DNA of 64,000 nt. Origin: Octopus bimaculoides. Its lineage: Eukaryota. Shown in pieces: positions 1 through 64,000 of this stretch. The translations under genes were made by a program, and so were the position numbers. The notes under the pieces were generated by a model. It was not told the origin of the DNA and ran no database searches. It was given only the letters and a program-made list of their open reading frames with translations. Where the stretch lies: contig NC_069007.1 in NCBI RefSeq assembly GCF_001194135.2, forward strand, positions 21,079,249 through 21,143,248, in the 5' to 3' direction. Position 1 is the first letter of the stretch. Every line of letters starts with the position of its first letter.

Positions 1-402
1 ATGGCATACTCTTTTATTATTTTGCTTTGATTTAGCAAAATCGTAGGGGGTCCCACTCGGTCTGAACCCGTTCCTAGTCACGGCAGGATTATCTATGATA
101 AAAGTCCTGCTATGAGTTGACCTGGGGCTAAATGACAAGAACAACAACGGAACATAAAAGTATATACAAACCCATAAGAGAACTGCTAGAAACAGCAGCT
201 AAAAATGTGACAGGGTAGTCACGGTTGAGACACTATTGTCTGTAGGTTTAATCAAGGAGGCTTCGCTTCGACTTTACACATCGATATGAAATAACAAATA
301 TTGATATTGGGAAATTAATAAGAGGAAACGGTGTACGCAGTGTCGAGAAAGGATGGATCTGATTGGTTAAAATTAGAAAACATTTCGTTTTTCTTTAACC
401 AT
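1..402 (+). repeat. Long inverted-repeat arm (variant X) of a foldback-like element
   Basis: Near-identical to 2348-2749 (+). Positions 1-208 are the reverse complement of 3516-3723. Confidence 0.85.
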
Positions 403-719
403 TGCCTGCCAAAAACTTTAAGGGGTGCGCTTGCACGCCCCAGTTCCTGAACTTAGGGCTTCTTTCAATTTCCGTGTGTATGGAAGCATGTATGCATATA
501 TGTGCACGTGTAATTTTGTTGTTTCTAAGTAGAGTAATTACGTCAATATTATTAACACACGCACTGGTTCAATTCTACTCCTTTATTATAAGTTAATTGG
601 TTAAATACCCAACTAACCAATCGATTGTTTGTTTAATTTGGTTAAACAGTAAGTCGTTTGTTTTGTGTTTGTCTGTCAAAGCACTTTCACTGTTGCTCCC
701 AAACCTTTTAGTGACTCTC

Positions 720-868
720 CTTAGATATAACAAAATTTGTTTCAACACACGAATTCACAAAAGAATCGTGAAAACCAGATACAAATACGACGCACATGGA
801 ATGGTTAAAGAAAAACAGAATGTTTTCTAATTTTAACCAATCAGATCCATCCTTTCTCGACACTGCGT
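720..868 (-). repeat. Inverted-repeat arm (variant Y), cut by a gap
   Basis: Reverse complement of 2682-2830; also pairs with 330-402. Confidence 0.85.
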
Positions 869-969
869 NNNNNNNNNNNNNNNNNNNNNNNNNNNNNNNN
901 NNNNNNNNNNNNNNNNNNNNNNNNNNNNNNNNNNNNNNNNNNNNNNNNNNNNNNNNNNNNNNNNNNNNG

Positions 970-1145
970 ATGTGTATTTCTTTCCTGTATGGTTTGTGGG
1001 TCTTTAAGCTTCTACAGATATCACAATGATAAAATTGTCCTTCTGTATGAATATGCTTTCTCTGAGAGACTGATATTTTTACAGATATTACAGTCACATG
1101 ATTTCCATCACTTATTTGACAACTCTTCAAGAGAAAAATAAATCA
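970..1145 (-). pseudogene. Decayed 5' end of a C2H2-ZNF gene
   Basis: The minus strand has the family start context aaggattgattt..ttgaagag, but with TTG instead of ATG, a stop and frameshifts; HTEGQFYHCDIC is retained. Confidence 0.75.
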
Positions 1146-1416
1146 ATCCTTTATCTTCTATACATCATTAGCTTTCAATAATTTTTCTTTTTTACCAAAA
1201 TATATATCTTCTAATTTAGTTGTTATAAATTATTCTTCATAAATATTCCTGCAGCTATATTTCCATCAACTGTAATCTCTGCTGTCATTTGGAAATATTG
1301 CAATCTCCTTTGTAAATCGAATCCAAGTTTATTTAGAATGCAAGATTGTCTCGTACGTGTTCCAGAGAACAAACACAGAGAAATGGTGTTTATAATCTCA
1401 CCCAATAGGAAATATT

Positions 1417-1623
1417 TTACCTCAGTTTCCTATTAAACGCGGTTATATCAATTCTGTATAAAATCTTCCTATGGTCTTTAAAAGATGATGAATATACTGG
1501 TGATGTTTCTGTTGTAACAATTCTATTATTCCATTATTCTGAAATAACAGAAATAATATAAGATAGAGAATACATTTAAACTGTAGAAATGGCAACAAGG
1601 AATATTTCCTACATTTCTGTATT
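1417..1623 (-). repeat. Inverted duplicate of 4245-4452
   Basis: Appears to be an exact reverse complement; both copies abut gaps. Confidence 0.9.
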
Positions 1624-2283
1624 NNNNNNNNNNNNNNNNNNNNNNNNNNNNNNNNNNNNNNNNNNNNNNNNNNNNNNNNNNNNNNNNNNNNNNNNNNNNN
1701 NNNNNNNNNNNNNNNNNNNNNNNNNNNNNNNNNNNNNNNNNNNNNNNNNNNNNNNNNNNNNNNNNNNNNNNNNNNNNNNNNNNNNNNNNNNNNNNNNNNN
1801 NNNNNNNNNNNNNNNNNNNNNNNNNNNNNNNNNNNNNNNNNNNNNNNNNNNNNNNNNNNNNNNNNNNNNNNNNNNNNNNNNNNNNNNNNNNNNNNNNNNN
1901 NNNNNNNNNNNNNNNNNNNNNNNNNNNNNNNNNNNNNNNNNNNNNNNNNNNNNNNNNNNNNNNNNNNNNNNNNNNNNNNNNNNNNNNNNNNNNNNNNNNN
2001 NNNNNNNNNNNNNNNNNNNNNNNNNNNNNNNNNNNNNNNNNNNNNNNNNNNNNNNNNNNNNNNNNNNNNNNNNNNNNNNNNNNNNNNNNNNNNNNNNNNN
2101 NNNNNNNNNNNNNNNNNNNNNNNNNNNNNNNNNNNNNNNNNNNNNNNNNNNNNNNNNNNNNNNNNNNNNNNNNNNNNNNNNNNNNNNNNNNNNNNNNNNN
2201 NNNNNNNNNNNNNNNNNNNNNNNNNNNNNNNNNNNNNNNNNNNNNNNNNNNNNNNNNNNNNNNNNNNNNNNNNNNNNNNNNNN

Positions 2284-3783
2284 TTAGTCTTAACTGAGTC
2301 CCTTTGAATTTATCGAGGGCTTTTTAAACTTTGTAACCCTAGATTTTATGGCATACTCTTTTATTATTTTGCTTTGAACTAGCAAAATCGTAGGGGGTCC
2401 CACTCGGTCTGAACCCGTTCCTAGTCACGGCAGGATTATCTATGATAAAAGTTGTGCTATGAGTTGACCTGGGGCTAAATGACAAGAACAACAACGGAAC
2501 ATAAAAGTATATACAAACCCATAAGAGAACTGCTAGAAACAGCAGCTAAAAATGTGACAGGGTAGTCACGGTTGAGACACTATTGTCTGTAGGTTTAATC
2601 AAGGAGGCTTCGCTTCGACTTTACACATCGATATGAAATAACAAATATTGATATTGGGAAATTAATAAGAGGAAACGGTGTACGCAGTGTCGAGAAAGGA
2701 TGGATCTGATTGGTTAAAATTAGAAAACATTCTGTTTTTCTTTAACCATTCCATGTGCGTCGTATTTGTATCTGGTTTTCACGATTCTTTTGTGAATTCG
2801 TGTGTTGAAACAAATTTTGTTATATCTAAGNNNNNNNNNNNNNNNNNNNNNNNNNNNNNNNNNNNNNNNNNNNNNNNNNNNNNNNNNNNNNNNNNNNNNN
2901 NNNNNNNNNNNNNNNNNNNNNNNNNNNNNNNNNNNNNNNNNNNNNNNNNNNNNNNNNNNNNNNNNNNNNNNNNNNNNNNNNNNNNNNNNNNNNNNNNNNN
3001 NNNNNNNNNNNNNNNNNNNNNNNNNNNNNNNNNNNNNNNNNNNNNNNNNNNNNNNNNNNNNNNNNNNNNNNNNNNNNNNNNNNNNNNNNNNNNNNNNNNN
3101 NNNNNNNNNNNNNNNNNNNNNNNNNNNNNNNNNNNNNNNNNNNNNNNNNNNNNNNNNNNNNNNNNNNNNNNNNNNNNNNNNNNNNNNNNNNNNNNNNNNN
3201 NNNNNNNNNNNNNNNNNNNNNNNNNNNNNNNNNNNNNNNNNNNNNNNNNNNNNNNNNNNNNNNNNNNNNNNNNNNNNNNNNNNNNNNNNNNNNNNNNNNN
3301 NNNNNNNNNNNNNNNNNNNNNNNNNNNNNNNNNNNNNNNNNNNNNNNNNNNNNNNNNNNNNNNNNNNNNNNNNNNNNNNNNNNNNNNNNNNNNNNNNNNN
3401 NNNNNNNNNNNNNNNNNNNNNNNNNNNNNNNNNNNNNNNNNNNNNNNNNNNNNNNNNNNNNNNNNNNNNNNNNNNNNNNNNNNNNNNNNNNNNNNNNNNN
3501 NNNNNNNNNNNNNNNNTTTTTAGCTGCTGTTTCTAGCAGTTCTCTTATGGGTTTGTATATACTTTTATGTTCCGTTGTTGTTCTTGTCATTTAGCCCCAG
3601 GTCAACTCATAGCAGGACTTTTATCATAGATAATCCTGCCGTGACTAGGAACGGGTTCAGACCGAGTGGGACCCCCTACGATTTTGCTAAATCAAAGCAA
3701 AATAATAAAAGAGTATGCCATAAAATCTAGGGTTACAGAGTTTAAAAAGCCCTCGATAAATTCAAAGGGACTCAGTTAAGACT
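2284..3783. mobile_element. Foldback/MITE-like element with long imperfect TIRs (centre in gap)
   Basis: 2284-2555 and 3516-3783 are reverse complements with a few mismatches. Ends and TSD are not resolved. Confidence 0.5.
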
Positions 3784-3904
3784 AATGGCTTTTTAAATCT
3801 AAAATGGTCCATTAAATTAACAGAAGGTTCAATAATTTTAAAAGAATTTTTTAATTAAAAAATTGCCAGGTTTAGAAAAAAATACAAATTAATTTACTGT
3901 AACC

Positions 3905-4157
3905 ATGGTTACGGGTTCAGTTCCCACCTTGGGCATGTGTCTTCTATAGCCTCGGGCTACACAAAGCCTTGTGAGAGGATTTGGTAGACGGAAACTGAAA
4001 GAAACCCTTTGTATATAAATATGTGTGTGTGTGTGTGTGTGTCCAGTCACTGCTTGGAAGCTGGTGTTGTGTTTATGTTTCCGTAAGGTAGCGGTTCGAC
4101 AAAAGTGACCGATAGAATAAGTACCAGGCTTAAATGACTGAAACAAGTAAAAGAGTA
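3905..4157 (+). mobile_element. SINE fragment
   Basis: B-box-like ggttcagttccc, internal (GT)n, and tail gactgaaacaagtaaaagagt (the tail recurs at ~9783). Resembles abundant octopus SINEs from recall. Confidence 0.6.
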
Positions 4158-5058
4158 ATATGTATACAAGTTAGATATGGCATATGAGGGGACAGATTAG
4201 ATGAGATTAATTTTTCAAATAAAGTTTTGCATCAATAATTTATCAATACAGAAATGTAGGAAATATTCCTTGTTGCCATTTCTACAGTTTAAATGTATTC
4301 TCTATCTTATATTATTTCTGTTATTTCAGAATAATGGAATAATAGAATTGTTACAACAGAAACATCACCAGTATATTCATCATCTTTTAAAGACCATAGG
4401 AAGATTTTATACAGAATTGATATAACCGCGTTTAATAGGAAACTGAGGTAANNNNNNNNNNNNNNNNNNNNNNNNNNNNNNNNNNNNNNNNNNNNNNNNN
4501 NNNNNNNNNNNNNNNNNNNNNNNNNNNNNNNNNNNNNNNNNNNNNNNNNNNNNNNNNNNNNNNNNNNNNNNNNNNNNNNNNNNNNNNNNNNNNNNNNNNN
4601 NNNNNNNNNNNNNNNNNNNNNNNNNNNNNNNNNNNNNNNNNNNNNNNNNNNNNNNNNNNNNNNNNNNNNNNNNNNNNNNNNNNNNNNNNNNNNNNNNNNN
4701 NNNNNNNNNNNNNNNNNNNNNNNNNNNNNNNNNNNNNNNNNNNNNNNNNNNNNNNNNNNNNNNNNNNNNNNNNNNNNNNNNNNNNNNNNNNNNNNNNNNN
4801 NNNNNNNNNNNNNNNNNNNNNNNNNNNNNNNNNNNNNNNNNNNNNNNNNNNNNNNNNNNNNNNNNNNNNNNNNNNNNNNNNNNNNNNNNNNNNNNNNNNN
4901 NNNNNNNNNNNNNNNNNNNNNNNNNNNNNNNNNNNNNNNNNNNNNNNNNNNNNNNNNNNNNNNNNNNNNNNNNNNNNNNNNNNNNNNNNNNNNNNNNNNN
5001 NNNNNNNNNNNNNNNNNNNNNNNNNNNNNNNNNNNNNNNNNNNNNNNNNNNNNNNNNA

Positions 5059-6416
5059 AAGCCATATCAATGTGATATCTGTGATAAATCATTCTCTCAT
5101 GGAAGTACTTTAACTAAACACAAACGTATTCATACAGGAGAAAAGCCATATCAGTGTGGTACCTGTGGCCGATCGTTCTCTCAAAATCATAACTTAACCA
5201 CGCATAAACGCATTCATACAGGTGAGAAACCATTTCACTGTGATATCTGTGGTGAGTCATTCACTCAGAGCCATCATTTAATTACACACAAATATGTTCA
5301 TACAGGAGAAAAGCCATATCAATGTGATATCTGTGGTAAATCATTCTCTCAAAGTTGTGAATTAACTAAACACAAATGTATTCACACAGGAGAGAAACCA
5401 TATCAATGTGATATCTGTGGTAAATCATTCTCTCAAACATCTGGTTTAACTAATCACAAACGTATTCATACAGGTGAGAAACCATTTCACTGTGATATCT
5501 GTGGTGAGTCATTCACTCAGAGCCATCATTTAATTACACACAAATATGTTCATACTGGAGAAAAGCCATATCAATGTGATATCTGTGGTAAATCATTCTC
5601 TGTTGGCAGTACTTTAACTAAACACAAACGTATTCATACAGGAGAGAAGCCATATCAGTGTGGTACCTGTGGCCAATCGTTCTCTCAAAATCATAACTTA
5701 ATTACTCACAAGCGCATTCATACAGGAGAAAAACCATATCGATGTGATATTTGTGGTAAATCTTTCTCTTATACTAGTGATGTAACTAAACATAAACGTA
5801 TTCATACAGGAGAGAAACCATATCAGTGTGATATCTGTGGTGAATCATTCACGCAGAATCAAAACCTAACTAGTCACAATCGTATTCATACAGNNNNNNN
5901 NNNACAGGAGAGAAACCATATCAGTGTGATATCTGTGGTGAATCATTCACGCAGAATCAAAACCTAACTAGTCACAATCGTATTCATACAGGAGAGAAAC
6001 CATATCAATGTGAAATCTGTGGCCGATCATTCTCTCGGAATCAGCACTTATCTAACCACAAACGTATTCATACAGGAGACAAACCATATCACTGTGATAT
6101 CTGTGGTAAATCATTCTCAAGAAATCATCATTTAACTGCTCACAAACGTATTCATACAGGAGAGAAACCATATCAATGTGATATCTGTGGTGAATCATTC
6201 ACTCAGAATCAAAACCTAACTAGTCACAAACGTATTCAGACAGGAGACAAACCATATCACTGTGATATCTGTGATAGATCATTTTCTCAGAACCATCACT
6301 TATCTAATCACAAATGCATCCATACAGAGGAAAAAGAAAGTCAATGTGATATCTGCAGAGAATCATTCTCTCAAAGTGCTGAGTTAATTTCCCATAAATG
6401 CATCCATTCAGCATAG
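5059..6416 (+). CDS. C2H2 zinc-finger array protein, 5'-partial, ~15-16 fingers
   Basis: Open frame [25 protein letters not shown]...HKCIHSA* (TAG at 6414-6416). Absent from the ORF track because it has no Met. A 10-N gap at 5894-5903 is flanked by the same finger twice. Confidence 0.85.
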
Positions 6417-7234
6417 AAACTACATCACTACATTATCTGTAGTAAATCATTCTCCCAAATCATCAACTGTCTTATAAGTTTATTGTATAATGTGCTCATT
6501 GGAAAAAGTTAAAAGGGGAAATAGAAAGCAGACATATAAGTGCAGTAAAGACAGCAATGAAGGCTCAAANNNNNNNNNNNNNNNNNNNNNNNNNNNNNNN
6601 NNNNNNNNNNNNNNNNNNNNNNNNNNNNNNNNNNNNNNNNNNNNNNNNNNNNNNNNNNNNNNNNNNNNNNNNNNNNNNNNNNNNNNNNNNNNNNNNNNNN
6701 NNNNNNNNNNNNNNNNNNNNNNNNNNNNNNNNNNNNNNNNNNNNNNNNNNNNNNNNNNNNNNNNNNNNNNNNNNNNNNNNNNNNNNNNNNNNNNNNNNNN
6801 NNNNNNNNNNNNNNNNNNNNNNNNNNNNNNNNNNNNNNNAGAAATGCATGCAGGAATAGAGGGACAAAGAGGAAAGAGAGGAATAGGAACATCAGGAATA
6901 GTGATGGTGTATTTGGGGAAACCTGAAATTTTTGAAGGTTGCAGTCAACACATAGTTCATTCCCCGCTTCACTAATTGAGCACATGAACAAATATTTCTG
7001 AAAGCCATGGGTGCTGCACTGTTTTTTTTTTATTATTATTTTATAAGCATGTCCATGGCTAGTTGAGGTATGGACTTCAAAAAAGTGACCAACGTTGCTG
7101 GAAGGATGGCAGATAATCTAGCAGAGTTCAATCAAATCAGACATTTGACATCAAAACTAGTGTATCAATGCTGAGAGAGATATAATAAGTGATGGACAGA
7201 TGGTACTTGTTTGGCTACACATCTCTGGACTCTA

Positions 7235-7490
7235 TTATACATTCCAAAATGTATAATAGTGCCATTGTCTACCTGCCGACTTGTGTTGCCAGTCAGCAAT
7301 CAATTGCTGCATTTTATCCAGTTCAAATTAAGGGAAAGATCTGTAGGGTACTGGATCTATTCTTGTATCTTAAGGTACATCTTCATGTTGTCTACATGTT
7401 GTACCACACTAACATGTTTCTGTTTGGCATCTGTTTCATTAATGTAAGCAACAAGGGACCAAGAACAGATCCCTGTGGCAGATTTAATGG
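7235..7490 (-). mobile_element. CR1/L2-clade LINE reverse transcriptase remnant
   Basis: LPQGSVLGPL.. then (frameshift) YINE...HVDNMKMY...IIHFG, matching the PQGSVLGP / YADD regions of non-LTR RT; stops present. Confidence 0.7.
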
Positions 7491-7544
7491 CATTGCATAA
7501 GGTGCAGAATGACTTCTTCTTTTCAACAAAGTCTCTCAAAAATC

Positions 7545-7620
7545 ATTTTTTCACTGGGCACCAACGTATTCACACAGAAGAGAAACCTTTTATTATAAGT
7601 GAAGTGTGTAATATTCTGTG
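7545..7620 (+). pseudogene. Single-finger relic
   Basis: [11 protein letters not shown] linker motif with no intact CxxC. Confidence 0.45.
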
Positions 7621-7819
7621 TGAACTGCCACAATCATTTGTCTTCACTTTTGTAAGTACCAAAATCTTGAATGGTAACCTCATCATTCTTTGTATATATT
7701 TATAATGTGAAATCTAAATAAAGCTGTTTTACTCTTTTAAGTATTCTTCTATCTTTTCGTATGTACAACATCTAACCAAACCTTGCATTGACCCAATCAT
7801 AAACTAAACAATTCATAGA

Positions 7820-8419
7820 CACAATGATGAATACCAAAGTGATATCCATTTGTTCCATATGGAAAAAGTAACAGATACTGTAGAGCATTGTAGGAGTGGT
7901 TTTTATCACTTACGCGTTGAATGGAACAATCTCTCCACTTTATAATTATATCCCATTTTCCAGTTTGTTCACCTGCTAAAATTATAGCTATCACATTAAT
8001 CTCTGATGCACCAAAATGCTTTGAATGCTCAGCTGGGGGCATTCCATCAGAATTGATCACCAATTGAAAATTTCTGCTTTCTGTATTATCAAGGGTACAT
8101 TTGAAACTCCTGATATAATTATTATTGTTATGAAGCATTTGTTGAAGTTGTTGTGTTATGTCAAAGTGAAGTCCTTCATGAGGATTACACCTTATTTCAG
8201 CTTGCTTTTGCATGTTGTTAATGAAATAAACTTGCAAAAATTTATGGTCTTCATTTTCTAGTGGTAAAATGCTTCCGATTCGATGATATACTTGACCTTG
8301 GGTTTTGAATGTGGATATAAACCCTCTGTCATTCACAGTATTTGTTCCAAATAAAGTCGTTTGGAAAGCATTACTATATTGTTGTATTTTCTGTAGAAAA
8401 TGCTCTGAATGGGTGGGGG
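7820..8419 (-). mobile_element. Helitron RepHel N-terminal region remnant
   Basis: HFLQKIQQYSNAF..TFKTQGQVYHRIGSILP..KFLQVYF..QQLQQMLHNNNNYIRSFK..SYNALQYLLLFPYG are characteristic of the Helitron segment upstream of Rep. Confidence 0.85.
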
Positions 8420-8627
8420 NNNNNNNNNNNNNNNNNNNNNNNNNNNNNNNNNNNNNNNNNNNNNNNNNNNNNNNNNNNNNNNNNNNNNNNNNNNNNNNNN
8501 NNNNNNNNNNNNNNNNNNNNNNNNNNNNNNNNNNNNNNNNNNNNNNNNNNNNNNNNNNNNNNNNNNNNNNNNNNNNNNNNNNNNNNNNNNNNNNNNNNNN
8601 GGAAAGAAAGGTAGCGCAATTTCCCTC

Positions 8628-8773
8628 CTCCTCATCATCATCGTTTAACGTCCGCTTTCCATGCTGGCATGGGTTGGATGATTTGACTGAGGACTGGTGA
8701 AACCAGATGGCTACACCAGGCTCCAATCTGATTTGGCAGAGTTTCTACAGCCAAATCAGATTGGAGCCTGGTG
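8628..8773 (-). mobile_element. RTE LINE 3' UTR fragment with foldback end
   Basis: Reverse complement of ...cccatgctagcatggaaagcggacgttaaacgatgatg; ends in a 24-bp inverted repeat. Confidence 0.75.
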
Positions 8774-8991
8774 CAGGTGGTTCATTTAACCATTTTTTAC
8801 CACCACAGTAATAGCATTGGAGAGACATTGAGTCAATTTCAGATAGCTTCCGCTATCTGGGCGACCAAGTTAGTAGTGGGGGTGGGTGCACNNNNNNNNN
8901 NNNNNNNNNNNNNNNNNNNNNNNNNNNNNNNNNNNNNNNNNNNNNNNNNNNNNNNNNNNNNNNNNNNNNNNNNNNNNNNNNNNNNNNNNNN

Positions 8992-9035
8992 TAGCATGGA
9001 AAGCGGACGTTAAACGATGATGATGATGATGATGC
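8992..9035 (+). mobile_element. RTE 3' tail with (GAT)n
   Basis: tagcatggaaagcggacgttaaacgatgatgatg. Confidence 0.7.
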
Positions 9036-9629
9036 TGATTGGTTTTGTAATCGAAAGCAGCAACACTCCATTGCTGACCTGACTTACCTTTGTGATGCCT
9101 AATTCGGACCTTTACATGTCTATTTGCTTTTTTTTTGTGCTGTTTCTTGCTTACAATGTTATGCTATAACTGGTATGTGATGAATGAAGATGGTCTCACG
9201 TTTATCACAACCAGTGAGAATATTTGCTTCAATGCAGTTCATTATAGGTTTGTGCACAATTAGTGTTGCCTTCCTTGAACCATTTACTTTCATTTTATGG
9301 GACAAACAAACACACAGACAGACAGAATCTCTCTTTTGTATATACAGATATATAAAAGTTCAAGATTCAAATGAATCAGGTGCTTAAATAGTAAAGCACT
9401 GGGTTGTGTCAAAAACAAAATTGTATCCATGTATGCTACAAAATCAGAGTAACAAATACCAACATACTGAAGTACAGACAGATTATTATTCCAGTTGTAT
9501 ATACAACTGCACCTGACTGAGTATGCTATGAGTCTCAAGGCTGTAGGAACATACATTGCAGCAATTGTACTGCACTTGATAGGCTCCAGAACCATGCTAA
9601 TAGCAGGTTCTGAGTAAGGTAGATAATAA

Positions 9630-10125
9630 ATAAACAGCCAGAAAAGGATTTACCACAGATATCACAGGGAAATGGTTTCTTCTCTGTATGTGTTTGTGGC
9701 TAGTTAATTGATATCTGTAAGAGAACAATTTACTACAGATATCACAGAGATACTGTCTCTCTCCAGTATGAATGCATTTGTGACACTGAAACAAGTAAAA
9801 GAGTAAATATAAATAAAATGGAAGCATACAAAAATAAACATTATTTTCCATCTTTTTGTTTCATTTTGAAAAATGAAAATTTATTTCATGATTTATTGTT
9901 GTTTGCATTTTGAATTATTTTTGTTTACATTTTGAACTGTTTATGTATACTTGAAGGCACCAAAACCTTTTAAGTGCTTAGGGCCTCTCTGGGCCTTAAT
10001 GCAGCCCTGCTGATATACTTCCCTTCTGTATGAATACGCTTGTATTGACTGAGTTTACCTTGTTCTGAGAATGACTTTTTGCAGATGTCACACTCATATG
10101 ATGATTTTCCTAATTCTTCCAACAT
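9630..10125 (-). pseudogene. C2H2-ZNF pseudogene interrupted by an insertion
   Basis: ATG at 10125 gives [36 protein letters not shown]. About 220 bp of unrelated DNA follows, then [20 protein letters not shown] with frameshifts. Confidence 0.8.
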
Positions 10126-10464
10126 CGCTTCAGGACAATACAAGGGACAAATGGGGTTGGGGACTTAACAAATGATATTACATGAATAAATATATTATAA
10201 TTTCGGATGAGAAATGAGAAGCAAAAAATGAACAGACATGGAATGGGTTTGACCCCACCAAACACATTCCTGCATTCCACCATTTTTCTTTGTCCTTTTG
10301 TTTTTACTCCACTTATGGACATACAAGCGAGGTTGTTCGTTTCCAGCCTTCCCTGAAAAACACAACTACTCATGCAAAAATATGACCTTGCTTGGAAACT
10401 GGTATGGGTCAATGAAAAAAGAGGCGTGTGGACACAGAAGATATGCTGTATAGAATTTTCTATG

Positions 10465-10580
10465 ACCCATACAAGCACGAAAGATCACGCCCAAATGGTG
10501 CTATTTACGTGCCCCCGGCACGCAGGCCAGACAGCTAGAGCTCTGGCAACGATCAGGCTCGGACGGTGCTCTTAGACATA
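10465..10580 (-). mobile_element. RTE 3' UTR proximal fragment
   Basis: Similar to 52502-52580 and 15950-16000 (gatcgttgccag...gcacgtaaatagcacc). Confidence 0.55.
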
Positions 10581-10675
10581 AAATAATGGTGATGCTGATG
10601 ATGATTGTAGTGAATTAGATCCTTTTCTGTTTGAATGCCTTAGTGTTGCAACAACTGAGCACTTGGAGAGAATGA

Positions 10676-10825
10676 TGATGATGATCATCATCATCGTTTA
10701 ACGTCTGCTTTCCATGCTAGCATGGGTTGGACGATTTGACTGAGGACTGGTGCAACCGGATGGCAACACCAAGCTCCAATCTGATTTGGCAGAGTTTCTA
10801 CAGCTGGATGCCCTTCCTAACGCCA
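10676..10825 (-). mobile_element. RTE 3' UTR/tail fragment
   Basis: Same family as 8628 and 15950; (ATC)n tail. Confidence 0.75.
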
Positions 10826-10887
10826 TGGTTTTATCTTTCACATCAATGTGACAGTTAACTCATTGTTCATTCATCATTTTGAAAGAA

Positions 10888-12105
10888 TTATTTAGGAGTG
10901 ATTTCAGATTTCTCTCTTGCATGAATACGTTTGTGTTTAGTTAAGCTGCTCCCAACTGAGAAGGATTTCCCACAGACATTACAGCGATGTGGCTTCTCTG
11001 CTGAATGAATACGTTTATGAACAGTTAAGTGATATTTTCTAGAGAATGATTTACCACAAATATCACAATATGGTTTCTCTCCTGTGTGTAAGCGTTTGTG
11101 GATAGCAAATTCATTATTTCGAGCAAATGATTTACCACAGGTATCACACAGATAAGGTTTCTCCCCTGTATGAATACGCTTGTGAATAGCCAAGCTATCT
11201 CGGTTAGACAATGATTTACTACAAATATCACACTGATACGGCTTCTCTCCTGTATGAACGCGTTTGTGACTAACTAAACATCGATTTTCATAGAATGATT
11301 TACCACAGATATCACAGTGATGTGGTTTCTCCCCTGTGTGAAGGCGTTTGTGTCGAGTTAACCTACTTCCATCAGAGAATGATTTACTACAGATATCACA
11401 ATAAAATGGTTTCTCCCCTGTATGAATACGTTTGTGAGTAGTTAAGCTAGACGCAGCAGAGAATGATTTACCACAGACATCACAGTGATATGGTTTCTCT
11501 CCTGAGTGAATAAGTTTGTGAGTAGTTAAGTTACTTGTAGCAGAGAATGATTTACCACAGATATCACAGTGATACGGTTTTTCTCCTGTATGTGTGCGTT
11601 TGTGTTTAGTTACGGTACTCCCTGTAGAGAATGATTTACCACAGATATCACAATGATATGGTTTCTCCCCAGTATGAATGCGTACATGAGTAGTTAAATC
11701 CCTATTTTGAGTGAATGATTTACCACAAGTATCACAATGATATGGTTTCTCTCCTGTATGAATATATTTGTGTATATTCAACTTATCTCTTCGAGAGAAT
11801 GATTGCCCACAGATATCACAGTGATATGGTTTCTCTCCTGTATGAATTCGCACGTGTTTAATTAAACTGCCTCCAAGAGAGAATGATTTTCCACAGATGT
11901 CACAGTGATATGGTTTCTCACCTGTGTGAATCCGTTTGTGACTCACTAAATCTGAATTTTGATAGAAGGATTTACCACACGTATCACAGTGATGTTGTTT
12001 CTCTCCTCTATGAAAGCGTTTGTGTTGGTTGAGTTTGCCTTCGTTTGAAAATGATGCTTTGCAGATGTCATAGTCATGTAATGATTTTCCTAATTCTTCC
12101 GACAT
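10888..12105 (-). CDS. C2H2 zinc-finger protein, 405 aa, 13 intact + 1 degenerate N-terminal finger
   Basis: CxxC-x12-HxxxH repeats with TGEKPY linkers; starts MSEELGKS. Confidence 0.95.
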
Positions 12106-12368
12106 CTCTCCAGGAAAAATAAAATCAATCCTTCAATAACTTTTCAAAAATAATTCTTCTCTCACCAAAATATATGGATATTTTTCGTCTTTATACTTTA
12201 TTCCAAACAAATATCACTTCTCTTATATTTCTTCTAAATGTGATGTTTGTCAATGTTTAGAAATGTTGCAAATACTCTTTGTAAATTCATGAAAGTATAT
12301 TTACAAGAGAAAATTATCTCAGACACAGAGGTAAAGAAATGGTTCTTCTCTCAGAGGGAATATTTTAC

Positions 12369-12501
12369 AGTAATTCAGCAGTGTTTCATAGAAGCCGGGT
12401 TATACGTTTGTAGAATATCTTTGCAGAGTCTTTCGAACATGATACATATTGGTGATTCTTTAAAAGTAAAAAATACTCTTTAGCCAATTTCATGTGATTT
12501 T
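12369..12501 (-). promoter_or_regulatory. Conserved leader block (putative non-coding exon 2)
   Basis: ttctttcag acceptor, uORF MFERLCKDILQTYNPASMKHC*, GTAAAA after it. Confidence 0.6.
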
Positions 12502-12999
12502 CTGAAAGAATAGAAAAATAATATAAGACATAGAATATGTTTAAGAGTTAGATATTCAAAAGTATTAATTTATGACATTAAATCCATTAGAGTTCAACAG
12601 GATTATTTATTATTGCTGACGGGAGCTGGCACGTCAATCGTCGTAAAGTCGATCGGTCGTAAGTCGACTACGACCTGCATTGGTTAATGTGGATAATTAA
12701 ATTAGTGAAGATATTTCTCTAAACGTTGTTATTTTACTTAAATTTTTTATCACCTTAATATTTACACTTTTAAAATTAGAGTATCTGCGCGCATGTCTTT
12801 TATTTCTTTAAAATCATTACATCTTATGACTGATATTTTTCATCGTTATTGTTTCGAAACGAAAACGAAATATTGTCTACGTCCAAGAATGAAAAATACA
12901 TTCATATTAAAAGTAGACGTAACACGAAGAGAGGAGGGAGAAAAGAATAACTAATGTAATTAATTTAAAATAACATTAAAGAAAAAGATATTAACTGCA

Positions 13000-13660
13000 A
13001 GTTGTAATGATGCAGAGGAACCAACAGCAATAAATAGTTCCACTATTTCAAATAAATGTTCCATTTCTTCAGTAGGTGTTATTTCCTTTTCGTTTCAGTA
13101 CTTCAAATACACGCTCGTATTTTTATACGTTACCAAACATTTAACTAAATTACCGAATTTACATGTCAGAGATAAAGAGAAATTTTGTTTGAACATAGTA
13201 TTGATCTGACGTTAAGAATATAAGACATAACAGAAATAACCAAAACTGCAATGGAATGTCTAAAAACAAAAACAACATAATTAAAATAACAATATAATTT
13301 CGTCTTTGTTTAATGAAATTCTTTTAACTTATTGAACACATCGAAACAAATAGATGTACGTAATATGACACATATCCACTAAAAATATTTATATAAATAC
13401 AATACTTACATCGAAATATATATGCGTAAAGCCAGTCAACGAGGAAGATGTGACAATATATTGAAGTAGTGAGAATCTAAGTCTTGTGGACAAATAACAG
13501 CTTCAACAGAATTTCTAGATTTGATTCATATTTTTCAGATCAATATAAAGAAAAGAATGCTGTTTCTATTTCTTTACACAGTTAATTACCAACCATGTAT
13601 ATTTAATTGGGTTTTCACTTAACTATCAGTTATAAAGTGGAGCCGATCGAGCAGGACAGA
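13000..13660 (-). promoter_or_regulatory. Upstream cassette module (putative exon 1 + intron start) of the 10888 gene
   Basis: Reverse complement of the shared module; GTAAGTA donor at 13409. Confidence 0.6.
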
Positions 13661-13859
13661 CGTGTACGAAGCAACAACAGGAAATAAACAGAATTGGGAA
13701 GGTTTAACAATTAACTGACTAGGGGAGCTGACTCTATTTTCAACATCAGTCTGGCATTACTTAATGTTTTATACTAGTGTAGACGTGTCGTCAAAAATAG
13801 CGGAGGTTTATTTATGATAGAAAATGACATTATCAAAGCAATGAGAGAAACGATTAATA

Positions 13860-14105
13860 CATGTCGGATTTTGTGATCCTTTCTAACAATCCGCGTAAGA
13901 GTCTGACGGACCCTATCTGAAAGTTTTGGTTTTCTTCCGGAGTTTTGTTTCGACGAGGAAGTTTTTCCCTCTTTCTCAAAAGCTGTCATTACTCTCGAAA
14001 CAGTACTTCTTGAATCACCAAACATTTTGCCTGTTTTCGTTACGCTAGCGCCTGCTATACGAGCACCAACAATTTGACCCCTTTGAAAGTCTGATAGATC
14101 AGTAT
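13860..14105 (-). mobile_element. Tc1-like transposase N-terminal (paired-like HTH) remnant
   Basis: DLSDFQRGQIVGARIAGASVTKT..SRSTVSRVMTAFEKEGKTSS..GRKPKLSDR, including the GRPR-like motif. Confidence 0.85.
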
Positions 14106-14201
14106 GTATATACACAGAACTGAATCATTTCAAGAATAATATACGAATGTAACTTCTCGGTTGAAAATATCGACCACATAATGTATAAGTATAACACATA
14201 T

Positions 14202-14232
14202 ACAGGCGTTGGAAAAAATAATGCAAACACCT
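14202..14232 (+). mobile_element. Tc1-type TIR-like end
   Basis: TA|caggcgttggaaaaaataatgcaaacacc. It points away from the adjacent transposase, so it is probably a separate fragment. Confidence 0.35.
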
Positions 14233-14494
14233 CGCATCATAGCATCATAATATTGAAATATCTATAAAACCGTCAAAAGCTCTGGCGGAGGTTTGCGCTC
14301 TCTGAGTGCTCTTGTTAGAATTGTTTTCAGTACCATTCCGTATCTAATGTCATAGCACATACATGAAATGGTGCCTTGAAAGAATGTGTAACAGCCAAGC
14401 ATTTTATATGGCTTATATCGGGATGAAAATTATAAGTATAAAACTATAAAGTTATTGAATAAACGGACAGACATCAGTCTTTATCATGTTGAAG

Positions 14495-15180
14495 AGTTAG
14501 TTCCCTTGTCAGTTAATTGCTAAATTTTACCAATCAGGTGTGTTTATTGGCATCATCTACATCAATGTTATTTGATCATTTCCACTTTACAACTGATATT
14601 TAAAAGAAAACTCAATTAATTATACATGATTGGTAATTAAATGTGTAAAGAAATAGATGCAGCATTAATTGTGTTGACCTGAAAAATACAAATCGCTGTT
14701 TGCTATAGAAATCTAGAAATTCTCTTGAAGTTGTCACTGTCCACTGTGACTCTCTCTCTCTCTCTTGTTATGTTAATATGTAAGTATTATATTTGTATAA
14801 ACATTTCTATTATATACGTGTATTATTAAATGCATCTGATTCGATGTGTTGAGTAAGTTAAAAGAAAGAATCTCACTAAACAAAGACGAAATTATATGAA
14901 AGCAAGGCTGTTCTTTTAATACTTTCATTGTTGTCGTTTTCTTGTTTTTGATAACGTCAGATCAATACCTTGTCTACACAACATTTCTCTTTATTTCTGA
15001 CAAGTAAATTTGACAGTTTAGTTGAATGTGAGAAAATTACGATGTAATTTGTATAAGAAAATGGGGAATGTATAAAAATATGATTGTTTACTTAAAAAAC
15101 TGAAACGAAATGGAACGGCATTTATTGGAAGCAGGGAGTCTTTATTTCCGGTGGTTCTTTGCATCGTTACAACTTCCAAT
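14495..15180 (+). promoter_or_regulatory. Upstream cassette module of the 16811 gene
   Basis: Shared block; GTAAGTA donor at 14780. Confidence 0.6.
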
Positions 15181-15572
15181 TGATACAGTATTTTGCTAAT
15201 TTCTCAGAAATTACTTAGGCTTTCTCTCTTCATGATAAAAGTTCTTTTGATATGAATGTTTTTTTCACTCCCTGAAGTAAACAATATCTCGCTTATTTTT
15301 TTTTCGAAAGGAAATCAAAAGATTATAATACCCTGAATATTTCAATTTTAGAAGTATGTATATTGCTATAAAATATTAAAGATTTAAGTAAAATAAGAAG
15401 GAGGGTGGAATTACTTTCAGTTATGTCTATACCATCAAAGTTGAGAGGAGGATCGTCACTAATTTAATTCTCTATGTCAACAATTTTTCCTCGAACATCA
15501 GAAAGTCTCCGCGAAAGATTCTGATGCTGATAGTCAGACATCGACATTAAATTCTTTACTAACTTTTCTTCA

Positions 15573-15776
15573 GGTACTACTAAAGCAGCGTGGTCCCGAA
15601 TGCGCAGTCCGCGCTAGCTAGTCGTGAGTGGTCGATCCTAACCCTAACCCTATCCCTAAACACGTATTCATTTGCACACACGCTCACTTTTTGTAGGATC
15701 GACCACTCACGACTAGCTAGCGCGGACGCGCAACTGCGCGACTGCGAGTTCGGGACCACGCTGCTTTAGTAGTACC
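15573..15776. mobile_element. 204-bp Merlin-like MITE with 9-bp TSD
   Basis: TIR ggtactactaaagcagcgtggtcccgaa / ttcgggaccacgctgctttagtagtacc; second inner IR of ~34 bp; TSD ttttcttca at 15564-15572 and 15777-15785. Confidence 0.85.
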
Positions 15777-15949
15777 TTTTCTTCATGTTTCATGCTCCAC
15801 AAGGTATCGACTTTAAGCTGCCTCTGTGTATATATTTGTTGTATATTTATGAATGTACAGAAAGAGGCAGAGGAGGGGTGACATTTGTGTTACCAAACAA
15901 AGCTGTGTTGATAAGATAGAACACAGATGTGAACATATTTGAGCATGGC

Positions 15950-16172
15950 CATTGCCAGTACCACCTGACTGGCCCTCGTGCCGGTGGCACGTAAAAGCAC
16001 CCACTACACTCTCGGTGTGGTTGGCGTTAGGAAGGACATCCAGCTGTAGAAACTTTGCCAAATCAGATTGGAGCCTGGTGTAGCCATCTGGTTTCACCAG
16101 TCCTCAGTCAAATCGTCTAACCCATGCTAGCATGGAAAGAGGACTTTAAACGACGATGACGATGATGAAGAT
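15950..16172 (+). mobile_element. 5'-truncated RTE LINE (3' UTR) with GAY-repeat tail
   Basis: gttggcgttaggaaggacatccagctgtagaaac...catgctagcatggaaag...gacgatgatg. Confidence 0.75.
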
Positions 16173-16384
16173 GTAGTGCCATTAACATGGATAATATTAG
16201 TGTGTCTGTGTGACAGACTTATATGTATCCATGAGTTGTTATAGATGTTTCTACTCTATTATATAAACTTCTTGGAAATACAGATATTGGATAAGTTTAA
16301 TAGTTCAAATAGAGGTTGTGAATATACATTTTTGAATATCTACCTTTTAAACATGTGTTATATCTTATTTTTCTATTCTTTCAG

Positions 16385-16518
16385 AAAATCACATAAAATT
16401 GGCTAAAAAGTATTTTTTTACTTTTAAAGAATCACCAATATGTATCATGTTTGAAAGACTCTGCAAAGATGTTCTACAAACATATAACCAGGCTTCTATA
16501 AAACATGGCTGAATTACA
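16385..16518 (+). promoter_or_regulatory. Conserved leader block (putative exon 2)
   Basis: Acceptor AG 16383-4; uORF 16447-16512; GT at 16519. Confidence 0.6.
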
Positions 16519-16810
16519 GTAAAATATTTCGTCTGAGAGAAAAACAAGGAATTTTTTTACTTCTGTGTCTGAAATGAAGAAGAGATAATTTTCTCTTTTA
16601 AACATACTTTGATGAATTATCAAAAGTATTTGCAACATTTCTAAATATTGACAATGATCACATTTAGAAAAAAGTATAACAAAAGTGATATTTGTTTGGA
16701 ATAAACTATAAAAACAAAAATAACAATATGCATATATTTTGGTGAGAAAAGAAATATTTTTGAAAAGTTATTGAAGTGTACAACTTGAAGGATTGATTTT
16801 TCCTGAAGAG

Positions 16811-18187
16811 ATGTCAGAAGAATTAGGAAAATCATCACATGACTGTGGCATCAGCACAAAGTCATTCTCAGAAGAAGGTAAACTCAATCTACATAAACAA
16901 ATTCATAGAGGAGAAAAACAACATCATTGTTATATCTGTGGTAAATCATTCTCTTACAAAAGAAATTTAACTAGACACAATCGTATTCATACTGGAGAGA
17001 AACCATATGAGTGTGATGTCTGTAATAAATCATTCTCTCAAAGAGATAATTTAACTGCTCACAAACGCATTCATACAGGAGAGAAACCATATCAGTGTGA
17101 TATCTGCAGTAAGTCATTCTCTCGAAATCACCAATTAACTGAACACAGACGTACTCATACAGGAGAAAAACCAAATCGTTGTGACATCTGTGGTGTAACA
17201 TTTGCTGCTATGAGCACTGTAATTGCACACAAGCGTATCCATACAGGAATAAAACTATACCAATGTGATATCTGTGGTAAATCATTCTCTGCTGTGAGTA
17301 CCTTAACTACTCACAAACGCATTCATACTGGTGAGAAACCATTTCATTGTGATATCTGTGGTAAAGCATTTTCTGAAAGACATAAGGTAACCACTCACAA
17401 ACGCATTCATACAGGGGAGAAACCATTTCATTGTGATATCTGTGGTAAAGCATTCTCTCAGAAAACTGACATAACTACTCACAAACGTATTCATACAGGG
17501 GAGAAACCGTATCATTGTGACATCTGTGGTAAATCATTCTCTGTTGGCAGTAGTTTAACTCAACACAAATATATTCATACAGGTGAGAAACCACATCACT
17601 GTGATATCTGTGGTAAATCATTCTATAAAAATTCACAATTAGTCAGTCATAAACGCATTCATACAGGAGAAAAGCCATACCACTGTGATATCTGTGGTAA
17701 GTCATTCTCTCAAAATAAGAATTTAACTACCCATAAACGCACTCATACAGGTGAGAAGCCATATTACTGTGATATTTGTGGTAATTCATTCTCTCAAAGT
17801 TACCAGTTAACTCTACACAGACGTATTCACACAGGGCAAAAACCATATCACTGTGATATCTGTGGTAAGTCATTCTCTCAAAATCAACACTTAGCTATAC
17901 ACAAACGCACTCATACAGGAGAGAAACCATATCACTGTGATATCTGTGGTAAATCATTTGCTGTTAGAAGTAAGGTAACTTCTCACAAACGTGTTCATAC
18001 AGGGGAGAAACCGTATCATTGTGACATCTGTGGTAAATCATTCTCTTTTGGATGTAGTTTAACCACTCACAAACGTACCCATACAGGTGAGGAAGTACAT
18101 TATTGTGATATCTGTGGGAAATCGTTTTCTTATGGATGTAGTTTAACTAGACACAAACGTATTCATACTGGAGAGAAGCCATGTTAG
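16811..18187 (+). CDS. C2H2 zinc-finger protein, 458 aa, 15 intact + 1 degenerate finger
   Basis: ATG at 16811 (MSEELGKSS); regular 28-aa repeats. Confidence 0.95.
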
Positions 18188-18334
18188 TTAATCATTCTCT
18201 GTTCAGATTAGCTTCACTGAAAACGAATTTATTTATACAAGAGAGAGACTATACAACTGCGATATCATATTCATATCTGTTGCATCTAACTTTTCCTGAA
18301 GAGAGGAATTTTGCATCCCATACATATGTGTAGA

Positions 18335-18377
<43 letters not shown>

Positions 18378-19054
18378 TGAGGCAGTCAAAGCAATTGTGG
18401 TCTTTCTAAGGTGAGGATCTATAATAAAAATGTAATTTTTCTATACAAACCTTTTGTTGTCAAATACTCTGAATTTCTTGAATTTCTGCCAATTATAATT
18501 ACATTTACTGATGTCTAATTGTTGAATAAACAGAAGAACATTCTTTTTTTCAATTTATATTAAAGGCAGAAATTTCCTGTACATTTATGTCTTGCAGAGT
18601 TTGTACAACTGAAAGTGCTAATAGAGAATTATCCAAAATTCTGACTAGTTCGTTCTTAATATATATGATGCACCATCAATTGATACAAATTGTCAAAAGT
18701 CAGTGAAAAATCTGGAAAATCTTTTCACTCAGTCTGCTAAATATATTCATTAAGTATTGACTTTTAGTAAAATGAGTTCTAATAAATATAGTAGAGATCT
18801 ATTTATTTTTTTATTTTGGTCATATCAATTTGTTGCTACGGTGAGTCTCACCTGTAGGACCACAGTATCTTCTGGTGTGTCATGACTCATAGCTTGCCTG
18901 AGGAGCCTGTGCACTGGCAGATGAAACTCAGAGTAACAAGAGGCTGACTCAACCCAAATAATACATACCTATATATAGAGAGAGTGAGAGAGAGATTTAG
19001 ATTCAAAATTGAATATGGTACTTATGTTTAGGCACCAGAATATAGTATGGTATC

Positions 19055-19076
19055 ATATATATATATATATAAATAC

Positions 19077-19120
<44 letters not shown>

Positions 19121-19440
19121 NNNNNNNNNNNNNNNNNNNNNNNNNNNNNNNNNNNNNNNNNNNNNNNNNNNNNNNNNNNNNNNNNNNNNNNNNNNNNNNN
19201 NNNNNNNNNNNNNNNNNNNNNNNNNNNNNNNNNNNNNNNNNNNNNNNNNNNNNNNNNNNNNNNNNNNNNNNNNNNNNNNNNNNNNNNNNNNNNNNNNNNN
19301 NNNNNNNNNNNNNNNNNNNNNNNNNNNNNNNNNNNNNNNNNNNNNNNNNNNNNNNNNNNNNNNNNNNNNNNNNNNNNNNTATAAATACGTATATATATAT
19401 ATATATATATATAAATACGTATATATATATATATAAATAC

Positions 19441-19475
<35 letters not shown>

Positions 19476-19490
19476 CGTATTTATATATGT
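19055..19490. repeat. (TA)n microsatellite with tataaatacg units, gap inside
   Basis: Directly visible. Confidence 0.9.
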
Positions 19491-19574
19491 AAGAGATCCT
19501 GGAATTCAACGTGGAAAATTATAAGAATACCTCATATATTCAAATTTTTACTACACTTGCAAATTTCCACCACG

Positions 19575-19870
19575 TGCAGCCGCAATTATTTAAAGAATAG
19601 AGTTACTTCCCCTCGTTCACTTAACGTTTCCTAATTTTGTTTATCTCGCATCTTAATTGCTTGATCAGTTCCACTTGACAACTGATATTTAAGAGAAAAT
19701 CCAATCAAATATATACATGATTGGTAATTAACTGTCTGAAGAATCAGATACAGCATTTTTCATTTTGTTGACTTGAAAAATATGAGTTAACGTTTGTTGT
19801 AAAGAGGAAGAAATTCTCTTGAAGCTGACTTGAGTTCTCACTACTTCAGCATATTCTCCCATTTTCCTCG
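19575..19870 (+). repeat. Orphan partial copy of the upstream cassette module
   Basis: Matches 21315-21610 but lacks the GTAAGT donor. Confidence 0.7.
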
Positions 19871-19917
19871 TTGTGATGGTGAATACATAGTGAAAAGTAA
19901 TGTTTTTTTTTTTTTTT

Positions 19918-19998
19918 ACTTCGACGGAATTTGAACTCAGAACGTAGCGGCAGACGAAATACCGCTAAGCATTTCGCCCGGCGTGCTAACCACTCTGG
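19918..19998 (-). mobile_element. tRNA-derived SINE, partial
   Basis: Near-identical to 20922-20995; cut by a gap. Confidence 0.75.
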
Positions 19999-20781
19999 NN
20001 NNNNNNNNNNNNNNNNNNNNNNNNNNNNNNNNNNNNNNNNNNNNNNNNNNNNNNNNNNNNNNNNNNNNNNNNNNNNNNNNNNNNNNNNNNNNNNNNNNNN
20101 NNNNNNNNNNNNNNNNNNNNNNNNNNNNNNNNNNNNNNNNNNNNNNNNNNNNNNNNNNNNNNNNNNNNNNNNNNNNNNNNNNNNNNNNNNNNNNNNNNNN
20201 NNNNNNNNNNNNNNNNNNNNNNNNNNNNNNNNNNNNNNNNNNNNNNNNNNNNNNNNNNNNNNNNNNNNNNNNNNNNNNNNNNNNNNNNNNNNNNNNNNNN
20301 NNNNNNNNNNNNNNNNNNNNNNNNNNNNNNNNNNNNNNNNNNNNNNNNNNNNNNNNNNNNNNNNNNNNNNNNNNNNNNNNNNNNNNNNNNNNNNNNNNNN
20401 NNNNNNNNNNNNNNNNNNNNNNNNNNNNNNNNNNNNNNNNNNNNNNNNNNNNNNNNNNNNNNNNNNNNNNNNNNNNNNNNNNNNNNNNNNNNNNNNNNNN
20501 NNNNNNNNNNNNNNNNNNNNNNNNNNNNNNNNNNNNNNNNNNNNNNNNNNNNNNNNNNNNNNNNNNNNNNNNNNNNNNNNNNNNNNNNNNNNNNNNNNNN
20601 NNNNNNNNNNNNNNNNNNNNNNNNNNNNNNNNNNNNNNNNNNNNNNNNNNNNNNNNNNNNNNNNNNNNNNNNNNNNNNNNNNNNNNNNNNNNNNNNNNNN
20701 NNNNNNNNNNNNNNNNNNNNNNNNNNNNNNNNGTAACGGCAGACGAAATGCTGCGAAGCATATCGCCCAGCGTGCTAACGA

Positions 20782-21006
20782 TTCTTATTTCTTTATTGCC
20801 CACAAGGGGCTAAACATAGAGGGGACAGACAAAGGGATTAAGTCGATTATATCGACTCCAGTGCGTAACTGGTACTTATTTAATCGACCCCGAAAGGATG
20901 AAAGGCAAAGTCGACCTCGGCGGAATTTGAACTCAGAACGTAGCGGCAGACGAAATACCGCTAAGCATTTCGCCCGGCGTGCTAACCACTCTGGCAGCTC
21001 GCCGCC
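20782..21006 (-). mobile_element. tRNA-derived SINE, full length
   Basis: Minus strand: ggcggcgagctgccagagtggttag (A box), gagttcaaattcc (B box), central ctttcatcctttcggggtcga, tail aataaagaaataagaa. Another head fragment lies at 20732-20781. Confidence 0.85.
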
Positions 21007-21314
21007 TTTACAAATTGAAATGTGTATTGGCTCTGACCCATCGCCTTCGCTTACAAGTTACCAATGAGGCGCTTTTCAGGGTAAGCCATGTTATACATTA
21101 AATTGTGGCCCCTATCTTTTACATATAAGGTAATTTTTTTAGTATACACATCTCGTTTTCTAGATAAGAAATTGTCTCCATGTAAATCTTAAAATGTAAT
21201 TTTTTCTGTTTATGAGAAAACTAGAAAAATAGGGTTGATGATAATAACAATAAAAGTGAGGAAGTAGAATATTCAAGAAATCTCTTTCAAAAACTATTAA
21301 ATTTATAAAAATAC

Positions 21315-22090
21315 AGCCGCAATTAATTAAAGAATAGAGTTAGTTCCCCTTGTTGATTGTAAAATCTCTTCCTCATTTCTTGTTCTTGTTACGCACCTGC
21401 ACTGCTTGATCAGTTCCACTTTACAACTGATATTTAAGAGAAAACCCTATTAAATATATACATGATTGGTAATTAACTGCCTGAAGAAAAAGATACGGCA
21501 TGTTTCATGTTGACCTGAAAAATATAAATCAATGTTTGTTGTAAAAATCTAGAAGTTCTATTTGAAGCTGTCATTGTCCAGTCTGACTTACATTCTCAAT
21601 ACTGCAACATATTCCTCGTTGACTCTTTCTCTCCATATCTATTACTATGTAAGTATTTATTTAAACATTTCCTTTATATATGTGTCGTATTATTTACATT
21701 TATTTGTTTCGATTTGTTGGGTAATTTAATAGAAAGAATCTCACTAAACAAAGACGAGATTACATGAAAGTAAGGCTGTTCTTTTAATACTTTCATTGCG
21801 TTGTCGTTTTCTTTTAGACATTTCATTGCACTTTTGGTTATTTCCTATATTTGTTAACTTCGGATCTATATCTTGCTTAGATAATATTTCTCTTTCTTTC
21901 TGACGTGTAAATTTGACAATTTCGTTAAATGCGAGAAAATTACGATGTAATTCATAAGAAATGGGGAATGTATAAAAATACGAGTGTGCACCTGAAATAC
22001 TGAAACGAAAGCGAATATCCGTATAGAGAGGAAATGGAACGGCTTTTATGTGAAACAAGAAGTCTATATTTCTGGTTGTTCTTCTGCAAC
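21315..22090 (+). promoter_or_regulatory. Upstream cassette module of the 22837 gene
   Basis: GTAAGTA donor at 21649. Confidence 0.6.
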
Positions 22091-22416
22091 ATTAAAAGTT
22101 AGAATTAATATCGTTTTTTTCTTTGTGGAGTGCTGCTTTAAGCACCTAATATCGTCACATTTTTTTATTTTGGGGAACTTTCAGAAATTTTTGCGTACGA
22201 GAATTCATTCGGTCATGCAAAAAAAAAACAAACTACGAGCTATTTAGCTGTTATTTTTCGCACATCCCACGACCACCTGATACCGTCCTAGTTTCTCGGT
22301 CACTGAGGGTTTTCGAGATCTTTTTCCACATAAATACATTCGTCGTAAATTTGCACTTTTGAATATCTACCTTTTAAACATATTTTATGCCTTATATTAT
22401 TTTTCTATTCTTTCAG

Positions 22417-22550
22417 ATAATCACATGAAATTGGCTAAAAAGTATTTTTTTACTTTTAAAGAATCTTCAATATGTATCATACTTGAAAGACTCTGCAAAG
22501 ATATTCTACAAACGTATAACCCTGCTTCTATAAAACGTTGCTGAATTACT
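22417..22550 (+). promoter_or_regulatory. Conserved leader block
   Basis: Acceptor 22415-6; the uORF ATG is ATA in this copy; GT at 22551. Confidence 0.55.
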
Positions 22551-22836
22551 GTGAAATATTTCCTCTGAGAGAGAAAGCATTTCTTTCCTTTAGTGTCTGA
22601 AATGTGCAAGAGACAATTTTCTGTTTTAAGTATACTTTGATGAATTTACAAAAGTATTTGCAACATTTCTAAATATTGATTAAGATCACATTTAGAAGAA
22701 AAGTGATATCTGTTTGGAATAAACTATAAAAGTAAAGAGAAGAAAAATATTGATATATTTTGGTGAGAGGAGAGACATTTTTGAAAAGTTATTCACGTGT
22801 AAAATTTGAAGGATTGGCTTTATTTTTCTTAAAGAG

Positions 22837-24126
22837 ATGTTGGAAGAATTAGGAAAATCATCACATGACTGTGACATCTGCAAAGAGTCATTCCTAGAAA
22901 AACGTAAATCCAATAAAAACCAAGAGATTCATACAAGTGAAGAACCATATCCCTGTGATATCTGTGGTAAATCATTGTCTGACAGGACAAGTTTAAATCA
23001 ACACAAACGTATTCATACAGGGGAGAAACCCTATCACTGTGATATCTGTGGTAAATCATTCTCTCAGAACAGTACCTTAACTCAGCACAAACGCATTCAT
23101 ACAGGTGAGAAACCATATTCCTGTGATATCTGTGGTAAATCATTCTCTGTTGGCAGTACTTTAACTAAACACCAACGTATTCATACAGGAGAGAAACCAT
23201 ATGATTGTGATATCTGTGGTAAATTATTCTATGAAAGAAGTAACTTAACTACTCATAAACGGATTCATACAGGGGAGAAACCGTATCCTTGTGATATCTG
23301 TGGTACATCATTCTCTCATCACAGTCATTTAATTCGACATACACGTATTCATACAGGTGAGAAACCATATCAGTGTCATATCTGTGGTAGATCATTCTCT
23401 GTTGGCAATAACTTAACTAAACACAAACGTATTCATACAGGTGAGAAACCATATTACTGTGATATCTGTGGTAAATCATTCTCTTCTGGAAGTGACTTAA
23501 TTGAACACAAACGTATTCATACAGGTGAGAAACCATATCACTGCGATATCTGTGGTAAATCATTCTCTTCTGGAAGTACCTTAACTAAACACAAACATAT
23601 TCATACAGGTGACAAACCATATCACTGTGATATCTGTGGTAAATCATTCTCTCTTGGCACTAACTTAAATAAACACAGACGTATTCATACAGGGGAGAAA
23701 CCATATCGCTGCGATATCTGTGGTAAATCATTTTCTGATGACAGTAGCTTAACTAAACATAAACGTATTCATACAGGAGAAAAACCATATCGCTGTGATA
23801 TCTGTGGTAAATCATTCTCTGATGGCAGTAGCTTAACTAAACACAAACGTATTCATACAGGGGAGAAACCATATCACTGTGATATCTGTGGTAGATCATT
23901 CTCTGAAAGCAGTAGCTTAACTACTCACAAACGTATTCATACAGGGGAGAAACCATATCGCTGTGATATCTGTGGTGCATCATTCTCTCAAAACAGTAGC
24001 TTAACTACCCATAAACGTATTCATTCAGGAGAGAAACCATATCACTGTGATATCTGTAATAAATCATTCTCTGAAAGTCGGCATTTAACTAGACATAAGC
24101 ATATTCATTCTGTAAAAAAATCCTAA
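22837..24126 (+). CDS. C2H2 zinc-finger protein, 429 aa, 14 intact + 1 degenerate finger
   Basis: Regular C2H2 repeats; starts MLEELGKSS. Confidence 0.95.
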
Positions 24127-24469
24127 TCACTGTGATTTGTGGTAAATCATTCTCACAAAATCCTTGCTTACTTAAACACAAATGCATTCCTTATGAAGTG
24201 GATCCATAACACTGATATTTGTTTATAACATCTCAAAAGGACAAGCTCGTATCTCATAAACACATCCACAGAAGATAGAAACTATATGAATGTAATATCT
24301 ATAGTAAATCTTTCATTTGAAATGATCCATTAATTAATCAAAAGAGCATTGACAGAGGAGGGAAATCATATCACTGTGATATTAATGTGAAAGATGTAAT
24401 ATTTCCCTCTTCTGTCAATGTTCTTGATATTTGTGTTGAACCAATCTATGAAAATGAAATTTTAATATT

Positions 24470-24610
24470 TTCTCTACATCTAAAAGTTTGTAATTCCTAT
24501 TAGGAAATGAAACACATGTAATGCTGAATAAATAATATCAAACTTTTTTTCCAGTTTCCTTATTTGTTATGTAATTACTCTGTAAAAAATATTATCCAAA
24601 CCTCACACAA
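24470..24610 (+). terminator. Shared 3'-end block with AATAAA
   Basis: gaaatgaaacacatgtaatgctgAATAAAtaatatc; recurs at ~32200, 37500, 43800, 52800(-), 58310 and 63710(-). Confidence 0.5.
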
Positions 24611-24629
24611 AACTAATATACATCTATAT

Positions 24630-24955
24630 GTAATAAACAGTTTGTTTGTTCAGCTGTTATGCTTTTGTTAGTTAGAGAAGTGGAGTAATAGAGGAAAGGA
24701 GGGAAGAATGAAGAAAAGTGAGTGAGAAGTAGAGAAAGGTGATCTTATAATAATTCTGCTTGTCATTACGTTACTTAGCCTGTCTGTAACAATTTCATTT
24801 GATTAGAGGAAAAGAGAGAGAGAGAGAAGAGCATAAGGCGAAGATTGAGGCAGAAAGAGAAGTGTGCATGACATGTATTAGGAGGAATGTAATGTTTATT
24901 ACATGGTTTAAAAAGTTAATTAAAACTAGTGGTATAGAAGAGAGTTAGGAACATG
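24630..24955 (+). repeat. Unclassified interspersed repeat
   Basis: A diverged reverse complement lies at 50365-50670. Confidence 0.55.
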
Positions 24956-25007
24956 ATTATAGCAGATGGGTGATTTATTTGGGTTCCACAAGTAATTAAT
25001 GATAAGC

Positions 25008-25133
25008 TAAGGTGGCGAACTGGCAGGATCGTTAGCACATCAGGCAAAATTCTTGGCTGTGGTTCTCCTGACATGACATTTGCATTTAAATTTCACCAAG
25101 GTAGACTTTGTCTTTCATCCAATGGGAGGTGGG
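25008..25133 (+). mobile_element. Decayed tRNA-derived SINE head
   Basis: aaggtggcgaactggcaggatcgttagcac..; diverged relative of the 20782 element. Confidence 0.6.
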
Positions 25134-26164
25134 NNNNNNNNNNNNNNNNNNNNNNNNNNNNNNNNNNNNNNNNNNNNNNNNNNNNNNNNNNNNNNNNNNN
25201 NNNNNNNNNNNNNNNNNNNNNNNNNNNNNNNNNNNNNNNNNNNNNNNNNNNNNNNNNNNNNNNNNNNNNNNNNNNNNNNNNNNNNNNNNNNNNNNNNNNN
25301 NNNNNNNNNNNNNNNNNNNNNNNNNNNNNNNNNNNNNNNNNNNNNNNNNNNNNNNNNNNNNNNNNNNNNNNNNNNNNNNNNNNNNNNNNNNNNNNNNNNN
25401 NNNNNNNNNNNNNNNNNNNNNNNNNNNNNNNNNNNNNNNNNNNNNNNNNNNNNNNNNNNNNNNNNNNNNNNNNNNNNNNNNNNNNNNNNNNNNNNNNNNN
25501 NNNNNNNNNNNNNNNNNNNNNNNNNNNNNNNNNNNNNNNNNNNNNNNNNNNNNNNNNNNNNNNNNNNNNNNNNNNNNNNNNNNNNNNNNNNNNNNNNNNN
25601 NNNNNNNNNNNNNNNNNNNNNNNNNNNNNNNNNNNNNNNNNNNNNNNNNNNNNNNNNNNNNNNNNNNNNNNNNNNNNNNNNNNNNNNNNNNNNNNNNNNN
25701 NNNNNNNNNNNNNNNNNNNNNNNNNNNNNNNNNNNNNNNNNNNNNNNNNNNNNNNNNNNNNNNNNNNNNNNNNNNNNNNNNNNNNNNNNNNNNNNNNNNN
25801 NNNNNNNNNNNNNNNNNNNNNNNNNNNNNNNNNNNNNNNNNNNNNNNNNNNNNNNNNNNNNNNNNNNNNNNNNNNNNNNNNNNNNNNNNNNNNNNNNNNN
25901 NNNNNNNNNNNNNNNNNNNNNNNNNNNNNNNNNNNNNNNNNNNNNNNNNNNNNNNNNNNNNNNNNNNNNNNNNNNNNNNNNNNNNNNNNNNNAATGCAAC
26001 ATTGTTTTTGTTATATATATATATATGTGTGTATATATATATATACCACACACACAATAACAAGCAACCATTAGCGAACCTCTTCCACACGTCAAACAGA
26101 ACAAGCACGCAATTGACAAGACAACACGTGCTCACGGAAACTAACGGAGAGTTGTTTTTATTTG

Positions 26165-26354
26165 TCGACTCAAAACGAATGATCACCCTTTTTTTTTTAA
26201 TGTTGACCTGAAAAATATGAATTGACAATTGTTGTAAAGAGGAAGAAAACCTCTTGAAGCTGTCATTGTCCACTCTGGCTTTCGTTCTCACTACTTCAAC
26301 ATATTCTCACATCTTCGTTCACTCTCTCTCTTCGCATATGCATTACTATGTAAG

Positions 26355-26393
<39 letters not shown>

Positions 26394-26830
26394 CATTTCT
26401 ATTGTATATGTGTTATATTATGTACATCTGTTTGTTTCAATGTGTTGAATAAGTTAAAAGAAAGAATCTCCCCAAACAAACACGAAATTATATGAAAGCA
26501 AGGCTGTTATTTTAATACTTTCATTATGTTGTTTTCTTTTAGATATTTCATCGCACGTGTGATTATTTTCTATATTTGTTAACGTCAGATCATTATCTTG
26601 TTTAGATAACATTTTTTTCTATGTTTCTGACATGTAAATTTGACGAATTAAATGCGAGAACATTCCGATGTAATTTGTAACGGAAAAATGGGGAATGTGT
26701 AAAAGTACGAGTGTGCACTTGAAATACTGAAACGAAAGGGCACCATCGTCTACAGAAGAAATGAAACGGCTTTGTATTGAAACACTACAAAGTACCTAAT
26801 TTGACCAACAATAAAAAATCCGTTTATATA
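26165..26830 (+). promoter_or_regulatory. Upstream cassette module of the 27639 gene
   Basis: GTAAGTA donor at 26350. Confidence 0.6.
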
Positions 26831-27382
26831 ATCTTTTAATTAAAAACTAGTCGTCAAAACATAAGAAAATAGCGGAGTTATGATGTAAGCACATGCACCC
26901 CGCCCAACTTTTTTTTTCTAATTTTTACAAATTTTTTCGATTCTGTCTTCTGCGTAATGGAATTAATACGATTATGGGCGATCTTGCCCGATTGTGCAAA
27001 AGAAAGAACAAAAGAAATATTTTAAATCAACTCCCCCGTCCTAATTCCAAAACTTTCCACTGTTTTTCTATTTTTTTAAATTTTATTTTATAATCCGTGT
27101 TACGATAGGAGACTCGGCTGAAATCATCAGATATCTAGTGTCATTGACATGTAGATTCGTGTGTGTATCTATAACAGACTTAATGTCCTGGAGGTGTTAT
27201 TATAATGGGTGTGTCTACTCTATGATATAAACTTCTTGAAAATAGAGAGATTGGATAAATTTAATAGTTCAGATAAAGGATTACTTCTACAATTTATGAA
27301 AACAGAAATGTAAATTTGAACTTCTGAATATCTATCTTTTAAACATATTTTATGCCTTATATTATTTTTTATATTCTTTCAG

Positions 27383-27515
27383 ATAATTACATGAAATCGG
27401 CCAAAAAGAATGTTTTACTTTTAAAGAATCACCAATATGTATCATGTTTGAAAGACCCTGGAGAGATATTCTACAAACGTATAACCCTGCTTCTATAAAA
27501 CGTTGCTGAATTACT
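27383..27515 (+). promoter_or_regulatory. Conserved leader block
   Basis: Acceptor 27381-2; uORF MFERPWRDILQTYNPASIKRC*; GT at 27516. Confidence 0.6.
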
Positions 27516-27638
27516 GTGGAATATTTCATCTGAGAGAAGAACCATTTCTTTACCTCTGTGTCTTAGATAATTTTCTCGTCTAAATATACTATATTGACGT
27601 GTAAAACTTGAAGGATTGATTTTATTTTTCTTGGAGAG

Positions 27639-28430
27639 ATGTCAGAAGAACTAGGAAAATCCTCATATGACTGTGACATCTGCAAAGACTCATTCTTAGA
27701 AGAAAGTAAATTCAATCAACACAAACAAATTCATACAGGGGAGAAACCATATCACTGTGATATCTGTGGTAAATCATTCAGTCGAAAAGGTAGCTTAGCT
27801 ACTCACAAACAGCTTCATACAGGGAAGAAACCATATAGCTGTGATATCTGTGGTAAATCATTCTCTAATGACGGTCACTTAACTCAACACAAACGTATTC
27901 ATACAGGAGAAAGACCTTATCCCTGTGATATCTGTGGTAAATCATTCTCTGATGGCAGTAACTTCATTCGACACAAACGTATTCATACGGGGGAGAAACC
28001 TTATAACTGTAGTATCTGTGGTAATTCATTCTCTAGTGACAGTCATTTAACTCGACACATACGTATTCATACAGGAGAGAAACCTTATCCCTGCGATATC
28101 TGTGGTGAATCATTCTCTGTTGGCAGTAGCTTAAATCGACACAAACGTATCCATACAGGGGAGAAACCATATCACTGTGATTTATGTGGTAAATCTTTCT
28201 CTGAAAATGGTAGCTTAACTCAACACAAACGTATTCATACGGGGGAGAAACCATATCACTGTAGTATCTGTGGTGAGTCATTCTATCACAGAGGTAATTT
28301 TACTACTCACTCAAGGATTCACACAGGGGAGAAGCCATATCACTGTGACATCTGTGATAAATCATTTTCTGTTAGTAGTTGCCTAACTAGACACAAGCGT
28401 ATTCATGCAGTGGAGAAACCCTCCCTGTGA
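27639..28430 (+). CDS. C2H2 zinc-finger protein, 263 aa, 9 fingers (A-type)
   Basis: Ends HRGNFTT / VSSCLTR / HAVEKPSL*, as does the 48380 gene. Confidence 0.95.
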   Translation: MSEELGKSSYDCDICKDSFLEESKFNQHKQIHTGEKPYHCDICGKSFSRKGSLATHKQLHTGKKPYSCDICGKSFSNDGHLTQHKRIHTGERPYPCDICGKSFSDGSNFIRHKRIHTGEKPYNCSICGNSFSSDSHLTRHIRIHTGEKPYPCDICGESFSVGSSLNRHKRIHTGEKPYHCDLCGKSFSENGSLTQHKRIHTGEKPYHCSICGESFYHRGNFTTHSRIHTGEKPYHCDICDKSFSVSSCLTRHKRIHAVEKPSL

Positions 28431-28467
28431 TATCAGTGGCAACTCATTCTATCAAAGAAACTACAGC

Positions 28468-28744
28468 CTAGAAGATGAGCCTTGTCTTGGAAGATCTGTA
28501 GAGCTCAACGAAAATCTCATACAAATCCTGGTGGAACAAAATCCCATCATAACTGTTGAGGAACTAGGAGAGAAGCTTTAATTTGGTCATTCAACCATTC
28601 ATGGGACACCTGTGCTACACGGAAAACAACCATCTTTGGTTTCAAGACAAAAGGTGTCCTTTCATAAGACTAATTCTCAAGTACACAGCAAGGACGACAT
28701 TCCAAAAGCTGGAGCAGTTTGAATGGGAAACGATGCCCCACCCA
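28468..28744 (+). mobile_element. mariner transposase remnant, internally deleted
   Basis: LEDEPCLGRSVELNE..LVEQNPIITVEELGEKL*FGHSTIH (HTH) joined to ..TARTTFQKLEQFEWETMPHP (just before YSPDL). Confidence 0.8.
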
Positions 28745-28809
28745 ATAATAGTGATTTATGAGGAAGAATTATCGAAGAAACGTTTTTCAAAAAATATCAA
28801 AAATATAAA

Positions 28810-29580
28810 ATACAGCCGTAATTCTTTAAAGACTAGAGTTAGTTCCCTTCACTCATAATTAAATCTTCCTAATTTTGGTTATTTCTTACGCATCTTTATT
28901 GCTTGATCAGTTCCACTTTACAACTGGTATTTAAGAGAAAACCCTATCAAAAATATATACACGATTGGTAATTAAATGTCTAAAGAAACAGATACAGCAT
29001 TTTTTTTTATTACGTTGACCTGAAAAATATGAATTAACGTTTCTTGTGAAAAGGAAGAAATTCTCTTGAAGTTGTCATTGTCCACTCTGAAGATGCTGAA
29101 GTAGTTCTCACTACTTCAACATATGATCACATCTTCCTCGCTGACTCTCTCTCTTTCTCTCTTCGCATATATATTACTATGTAAGTATTATATTTATAGA
29201 AACATTTCTATTGTATATATGTCATATTTCGTACATTTGCTTATTTCGATGTCAATAATCTCACTAAACAAAGACGAAATTATATGAAACTAAGGCTGTT
29301 CTTTTAATACTTTCATTGTGACCTTGTTTAGATAACATTTCTCTTTCTTTCTGACATGTAAATTTCACAATTAAGTTAATTGCAGGAAAATTACGATGTA
29401 ATTTTTGTAAAAAAAAAAAAAAAATGGGGAATGTGTAAAAGTATGCGTGTGCACTTGAAATACTGAAACGAAAAGACAATATCGTACACAGACGAAATGA
29501 ATGGGCTTTGAATTGAAACACTTGAAAGTACCTAATTTAACCAAAAATAAATATAAAAATCCGTTTATTTAATCTTTTAC
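28810..29580 (+). promoter_or_regulatory. Upstream cassette module of the 30597 gene
   Basis: GTAAGTA donor at 29181. Confidence 0.6.
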
Positions 29581-30186
29581 TCGAAAATTCGTAAATATAT
29601 ATTTTAAAAAATATCGACACGACATATAAAACGATGGCTGAGCGTCATTGATTAAAAACCATCCTCGTTTTTCGTTCAAATGGGTATCGATGTTTATCAA
29701 TATTACCCACCATGAGCGCATTAACACTGTTTCTTTGTAGCAACCCACGATGTTTTTAAATAAATCCGGTTATTACGCATGCGTAGGTCTTTTCTATCTG
29801 TGCATTAAATAGGCTTTGAAGCAGCCTCTCTACATGCTAGAAATAACAGCAATGATGGTGCTAGTCAGTCATCAAATGTTCGTTTCTTTTCTGACTATTC
29901 CTCGTGCTTCATGCTCCACAAAATATTGACATTAAGCTGCCCATATCCAAACCTGTGTTGATACGATAGAAGACTGAGATGAAAACATCAGATATCTAGT
30001 GTCACTGACATGTATTTTGGTGTGTGTGTGTGTGTCTAGGAGTTGTTATAATAATACATGTGTTCACTCTATGATATAAACTTCTTTAAAATGGTGAGAT
30101 TGGATAAGTTTAATGCTTCTACAATTTAGCAAAATAGAAGTGTCATAAATTTGCACTTGTCTTATCTTATTTTTCTATTCTTTCAG

Positions 30187-30319
30187 AAAATCACATAAAA
30201 TTGGCAAAAAAGTATTTTTTACTTTTAAAGAATCACCAATATGTATCATGTTTGAAAGACCCTGGAGAGATATTCTACAAACGTATAACCCTGCTTCTAT
30301 GAAACATGGCTGAATTATA
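30187..30319 (+). promoter_or_regulatory. Conserved leader block
   Basis: Acceptor 30185-6; uORF present; GT at 30320. Confidence 0.6.
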
Positions 30320-30596
30320 GTAAAATATTTCCACTGAGACAAAAAAACATTTCTTTACATCACTTTATGAAATGTGGAAGAGATAATTTTCTCTTTTTAA
30401 ATATACCTTGATGACTTTACAAAACTATTTGGAGCATTTCTAAATTTTTGACAATTAGCACATTTATAAATATAAAAGTTTGGTATGAAAATGAAAAAAA
30501 AGAAAAGTATCCATAAATTTTGGTAAAAGAAGAAATATTTTTGAAAGGCTCCTGATTGGTAAAAAATGAAGGATTGATTTTATTTTTCCAGAAAAG

Positions 30597-31550
30597 ATGT
30601 CGAAAGAAGCTGCAAAATCATCATATCACTGTGATATCTGTGGCAAATCATTCTCTAGTAACGCTAGATTAACTAGACACAAATGTATTCATACAGGAGA
30701 GAGACCATATCAATGTGATATCTGTGGTAAATCATTCATTGAGGGCAGTAACTTAACTAGACACAAACGTATTCATACAGGTGAGGAACCATATCACTGT
30801 GATATGTGTGGTAAATCATTCTCTGCTCGCAGTAACTTAACTACACACAAGCGTGTTCATACGGGGGAGAAACCATATCATTGTAATATCTGTGGTAAAT
30901 CTTTCTCTGTTGGCAGTAGCTTAAATACACACAGGCGTATTCATACAGGGGAGAAACCATGTACCTGCAATATCTGCGGGAAATCTTTTTCTGATGGCAG
31001 TAGCTTATATAAACACAGATGCATTCATACTGGGGAGAAACCATTTCACTGTGATATCTGTGGTAAATCATTCTCTGCAGGCAGTAGATTAACTACACAC
31101 AAACTAACTCATACAGGGGAGAAACCAAATCACTGTGATATCTGTGGTAAATCATTCTCTACTGGTAGTAACTTAACTACACACAGACGTATTCATACAG
31201 GGAAGAAACCATATCACTGTGATATCTGTGGCAAATCATTTAGTCACACAGGTAACTTAGGTACACACAAACGTATTCATACAGGTGAGCAGCCATATCA
31301 CTGTGATATCTGTGGTAAATCATTCAGTCAGATAGGCAACTTAACTAGACACAAACGTACTCATACAGGTGAGCAGCCATATCACTGTGATATCTGTGGT
31401 AAATCATTCTCTGAAAAGCGTATTGTAACTATACACAAACGTATTCATACTGGAGTAAAACCATATCATTGTGATATCTGCAGTAAATTATTCTCACAAA
31501 AACATCACTTAATTAAACACAAGTGCATTCGTTATGCAAAGGATCCATAA
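30597..31550 (+). CDS. C2H2 zinc-finger protein, 317 aa, 10 intact + 1 terminal degenerate finger (B-type)
   Basis: [12 protein letters not shown]...[17 protein letters not shown]. Confidence 0.95.
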   Translation: MSKEAAKSSYHCDICGKSFSSNARLTRHKCIHTGERPYQCDICGKSFIEGSNLTRHKRIHTGEEPYHCDMCGKSFSARSNLTTHKRVHTGEKPYHCNICGKSFSVGSSLNTHRRIHTGEKPCTCNICGKSFSDGSSLYKHRCIHTGEKPFHCDICGKSFSAGSRLTTHKLTHTGEKPNHCDICGKSFSTGSNLTTHRRIHTGKKPYHCDICGKSFSHTGNLGTHKRIHTGEQPYHCDICGKSFSQIGNLTRHKRTHTGEQPYHCDICGKSFSEKRIVTIHKRIHTGVKPYHCDICSKLFSQKHHLIKHKCIRYAKDP

Positions 31551-31867
31551 CATAGTGACATTTGTTGTATAACATTCCTTCAGGAAAACCTCTACACATG
31601 ATTGAAACTATATGAATGTGATATCTATAGGAAATCTTTCATCTCAGATCATCCATTAACTAATCAAAAGAGCATTGTCTGAGGAAGGAAAACACATGAA
31701 TGATATTAAACCTTAATCATTCTTTCAAAATGGTGAATTAATTCTACAGTCATATTAATATGAATGATATAACTATGCCTCAAGATATTTGTGCTGAATC
31801 AATCTATGAAAATGATAAATTATTAAAACAGAAATGCATTGATACAGAAGAGGAACCATATCACTAC

Positions 31868-32105
31868 GATAATGATGATGATCCTCATCATTTAAAATTC
31901 ACTTTTCCATTCTTCTGTGGATCAGATGGAATTCATTGATGGGGATTTTCTTCAGTCGGATGCCTTTCCTGTCACCCATCCTCAACTGTTTCCAAGGAAG
32001 GAAATATTTTCCATGGTGAGACATATTTTACACAGAAGACTGGAAATGAAGAATCGCATCTGTATGACGGTCATTATGGCCATTTACAAGCATCACGTGA
32101 TATCT
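31868..32105 (-). mobile_element. RTE-related SINE/LINE 3' end, antisense in the ZNF 3' region
   Basis: Minus strand ..gacaggaaaggcatccgactg..atggaaaagtg..ttaaatgatgaggatcatc; shared with four paralogs. Confidence 0.65.
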
Positions 32106-32345
32106 GGACAAAAGTACACATACATATGTATGTCTGGAGAATTTCTTAAAGGAAATATTTTACATTTCTTATCTACATTTAAATGTTTGTAATTTCTATT
32201 AGGAAATGACACGCATGGAATTCTGAATAAATAATATCAAACTTTTCTCACTTTCCTTATGTAATTATTCTGCAAAAAATATTATTCAAACCTCCCACAG
32301 AAATATTACACACATACACACAGACAGAGGTATATATATTAACAG

Positions 32346-33025
32346 GTTCCTACTTGCAACATTGGCAAAAATTCAGAGAAAGCTGAAGTTCTTAGACAGT
32401 GCCGTTTCATTGTATGGGACGAATGCACAATGACCAATAAGGGTGCCCTTGAGGCACTGAACCGGTCACTGAAAGGTATCAGGGATTCTACAGCTTCTAT
32501 GGGTGGTGTAACTCTATTGCTTTCAGGAGATTTCTGGCAAATCCTTCCTGTCACCCCTAAAGGGAGCCGGGCTGATGATGTACACACATGCCTTAAGTCA
32601 TCCACGTTGTGGCCCCAAGTTAAGACCTTAAGCCTAAGCAGAAACATGCATGTGCACTTGCTTGGTGATAGCACGTCTGCAGTTTTAGCTGAAGACGTTT
32701 TAGTCTTTGGAGAAGGCAAGGTCCCTAGGAATGATAGGGGCGACATATCCGTCTCTGAACTGTGCAACACAGTGGACAACCCTTCTGATCTTTTGGAAAC
32801 AGTGTTCCCCATTCTGGAAAGTAACTATGGAGACATCAATTGGCTCAGTGAAAGAACCATCCTGGCCCCCAAAAACGTAGCTGTCAGTGCTATCAACAAC
32901 CAGCTCATAAGATGAATTCTGGGTGAGGAGCGCATCTACAAATCAATTGACCGGACCTCTGATCCCCAAGACATTGTCAATTACCCTATCGACTTTTTAA
33001 ACTCATTGGAACCGTCTGGGGTGTT
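32346..33025 (+). mobile_element. Helitron PIF1-like helicase remnant
   Basis: IVWDECTM (motif II), LLSGDFWQILPV (motif III), LSRNMHV, ILAPKN..V..IN (motif IV), stop, then YKSID..NYPIDFLNSLEPSG. Confidence 0.9.
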
Positions 33026-34099
33026 CCATTCAATCAGGATAAAAAAACTGATAAACCAATTCATTATACGATTTCCCACTAGAATTGGCTACACCCCATT
33101 TTCATGCAAACCTTTTATCAATTTTGACATATTTTGCTCNNNNNNNNNNNNNNNNNNNNNNNNNNNNNNNNNNNNNNNNNNNNNNNNNNNNNNNNNNNNN
33201 NNNNNNNNNNNNNNNNNNNNNNNNNNNNNNNNNNNNNNNNNNNNNNNNNNNNNNNNNNNNNNNNNNNNNNNNNNNNNNNNNNNNNNNNNNNNNNNNNNNN
33301 NNNNNNNNNNNNNNNNNNNNNNNNNNNNNNNNNNNNNNNNNNNNNNNNNNNNNNNNNNNNNNNNNNNNNNNNNNNNNNNNNNNNNNNNNNNNNNNNNNNN
33401 NNNNNNNNNNNNNNNNNNNNNNNNNNNNNNNNNNNNNNNNNNNNNNNNNNNNNNNNNNNNNNNNNNNNNNNNNNNNNNNNNNNNNNNNNNNNNNNNNNNN
33501 NNNNNNNNNNNNNNNNNNNNNNNNNNNNNNNNNNNNNNNNNNNNNNNNNNNNNNNNNNNNNNNNNNNNNNNNNNNNNNNNNNNNNNNNNNNNNNNNNNNN
33601 NNNNNNNNNNNNNNNNNNNNNNNNNNNNNNNNNNNNNNNNNNNNNNNNNNNNNNNNNNNNNNNNNNNNNNNNNNNNNNNNNNNNNNNNNNNNNNNNNNNN
33701 NNNNNNNNNNNNNNNNNNNNNNNNNNNNNNNNNNNNNNNNNNNNNNNNNNNNNNNNNNNNNNNNNNNNNNNNNNNNNNNNNNNNNNNNNNNNNNNTTTCA
33801 TTGTTTTTTTCTTCTTGTTTTTGCCTTTGTGAGTTACAAGTGATGCTATCTGTGGGATTCTCAGCTTTTTTAGCTGCAATTTCTGAACTTCGATATATGG
33901 TGAAGCAAATATTTGCTGATCCCTTAATTATATTTATAAATATATATGAGCTTTTAAATAAGTTCTCCACCAATAATGGTGCTTTCATACCGATGGGCTT
34001 GGTAAAAATTGTTAATTGTTAATTGATTTATTAATTAATAAATTGATAATCTTTTACCCTTTTAATTTGTACATATATATATATATATATATATAAAGT

Positions 34100-34900
34100 A
34101 CAGCCGCAATTATTTAAAGACTAGAGTTAGTTGCCCTTGTTTATAGTTGACTCTTCTTACATTTTATTTCTTGCTCTTGTCTCTTACGCATCTTAATTGC
34201 TTGATCAGTTCCACTTGGCAACTGATATTGAAGAGAAAACCCAATCAAAAATATATACACGATTGGTAATTAACTGTCTACAGAAACAGTTACAGCATTT
34301 ATTACAATATGGACTTGAAAAACATAAAGTAACGTTTATAGCCAAAAGGAAGAATTCTCTTGAAGCTGTCAGTGTCCACTCTGACTCCTTGACTCTCTCT
34401 CTCTATATATTATTATGTAAGTATTAAATAAGCATTTTTATTGTATAAGTGTCGTATTATGTACTTCTGTTTGTTTCCATGTGTTGAATAAGTTAAAAGA
34501 AAGAATCTCACGAAACAAACACGAAATTATATGAAAGTAAGGCTGTTCTTTTAATACTTTCATTGTGATATTTTCTTTTCGATATTTCATCGCACTTGTG
34601 GTTATTTACTATGTTTGTTAATGTTAGATTAATACCTTGTTTAAATAACATTTCTCTTTCTTTTTGACATGTAAATTTGACAATTTAGTTAAATGCGGAA
34701 AAATTACGATGTAATTTGTCAGAAACAATGGGGAATGTGTAAAAGTACGAGTGTGCACTTGAAATACTGAAACGAAAAGGCACTATCCGTATACAGACGA
34801 AATGAATCGGCTTTGAATCGAAACGCTAGAAAGTACCTAATTTGACCAAAATTAAATATAATAATCCGTTTATATAATCTTTTATTCGAAAATTACGAGG
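34100..34900 (+). promoter_or_regulatory. Upstream cassette module of the 35875 gene
   Basis: GTAAGTA donor at 34417. Confidence 0.6.
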
Positions 34901-35371
34901 TGAAGATATAAAAAGAATATCGACACGACATATAAAATGATGGCTGATTGCTATTGTTTAAAAACTATCGCGTTGTGAAATTTAGTTTACTCGAATCAGT
35001 CACTAAGAACTCAGTTTTCGTGCTTGAAGGATCATTAACATTTTTATGTCCATTAAAGTATATGGGGCGATCTTTCGTTTTGATTTGGTTGGGGACGAGG
35101 AAAACGTGTGTGATTTAAGGGAGATTTAGCTATTGTTTCTAGCACGCGCAAGACCACAGTCGTTTTTCTCTCAAATATGTATTGATGTGCTTACATTGTA
35201 ACTGCCAAAATCTCCCCACAAATCTCTTTATAATCGTTTGTAAGGTATTACTAGAAAAGATATTCGTTTTCCTGAAGTTTACGAGGGGAAAAACGGATCG
35301 TAAATTTGCACTTTTGAATATCTACCTTTTAAACATATTTTATGCCTTATATTATTTTTCTATTCTTTCAG

Positions 35372-35505
35372 ATAATCACATGAAATTGGCAAAAGAGTAT
35401 TTTTTTACTTTTAAAGAATCACCAATATGTATCATGTTCGAAAGACTCTGCAAAGATATTCTACAAACGTATAACCCTGCTTCTATAAAACGTTGCTGAA
35501 TTACT
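35372..35505 (+). promoter_or_regulatory. Conserved leader block
   Basis: Acceptor 35370-1; uORF present; GT at 35506. Confidence 0.6.
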
Positions 35506-35874
35506 GTGAAATATTTCCTCTGAGAGAGAAAGCATTTCTTTCCTTTAGTGTCTGAAATGTGCAAGAGACAATTTTCTCTTCTAAATATTGACAAACATCA
35601 CATTTAGAAGAAATATAAGAGAAGTGATATATGTTTGGAATAATCTGTAAAAGAAGAAAAATAGCCATATATTTTGCTGAGAGNNNNNNNNNNNNNNNNN
35701 NNNNNNNNNNNNNNNNNNNNNNNNNNNNNNNNNNNNNNNNNNNNNNNNNNNNNNNNNNNNNNNNNNNNNNNNNNNNNNNNNNNNNNNNNNNNNNNNNNNN
35801 NNNNNNNNNNNNNNNNNNNNNNNNNNNNNNNGATGTGTACAACTTGAAGGATTGATTTTATTTTTCTTGAAAAG

Positions 35875-37248
35875 ATGTCAGAAGAATTAGGAAAATCCTC
35901 ACATGACTGTGACATCTGCAAAGAGTCATTCTTAGGAGAAAGTAAATTCAATCAACACAAACAAATTCATACAGGGGAGCAACCATATCACTGTAGTATC
36001 TGTGGTAAATCATTCTCAAATGACAGTCACTTAACTCGACACATATGTATTCATACTGGAGAGAAACCTTATCCCTGTGATATCTGTGGTAAATCATTGT
36101 CTGACAGGAATAGCTTAACTCAACACAAACGTATTCATACAGGGGAGAAACCATATCACTGTGAAGTCTGTGGTAAATCATTGTCTGACAGGAGTAGCTT
36201 CGCTCGACACAAACGCATTCATACGGGGGAGAAACCATATCACTGTGATATCTGTGGTAAATCATTCTCAAATGATGGTCACTTAACTCAACACAAACGT
36301 ATTCATACAGGAGAAAGACCTTATCCTTGTGATATCTGCGGTGAATCATTCTCTGTTAGCAGTAGCTTAATTCGGCACAAACGCATTCATACAGGAGAAA
36401 AACCATATCCTTGTGATATATGTGGTAAATCTTTCCCTGAAAACTGTAGCTTAACTCAACACAAACGTATTCATACGGGGGAGAAACCATATCATTGTAG
36501 TATCTGCGGTACTTCATTCTCCAATGACAGTCATTTAACTCGACACATACGTATTCATACAGGAGAGAAACCTTTTCCCTGTGATATCTGTGGTGAATCA
36601 TTCTCTGTTGGCAGTAGCTTAACTCGACATAAACGTATCCATACAGGGGAGAAACCATATCATTGTGACATTTGTGGTAAATCTTTCACTGAAAACAGTG
36701 GCTTAACTAAACATAAACGTATTCATACTGGGGAGAAACCATATCAGTGTGATATCTGTGGTGAATCATTCTCTCGTACTTATAGCTTAGATATTCACAA
36801 ACGTATGCATACAGGAGACAAAAAATACCACTGTGATGTCTGTGGTAAGTCATTCTCTGCTGGCAGTAGATTAACTACACACAAACTAATTCATATAGGG
36901 GAGAAACCATATCACTGTGATATATGTGGCAAATCATTCAGTCAGACAGGTAACTTAACTAGACACAAACGTATTCATACAGGTGAGCAACCGTTTCACT
37001 GTGATATCTGTGGTAAATCATTCAGTCAGACAGGCAACCTAACTACACACAAACGTACTCATACAGGTGAGCAACCATATCACTGTGATATCTGTGGCAA
37101 ATCATTCTCTGAAAAGGGTATCTTAACTACACACAAACTTATTCATACTGGAGTAAAACCATATCATTGTGATATCTGCAATAAATCATTCTCACAAAAA
37201 CATCACTTAATTAAACACAAGTGCATTCCTTATTCAAAGGATCCATAA
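35875..37248 (+). CDS. C2H2 zinc-finger protein, 457 aa, 15 intact + 1 terminal degenerate finger (A/B chimera)
   Basis: N-terminal half resembles 27639/48380; C-terminal half resembles 30597/41775. Confidence 0.95.
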
Positions 37249-37607
37249 GTACAGTGACATTTGTTGTATAAAATTCCCTCAGAAGGATAGGCTTGTACCT
37301 CTCCTGTTTCCAAGCAAGGAAATAATTTTCACAGCAAGACATATTTTACACAGAAGACTGGAAATGAATAACTGCATCTGTATGACGGTCATTATGGCCA
37401 TTTACAAGCATCACATGATATCTGGACAATGGTACACTCACAGACACTGATGCACACATATGTATGTCTTGAGAATTTTACTTGTTTTATGTACATGTAA
37501 ATGAAACACATGTAATGCTGAATAAATAATATGAAAGTCTTCTCCAGTCTCCTTATGTTATACGTAATTACTCTGCAAAAAATATCCAAATCTCCCACAA
37601 AAATAAA

Positions 37608-37664
<57 letters not shown>
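37608..37664. repeat. (CA)n(TA)n microsatellite
   Basis: Directly visible. Confidence 0.9.
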
Positions 37665-38079
37665 NNNNNNNNNNNNNNNNNNNNNNNNNNNNNNNNNNNN
37701 NNNNNNNNNNNNNNNNNNNNNNNNNNNNNNNNNNNNNNNNNNNNNNNNNNNNNNNNNNNNNNNNNNNNNNNNNNNNNNNNNNNNNNNNNNNNNNNNNNNN
37801 NNNNNNNNNNNNNNNNNNNNNNNNNNNNNNNNNNNNNNNNNNNNNNNNNNNNNNNNNNNNNNNNNNNNNNNNNNNNNNNNNNNNNNNNNNNNNNNNNNNN
37901 NNNNNNNNNNNNNNNNNNNNNNNNNNNNNNNNNNNNNNNNNNNNNNNNNNNNNNNNNNNNNNNNNNNNNNNNNNNNNNNNNNNNNNNNNNNNNNNNNNNN
38001 NNNNNTATATATTTAGATTCAGGGGAATATGGTACTTAAGTTTAGGCAACAGAATTTAGTATTGGTATGATCCATACAA

Positions 38080-38574
38080 TTTCAAAGTGATTAAAATCAA
38101 AATAAGCAACAAGGATATCCAGAAGTAATGCAGTACGATCATTTCATGAAACTCCATTTAATTGAACAATGCAACCATTACATCAATTTAAAATGCAGAG
38201 CAATCCTCAGCTGCACAAAGACATAGAATTTAATTAAATTAGAACAGATGAACACATTAGTATAATACCTAAAATCTCCAAGAAGTTTGGGAGACAGACA
38301 GATAACATCTTGCTTTAGCCACACCATGAAAGCTAAAGCAAGATGTTCTCTGTCTGTCTCCCTAACCTCTGGGAGATTTTAGGTATTATTATACTAATGT
38401 GACCATCTGTTCTAATTTAATTAAATTCTATGTCTTTGTGCAGCTGAGGATTGCTCTGCATTTTAAATTGATGTAATGATTACATTGTTCAATTAAATGG
38501 AGTTGCATGAAACGATTGTACTGCATTACATCTGGATATCCTCGTTGCTTATTTTGATTTTAATCACTTTGAAA
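38080..38574. mobile_element. ~495-bp near-perfect palindrome (foldback MITE-like)
   Basis: Arms of ~240 bp (tttcaaagtgattaaaatc... / ...gattttaatcactttgaaa) around the loop cacaccatgaaa. Confidence 0.8.
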
Positions 38575-38766
38575 GCTATAGAGCACTGAACAGTGAGAAG
38601 ATATAATAAAAAGAGAAAAAAGACGGCGCCTATTGTGTTGTGAGGAATTGGATGTAGGCGGATGCCAATTATATTTAAAGAAAGCTAAATCTATGAATGC
38701 TATAAAAAATCAAATAACCATCTTTTTCTTAAATAGGTCCTCTTAATTTTTTCATTAATAATAAAC

Positions 38767-38930
38767 TAAGGTGGCTGTCTGGCAGGATCGTTAGCATATT
38801 GAGCAAAGTGCCTAGCTGGGTTCTTCTGACATCACTTGTGCCTTTAAATTCTGCCAAAATGGCCTTTATCTTTCATTCAGAGGTGGGGGGGGGTGATGCA
38901 AATAAGCACCAGTTGAGCACTGGAGTTGAC
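38767..38930 (+). mobile_element. Decayed tRNA-derived SINE
   Basis: Paralog at 45866-46030; related to 25008. Confidence 0.55.
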
Positions 38931-39059
38931 ATAATCAATTCAACACTGCCCATGGAATTGCTGGCCTTGTGCCAATATTTGAAAACAATATTAATTCCAG
39001 TCTCTTATCTTCTCTCTTGCCCGGTGGAAATGCCATGACCATGTTGGCTTGTTCCTGGA

Positions 39060-39850
39060 GATTAGTTCCCCTTGCTCATAGTTCATTCTTCCGAATTCTG
39101 TTTATTTCTTGCTCTCGTTTCTTACGCATCTTAATTGCTTGATCAGTTCCACTTTACAACTGATATTTAAGAGAAACCCAATCAGAAATATGTACATGTT
39201 TGGTAATTAACTGTCTAAAGAAACAGATACAGCATTTTTTATTACGTTGACCTGAAAAATTTGAAGTAACGTTTGTTGTGAAAAGGAAGAAATTCAGTTG
39301 AAGCTGTCATTGTCCACTCTGACTCCTTGACTCTCTCTCTATATATTATTATGTAAGTATTGTATGAACATTTCTATTCTATATGTGTCATATTATGTAC
39401 ATCTGTTTGTTTCCATGTGTTGAATAAGTTAAAAGAAAGAATCTCACGAAACAAACACGAAATTATATGAAAGCAAGGCTGTTCTTTTAATACTTTCATT
39501 GTGATATTTTCTTTTCGATATTTCATCGCACTTGTGGTTACACCTTCCGTATCGTCGTTATTTCCTATGTTTGTTAATGTTAGATTAATACCTTGTTTAA
39601 ATAACATTTCTCTTTCTTTTTGACATGTAAATTTGACAATTTAGTTAAATGCGGAAAAATTACGATGTAATTTGTCAGAAACAATGGGGAATGTGTAAAA
39701 GTACGAGTGTGCACTTGAAATACTGAAACGAAAAGGCACTATCGTATACAGACGAAATGAAACGGCGTTGAATTAAAACACTAGAAAATATCTAATTTGA
39801 TGAAAATTACATATAAATACCCGTTTATATAATGTTACTCGAAAATTACT
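39060..39850 (+). promoter_or_regulatory. Upstream cassette module of the 41775 gene
   Basis: GTAAGTA donor at 39353. Confidence 0.6.
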
Positions 39851-41341
39851 AGGTGAAGATAGAAAAAGAATATCGACACGACATATAAAATGATGGCTGA
39901 TTGCTATTGTTTAAAAACTATCGCGTTGTAAAATTTAGGTTACTCTAATCAATCACTAAGAACTCAGTTTTCGTACTTGAAGCATTATAAACATTTTTAT
40001 GTCCATTAAAATATATAGACATTATAATAATGAAGAGTCTGTAGAATGGTTTTGTGGTTTCAAAATTTTATACTTAGGAAATACAAAACCGAATTAAGAG
40101 GAAACATTATCTTAATTGAGTTATATGTAATTAAAAAAAGAACAATAAATGTAAAAGCCAATAAATTGTCGATGGAAAGTCTCCAAGGTAACTAAACCCT
40201 TAGATTTATTATCACGGAACTGAGTAGATCAGGATTACAAAGAAATTTGTGGACAAAAGTTTTTGGTAGGGGACGAGGTTAAAGTGTGTGGTTGAAGGGA
40301 GATTTGGCTGTTGTTTCTAGCACGTGCAAGACGACCCTCGTTTTTCTTTCAAATGTGTATTTGATGTTTTTCAACATTACCCCACCATGGACGCATTTAT
40401 GCTAAAAAAAACTTGTAAAATTTGAAGGCGGACCGACACCACAATCTCATCCCGTTTTTTGGGGGTTTCTTTGTAGATTCCGAACCTGTAAAAAAAAAAA
40501 TTGGCATTTCAAAATTTCACCCCTCCAAATTTCTTCATTTTTCACTCTTTTCAGACTTTTTTTTTTTGTGTGTGAAATACGTGGAAAAATACAGAGATTA
40601 TGATTCTGAAACAAATTTTTCTTTTTTTTTAAATTTCAATTAAAAAAAAAAAAGAACAATAAATAAAAGTAAATAGTATCCTCCCCTCCCCTTTGCGAAT
40701 GTACGGCTATGCGTAGGTGTTTTCTATCTGCATGAAATAGGCTTTGGAGCAGCCTCTTCCTATGCTAGAAATAACAGCCAAATCGCCGACAAGCTCTACA
40801 TACTTTGCAGGCAATCCTACACAATCGTACCCCATTGACTTTGTGAAATTTGTGGTCCTTATGAAAATTTACAGCATTAATTATTAAACATTGATGTTTG
40901 TTTCTCATAAAATGGTATATATTTAATTGACATTAAATTATTATTTACGATTATTTAAGGTACACACAACCTGCAAATCTTTGTCAGTTTAATGTTTTTG
41001 TATTTAATTTCGAATTGCATATGTTCGTCAATTCACTACGATCTCTCTAAAGTAAATAAAATCAAAAATTTATATTTGTGGTGGAGATGAAATTAACTTT
41101 TTTTTTTTTTTTTGCATATTCGTAGTTTTTGACATCTAAAGCGTAGGAATGTCCAGGAAGTGTCATGATAGATGTGTCTATAATAGAAACTTCTTGAAAA
41201 TAGAGAGACGGGATAAATTTAATAGTTTAGATAGAGGATACCTTCAACAATTTATGAAAACAGAAATGTCGTAAATTTGCACTTTTGAATATCTACTTTT
41301 AAACATACTCTATGTCTTATCTTATTTTTCTATTCTTTCAG

Positions 41342-41476
41342 AAAATCATATGAAATTGGCTAAAAAATATTTTTTTTACTTTTAAAAAATCACCAATATG
41401 TATCATGTTTGAAAGACCCTGGAAAGATATTCTACAAACGTATAACCTTGCTTCTATGAAACATGCCTGAATTATA
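41342..41476 (+). promoter_or_regulatory. Conserved leader block
   Basis: Acceptor 41340-1; uORF present; GT at 41477. Confidence 0.6.
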
Positions 41477-41774
41477 GTAAAATATTTCCACTGAGACAAA
41501 AAAACATTTCTTTACTTCACTATATGAAATGTGGAAGAGATAATTTTCTCTTTTTAAATATACCTTGTTGAATTTACAAAACTATTTGGAGCATTTCTAA
41601 ATTTTGACAATTAACACATTTACAAGAAATATAACAAAAGTAATATTTGTTTGGTATGAACTATGAAAACGAAAAAGAAGGAAAATATCCATAAATTTTG
41701 GTAAAAGAAGAAATATTTTTGAAAGGCTCTTGATTGGTAAAAGATGAAGGATTGATTTTATTTTTCCTGAAAAG

Positions 41775-43148
41775 ATGTCGAACGAAGCTGCAAAATCATC
41801 ATATCACTGTGATATCTGTGGTAAATCATTCTCTGGCAGCACTAGATTAACTACACACAAACGTATTCATACAGGGGAGAAACCATATCAGTGTGATATC
41901 TGTGGTAAATCATTCATTGAGGGCAGTAATTTAACTAGACACAAACGTATTCATACAGGTGAGGAACCATATCACTGTGATATGTGTGGTAAATCATTCT
42001 CTGCTCGCAGCAACTTAACTACACACAAGCGTGTTCATACGGGGGAGAAACCATATCATTGTAATATCTGTGGTAAATCTTTCTCTGTTGGAAGTAGTTT
42101 AAATACACACAAACGTATTCATACAGGGGAGAAACCATGTACCTGTGATATCTGTGGGAAATCATTTTCTGATGGTAGTAGCTTATATAAACACAAACGC
42201 ATTCATACTGGGGAGAAACCATTTCACTGTGATATCTGTGGTAAATCATTCTCTCGTAGTCATAGCTTAGATATTCACAAACATAGCCATACAGGAGACA
42301 AAAAATACCACTGTGATATCTGTGGTAAATTATTCTCTGCTGGCAGTAGCCTAACTACACACAAACTAATTCATACAGGGGAAAAACCATATCATTGTGA
42401 TGTTTGTGGTAAATCGTTCTCTGTTGGCAGTAACTTAACAGCACACAAACTAATTCATACAGGCGAGAAACCATATCACTGTGATATCTGTGGTAAATCA
42501 TTCTCTGATGGCAGTAACTTGACTAAACACAAACGCATTCATACAGGAGAGAAACCATATCACTGTGATATCTGTGGTAAATCATTCGCTCGTACTTATA
42601 GCTTAGATATTCACAAACATATCCATACAGGAGATAAAGGCTACCACTGTGATATCTGTGGTAAGTCATTCTCTGCTGGCAGTAGATTAATTACACACAA
42701 ACTAATTCATACAGGGGAGAAACCACATCACTGTGATATCTGTGGTAAATCTTTCTCCACTGGTAGTAACTTAACTACACACAGACGTATTCATACAGGG
42801 AAGAAACCATATCACTGTGATATCTGTGGCAAATCATTCAGTCAGACGGGTAACTTAACTACACACAAACGTACTCATACAGGTGAACAACCATATCACT
42901 GTGATATCTGTGGTAAATCATTCTCTATTGGTAGTAGCTTAACTACACACATACGCGTTCATACCGGGGAGAAACCATATCGCTGCAATATCTGTGGTAA
43001 ATCATTCTCTGAAAATAGTATCTTAACTACACACAAACGTATTCATACTGGAGTAAAACCATATCATTGTGATATCTGCAGTAAATCATTCTCACAAAAA
43101 CATCACTTAATTAAACACAAGTGCATTCGTTATGCAAAGGATCCATAG
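41775..43148 (+). CDS. C2H2 zinc-finger protein, 457 aa, 15 intact + 1 terminal degenerate finger (B-type)
   Basis: [12 protein letters not shown]...[10 protein letters not shown]; close paralog of 30597. Confidence 0.95.
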
Positions 43149-43467
43149 CATAGTGACATTTGTTGTATAACATTCCTTCAGGAAAACCTCTACACATGAT
43201 TGAAACTATGTTATGAATGTGATATCTATAGTAAATCTTTCATCTCAGATTATCCATTAACTAATCAAAAGAGCATTGACAGAGGAAGGTAAACATGACT
43301 GATATTAAACCTTAATCATTCTTTCAAAATGGTGAATTAATTCTACAGTCATATTAATATGAAAGATATAACTATGCCTCAAGATATTTATGCTTAATTA
43401 ATCTATGAAAATGATCAATTATTGAAACATAAATGCATTGATACAGAAGAGGAACCATATCACTACG

Positions 43468-43695
43468 ATAATGATGATGATCCTCATCATTTAAAATTCA
43501 CTTTTCCATTCTTCTGTGGATCAGATGGAATTCATTGATGGGGATTTTCTTCAGTCGGATGCCTTTCCCATCACCCATCCTCAACTGTTTCCAAGCAAGG
43601 AAATATTTTCCATGGTGAGATATATTTTACACAGAAAACTAGAAATGAAGGACTGCATCTGTATGATGGCCATTTACAAGCTTCACGTGATATCT
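43468..43695 (-). mobile_element. RTE-related insertion, paralog of 31868
   Basis: Near-identical to 31868-32105. Confidence 0.65.
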
Positions 43696-43914
43696 GGACA
43701 AAGGTACACACTCACTGACACACAAATATGTATGTCTGGAGAATTTCTTAAAGGAAATATTTTACATTGTTTATCTACATTTAAATATTTGTAATTCCTG
43801 TTAGAAAATGAAACACATGTAATGCTGAATAAATAATATCAAACTCTTCTCCAGTCTCATGTGATAAGTAATTTTACTCTGCAAAAAATATTATCCAAAC
43901 CTTCCACAAAAATA

Positions 43915-44381
43915 ATACACGCACACACACACAGATGTATATATATATATTACATATATACCGCCCACATACATGACAAACATACATGCGCGCCCTCACA
44001 CACACATATAGACGAATGCACATATATATACACACACACCCATATATACGTGCACGCCTACATACACAGCCGCATACACACAGGAGTGCACACACAAAAT
44101 AACACACATACGCATGCACACACCTCTCACATACATAAAACCACATACACATATACACACACCTCTCACATACACAATACTCACTCACATACATAACACA
44201 CACGCACGCACGAAAACATACACAATATACACATACACGCATGCACAAAAAATATACACACGCGCACACGGAAACACACATACAGACACACATAAACACA
44301 CACACACACCCGTACCTAACACTCACAATCCCACACACACACGCACATCCACACACACCAACACTACACACTCACACAGAC
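43915..44381. repeat. Cryptic CA-rich microsatellite
   Basis: Degenerate (CA)n/(CATA)n run. Confidence 0.9.
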
Positions 44382-46129
44382 NNNNNNNNNNNNNNNNNNN
44401 NNNNNNNNNNNNNNNNNNNNNNNNNNNNNNNNNNNNNNNNNNNNNNNNNNNNNNNNNNNNNNNNNNNNNNNNNNNNNNNNNNNNNNNNNNNNNNNNNNNN
44501 NNNNNNNNNNNNNNNNNNNNNNNNNNNNNNNNNNNNNNNNNNNNNNNNNNNNNNNNNNNNNNNNNNNNNNNNNNNNNNNNNNNNNNNNNNNNNNNNNNNN
44601 NNNNNNNNNNNNNNNNNNNNNNNNNNNNNNNNNNNNNNNNNNNNNNNNNNNNNNNNNNNNNNNNNNNNNNNNNNNNNNNNNNNNNNNNNNNNNNNNNNNN
44701 NNNNNNNNNNNNNNNNNNNNNNNNNNNNNNNNNNNNNNNNNNNNNNNNNNNNNNNNNNNNNNNNNNNNNNNNNNNNNNNNNNNNNNNNNNNNNNNNNNNN
44801 NNNNNNNNNNNNNNNNNNNNNNNNNNNNNNNNNNNNNNNNNNNNNNNNNNNNNNNNNNNNNNNNNNNNNNNNNNNNNNNNNNNNNNNNNNNNNNNNNNNN
44901 NNNNNNNNNNNNNNNNNNNNNNNNNNNNNNNNNNNNNNNNNNNNNNNNNNNNNNNNNNNNNNNNNNNNNNNNNNNNNNNNNNNNNNNNNNNNNNNNNNNN
45001 NNNNNNNNNNNNNNNNNNNNNNNNNNNNNNNNNNNNNNNNNNNNNNNNNNNNNNNNNNNNNNNNNNNNNNNNNNNNNNNNNNNNNNNNNNNNNNNNNNNN
45101 NNNNNNNNNNNNNNNNNNNNNNNNNNNNNNNTAACACTATCCATATCACGTCCTCACTTTGTTGTTTTTTTGAACTTATATTTATATATATATATATATA
45201 TATATAATAATATTATTAGGGACAAAATATATATATATATATATAATAAAGTGTATGCCATGTTACATTAAATTTTTACTCACATGAAACCATGACTCCT
45301 ATTTTTTACTATACAATTTTTGTTTTCTAGATGAAAAATTTGAATTTCAATTTCAAAACGTAATTTTATTTGTTTATGGTTAAAATGGAAAAAAAAAAAC
45401 ATTGTTAATTAATATAATCGAAGATTTGAAATGAAATAAGTTTTGTTCCTGAAACTTATAGTGATGATGATGATGATAGTGTTGGTGGTGGTGTGTTGAT
45501 CACAAATGGATTTTCTTTTTTATAGAGACCATCACTTGTCACACTTGCACTTCGATGCAATTATTTATAGTCTTCTCACCTAAGAAATTGATATTTGTTC
45601 CTAAGGATTAATTTAGCCTAAACTATGGATTCACAAGAACCACAGTTGCAAGCTGTCTGAGAATAGGGTGCACAGATATAGAGCACGGAACAGTGAGAGG
45701 ATATAATAATAAAAAAAGACTGCACCGATGGTGTTGTGAGGAATTGGATGTAGACAGACGCCAACTATATTTAAAGAAAGCTAAAACTATGAATGCTATT
45801 AAAATGGAAATCATCCTTTCTTTCTTAAATAGGTCCTCTTAATTTTTTAAAATTATTTTAAACGAAGTTGGCAGTCTGGCAGGATCCTTAGCATATTGAG
45901 CAAAGTACTTAGCTGGGTTCTTCTGACATCACTTGTGCCTTTAAATTCTGCCAAAGTGGACTTTGTCTTTCATTCAGGGGGGTGATGCAAAGAAGCACCA
46001 GTTGAGCACTGGAGTTGACATGGAATTGCTGGCTTTGTGCCAATATTTGAAAACAATATTAATTCCAGTCTCTTATCTTCTTTCTTGCCCGGTGGAAATG
46101 CCATGACCATGTTGGCTTGTTCCTGGAGA

Positions 46130-46900
46130 TTAGTTCCCCTTGCTCATAGTTCATTCTTCCGAATTCTGTTTATTTCTTGCTCTCGTTTCTTACGCATCTT
46201 AATTGCTTGATCAGTTCCACTTTACAACTGATATTTAAGAGAAAACCCTATCAAAAATATATACACGATTGGTAATTAACTGTCTAAAGAAACAGATACA
46301 GCATTTTTTTATTACGTTGACCTGAAAAATTTGAAGTAACGTTTGTTGTGAAAAGGAAGAAATTCAGTTGAAGCTGTCATTGTCCACTCTGACTCGTTGA
46401 CTGTCTCTGTCTATATTACTATGTAAGTATTGTATGAACATTTCTATTCTATATGTGTCATATTATGTACATCTGTTTGTTTCCATGTGTTGAATAAGTT
46501 AAAAGAAAGAATCTCACGAAACAAACACGAAATTATATGGAAGTAAGGCTGTTCTTTTAATACTTTCATTGTGTTATTTGCTTGTAGATATTTCATCGCA
46601 CTTGTGGTTATTTACTATGTTTGTTAATGTTAGATTAATACATTGTTTAGATAGCATTTCTCTTTCTTTTTGACAATTTAGTTAAATACGGGAGAGTACG
46701 GTGTAATTTGTAAAGAAAAATGGGGAATGTGTAAAAGTAGGAGTGTGTACTTGAACTATGAAACGAAAAGGCATTATCATATTAGAGAGGAAATGGAACG
46801 GCTTTGAATTGAAACGCTAGAAAGTACCTAATTTGACCAAAAATAAATATAATAATCCGTTTATATAATCTTTTACTCGAAAATTACTAGGTGAAGATAT
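46130..46900 (+). promoter_or_regulatory. Upstream cassette module of the 48380 gene
   Basis: GTAAGTA donor at 46423. Confidence 0.6.
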
Positions 46901-47664
46901 AAAAAGAATATCGACACGACATATAAAATGATGGCTGATTGCCATTGTTTAAAAACTATCGTGTTGTGAAATTTAGTTTACTCGAATCAGTCAATAATAG
47001 CTCCATTTGCCATGCTTGAAGGATTATAAACATTTTTATGTCCATTAAAATATATAGACATTATAATAAAGTCATTGAGGATGGTTTTAAGTGTGGTTTC
47101 AAAATTTTATACTTAGGAAATACAAAACCGAATTAAGAGGAAGCATTATCTTAATTGAGTCATGTAATTAAAAAAAAGTACAATAAATGTAAAAGCTAAT
47201 AAATTATCGATGGAAAGTCTCCAAGGTAACTAAAACCATAGATTTATTATCACGGAACTGAGTAGATTATGATTAAAAAGTTTTTGGTAGGAGACGAGGA
47301 AAAAGTGCGATTTTAGGGAGATTTGGCTGTTGTTTCTAGCACGTGCAAGATCACCCTCGTTTTTCTCTCAAACATGTATTGATGTGCTTACATTATAATT
47401 CCGTCGAAATTTTCCTATAAATTGCTTTATAATCGTTTGTAAGGTATTTGTAGAAAATTTCATTAAATTATATTCATTTTCCTGAAGTTTACGAATGGAA
47501 AAACGGATCGTATGAATTTTACGGAAATCCTCTCCCAACTCCCTCGCAAAAATTCTTACGCATAAATCCCCACGTATTCTTAATCCACAACATATAAACG
47601 AGATTTCTTGAAGATTATCCACTTTTCTGGAAGTTCCGAGGCAACAAAGTCAATGGGGTACAGA

Positions 47665-47805
47665 TTCTATCAAAGAGCTAACTTAACTATTCACACAAGC
47701 GTTCATACAGGGGAGAAACCATATCACTGTGACATCAATGGTACATCATTCTCTGTAGTAGTAACTAGACACAAGCATACTCAGACACCGGAGAAAACCT
47801 CCCTC
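47665..47805 (+). pseudogene. Relic of the last two fingers of an A-type gene
   Basis: ttctatcaaagagctaac..[11 protein letters not shown]..ggagaaaacctccct aligns to 49725-49867. Confidence 0.75.
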
Positions 47806-48054
47806 AGACGAAAACATCAGATATCTAGTGTCATTGACATGTATATTGGTGTGTGTGTCTATAACAGAACTTATGTCCTGGAGATGTTATTATAATATAT
47901 AAACTTCTTGAAAATAGAGAGATGGGATAAGTTTAAAAGTTCAGTTAAAGGATTCCTTCTACAATTTATGAAAACAGAAATGTCGTAAATTTGCACTTTT
48001 GAATATCTACCTTTTAAACATTTTTGGCCTTATATTATTTTTCTGTTCTTTCAG

Positions 48055-48188
48055 AAAATCACATGAAATTGGCAAAAGAGTATTTTTTTACTTTTAAAGA
48101 ATCACCAATATGTATCATGTTCGAAAGACTCTGCAAAGATATTCTACAAACGTATAACCCTGCTTCTATAAAACGTTGCTGAATTACT
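48055..48188 (+). promoter_or_regulatory. Conserved leader block
   Basis: Acceptor 48053-4; uORF present; GT at 48189. Confidence 0.6.
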
Positions 48189-48379
48189 GTGAAATATTTC
48201 CTCTGAGAGAGAAAGCATTTCTTTCCTTTAGTGTCTGAAATGTGCAAGAGACAATTTTCTCTTCTAAATTTTGACAAACATCACATTTAGAAGATATATA
48301 AGAGAAGTGATATATGTTTGGAATAATCTGTAAAAGAAGAAAAATAGCCATATATTTTGCTGAGAGAANNNNNNNNNNC

Positions 48380-49870
48380 TCAAATGACAGTCACTTAACT
48401 CGACACATACGTATTCATACTGGAGAGAAACCTTATCCCTGTGATATCTGTGGTAAATCATTGTCTGACAGGAATAGCTTAACTCAACACAAACGTATTC
48501 ATACAGGGGAGAAACCGTATGGCTGTGATATCTGTGGTGAATCATTCTCTGTTGGCAGTACCTTAAATCGACACAAACGTATCCATACAGGGGAGAAACC
48601 ATATCACTGTGATTTATGTGGTAAATCTTTCTCTGAAAACTGTAACTTAACACAACACAAACGTATTCATACGGGGGAAAAACCATATCACTGTGATGTC
48701 TGTGGTAAATCATTGTCTGATAGGAGTAGCTTCACTCGACACAAACGTATGCATACAGGAGAGAAACCATATCACTGTGATGTCTGTGGTAAATCTTTCT
48801 CTGAAAATGGTAACTTAACTCAACACAAACGTATTCATACGGGGGAGAAACCATATCACTGTGATATCTGTGGTAAATCATTCTCTGAGGGCAGTCACTT
48901 AACTCAACACAAACGTATTCATACAGGAGAAAAACCTTATCCCTGTGATATCTGTGGTGAATCATTCTCTGTTACAAGTAGCTTAAATCGACACAAACGT
49001 ATCCATACAGGAGAGAAACCATATCACTGTGATTTATGTGGTAAATCTTTCCCTGAAAACTGTAGCTTAACTCAACACAAACGTATTCATACAGGAGAAA
49101 GACCTTATCCCTGTGATATCTGTGGTAAATCATTCTCTGGGGGCAGTCACTTAACTCAACACAAACGTATTCATACAGGAGAAAGACCTTATCCCTGTGA
49201 TATCTGTGGTAAATCATTCTCTGATGGCAGTAACTTCATTCGACACAAACGTATTCATACGGGGGAGAAACCTTATAACTGTAATATCTGTGGTAAATCA
49301 TTCTCTGAGGGCAGTCACTTAACTCAACACAAATGTATTCATACAGGAGAAAAACCTTATCCCTGTGATATCTGTGGTGAATCATTCTCTGTTAAAAGTA
49401 GCTTAAATCGACACAAACGTATCCATACAGGAGAGAAACCATATCACTGTGATTTATGTGGTAAATCTTTCTCTGAAAATGGTAGCCTAACTCAACATAA
49501 ACGTATTCATACGGGGGAGAAACCTTATAACTGTAGAATCTGTGGTAATTCATTCTCTAGTGACAGTCATTTAACTCGACACACACGTATTCATACAGGA
49601 GAGAAACCGTATGGCTGTGATATCTGTGGTGAATCATTCTCTGTTGGCAGTAGCTTAAATCGACACAAACGTATTCATACAGGGGAGAAACCATATCACT
49701 GTGGTATCTGTGGTGAATCATTCTATCACAGAGGTAACTTTACTACTCACTCAAGGATTCACACAGGGGAGAAGCCATATCACTGTGACATCTGTGATAA
49801 ATCATTCTCTGTTAGTAGTTGCCTAACTAGACACAAGCGTATTCATGCAGTGGAGAAAACCTCCCTGTGA
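48380..49870 (+). CDS. C2H2 zinc-finger protein (A-type), at least 18 fingers, start lost in a 10-N gap
   Basis: Both flanks of the gap match the 35875 locus, so the MSEELGK start was probably collapsed. Ends HAVEKTSL*. Confidence 0.9.
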
Positions 49871-50091
49871 TATCAGCGGCAAATCATTCCATCAAAGAAG
49901 TAACTTAACTACTCACGGTCACTTAACTATACTCATATTTAAATTGGAGAAAAACCAGTTCACAGTTATATCTATGGTAAGTCATTGCTGATTTAAACAG
50001 AGGTCTTTCCTTATGAAGTGGATCCATAACACAGTGATATTTGTTGTATAACATTTCCTCAGAAGGACAAATGTGTATCAGTCAAATCATC

Positions 50092-50136
50092 CAACCCATG
50101 CTAGCATGGAAAGCGGACGTTAAACGATGATGATGA
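50092..50136 (+). mobile_element. RTE 3' tail
   Basis: catccaacccatgctagcatggaaagcggacgttaaacgatgatg. Confidence 0.7.
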
Positions 50137-51169
50137 ATGATACATTAATAATAACTGAGAATGAGAATTTTATTAATTTTATTATAGTTTATAAAGAACA
50201 CTATACTTCTTGAAGTAGAATTTGGCTAATTTACCTTAAATATAGAAAAAAAAGGTGACTAATTGGACAGACTTACAAATTAGCTGAACAGTTTTGTACA
50301 ATAAATTAAAAAAGTTAAGATCTGTAGAGTGATAAATTAGAAGAACTGCTGCTTTAATATATTCCTAACTCTCCGTTATATCACAACCTTCCACTAACTT
50401 TTTAAACCATAAAATAACTATTACATCTCATGCAGGATTCTTTCTCAGTCTATTCTCTCTCCCTTTCTTTTGGCCTCTCTCTTCACCTTATCCTCTTTTA
50501 TTCCCCCCCCCTTTTTTTTCTCTAATAATATGGAAGTGTTACTGACAGGCTCAGTAACATAATGACCAGCAGAATTATTATAAGACCACCTTTCTTCCCT
50601 CCCTCCCTACAAATCTTATTTCACTACTCTACGTAATCAAAGAATAACAGCTGAACAAACAAGCTTTAAGTAAACAACGCACAGAGTAAACTGGATACGA
50701 AATGATATATATCCACCAATATAACTATGATTATCACTGGAAAATACCCACACGGATTCTATACATGGATATTTACTTTTGGAATGGAACTATACTCCAA
50801 GTACTTTTTCTTCTTTGTTTTTTTCTTCTCCGCATCGCTCCCATTTCTTACTGCAAATCTCCTCATACAGATGTAATAATCCTTATCTTCTACTATTACC
50901 GTCTCCGATGAAGGGATACATTGAATTTTCCCTGAAACGGCTGTTAAGACATTCTACATAAAATAAAAATTTACTTATGCCATTGGTCTCTTTATCTCAT
51001 TCTTTTTTATATATTCACACGCTAATACACGACCCATGTTATATTCCCTATTCATGTTGCAACCACATCTGGGGCAAAACTAGTCAGTATACAGCACTTA
51101 CTCGGTAGTACCTGTATCATTCAGGTCTGGTTGACTCCATTACCCTTCATATATATATATATATATGTT

Positions 51170-51263
51170 GTTTAATGTCCGCTTTCCATGCTAGCATGGG
51201 TTGGACGATTTGACTGAGGACTGGTGAAACCAGATGGCTACACCAGGCTCCAATCTGATTTGG
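51170..51263 (-). mobile_element. RTE 3' UTR/tail fragment
   Basis: Same family as 8628. Confidence 0.7.
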
Positions 51264-52501
51264 NNNNNNNNNNGAGAGGAGTGGTACCAATACAGTTATC
51301 AACATAATAGTTGTAGAGGTCTGGGTTTAAGATCAGTGAATCTTAAAAATGATGAGGAACTTAAATGCACTGATGCAGTTGAGGACCTCTCTCATGCCAG
51401 TGACCATTCCAAGAAACAGTGAGTAAATGTTGCCCATAAAGGAGAAACAATTCAGAGTAAGATAAAGTTCTGTTCGACAGAGAAGGGTGGAGGTTCTAGG
51501 ATAAATAATAGTGAAAGAGGGGCCAGGCAGAAGAGAGGCTCTTATGATGAGAGATGACACTCATGGCAAAAATGGGGCAGGAAGGACTGGGGGGGGGTAG
51601 GAAGAATTGAAGAGGGAAGAGAGTATGTTTAGTATTGTGAATCTAGGAGGAAGGTATTGAGTTGAGTGGCAAGGACNNNNNNNNNNNNNNNNNNNNNNNN
51701 NNNNNNNNNNNNNNNNNNNNNNNNNNNNNNNNNNNNNNNNNNNNNNNNNNNNNNNNNNNNNNNNNNNNNNNNNNNNNNNNNNNNNNNNNNNNNNNNNNNN
51801 NNNNNNNNNNNNNNNNNNNNNNNNNNNNNNNNNNNNNNNNNNNNNNNNNNNNNNNNNNNNNNNNNNNNNNNNNNNNNNNNNNNNNNNNNNNNNNNNNNNN
51901 NNNNNNNNNNNNNNNNNNNNNNNNNNNNNNNNNNNNNNNNNNNNNNNNNNNNNNNNNNNNNNNNNNNNNNNNNNNNNNNNNNNNNNNNNNNNNNNNNNNN
52001 NNNNNNNNNNNNNNNNNNNNNNNNNNNNNNNNNNNNNNNNNNNNNNNNNNNNNNNNNNNNNNNNNNNNNNNNNNNNNNNNNNNNNNNNNNNNNNNNNNNN
52101 NNNNNNNNNNNNNNNNNNNNNNNNNNNNNNNNNNNNNNNNNNNNNNNNNNNNNNNNNNNNNNNNNNNNNNNNNNNNNNNNNNNNNNNNNNNNNNNNNNNN
52201 NNNNNNNNNNNNNNNNNNNNNNNNNNNNNNNNNNNNNNNNNNNNNNNNNNNNNNNNNNNNNNNNNNNNNNNNNNNNNNNNNNNNNNNNNNNNNNNNNNNN
52301 NNNNNNNNNNNNNNNNNNNNNNNNNNNNNNNNNNNNNNNNNNNNNNNNNNNNNNNNNNNNNNNNNNNNNNNNNNNNNNNNNNNNNNNNNNNNNNNNNNNN
52401 NNNNNNNNNNNNNNNNNNNNNNNNNNNNNNNNNNNNNNNNNNNNNNNNNNNNNNNNNNNNNNNNNNNNNNNNNNNNNNNNNNNNNNNNNNNNNNNNNNNN
52501 N

Positions 52502-52690
52502 CGGCCACGCTCAAAATGGTGCATCTCATGTGCCACCCGCACAAGAACCAGTCCAGGGGCACTGGCAACGATCTTACTTGGCTTGCCGGGTCTTCTCACG
52601 CACAGCACATTTCCAAAGGTCTCGGTCAGTAGCCATCGCCTCGGTGAGGCCCAATGTACGAAGGTCTTGCCTCACCACCTCAGCCCAGGT
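52502..52690 (-). mobile_element. RTE-clade LINE ORF C-terminus + start of 3' UTR
   Basis: TWAEVVRQDLRTLGLTEAMATDRDLWKCAVREKTRQAK* is typical of the RTE C-terminus and runs into the same UTR seen at 15950. Confidence 0.75.
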
Positions 52691-52964
52691 ACATGTGAAA
52701 TATATATATATATTTATATATGTATATTATTTTTGTGTGTGGTTTGAATAATATTTTTTGCAGAGTAATTACATAACACATAAAGACAACGAAGAAAAGT
52801 TTGATATTATTTATTCAGCATTACATGTGTTTCATTTCCAAATAGGAATTACAAACTTTTAGATGTAGAGAAAAAAATGTAAAATATCTCCTATCAGAAA
52901 TTCTTCATACATACATATATACATGTGTGTGTGTGTGTATGCATATGTGAGTGTACCCTTGGCC

Positions 52965-53200
52965 AAATATCACATGATGTTTGTAAACGGCCATCATGAG
53001 TGTCATGCAAATGCAGTCGTTCATTTCCAGTCTTCTGCATAAAATATGTCTCACCATGGAAAATATTTCCTTGCTTAGCAACAGGTGAGGATGGGTGACG
53101 GGAAAGGCATCCAGCTGAAGAAAATCCCCATCAATGAATTCTATCTGATCCATAGAAGCATGGAAAAATGAAGGTTAAATGATGAGGATCATTATATCAT
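52965..53200 (+). mobile_element. RTE-related insertion, paralog of 31868
   Basis: Antisense to the 53689 gene, same relative position. Confidence 0.65.
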
Positions 53201-53559
53201 AGTGATATGGTTCCTCTTCTGTATCAATGCATTTCTGTTTTAATAATTGATCATTTTCATAGATTGATTTAGCACGAATAGCTTAGGTTATGGTTATATC
53301 TTTCATATTTAATATGACTGTAGAATTAATTCACCATTTTGAAAGAATGATTAAGGTTTAATATCGCAGTGATATGTTTTCCTTCCTCAGTCAATGCTCT
53401 TTTGATTTGTTAATAGATCATTTCAAATGAAAGATTTACTATAGATATCACATTCATATAGTTTCTATCATGTGTAGAGATTTTTCTGAGGCACAAGCTT
53501 GTCCTTCTGAGGGAATTTTATAAAACAAATGTCACTGTACTTATGGATCCACTTGTTTT

Positions 53560-53688
53560 TAATCAAGTGATGATTTTGTGAGAAAATATTTTATTGCAGA
53601 TATCAAAAAGGTTTATGGTTTTACTCCAGTATGAATACGTTTGTGTGTAGTTAAGCTTCTTTTTTCAGAGAATGATTTACCATAGATA
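53560..53688 (-). pseudogene. Two fossil fingers after the stop of the 53689 gene
   Basis: [17 protein letters not shown] and QNHHLIKNK, equivalent to the last B-type fingers. Confidence 0.75.
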
Positions 53689-54591
<903 letters not shown>

Positions 54592-54852
54592 TCAAGTTTT
54601 ATACATCAATAACTTTTCAAAAATATTTCTCCTCTCACCAAAATCTATGGATATTTTTCTTCTTGTTTTTATAGTTTATTCCAAGCAAATATAACTTTTG
54701 TTAAATTTCTTCTAAATGTGATCTTTGTCAATATTTAGAAATGTTGCAAATACTTTTGTAAATTCATCAAAATATATTCAAAAGAGAAAATTATCTCTTC
54801 GACATTTCAGGCATGGAGGTAAAGTAATGTTTTCTCTGAGGAAAGATTTTAC

Positions 54853-54988
54853 TGTAATTCAGCCATGTTTCATAGAAGCCTGGTTATATGTTTGTAGAAT
54901 ATCTTTGCAGAGTCTTTCAAACATGATACATATTGAAGATTCTTTAAAAGTAAAAAAAAATACTTTTTAGCCAATTTCATGTGATTTT
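54853..54988 (-). promoter_or_regulatory. Conserved leader block
   Basis: Acceptor at 54990-54989; uORF present; GT at 54852. Confidence 0.6.
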
Positions 54989-55459
54989 CTGAAAGAATAG
55001 AAAATTAAGATAAGACATAAAGTATGTTTAAAAGGTAGATATTCGTGCAAATTTACGACAATTCTATTTTGCTAAATTGTAGAAGTATTAAACTTATTTA
55101 ATCTCACCAGTTTTAAGAAGTTTCTATCTACATATGGGAATACATGCGATTATGAAAAAAATTGTCTTTTAATTTTTCCAATTTTATTTTTAAATCGAAA
55201 TTTAAAATACTCACAGTAGAATTTTTTTGGCTTAAATCCCAACAAGAGAGACAGAGAATGTAGGAGGGTATCAGGTGGTTACGAAATGTTTGAAAAATCA
55301 CATAGTTTTTGTTTGTTTGTTTGCTGCAAAACCGTATGAATTCTTGTGTGTAGCACACGTATGTACAAAAATTTTCTGAAAATTCCCCCAAAATAAAAAA
55401 TATGTGAGAAAGGATTATATTGGGTGCTTAAAGCAACATTCTGCCAAATTGTTTTTTAT

Positions 55460-55930
55460 TGTGAGTTGTAATGATGCAGAAGAACCACCAGAAATAAAGA
55501 TTTCCTGTTTCAAATAAAAGCCGTTCCATTTCTTCTGTATACGATATTTACTTTTCGTTTCAGTATTTCAGGTGCACACTCGTATTTTTATATATTCCCC
55601 ATTTTCTTACACCAATTATATCGTACTTACCCCGCATTTAACTTTATAGTCAAATTTACACGTCAGAAAGAAAGAGAAATGTTATCTAAACAAGATATAG
55701 ATCTGACGTTAACGAATATAGGAAATAACTAAAAGTGCAATGAAATGTCTAAAAGAAAACGATAATGAAAGTATTAAAAGAACAACCTTACTTTCATATA
55801 ATTTCGTCTTTGTTTAGTGAGATTCTTTCTTTTAACTTATTCAACACATGGAAACAATCAGATATGTCATGACACATATATAATAGAAATGTTTATATAA
55901 ATATAATACTTACATAGTAATATATATTTA
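55460..55930 (-). promoter_or_regulatory. Truncated upstream module of the 53689 gene
   Basis: GTAAGTA donor at 55913; the exon-1 body is missing. Confidence 0.55.
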
Positions 55931-56145
55931 TACGTATATAGATACTATTCAAGAATAGTTGTACCGGTGTACGCACTCGCACATCCGGACTAGCAAGTCG
56001 TGACTAGTGGATCCAACGACTACCTAGGGCAAGTGTGCGTCATGCGCAAAACATGTATGAGAGTTTTTTTCTAAACAAAGTAAATAAATTATACACTACC
56101 TATTTTTGGTAAACAGTCCATTATTAACATCTATATTGGTATGTA

Positions 56146-56182
<37 letters not shown>

Positions 56183-56372
56183 AAGCAATGTCCAGGAGTT
56201 GCTATTATAATTATTGTATCTGCTCATAATTTATTAACTTTTGGAAAAGTTCACATGCAGGTTGGTTTACTTCTACAATTCATTAAAACAGAAATGACAT
56301 AAATTTGCATTTTTGAATATCTACCTTTTAAACATATTCTATGTCTTATATTATTTTTTTGTATTCTTTCAG

Positions 56373-56507
56373 AAAATCACATGAAATTGGCTAAAAAGTA
56401 TTTTTTTTACTTTTAAAGAATCACCAATATGTATCATGTTCGAAAGACTCTGCAAAGATGTTCTACAAACGTATAACCAGGCTTCTATAAAACGTTGCTG
56501 AATTACA
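56373..56507 (+). promoter_or_regulatory. Conserved leader block
   Basis: Acceptor 56371-2; uORF present; GT at 56508. Confidence 0.6.
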
Positions 56508-56662
56508 GTAAAATCTTTCCTCTGAGAGAATTATAATGAAAGTGAGATTTGTTTGAAATAAACTATAAAAATAGAAAGAAAAATATTTTGGTGAGAAAAG
56601 ACCTTCTTGGAAAATTACTGACATATAAAACTTAAAGGATTGATTTTATTTTTCCTGAAGAG

Positions 56663-57689
<1,027 letters not shown>

Positions 57690-57799
57690 CAAAACCATAA
57701 TTTAACTAAACACAGGCATATACATACAGAAAATCATCGCTGAATTAAACACAAGTGCATTCCTTATTAATTGGATTCATAGCACAGTGATGTTTGTTC

Positions 57800-58025
57800 A
57801 CTACAATCATCATCGTCGCCATCATTTAATATCCACTTTTCCTTAAATCTATGGATCAGATGGGATTCATTGATGGAGATTTTCTGCAGCTGGATGCCAA
57901 TCCTCACTTGTTTCCAAGCAAGGAAATATTTTCCATGGTGAGACATATTTTATGCAGAAGACTTGAAATGAACAGCTGCATTTATATGACAATGATGGTC
58001 ATTTACTAGTATCATGTGATATCTA
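57800..58025 (-). mobile_element. RTE-related insertion, diverged paralog of 31868
   Basis: Same motifs and orientation relative to the gene. Confidence 0.6.
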
Positions 58026-58087
58026 GTGAAGGGTACATACACACACATCTATAAATATATACATATTTAAAAAGCATCTATTATGCT

Positions 58088-58230
58088 CTTGGAGTGGTTG
58101 GCATTAGGAAGAGCATCCAGTCATATACACACTGCCAAATCAGGGTGCAACTTGGTGCATTTCTCTGGCTTGCCAGTTCCAGTTGAACTGTCTAACCCAT
58201 ACCAGCATGGAAAGTGAACAATAAATGATG
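58088..58230 (+). mobile_element. Decayed RTE 3' UTR
   Basis: ggttggcattaggaagagcatccag..cagcatggaaagtg..aaatgatgatg. Confidence 0.6.
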
Positions 58231-58439
58231 ATGTATGTACGAATAATTTCTAATAAGAGATATCTGACATGTTTCCTTCCTGTATATATAAAATTTTGTA
58301 ATTCCTGTTCGCAAATGAAACACATGTAATGATGAATAAATAATTCCAAAACCTTTTTTTAATCTCCTCTTCTGTTATGTACTTACTCTGCAAAACGATT
58401 TCCCAGTATTTTTCAATTCTTAAGGCATACCTGACATAC

Positions 58440-58950
58440 AACATCCCTTCTGTAGCCTTTGCCACATTCGGTCAGAAGTGAAACCATAAACGCTTTCTTC
58501 ATCAAGCGTTCCAGTCCACCAAAAAGCCAGACCATTTTGATATTTTCGATGGACCAGAACCGTTTCATCGATCTCAATTTCAACCCCACCTCCTCCGATC
58601 ACATTTTGGTGGTTTTCTGCCCCAAACTGGCAGACCTCAGCACAGAAAGACAGCCAACCTACCTAGGTTTTACAGCAGAATCCAAGGTTTTCCTCGATTA
58701 ATCTGTGCTGAAGAAGTGATTCACGAAAATCAAAATCTTCCAAGGTGGAGAATATCCACAATCCCTTCTGGATTGACGACGTCGTCGTACCATCCTACGG
58801 CAACGCCACATGATCGTTTCCTCGTGCAAAATACATGGGAAATTACATGTTGGACAATTGTGGGTAAACGGCAGGACACCGTGTTCCATGAAAAATGTAA
58901 TAGCAGTATTATTTTTACCGTGGAAACAGAGAACTCCTTAATAAAGAGTG
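58440..58950 (-). mobile_element. Merlin/IS1595(ISXO2)-family transposase remnant
   Basis: HNCPTC..WRC..DCGYS (Cys cluster), then VIGGGGVEIEIDETVLVHRKYQNG, and in a shifted frame VWLFGGLERLMKKAFMV; frameshifts and deletions present. Confidence 0.8.
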
Positions 58951-59068
58951 ATATTGCAACAGTTGTATGGAGCTATGGTGTTAGAGCAGAATTAGGATTT
59001 CGTGTATCTGCGCGCACATGTGTGAGAGAGAAAGAGTGAGTGAAGGTGATAATGAATGCCTTCTAAGG

Positions 59069-59330
59069 CAGGGGTTTTCAAACTGTGGTCCGCAAGGACA
59101 AGACAGGGGGGGGGGTCCGTGGACAGCAAATACTTTTTATGGGCAATTTGATTTTATATATGTGTTTTTTAATCGAAATCTTTTAATTGACAATAAACCT
59201 ATTTGTTAAGTACTGTTAAATAAATAAATGTAAAAATATATGTTATTTTAAGTAAATATTTATGTATAAATTTCATAAGCGTTTATGAAATATAAAGGGG
59301 TCCGCAAGTCAAAAAGTTTGAAAACCCCTG
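59069..59330. mobile_element. hAT-family MITE, 262 bp
   Basis: TIR caggggttttcaaac / gtttgaaaacccctg; 8-bp TSD ttctaagg at 59061-59068 and 59331-59338. Confidence 0.92.
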
Positions 59331-60379
59331 TTCTAAGGTACACACTCATTTTGAAAATGTGACGTCTATGATAGATAACTTATGGAAAAGATTATAATTT
59401 TAAATTTTTGTAATTCAAATATGTCAACGAAACAAAAGTACTGAATATTTTGATACTCCATACGTGAAAATTGATTCTCTCACCCCTCCATACTCACCAA
59501 TAAGGGGTGTGCGAGCGTAACAATCTCTACAGTACACAGAAAACGAAAGGCTAAAACAAGTGAAACACCATGTTTTACATATGGGTTGTATACGTCGGTC
59601 TTGTTTTTTCGCTTTAAAGGCAAGCGATTCTCATATAAGAAAACACGATATTAAATAATTCTCTTTAACATACTTCTAAAATGAGACTTCATCTATATGT
59701 AGAGATGTGTGTGTCTACCATCCCATCAGCAACAATCATCATCACCTTCTTCATAATATTTGTACCCTTTAAAAAGAAGCACCTGTTGCTATTTTTCTCA
59801 ATTTATTTTACATTGTGTTCACCCAAATTGGAACTTTTACTGTATTTTGCGCCAGAGAACATAAAAGATTATATGAAGGCAAAACGTATTGCCAATGAAT
59901 AAACGTGGTGTGCTTACACACATTCGATGAATTTTCAAAATCCTAGTCGTTCTATTGACGAGTTTGTCAATAGAACGTGCACTAAATGTGAAAAAAAAAA
60001 AAAAGCCTTTTTCCGTCAGGAAAGGTAAATTAACAGAAAACTCTGAGCTGCCATTATATTTAATTTCTCATTTAGTGTTTGATTTTATTTTCGAATTGCC
60101 TGTAACGATTTCTGGCGAGAAGGAATTGCATTGATAACAAAAAAACTGCCGTTCAGAGAGACGAGTTCTTTAGAGATGTTTTGCTACAGGACAAAAGAAG
60201 GCAATGGTGGTGGGATCATAAGCTTGTTCTTTCAATAGCAAGAACAATGGGAGGAAGAATGTGTCGCAAAACTGGGGTTGTCGGATGTTTAGGACAACAG
60301 AACGAAGCAAAAAAAAAGATTTGTTCAAAATGTACCCGAGAGGAAGAACAGAGACGACATTAAATAGCAGACGACACTT

Positions 60380-60660
60380 TTACTCTCTCTCCACCTTCAA
60401 ACTCTCTCTCTACCTCTCACTTCACAGTTCATTCTGCAGCTCCCTCTCCACCTTCCATCTCTCTCTCTCTCTCTCCACCTCTCACTTCACAGATCATTCT
60501 GCAGCTCCCTCTCCACCTTCCATCTCTCTCTCTCTCTCTCCACCTCTCACTTCACAGATCATTCTGCAGCTCCCTCTCCACCTTCCATCTCTCTCTCTCT
60601 CTCACCCTCTCACTTCACCTCCCACCTCTCTCTCTCTCCACATCAGTCTGCAGATTTCTC
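60380..60660. repeat. ~62-bp CT-rich tandem repeat, ~4 units
   Basis: ctctcacttcacagatcattctgcagctccctctccaccttccatct(ct)n repeated. Confidence 0.9.
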
Positions 60661-60705
60661 TCGCCTCGTCCAGACGTATTTGTTCCTCGCTCAAAATTCT
60701 GACAT

Positions 60706-61570
60706 TCAAAATTGCTCAAGCTAAGTGGCAACAATTGATACCATTTGAAAACTTTTTTTTTGCACCTAAGGCCTTATTAATACATCCACGGATCGATATA
60801 TATCCAGTGATTTTTGAACGTATGCAAAAGATATTGTTTCAATAGACTTTAGCTTGTTTCACACAAAACACTAAAAAGGTTTTTGTTTGTCCAGACATTG
60901 TTACCGTTAATTATTTCTAACTTCAGCTTTTGTTTTATTATCACCAAATGTCATCTAGGAAAAGATTTCTTTCAGCATATTTCTTTATAATCGTCATGTA
61001 TGCCATTTGAAAGCTATTTCTATAAAAGGTCATTGAAAAATAAATTCGACGGACTAATAAAATTCATATATTATTTCCGTAAACCCTAATTGAAAACAAG
61101 AAGCTACCACAACCATCCCCATCAGCAACAATCATCATCACCTTCTTCATAATATTTGTACCCTTTANNNNNNNNNNNNNNNNNNNNNNNNNNNNNNNNN
61201 NNNNNNNNNNNNNNNNNNNNNNNNNNNNNNNNNNNNNNNNNNNNNNNNNNNNNNNNNNNNNNNNNNNATTCAAAATTGCTCAAGCTAAGTGGCAACAATT
61301 GATACCATTTGAAAACTTTTTTTTTGCACCTAAGGCCTTATTAATACATCCACGGATCGATATATATCCAGTGATTTTTGAACGTATGCAAAAGATATTG
61401 TTTCAATAGACTTTAGCTTGTTTCACACAAAACACTAAAAAGGTTTTTGTTTGTCCAGACATTGTTACCGTTCATTATTTCTAACTTCAGCTTCTGTTTA
61501 TTATCACCAACTGTCATCTAGGAAAAATGTTTCCAACATATTTCTTTATAATCGTCATGTATGAAGATCG
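60706..61570 (+). repeat. Direct duplication across a gap
   Basis: 60706-61010 matches 61269-61570; 59720-59772 matches 61115-61167. Confidence 0.85.
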
Positions 61571-62830
61571 TAAGGTCTTTCTATAAAATATCATTGAAAA
61601 AAATCCCTATTTTCCGAAAGGAAAAGCTCGAATTTTACGAAATTCTCTCTCTGCCCTCTAGGAAAAAATTTTCAAAGTTATTTCTTTATAATCGTCATGT
61701 ATGGAGATCGTAAGGTATTTCTATAAAATATCATTGAAAAAAACTCCCCTATAATCAGGAAAGTTACGACGGAAAAATCAAGGGTCATGTGAAAATTTCA
61801 TTCCCCATACTGCTGGAAAAGACTTTCCTGAGAAATTCTTTTAGAATTGTAGTGTACACCGATTGAAAGGTATTTCTATAAAATTTCAATGAAAAAATCC
61901 CCCCTATTTTGGCTAACTACATTCAAAAAATGTACCTGCATATAGAGGTATGTATAGGTTATTTTCAAAATATAATTTCTGAAATTCAATGTGGTAGCAT
62001 ATGATCTGTTTGAGAATGTTTTCTGTTTTATCTTTACATATATACCACCGCTTCGTCACTTCATGGGAGAAAACTTCTGAAACTATATATATGTTATATA
62101 TATGGGTAGTGGGTAGTGATTTTCTTGACTACCTCAGGGCGTGACGACCCTGCCTGACAGTACCTGGAATGGGCCCCCATCCGGGGTTACGGAAAGAAGA
62201 CACCCTTCAAAGAAGGTGCTAAGCGTAATGCTCTGCACTCCTTTGGACTACATCAGGAAGGTTCAGAGAAGAATCCTGAGGATTGGACTCCAAGGCCTGT
62301 GAAAAGCTGGAGTGGAAACTTCGGTAACCACACTAGATTATTTTATGCACAACTCCATTGCCTCCCAAGACAAAAGGATGCCAACAACATTATATGCAAA
62401 CAATGGACCACATACAGAGGTATGTATAGATTATTTTCAAAACATAATTTCTGAAATTCAATGTGGTAGAATGTGATCTGTTTGAGAATGTTTTCTGACA
62501 CACGGTTTCTGTTTTATCTTTACATATATTCCACCGCTTTGTCACTTCATGGGAGAAAACTTGTAATATATGTATTAGGAATGGCTGCCTATATGCAAAC
62601 AATAGACCACATACAGAGGTATGTATAGATTATTGGAAATGCTCGTATCATGTAAATTTCTCAAAGTCTATTTCCTACCCAGGTGGGACATTTCGGTCAT
62701 GAATTTCTTTATAATCGTAATGTATACAGATTGAAAGGTATTTCTATAAAATTTCAATGAAAAAAACCCCCTATTTTCATAAATATGAGGAGCGAAATGC
62801 TTGTATTATGTGAATTTCTCAAAGTCTATT
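61535..62830 (+). repeat. Dispersed ~90-bp AT-rich unit and a duplicated ~160-bp block
   Basis: tttctttataatcgtcatgta..aaggt(a/c)tttctataaaat at ~60980, 61540, 61680, 61835 and 62700; 61935-62080 matches 62405-62560. Confidence 0.75.
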
Positions 62831-63644
62831 TCCGAGGAGCGTTACCCGTTCAGGATAGGGAAAGCATCCTGCATGCTGTTGTTCAGTGCCTGGAAGTGTG
62901 GGCTTATGCAGAACATCTGCTGTCAAGTTCGAGAAGAGTACAGCTGTCATCCATGTCAATCGTAAGAAGGTAAGAAATGTTTTCTTGCAGTAGTGCATTG
63001 TGGTTTGTCAGTCTTGGTTTTCAATTGATGTTAGACAATCCATTCTCCATCACTGTGATACATTTAAAAACAAAGAGGTCGATTTCATTGCGTATGAAAT
63101 GCTCATTGCAAATATTGATTTATTGTGTTAAGCGGAACTCTTAATGATCCCACACTGTTATGACAATCAGATCCAATTTGGTCATCAACATCAGTAGGTC
63201 GACCAGAATGTTGGTCACCTTTGAGTGAAAAACTTCCAGAATGCAATGTTTTAAACCATTTCTAACATTTGCATTCTGTTAAGCAATAAACACCATAAAC
63301 CTCAAATATCTCTTTGTGAGCCTCAGCAACTTCCTTGCTCTTACAGAAATAAAGAAAACAAAATATGGCGAAAATGTTTGTTTTTGCACTCCATGTTAAA
63401 ATTGACAATGAACTGTAAATAAAACTACAATTTAATCCTAAAATAAGCTAAAAGTAATGACTATCAAATACCAAAAGGAAAAATCTCAACATAGACAAAA
63501 GTCATAAAAAAAAATTGTAACTATGGATTTGTGAAAAACAAAATTACTTTCTTTCCAACCCAATAAATCCAAATTGTCATTTTGAAGTATATATGCAGAT
63601 TCCACTACTCCAAAGTTGTATGTAGATGTTATACTTGTGTTCGG

Positions 63645-63810
63645 TATGCCTTAAGAATTGAAAAACAGAAGAGGAGATTGAAAAAAAACAAAGGTTTTGG
63701 TATTATTTATTCACCATTACATGTTTCATTTCTTAACAGGAATTACACAATTTTATATATACAGGAAGGAAACATGTCACATATCTCCCATCAGAAATTA
63801 TTCATATATA
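63645..63810 (-). repeat. Inverted paralog of the ZNF 3'-end block at 58240-58435
   Basis: Reverse-complement similarity including AATAAA and the taaggcatacc junction. Confidence 0.75.
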
Positions 63811-64000
63811 CATCAAGTTTAAAGAGTCACACGCATGTGACATCCATCAAAATAGAGCAAAACACGATAAACCGTTGAATAGTTCAGCTCAAGATCAAAG
63901 CGCTGAAATGCAAAGAAAGAACAGTTCACCAGCATCACATCTATATGAGGTTTGTTGGTGAAAAGCAGATATTCATTCAAACAGGCTATAAAAACAGTAA

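What the first reader, a model, noticed from the sequence alone, without database searches (positions are those of the whole stretch)
16385..16813. Conserved 134-nt leader exon candidate with a 21-codon uORF poised in frame just before the main ATG
Ten cassettes carry a 133-136 nt block that starts at a strong ttctttcAG acceptor and ends at an invariant GT(A/G)RAA. It is much better conserved than its flanks. Inside is MFERLCKDILQTYNPASIKRC*, with no indels in any copy, TGA in 10/10 and ATG in 9/10. If the GT splices to AG|ATG, the mRNA reads uORF-TGA-ATT-AC/ATN-ATG: the uORF stops two codons before, and in frame with, the ZNF start. This suggests a cluster-wide translational control (reinitiation/readthrough) or a fossil N-terminal domain. 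The longer MKLAKKYFF.. extension is not frame-conserved, because the T-run varies from 6 to 9.
Basis: partly seen in the sequence, partly recalled or inferred. Interest (0 to 1): 0.7.

Follow-up and report, generated by a model that had tools for sequence, protein, structure and literature searches.

The report
Shared non-coding leader of zinc-finger genes
The conserved 134-base block is real and is the local version of a non-coding leader found in front of well over a hundred zinc-finger genes across this genome, but the small upstream reading frame inside it is a young, neutrally evolving by-product and not a conserved control peptide.

Summary
Ten copies of a 133-136 nt block lie in the window and an 11th lies 8.5 kb beyond it. 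Each starts after tttcAG and ends before GTRRAA. The block diverges 2-3 times more slowly than its flanks and has no indels except in one T-run.

The block is the local form of a genome-wide element. A 27-nt core gives 128 hits against 1 control, on at least 17 chromosomes. The element sits about 450 nt upstream of the first C2H2 finger in 88 of 98 copies.

- **Acceptor:** the AG is kept in 96 of 102 non-local copies.
- **Donor:** GT is kept in only 52 of 102, and it lacks G at both -1 and +5. So a separate exon is plausible but unproven.
- **uORF origin:** Within the local copies pN/pS is 0.92. The uORF is therefore about two substitutions old and shows no peptide constraint.
- **Frame:** the in-frame junction depends on which of two nearby AGs is used, in 7 of 10 copies.
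- **Fossil coding sequence:** it exists, but in the 3' part of the putative intron, not in the block.

No transcript data could be reached.

The parts
16385..16518 (+). Focus copy of the conserved 134-nt non-coding leader block
   Evidence: Mean pairwise p-distance is 0.089 against 0.19-0.25 in the flanks. All three frames contain stops.
16365..16384 (+). Pyrimidine tract plus CAG: 3' splice acceptor at the block's 5' edge
   Evidence: TATTCTTTCAG is invariant in 10 of 11 local copies. The AG is kept in 96 of 102 non-local paralogues. It is the best-conserved stretch of the family.
16447..16512 (+).
   Evidence: pN/pS is 0.92. The ATG and the open codon 3 are derived states found only in the local subfamily.
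16440..16454 (+).
   Evidence: Read directly. It becomes longer in copies that read TTC-GAA.
16519..16810 (+). Interval between the block and the main ATG: putative intron 2, or else unspliced 5'UTR
   Evidence: p-distance is 0.186 with 109 gap columns. Large internal deletions occur in three copies, while the first ~13 nt and the last ~45 nt are kept. The whole length is homologous to the interval of paralogues.
16758..16810 (+). Fossil of an N-terminal coding extension, now a pyrimidine tract plus AG abutting the ATG
   Evidence: The in-frame translation ...[13 protein letters not shown] aligns with ...IDFPDEM of paralogues whose ORF starts about 30 codons further upstream (MENELCEN...).
16811..18187 (+). 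C2H2 zinc-finger ORF of 458 aa, with no effector domain
   Evidence: Pfam finds only C2H2 families for the paralogous ORF at 10888-12105.
14572..15116 (+). Upstream conserved module of this cassette; an invariant donor TAT|GTAAGTAT has its GT at 14780-14781. Candidate exon 1 and promoter
   Evidence: The module is present 370-1570 nt upstream of the block in 9 of 10 window cassettes and is inverted together with the gene.
12369..12501 (-). Block copy (133 nt)
22417..22550 (+). Block copy (134 nt); the uATG is ATA here
27383..27515 (+). Block copy (133 nt); the interval is shortened to 123 nt by a deletion
30187..30319 (+). Block copy (133 nt)
35372..35505 (+). Block copy (134 nt); its interval contains an assembly gap
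41342..41476 (+). Block copy (135 nt)
48055..48188 (+). Block copy (134 nt); the start of the downstream ORF is lost in an N gap
54853..54988 (-). Block copy (136 nt)
56373..56507 (+). Block copy (135 nt); it has no upstream module of its own, a 155-nt interval and a truncated ORF

Best explanation
The block is the local version of an old, family-wide, non-coding 5' leader that belongs to a large lineage-specific family of tandemly duplicated C2H2 zinc-finger genes.

Shown:
- It begins exactly at a functional-looking 3' splice acceptor. It lies at a fixed distance upstream of the finger ORF and on the same strand.
- It is constrained at the nucleotide level, not at the peptide level. The most conserved parts are the acceptor and a ~27-nt core (CATCAATATTTATCATCTTTTAAAGAC in most paralogues, CACCAATATGTATCATGTTTGAAAGAC here).
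- In the local 11-copy subfamily two point changes in that core (ATC to ATG, TAA to GAA) opened the 21-codon uORF. The uORF is young and evolves neutrally as a peptide.

Inferred:
- The leader is part of the 5'UTR. It is either a separate cassette exon spliced from its weak GT to the AG next to the ATG (about 40-50%), or the first part of one long exon that runs on into the ORF.
- It acts in cis on expression through its conserved core, as a protein or RNA binding site or as a splicing enhancer for the acceptor.
- It also acts through a shifting set of short uORFs that dampen translation without any dependence on the encoded peptide.
For: Block reality and constraint.

Non-coding status. The block has stops in all frames. 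No frame is open in more than 4 of 42 paralogues.

Genome-wide family. A search with a distant copy gives 186 first-look candidates, of which the 40 scored are 75-87% identical. Core-motif counts are 128 against 1 control and 56 against 0 control. A C2H2 finger lies in frame downstream in 88 of 98 copies, with a median distance from block start to first Cys of 454 nt and an IQR of 418-487.

Alignability among paralogues on different chromosomes. It is zero beyond -150, peaks in the block (20 of 29), falls to 8 of 29 in the interval and returns to 21 of 29 in the ORF.

Acceptor. AG is present in 96 of 102 copies. TTTCAG columns are at least 0.9 conserved where neighbouring columns are 0.7-0.8.

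uORF is derived. The joint state ATC+TAA occurs in 50 of 102 copies. ATG+GAA occurs in only 2, and there the frame runs on differently.

No coding signature. pN/pS is 0.92. There are 18 variable sites in 66 nt of uORF against 15 in 61 nt of the remaining block.

ATG density. It is 2.9 per block against 2.5 expected, so ATGs are neither selected for nor purged.

Local upstream exon candidate with an invariant GTAAGTAT.
Against: No transcript, CAGE or ribosome data could be reached, so transcription and exon status are inferred from sequence alone.

The conserved ~130 nt upstream of the acceptor is longer than a branch point plus pyrimidine tract needs, which also fits a promoter.

Sixty of the 102 paralogues were picked by matching the core motif, so the core's conservation is inflated in that sample. 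The acceptor and donor statistics are not affected by this.

Some local copies with truncated ORFs still keep the block. Part of the local similarity may therefore reflect youth or gene conversion.

The function of the core is unknown. There is no Rfam hit, no significant fold (z = -1.5) and only one compensatory pair.
Confidence: 0.6

Rival explanations
1. The block is an internal 5'UTR exon spliced GT(16519) to AG|ATG(16811). Its 21-codon uORF, ending two codons before and in frame with the main ATG, is a selected cluster-wide translational switch that works by reinitiation or readthrough.
For: GT is present in 11 of 11 local copies, and a pyrimidine tract plus AG abuts the ATG in 10 of 10.

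Internal deletions of the interval spare both ends.

Paralogues with the same short N-terminus have much stronger pyrimidine tracts before their ATG than those with the long N-terminus (0.62 against 0.32).

The uATG has A at -3 (read), so it would be used if it is present in the mRNA.
Against: The uORF is absent from 100 of 102 paralogous leaders and shows pN/pS 0.92. Its intactness is not beyond expectation (P about 0.07 or more).

The donor lacks G at -1 and +5 and is not conserved family-wide (52 of 102).

Seven of 10 copies have a second AG 2-6 nt upstream. Using it would break the frame relation.

The stop context is TGA-A, and a 6-nt spacer is unfavourable for readthrough or reinitiation (established knowledge, Kozak-type rules).

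No processed retrocopy with the predicted junction exists.
Confidence: 0.12
2. The block is exon 1 and a promoter-proximal region. Transcription starts at or near TTTCAGAA, which would be an initiator-like motif and not an acceptor. The conserved ~130 nt upstream would be the core promoter.
For: Paralogue homology begins only ~130-150 nt upstream of the block. A TATA-like CTATATC lies about 30 nt upstream in many paralogues.
Against: The pattern of constraint is that of a 3' splice site: a long pyrimidine run plus a near-invariant AG (96 of 102). The TATA-like motif is only 50-80% conserved, and it is displaced or deleted in the local copies.

Local cassettes carry an upstream module with an invariant perfect donor GTAAGTAT that needs a downstream acceptor.
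Confidence: 0.12
3. There is no function. The block's low divergence reflects recent duplication, local gene conversion or a mutational cold spot.
For: Mosaic sharing of variants among local copies and recurrent CpG changes. Likely pseudogene copies still carry an intact block.
Against: Flanks of the same copies are 2-3 times more diverged, and they are so in 44 of 45 pairs.

The same segment is the most alignable non-coding part among paralogues on at least 17 chromosomes, where the surrounding sequence is unalignable.

Indels are excluded from the block but common on both sides.
Confidence: 0.08
4. The block is a fossil or cryptic N-terminal coding exon.
For: With a T-run of seven, a 39-codon ORF (MKLAKKYFF...) spans most of the block.
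Against: The T-run varies from 6 to 9. All frames carry stops. No frame is open in more than 4 of 42 paralogues. There is no Pfam domain. The true fossil coding segment is in the interval.
Confidence: 0.02

Closest known systems
Conserved-peptide uORFs (CPuORFs; e.g. Hayden & Jorgensen 2007, PMC2075485, listed; criteria from own knowledge)
   Same: A short ORF in a leader upstream of a transcription-factor gene, kept in several homologues.
   Different: Here the peptide is unconstrained (pN/pS 0.92). The start and the open frame are confined to one 11-copy tandem subfamily. The homologous position is ATC...TAA in most paralogues.
Multi-uORF leaders of the GCN4/ATF4 type (own knowledge)
   Same: Several short uORFs, one of which overlaps or abuts the next start. 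The expected effect is to dampen main-ORF translation, independent of the peptide.
   Different: There is no evidence of a regulated switch.
Gene architecture of expanded vertebrate ZNF families (KRAB-ZNF, zebrafish FiNZ-ZNF; PMC10547256)
   Same: Tandem clusters, small upstream exon(s), and one large exon that carries the whole finger array. Paralogues share a short family-specific 5' module.
   Different: In KRAB and FiNZ genes the shared upstream module encodes a protein effector domain. Here the shared block is non-coding, and the ORFs have no recognisable effector domain. Some paralogues have a ~30-aa N-terminal motif (MENELCEN..IDFPDE), but it is encoded downstream of the block.
Conserved sequence element in front of each clustered protocadherin variable exon (own knowledge)
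   Same: A short conserved non-coding motif repeated at a fixed position 5' of every member of a large tandem family. This suggests one shared trans-acting regulator.
   Different: The protocadherin element is a promoter motif bound by CTCF. Here the motif lies downstream of a splice acceptor, is AT-rich, and has no known binder.

Membership tests
Conserved-peptide uORF | Purifying selection on the encoded peptide (dN/dS clearly below 1) | tested here: not met
Variable sites fall 4/7/7 by codon position.
Conserved-peptide uORF | Start codon, frame and stop conserved among homologous leaders beyond recent duplicates | tested here: not met
   The ATG column reads ATC in 74 and ATG in 9 of 102 copies. 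Codon 3 is a stop in 83 of 102. ATG+GAA occurs in only 2 copies, with a different downstream frame.
Conserved-peptide uORF | Ribosome occupancy or peptide-dependent stalling | not testable with these tools
   No Ribo-seq data are accessible.
Sequence-independent inhibitory uORF | The uATG lies in the mature 5'UTR upstream of the main ATG | not testable with these tools
   This needs transcripts. Look-ups returned nothing.
Sequence-independent inhibitory uORF | uATGs retained or enriched beyond expectation | tested here: inconclusive
   There are 2.9 ATG per block against 2.5 expected. Local intactness of 9 of 10 has P about 0.07 under a star tree.
Internal 5'UTR exon | Conserved 3' splice site (pyrimidine tract plus AG) at its 5' edge | tested here: met
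   11 of 11 local copies and 96 of 102 paralogues. These are the best-conserved columns of the family.
Internal 5'UTR exon | Conserved, consensus-like 5' splice site at its 3' edge | tested here: inconclusive
   GT is present in 11 of 11 local copies, but as ACW|GTRRAA with no G at -1 or +5. GT is at the aligned position in 52 of 102 paralogues (GC in 5). Conservation continues about 25 nt past it. Some subfamilies have a better donor about 22 nt downstream.
Internal 5'UTR exon | An upstream exon with a donor and a downstream acceptor to join to | tested here: met
   An invariant TAT|GTAAGTAT sits in a module 0.4-1.6 kb upstream in 9 of 10 cassettes. A pyrimidine tract plus AG abuts the ATG in 10 of 10. 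That tract descends from coding sequence.
Internal 5'UTR exon | Spliced junctions seen in RNA or in processed retrocopies | tested here: inconclusive
   No RNA data are available. Genome searches for the predicted junctions found none, apart from one chance match.
N-terminal effector-domain exon (KRAB/SCAN/FiNZ-like) | An open reading frame through the block that continues into the finger exon | tested here: not met
   There are stops in all three frames. Frames are open in only 2, 4 and 2 of 42 paralogues. An in-frame TGA lies two codons before the junction.
Structured cis-acting RNA element | A stable fold supported by covariation, or a match to a curated family | tested here: not met
   The fold z-score is -1.5, with 1 compensatory pair out of 36. 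There is no Rfam match at E<=1.

The most novel reading that the evidence does not exclude
The ~135-nt leader, and above all its ~27-nt core, is kept at a fixed position in front of well over a hundred zinc-finger paralogues on at least 17 chromosomes. It could be a common 'handle' through which one trans-acting factor controls the whole expanded ZNF repertoire together. That factor could be an RNA-binding protein, a small RNA, or one of the ZNFs acting on DNA. This would be a family-wide regulon built into the 5' leader and not into the coding repeats. The local ATG/GAA variant of the core would then be a subfamily that has changed or escaped that control.
Probability: 0.15. Interest if true: 0.65.

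Novelty: new member of a known kind. Interest (0 to 1): 0.33.

Why it matters
The uORF claim itself turns out to be ordinary. An AT-rich leader easily gains and loses short ORFs, and this one shows no sign of selection.

More useful is the finding that a very large, lineage-specific zinc-finger expansion carries a shared non-coding leader. Its splice acceptor and core motif are as well conserved as the fingers themselves.

- **Annotation:** it gives annotators a marker for the 5' ends of these genes.
- **Gene-structure evolution:** it shows how the N-terminus was remodelled in some subfamilies, where coding sequence turned into a pyrimidine tract plus AG.
- **Regulation:** it points to a testable common cis-regulatory element for a gene family whose regulation is essentially unknown.

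Tried and rejected
Transcript or annotation evidence. Exact-protein look-ups for four local ORFs found nothing on record. Homologue searches with the N-terminal regions gave only generic vertebrate ZNFs, or nothing. No cross-species or gene-model data could be used.

Covariance-model search of the genome. The model was built, but this genome cannot be searched that way. It was replaced by DNA and pattern searches.

RNA structure. The fold z-score is -1.5 and consensus-fold covariation is negligible. Rfam returned nothing. This explanation was rejected.

Coding exon. Rejected by the frame analysis.

Processed retrocopies carrying the predicted block|ATG or exon1|block junctions. None were found. 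The single 3-mismatch hit is unrelated AT-rich sequence.

Upstream module in distant paralogues. It was not detectable, apart from one partial hit, so exon 1 is inferred for the local cluster only.

Literature on cephalopod and metazoan ZNF expansions. It says nothing about a shared leader.

Organism. The guess of a coleoid cephalopod of the Octopus type rests on a 2.34-Gb genome, AT richness and a huge C2H2 expansion, recalled from memory. No tool confirmed it.

Full report
**1. What is there**

The window is AT-rich eukaryotic DNA. It maps to G000:C27:21,079,249-21,143,248 in a 2.34-Gb genome. It holds a tandem cluster of single-ORF C2H2 zinc-finger genes. Pfam finds only finger families in them.

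blastn with 16385-16530 finds ten copies of the block in the window at 87-95% identity, eight on the + strand and two on the - strand. A whole-genome search adds an 11th copy 8.5 kb beyond the window and a single 71% copy on another chromosome.

In every copy the block is 133-136 nt. It follows TATTCTTTCAG and precedes GT[AG][AG]AA. The only length variation is a run of 6-9 T. The 21-codon ORF (16447-16512) has no indel. It ends in TGA everywhere, and only c22417 lacks the ATG. The description is therefore accurate.

**2. Is the block conserved beyond chance?**

Yes. Counting substitutions only, mean pairwise divergence is:

| Region | p-distance |
|---|---|
| Block | 0.089 |
| Aligned part of the downstream interval | 0.186 |
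| 110 nt upstream | 0.25 |
| First 600 nt of the ORF | 0.233 |
| ORF, third codon positions | 0.283 |

The block is the less diverged region in 44 of 45 pairs. It has one gap column against 109 in the interval.

**3. Is the uORF conserved beyond the block?**

No.

- Eighteen of its 66 sites vary, which matches the 15 of 61 in the remaining block.
- The variable sites fall 4/7/7 on codon positions 1/2/3. About four changes are synonymous and about fourteen are not.
- I scattered each copy's observed number of substitutions at random over the block. This leaves at least 9 of 10 uORFs intact in 7% of trials, even with shared ancestry ignored. About 10% of shuffles of the block contain a closed ORF of at least 21 codons.
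- The block holds other uATGs as well. ATGAAATTGG is present in 8 of 10 window copies, and its frame depends on the T-run.

**4. The block belongs to a genome-wide family**

I searched the genome with the 71% copy (L012). This returned 186 first-look candidates, and the 40 scored are 75-87% identical and lie on many chromosomes.

The family's 27-nt core, with up to 3 mismatches, gives 128 hits against 1 for the reversed control. The local variant of the core gives 56 against 0.

I fetched 102 non-local copies. A C2H2 finger lies in frame downstream on the same strand in 88 of 98 usable copies. The distance from block start to first Cys has a median of 454 nt and an IQR of 418-487.

Among paralogues on different chromosomes nothing aligns beyond about -150. 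Alignability peaks in the block (20 of 29), drops to 8 of 29 in the interval, and returns to 21 of 29 in the ORF.

No reading frame of the block is open in more than 4 of 42 copies. ATG density (2.9) is close to the compositional expectation (2.5). The block is therefore an old non-coding element tied to these genes.

**5. What the family says about the uORF**

At codon 3 it has a stop (TAA, TGA or TAG) in 83 and GAA in 6.

The commonest joint state is ATC...TAA (50 copies). ATG with TAA, a minimal M-F-stop, marks a cluster on C28. ATG with GAA occurs in only two copies, where the frame runs on past the block end.

The 21-codon uORF therefore arose in the ancestor of the 11 local copies by two substitutions in the conserved core. 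Other uATGs come and go in the same way (66 of 102 and 48 of 102 for the two commonest).

**6. Exon or not?**

*The 5' edge.* This is convincing. TTTCAG columns are at least 0.9 conserved where neighbouring columns are 0.7-0.8, and the AG is kept in 96 of 102 copies.

In the local cluster a ~700-nt module lies 0.4-1.6 kb upstream of the block in 9 of 10 cassettes. It inverts together with the gene in the two head-to-head pairs. It contains an invariant perfect donor, TAT|GTAAGTAT. Distant paralogues do not show this module.

*The 3' edge.* This is doubtful.

- The local GT is invariant but reads ACW|GTRRAA, with no G at -1 or +5.
- At the aligned position only 52 of 102 paralogues have GT (5 have GC).
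- Conservation continues for about 25 nt past it.
- One subfamily has a much better donor (CTGG|GTAAGA) about 22 nt further on.

*The acceptor next to the ATG.* The 'acceptor' abutting the main ATG (GATTTTATTTTTCYTGRARAG|ATG, 10 of 10) is homologous to coding sequence. In 60 of 89 classified paralogues the ORF starts about 30 codons further upstream (MENELCEN...IDFPDEM...). The window copy still translates in frame as ...[10 protein letters not shown] behind a stop.

*Points in favour of a real intron.*

- Paralogues with the short N-terminus have a far more pyrimidine-rich tract before their ATG (0.62 against 0.32), with an AG at or 2 nt before it.
- Three local copies carry large internal deletions of the interval that spare its first ~13 nt and last ~45 nt.

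*Points against.* The interval is alignable along its whole length with paralogues. The block-to-finger distance is tightly kept.

I put the separate-exon model at about 40-50%.

The frame relation to the main ATG is therefore not robust. TGA-A followed by a 6-nt spacer is also a poor setting for readthrough or reinitiation (established knowledge).

**7. Other explanations tested**

- RNA structure: the fold z-score is -1.5, with one compensatory pair in 36. There is no Rfam match.
- Promoter or initiator reading of TTTCAG: this is possible, because about 130 nt upstream are conserved. But the constraint pattern is that of a splice site, and the TATA-like motif is weakly conserved.
- Gene conversion or youth: neither explains the family-wide pattern.
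- Processed retrocopies with the predicted junctions: none found.
- Transcripts, gene models and orthologues: none could be retrieved.
- Literature: the papers held do not mention such a leader.

**8. Verdict**

The block is a constrained non-coding leader that starts at a conserved splice acceptor and is shared by a very large ZNF family.

The uORF is a recent, neutrally evolving by-product. At most it adds to a general, peptide-independent dampening of translation. The fossil coding sequence lies next to the block, not in it.

What the conserved core does is unknown. A shared cis-regulatory site is the most likely reading, and the most interesting one.

Noticed in passing
L017, L022, L036, L039 and about 55 other paralogues; homologous remnant at window 16758-16810: Most paralogues encode a ~30-aa acidic N-terminal motif (MENELCEN-x-VKCKTE-x-IDFPDEMLKE) before the first finger, with no Pfam match. 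The local subfamily and about 20 others lost its ATG and start at the internal Met. The former codons now form a pyrimidine tract plus AG.
   Followed up: partly
window 13085-13688(-), 14572-15116, 21298-22046, 26191-26780, 28803-29516, 34022-34821, 39062-39773, 46130-46812, 55517-55926(-): A ~700-nt conserved module lies upstream of nearly every cassette. It carries an invariant TAT|GTAAGTAT and, about 400 nt further on, a TATAAAA-like motif. Conservation is higher after the donor than before it, which is odd for a plain exon 1 followed by an intron.
   Followed up: partly
Two neighbouring copies (L043 and L044) have independently gained ATG TTT GAA.
   Followed up: partly
window 12501/16385 and 54988/56373: Two head-to-head (divergent) gene pairs sit in an otherwise same-strand tandem array. 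The copy at 56373 lacks an upstream module of its own and has a truncated 235-aa ORF, so it is probably a partial duplicate.
   Followed up: no
window ~35.6-35.87 kb and ~48.37 kb: Runs of N (assembly gaps) fall inside the interval of the 35372 cassette and at the start of the 48314 ORF. Their lengths and N-termini are therefore unreliable.
   Followed up: no
window 18341-19473, 26354-26392, 37628-37664, 45169-45207; ORFs such as 25073-26074 and 44114-45271: Long TA-rich microsatellites and low-complexity stretches give long spurious ORFs on both strands. Eight long ORFs outside the zinc-finger genes were tested and none has a Pfam match.
   Followed up: partly
block columns ...AAACGTATAAC... 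and ...AAACGTTGC... in all local copies: Both CpG sites in the block flip between CG and CA in a pattern that does not follow the other variants. This suggests recurrent CpG decay, and therefore germline methylation, or else gene conversion.
   Followed up: no

What the first reader, a model, noticed from the sequence alone, without database searches (positions are those of the whole stretch)
35875..37248. Chimeric zinc-finger gene: A-type front fused to B-type back
The leader and fingers 1-10 (ESKFNQ, NDSHLTR, DRNSLTQ, DRSSFAR, NDGHLTQ, V.SSL.R, ENCSLTQ) match 27639/48380. Fingers 11-16 ([27 protein letters not shown] x2, EKGILTT, QKHHLIK..KDP) and the 3' flank match 41775/30597/53689. The switch lies near 36700-36780. 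This is direct evidence that crossover within the shared 84-bp scaffold creates new arrays, i.e. a recombinational route to new DNA-binding specificities.
Basis: seen in the sequence. Interest (0 to 1): 0.7.

Follow-up and report, generated by a model that had tools for sequence, protein, structure and literature searches.

The report
Hybrid zinc-finger gene in octopus cluster
One 16-finger zinc-finger gene in an Octopus bimaculoides gene cluster really is a front-of-type-A, back-of-type-B mosaic, most likely made by unequal crossing-over between neighbouring paralogs, which is an expected way for such families to evolve, and it rests on a short-read draft contig that could not be checked independently.

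Summary
ORF 35875-37248 (457 aa, 16 C2H2 fingers) has a leader and fingers 1-10 closest to the A-type genes (27639, 48380). Fingers 11-16, the tail and the 3' flank are closest to the B-type genes (41775, 30597, 53689). The switch is single and in frame, and it lies at 36697-36775 (maximum chi-square 93.6, 0 of 5000 permutations). Trees of the two ends are strongly incongruent. Synonymous sites and non-coding flanks show the same split, so it reflects ancestry, not convergence.

The window is Octopus bimaculoides chromosome record CM046627.1, in one of the known tandem C2H2 clusters. The best explanation is in-register unequal crossing-over between an A-type and a B-type paralog, within the conserved linker part of the 84-bp unit.

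"Direct evidence" overstates it. No parental copies are present (dS 0.09-0.18 to the nearest relatives). The gene sits on a 1.8-kb short-read contig between N gaps. No ortholog or independent molecule could be retrieved.

Recombination-driven remodelling of poly-zinc-finger arrays is well known in vertebrates. This is a new example of a known kind, of modest interest.

The parts
35298..35683 (+). Conserved upstream block, likely promoter plus non-coding 5' exon. It ends at a splice-donor position, which reads GC in this gene and in 48380 but GT in the other paralogs.
   Evidence: 98.2% identical to 47983-48366 (upstream of 48380), 96.6% to the block upstream of 22837, and about 87% to those of 27639 and the B genes. 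The alignment of 8 paralogs shows about 190 nearly invariant bases and a GGTGAG/GGTAAA donor about 66 nt before each ATG. All reading frames there carry stops (read from the sequence).
35684..35831 (.). Scaffold gap of 148 N. The real missing sequence is probably about 24 nt.
   Evidence: Gap list. In the paralog alignment, the sequences on either side of the gap are separated by about 24 nt in the other genes.
35832..35874 (+). End of a short 5'-UTR intron: a pyrimidine tract and an AG acceptor directly before the ATG.
   Evidence: 'ttgattttatttttcttgaaaag|ATG' is conserved in all eight paralogs examined.
35875..37248 (+). Complete ORF of the hybrid gene (457 aa, 16 fingers, stop included). 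It contains only C2H2 domains.
   Evidence: Pfam finds zf-H2C2_2 and zf-C2H2 only, with no KRAB, SCAN or BTB. It is called as a 457-aa gene in GCA_001194135.2.
35875..36741 (+). A-type part: leader [12 protein letters not shown] plus fingers 1-10.
   Evidence: Per-finger identities. Leader block is 94.4% identical to 27639 versus 73-78% to the B genes. F10 is nearest to the gene's own F7.
36015..36152 (+). Tract nearly identical to 48380 (137 of 138 bases). It ends abruptly at the TGEKP linker, after which 48380 carries two extra fingers.
   Evidence: Exact matches of 31 and 106 bp. The pairwise alignment shows a sharp drop in identity after 36152.
36697..36775 (+). Exchange interval: the end of the finger-10 helix, H-x3-H, the TGEKP linker and the beta-hairpin of finger 11.
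   Evidence: Maximum chi-square break at 36763/36775. Unit alignments show the A-type 'EN' signature up to 36696 and the B-type 'RTYSLDI' signature from 36775. In between there is only one A-like site (G at 36763, giving GESFS) and one B-like site (AAA Lys at 36709).
36742..37248 (+). B-type part: fingers 11-16 and the tail ...[10 protein letters not shown].
   Evidence: 90-96% identical to units of 41775 and 30597. Tail block is 95.8% and 95.0% identical to 41775 and 30597 versus 61% to the A genes, with 100% bootstrap.
37249..37664 (+). B-type 3' flank. It lacks the roughly 400 bp of decayed relic fingers that follow the stop codon in the B genes (deletion point near 37297). It ends in a (CA)n(TA)n microsatellite at the gap.
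   Evidence: In the 3' flank tree, X groups with the three B genes against C and D in 99.7% of bootstraps. It shares a 21-nt segment with 53689 that 41775 and 30597 lack.
37665..38005 (.). Scaffold gap of 341 N that closes the 1833-bp contig carrying the gene.

Best explanation
The gene is a hybrid made by non-allelic homologous recombination (unequal crossing-over). The partners were an A-type and a B-type C2H2 zinc-finger paralog lying in the same orientation in this tandem cluster of Octopus bimaculoides.

The 84-bp finger units were misaligned but in register. The exchange fell in the part of the unit that is nearly identical between families: the helix end, H-x3-H, the TGEKP linker and the beta-hairpin (36697-36775). 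The product keeps the A-type 5' UTR intron end, leader and ten A-type fingers. It gains six B-type fingers, the B-type tail and the B-type downstream flank.

An A gene directly followed by a B gene about 3 kb downstream exists next door (27639 then 30597). A Lepore-type deletion between such a pair would give exactly this structure.

The protein is an uninterrupted 16-finger array with no effector domain. It is inferred to read a composite DNA site: an A-type half-site next to a B-type half-site.

Shown here: the mosaic, its single in-frame boundary, and the concordant 3' flank. Inferred: crossing-over as the process, the deletion-type geometry, the age of the event, and any change of binding specificity.
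For: - Source: the window is O. bimaculoides GCA_001194135.2, record CM046627.1.
- Mosaic: per-finger labels are A x10 then B x6. Maximum chi-square is 93.6 with 0 of 5000 permutations reaching it.
- Incongruent ends: leader X+A27639 87% with the B clade excluding X 100%; tail X+B 100%.
- Synonymous sites: dS splits the same way, so this is ancestry and not convergence on amino acids.
- Flanks: the 3' flank groups with the B genes (99.7% bootstrap against C/D) and is absent downstream of the A genes. The longest downstream match (38574-40379, 1.8 kb, 87%) is to the region downstream of B41775. Everything 3' of the break is therefore B context, as a crossover predicts.
- Complementary content: X has none of the last two A fingers and none of the first five B fingers. 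That fits a single exchange.
- Parsimony: all three B genes share the B leader and both A genes share the A tail, so X is most simply the derived recombinant.
- A second boundary: another sharp, in-register boundary at a linker (36152/36153) and a two-finger length difference relative to 48380 show that such exchanges recur here.
- Not a join of two assembled window genes: both halves differ from every window copy (dS 0.175 and 0.085), and finger 10 is unique in the window.
Against: - The contiguous sequence carrying the junction is only 1833 bp, bounded by N gaps, in an assembly whose contigs come from short-read shotgun data.
- Artefactual 100%-identical duplications next to gaps occur elsewhere in the window.
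- No parental copies, no reciprocal product (B front with A back) and no ortholog were found. The exact protein occurs only in this assembly.
- Whether the B-type half is nested within the B clade relative to 53689 has only 61% bootstrap support.
- The upstream block is so conserved among paralogs that it discriminates types poorly: 98% to 48380, but 97% to 22837 and 87% to 27639.
Confidence: 0.62

Rival explanations
1. Assembly chimera. The short-read assembler, or its gap-closing step, walked from a real A-type gene into a real B-type gene through the shared linker sequence. This collapsed the A 3' end, the intergenic DNA and the B 5' end, about 3 kb as in the 27639-30597 pair.
For: - The gene lies on a 1833-bp stretch between N gaps.
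- The v2 assembly re-uses the earlier shotgun contigs with Hi-C scaffolding (PMC9068888).
- The switch lies exactly where the two families share their longest identical words (33-39 bp).
- The contiguous sequence also runs through a 106-bp exact repeat shared with 48380, so repeats were resolved by some heuristic.
- X and 48380 both break into gaps at the same homologous base, 35683 and 48368.
- Perfect duplicates abut gaps at 1-4451.
- A collapse would give the same flanks as a true deletion.
Against: - Within the window, no copy shares more than 39 bp with the junction region, and the core of finger 10 shares at most 28 bp.
- The distance from the A signature to the B signature is only about 111 bp, which a single read or a small-insert pair could span.
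- Both halves are distinct from all assembled window copies, so two further otherwise unassembled genes would be needed.
- Copies elsewhere in the genome could not be checked.
Confidence: 0.2
2. Long-tract gene conversion. An A-type gene at this position had its 3' part overwritten by copying from a B-type paralog, with no change in gene number.
For: - Gene conversion among poly-ZF paralogs is documented (PMC2604467).
- A clear short tract of near identity exists in this same gene: 36015-36152 is 137/138 identical to 48380, and together with the upstream block at 98% it suggests a tract of about 0.85 kb.
Against: The B-type sequence runs from the break through the stop codon and the whole assembled 3' flank, at least 890 bp. 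The best downstream match beyond the gap is again to B-gene surroundings, to about +3.1 kb. No return to A-type sequence is seen. That is long for a conversion tract and is what a crossover predicts.
Confidence: 0.1
3. X keeps an ancestral layout (A-type leader with B-type tail), and the A and B families are the derived ones. A would have acquired a new 3' end and B a new 5' end.
For: - Gene 22837 also combines an A-like leader and first finger (94% to X F3) with mostly B-like fingers and a tail nearer to B (74%) than to A.
- The A tail groups with that of the unrelated gene 12105.
- The nesting of X's 3' flank inside the B clade is weak, at 61%.
Against: - It needs two replacement events and two unknown donors instead of one exchange.
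- X is 92-96% identical to the B genes in the back and 89-99% to the A genes in the front, while 22837 is only 74-84% identical at either end. X's halves are therefore young relatives of A and B, not a deep intermediate.
- This reading still requires recombination.
Confidence: 0.06
4. No exchange at all. The resemblance of the two halves to different families comes from chance or from convergent selection on recognition residues.
For: Fingers of all families share a strongly conserved scaffold, so background identity is high (about 80-90%).
Against: The split holds with recognition codons removed, at framework synonymous sites and in the non-coding 3' flank. The permutation and bootstrap tests agree.
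Confidence: 0.01

Closest known systems
Lepore-type hybrid genes (delta-beta globin fusions) formed by unequal crossing-over between tandem paralogs. This comparison rests on established textbook knowledge, not on a tool result.
   Same: - The 5' part and leader region come from one paralog, and the 3' part and downstream flank from the next.
- There is one in-frame junction, in a stretch where the two paralogs are nearly identical.
- The two parental types lie adjacent and in the same orientation (27639 then 30597).
   Different: - Here the misalignment is between internal 84-bp repeats, so the exchange also sets a new repeat number and order.
- The parents and the reciprocal product are not identified.
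- The event is old, not a segregating variant.
Array remodelling in vertebrate poly-zinc-finger (KRAB-ZFP) gene clusters: finger gain and loss by recombination, and gene conversion among tandem paralogs (Emerson & Thomas 2009, PMC2604467; Kauzlaric et al. 2017, PMC5363842).
   Same: - Tandem clusters of lineage-specific C2H2 genes.
- The whole finger array sits in a single exon.
- Paralogs differ in finger number.
- Short conversion tracts are present.
- Recombination is proposed as a fast route to new binding specificity.
   Different: - The octopus genes carry no KRAB, SCAN or BTB domain. The ORF is array only, preceded by a non-coding 5' exon.
- The expansion is independent of the vertebrate one.
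Octopus and coleoid C2H2 expansions in large tandem clusters (Albertin et al. 2022, PMC9068888; Holzinger et al. 2025, PMC12513265).
   Same: Same species and the same kind of locus. The window is part of such a cluster, with at least 11 array genes in 64 kb.
   Different: Those studies describe gene counts, phylogeny and expression. The 2025 paper contains no mention of recombination, gene conversion or chimeric genes. A specific inter-subfamily hybrid is not described there.
PRDM9 zinc-finger minisatellite arrays.
   Same: The period is 84 bp, exchanges between finger repeats are in register, and they change the predicted DNA target.
   Different: - As recalled from the literature, PRDM9 units are nearly identical outside the contact codons and turn over within one gene. 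This was not tested here.
- Here, units within the gene are only 57-90% identical, and the exchange is between different genes.

Membership tests
Krueppel-type C2H2 poly-zinc-finger gene | Tandem C-x2-C-x12-H-x3-H units joined by TGEKP-like linkers, with an 84-bp period. | tested here: met
   15 canonical fingers plus 1 degenerate terminal finger. TRF finds period 84 with 14.8 copies. Pfam zf-H2C2_2 has E = 2.8e-137 and zf-C2H2 E = 1.9e-82.
KRAB-ZFP (vertebrate type) | An N-terminal KRAB (or SCAN/BTB) effector domain. | tested here: not met
   No PF01352, SCAN or BTB hit in X, 27639 or 41775. The upstream exon has stops in all frames (sequence), and the ORF starts at the first codon of the array exon.
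Hybrid gene from unequal crossing-over (Lepore type) | The 5' part and its adjoining non-coding sequence derive from parent type 1. | tested here: met
   The leader block, which includes 43 nt of intron, is 94.4% identical to 27639 versus 73-78% to the B genes, and groups with 27639 in 87% of bootstraps. F2-F3 is 137/138 identical to 48380. The far-upstream block is only weakly diagnostic.
Hybrid gene from unequal crossing-over (Lepore type) | The 3' part and the downstream flank derive from parent type 2, with no return to type 1. | tested here: met
   Tail block groups with the B genes in 100% of bootstraps. The 3' flank groups with the B genes in 99.7% and has no match downstream of the A genes. 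The best match beyond the gap is to the region downstream of B41775.
Hybrid gene from unequal crossing-over (Lepore type) | A single in-frame junction inside sequence shared by both parents. | tested here: met
   There is one switch among 16 fingers. The break lies at 36697-36775, in the linker and beta-hairpin region. The ORF is intact.
Hybrid gene from unequal crossing-over (Lepore type) | Identifiable parental genes or a reciprocal product. | tested here: not met
   The nearest relatives differ by dS 0.175 (A) and 0.085 (B). No gene in the window has a B front and an A back. The rest of the genome could not be searched.
Hybrid gene from unequal crossing-over (Lepore type) | The junction is present on real single DNA molecules or transcripts. 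| not testable with these tools
   No reads are available. The exact protein is found only in GCA_001194135.2, and the contig is bounded by gaps.
Gene conversion tract | A donor-like segment bounded on both sides by recipient-type sequence. | tested here: not met
   Only one boundary is seen. B-type sequence continues to the contig end and beyond the gap. In contrast, the 36015-36152 tract shared with 48380 has a sharp 3' boundary at 36152/36153. With the upstream block at 98% and lower identity further upstream, it looks like a bounded conversion tract.
PRDM9-like minisatellite array | Near-identical repeat units within one array. | tested here: not met
   Pairwise unit identity within X is 57-90%.

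The most novel reading that the evidence does not exclude
Octopus lineage-specific C2H2 clusters may diversify by frequent in-register exchanges at the conserved linker between paralogs of different subfamilies. New finger orders would then be assembled from blocks of existing fingers. This 64-kb window alone would record several such events:
- the A/B hybrid;
- a tract of about 0.85 kb that is 98-99% identical between X and 48380 and ends exactly at a linker;
- a two-finger length difference at that same point;
- a possible older mosaic in gene 22837.

This would be an invertebrate parallel, without KRAB domains, to array shuffling in vertebrate KRAB-ZFP clusters.
Probability: 0.45. Interest if true: 0.4.

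Novelty: new member of a known kind. Interest (0 to 1): 0.25.

Why it matters
If the junction is real, it is a clean, dated example of array shuffling in octopus. The independently expanded C2H2 family of cephalopods would then use the same recombinational route to new finger combinations, and so plausibly to new DNA targets, that is inferred for vertebrate poly-ZF genes. It would also matter for how these clusters are analysed. Gene trees built on whole arrays would be misleading for mosaic genes. Automatic gene models in this region already fuse neighbouring genes. The finding does not change the accepted picture of how such families evolve.

Tried and rejected
1. Whole-protein homolog search. 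Long vertebrate poly-ZF proteins at about 50% identity swamped the results, and no close relative was listed.
2. Exact look-up of six window proteins. None was reported in the collection.
3. Leader-plus-tail composite query, meant to find proteins with both an A leader and a B tail. It gave only 4 weak, unrelated hits.
4. Exhaustive search of cluster representatives. Giant multi-finger proteins dominated, the best identity was 59%, and nothing usable as an ortholog came up.
5. Synteny through the neighbouring Helitron helicase fragment. Its O. sinensis relatives were fetched. L003 shares only the transposon with this region and holds no related zinc-finger gene. L004 could not be read in that script, and only the helicase gene is called on it.
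6. Exact look-up of the hybrid protein across public assemblies. It occurs only in the source assembly, so this gives no independent support.
7. Rfam scan of the window. No RNA family was found, so the conserved upstream block is not a known RNA.
8. A multiple alignment of 416 nt after each stop codon. It misled because the B genes carry about 400 bp of relic fingers that X lacks. It was replaced by local alignments.
9. Biopython's built-in support values on a re-rooted tree looked inconsistent. Split frequencies were recomputed directly.
10. Albertin et al. 2015 could not be opened. The assembler and read lengths are therefore known to me only from memory and are not used as evidence.

Full report
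**What the window is**

The 64-kb window is eukaryotic draft sequence with about 32% G+C, 19 runs of N and many microsatellites. A PIF1/Helitron helicase fragment at 32430-32915 has its closest relatives in Octopus bimaculoides and O. sinensis. The look-up of that ORF, and of the focal ORF itself, places the window on O. bimaculoides GCA_001194135.2, chromosome record CM046627.1. Window base 1 is record base 21,079,249. [quoted passage not shown]

The window holds at least 11 C2H2 zinc-finger array genes: 5071+, 12105-, 16793+, 22837+, 27639+, 30597+, 35875+, 41775+, 48380+, 53689- and 56663+. It is part of one of the known tandem C2H2 clusters of coleoid cephalopods (PMC9068888, PMC12513265).

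**Gene anatomy**

ORF 35875-37248 encodes 457 aa. It has a short leader, 15 canonical fingers and a degenerate terminal finger, all in 84-bp register. Pfam finds only C2H2 families, with no KRAB, SCAN or BTB domain.

In every paralog the ATG is directly preceded by a pyrimidine tract and AG. About 66 nt further upstream there is a GT donor, which reads GC in this gene and in 48380. It sits at the end of a roughly 190-bp block that is almost invariant among paralogs and has stops in all frames. The array exon therefore most likely follows a non-coding 5' exon, and the ORF is the whole protein. This agrees with the 457-aa gene call in the record.

The gene lies on a 1833-bp stretch (35832-37664) between two N gaps. 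Judged from the paralog alignment, the upstream gap hides only about 24 nt.

**Check of the observation**

At the DNA level, each of fingers 1-9 is closer to an A-type unit (27639 or 48380; 89-99%) than to any B-type unit (74-91%). Each of fingers 11-16 is closer to a B-type unit (90-96%) than to any A-type unit (68-86%). Finger 10 is ambiguous against other genes (87% versus 86%), but it is closest to the gene's own A-type finger 7 (89%).

Nearest-neighbour labels read A x10 then B x6. The control genes are homogeneous: A genes match A or the front of X, and B genes match B or the back of X. The chance of at most one switch is 2.5e-4.

On 217 informative sites the maximum chi-square is 93.6, with the break between 36763 and 36775. 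The counts are 98:27 on the left and 11:81 on the right, and none of 5000 permutations reached this value. The unit alignments show the last firm A signature ending at 36696 and the first firm B signature starting at 36775. I therefore give the exchange interval as 36697-36775: the helix end, H-x3-H, the TGEKP linker and the next beta-hairpin.

**Ancestry, not convergence**

The pattern holds in three independent places.
- Framework codons only. With recognition codons removed, A beats B for fingers 1-5 and 7-9 (finger 6 ties at .917, and finger 10 is ambiguous here as well). B beats A for fingers 12-16 (finger 11 ties at .900).
- Framework synonymous sites. For the front, dS is 0.18 to A and 0.32 to B. 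For the back, dS is 0.07 to B and 0.39 to A.
- Non-coding sequence. The leader block, which includes 43 nt of intron, is 94% identical to 27639 and 73-78% to the B genes. The tail block is 95-96% identical to 41775 and 30597 and 61% to the A genes.

Bootstrap split frequencies agree. In the leader block, X groups with 27639 in 87% and the B clade excludes X in 100%. In the tail block, X groups with 30597 and 41775 in 100% and with the A genes in 0%.

The 3' flank 37298-37650 has homologs downstream of the B, C and D genes but none downstream of either A gene. In a tree it groups with the three B genes against C and D in 99.7% of bootstraps. Beyond the downstream gap, the longest match (38574-40379, 1.8 kb, 87%) is to the region downstream of 41775. 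The far-upstream block is less informative: it is 98.2% identical to that of 48380, but also 96.6% to that of 22837 and only about 87% to that of 27639.

**Most likely origin**

X contains none of the last two A-type fingers and none of the first five B-type fingers. It is exactly "A front plus B back". All three B genes share the B leader and both A genes share the A tail. One in-register exchange between an A and a B paralog explains this.

Because the sequence stays B-like from the break through the stop, the flank and beyond, a crossover fits better than a bounded conversion tract. An A gene followed 3 kb later by a B gene in the same orientation exists next door (27639 then 30597). A deletion-type (Lepore-like) unequal crossover in such a pair would give this gene with these flanks. 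This geometry is an inference.

The event is not recent relative to the copies at hand. The halves differ from their nearest window relatives by dS 0.175 and 0.085 and by 12% in the 3' flank. X has also lost about 400 bp of relic fingers that follow the stop codon in the B genes. dN/dS is 0.24 in the front and 0.69 in the back, on small counts. The ORF is intact, so the gene is probably functional. Expression was not tested.

**More exchange in the same gene**

Bases 36015-36152 are 137/138 identical to 48380, and the upstream block is 98% identical. Identity collapses exactly at the next linker (36152/36153), where 48380 carries two additional fingers. This looks like a recent conversion or duplication tract of about 0.85 kb with an in-register boundary. 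It supports the general idea that the conserved scaffold is where exchanges resolve.

**The main caveat**

The junction is in short-read sequence on a small contig between gaps.
- X and 48380 both break into gaps at the same homologous base (35683 and 48368).
- The contiguous sequence passes through a 106-bp exact repeat.
- Perfect duplicates abut gaps at 1-4451.
- A collapse of an adjacent A-B pair would mimic a true deletion.

Against an artefact:
- No window copy shares more than 39 bp with the junction region.
- Finger 10 is unique in the window.
- The A-to-B signatures are only about 111 bp apart.
- Both halves differ from all assembled window copies.

Copies elsewhere in the genome could not be examined. 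I put the artefact at about 0.2.

**External evidence**

None could be obtained. The protein searches were saturated by generic poly-ZF proteins or found nothing close. The exact protein exists only in the source assembly. The O. sinensis loci reached through the Helitron fragment are not syntenic as far as they could be checked: L003 shares only the transposon, and L004 could not be read.

**Comparison with what is known**

Recombination-mediated gain and loss of fingers, and gene conversion among tandem poly-ZF paralogs, are established for vertebrates (PMC2604467; PMC5363842). The logic is that of Lepore-type hybrid genes. The octopus genes differ in lacking an effector domain and in belonging to an independent expansion. 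The recent cephalopod C2H2 study does not discuss recombination.

**Verdict**

It is a new member of a known kind, with interest about 0.25.

Noticed in passing
window 36015-36152 and 35298-35683 versus 48379-48516 and 47983-48366: X and gene 48380 share a tract that is 98-99% identical (137/138 in fingers 2-3, 98.2% upstream). It ends exactly at a TGEKP linker, where 48380 has two extra fingers. Both copies also break into N gaps at the same homologous base (35683 and 48368). This is either a recent conversion or duplication tract, or a repeat-induced assembly break.
   Followed up: partly
window 27639-31550 and 41775 onward (L001 5210-9121 and 19346+): The gene calls on the source record fuse neighbouring array genes. 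A 522-aa product spans 27639 to 31550; the only single GT-AG intron that fits is 28264-30606, joining the A gene to the B gene. A 954-aa product starts at 41775 and presumably runs into 48380. These could be read-through transcripts or prediction artefacts, which was not resolved.
   Followed up: partly
window 35340-35530 and homologous blocks upstream of every paralog (e.g. 22343-22633, 41269-41561, 56300-56529): A block of about 190 bp, some 350-550 bp upstream of each ATG, is almost invariant among paralogs whose coding arrays are only about 75-90% identical. It carries stops in all frames and matches no Rfam family. It may be a shared promoter or 5'-UTR exon kept uniform by selection or by conversion.
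   Followed up: partly
window 43149-43578, 31551-31980, 53100-53690 (- strand): In the B genes the stop codon is followed by about 400 bp of decayed, frame-broken relic fingers, so the B tail arose by truncation of a longer array. X lacks this segment, with the deletion point near 37297 at a short CCTC repeat.
   Followed up: partly
window 53380-53800 (- strand) and 57280-57760: Gene 53689 ends in a premature stop after finger 10, followed by out-of-frame remnants of the B-type last fingers. Gene 56663 changes frame between 57368 and 57450 and contains a repeated 3-finger module. Both are probably pseudogenes or carry assembly errors.
   Followed up: partly
window 1-4451: Perfect or near-perfect duplicates abut N gaps. 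1-205 matches 3721-3517 (inverted, 100%). 1417-1623 matches 4451-4245 (inverted, 100%). 1-403 matches 2348-2750 (98.5%). These are typical of redundant contigs in a draft scaffold and are a warning about local assembly quality.
   Followed up: no
window 22837-24126: Gene 22837 has an A-like leader and a first finger 94% identical to X finger 3. Its later fingers are nearest to B-type units (85-94%), and its tail is nearer to B than to A. It could be an older mosaic or an intermediate lineage.
   Followed up: no
window 32430-32915: A fragment of a PIF1-type (Helitron-like) helicase ORF lies between genes 30597 and 35875. It is 76-84% identical to many O. bimaculoides and O. sinensis copies, and it was what allowed the source organism to be identified.
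   Followed up: yes
window 35672-35683 and 48357-48368: At the presumed 5'-UTR splice donor, X and 48380 read TTTTGCTGAGAG (GC), where the other paralogs read GGTGAG or GGTAAA (GT). This may be a GC-AG intron or a weakened donor. The effect on expression is unknown.
   Followed up: no
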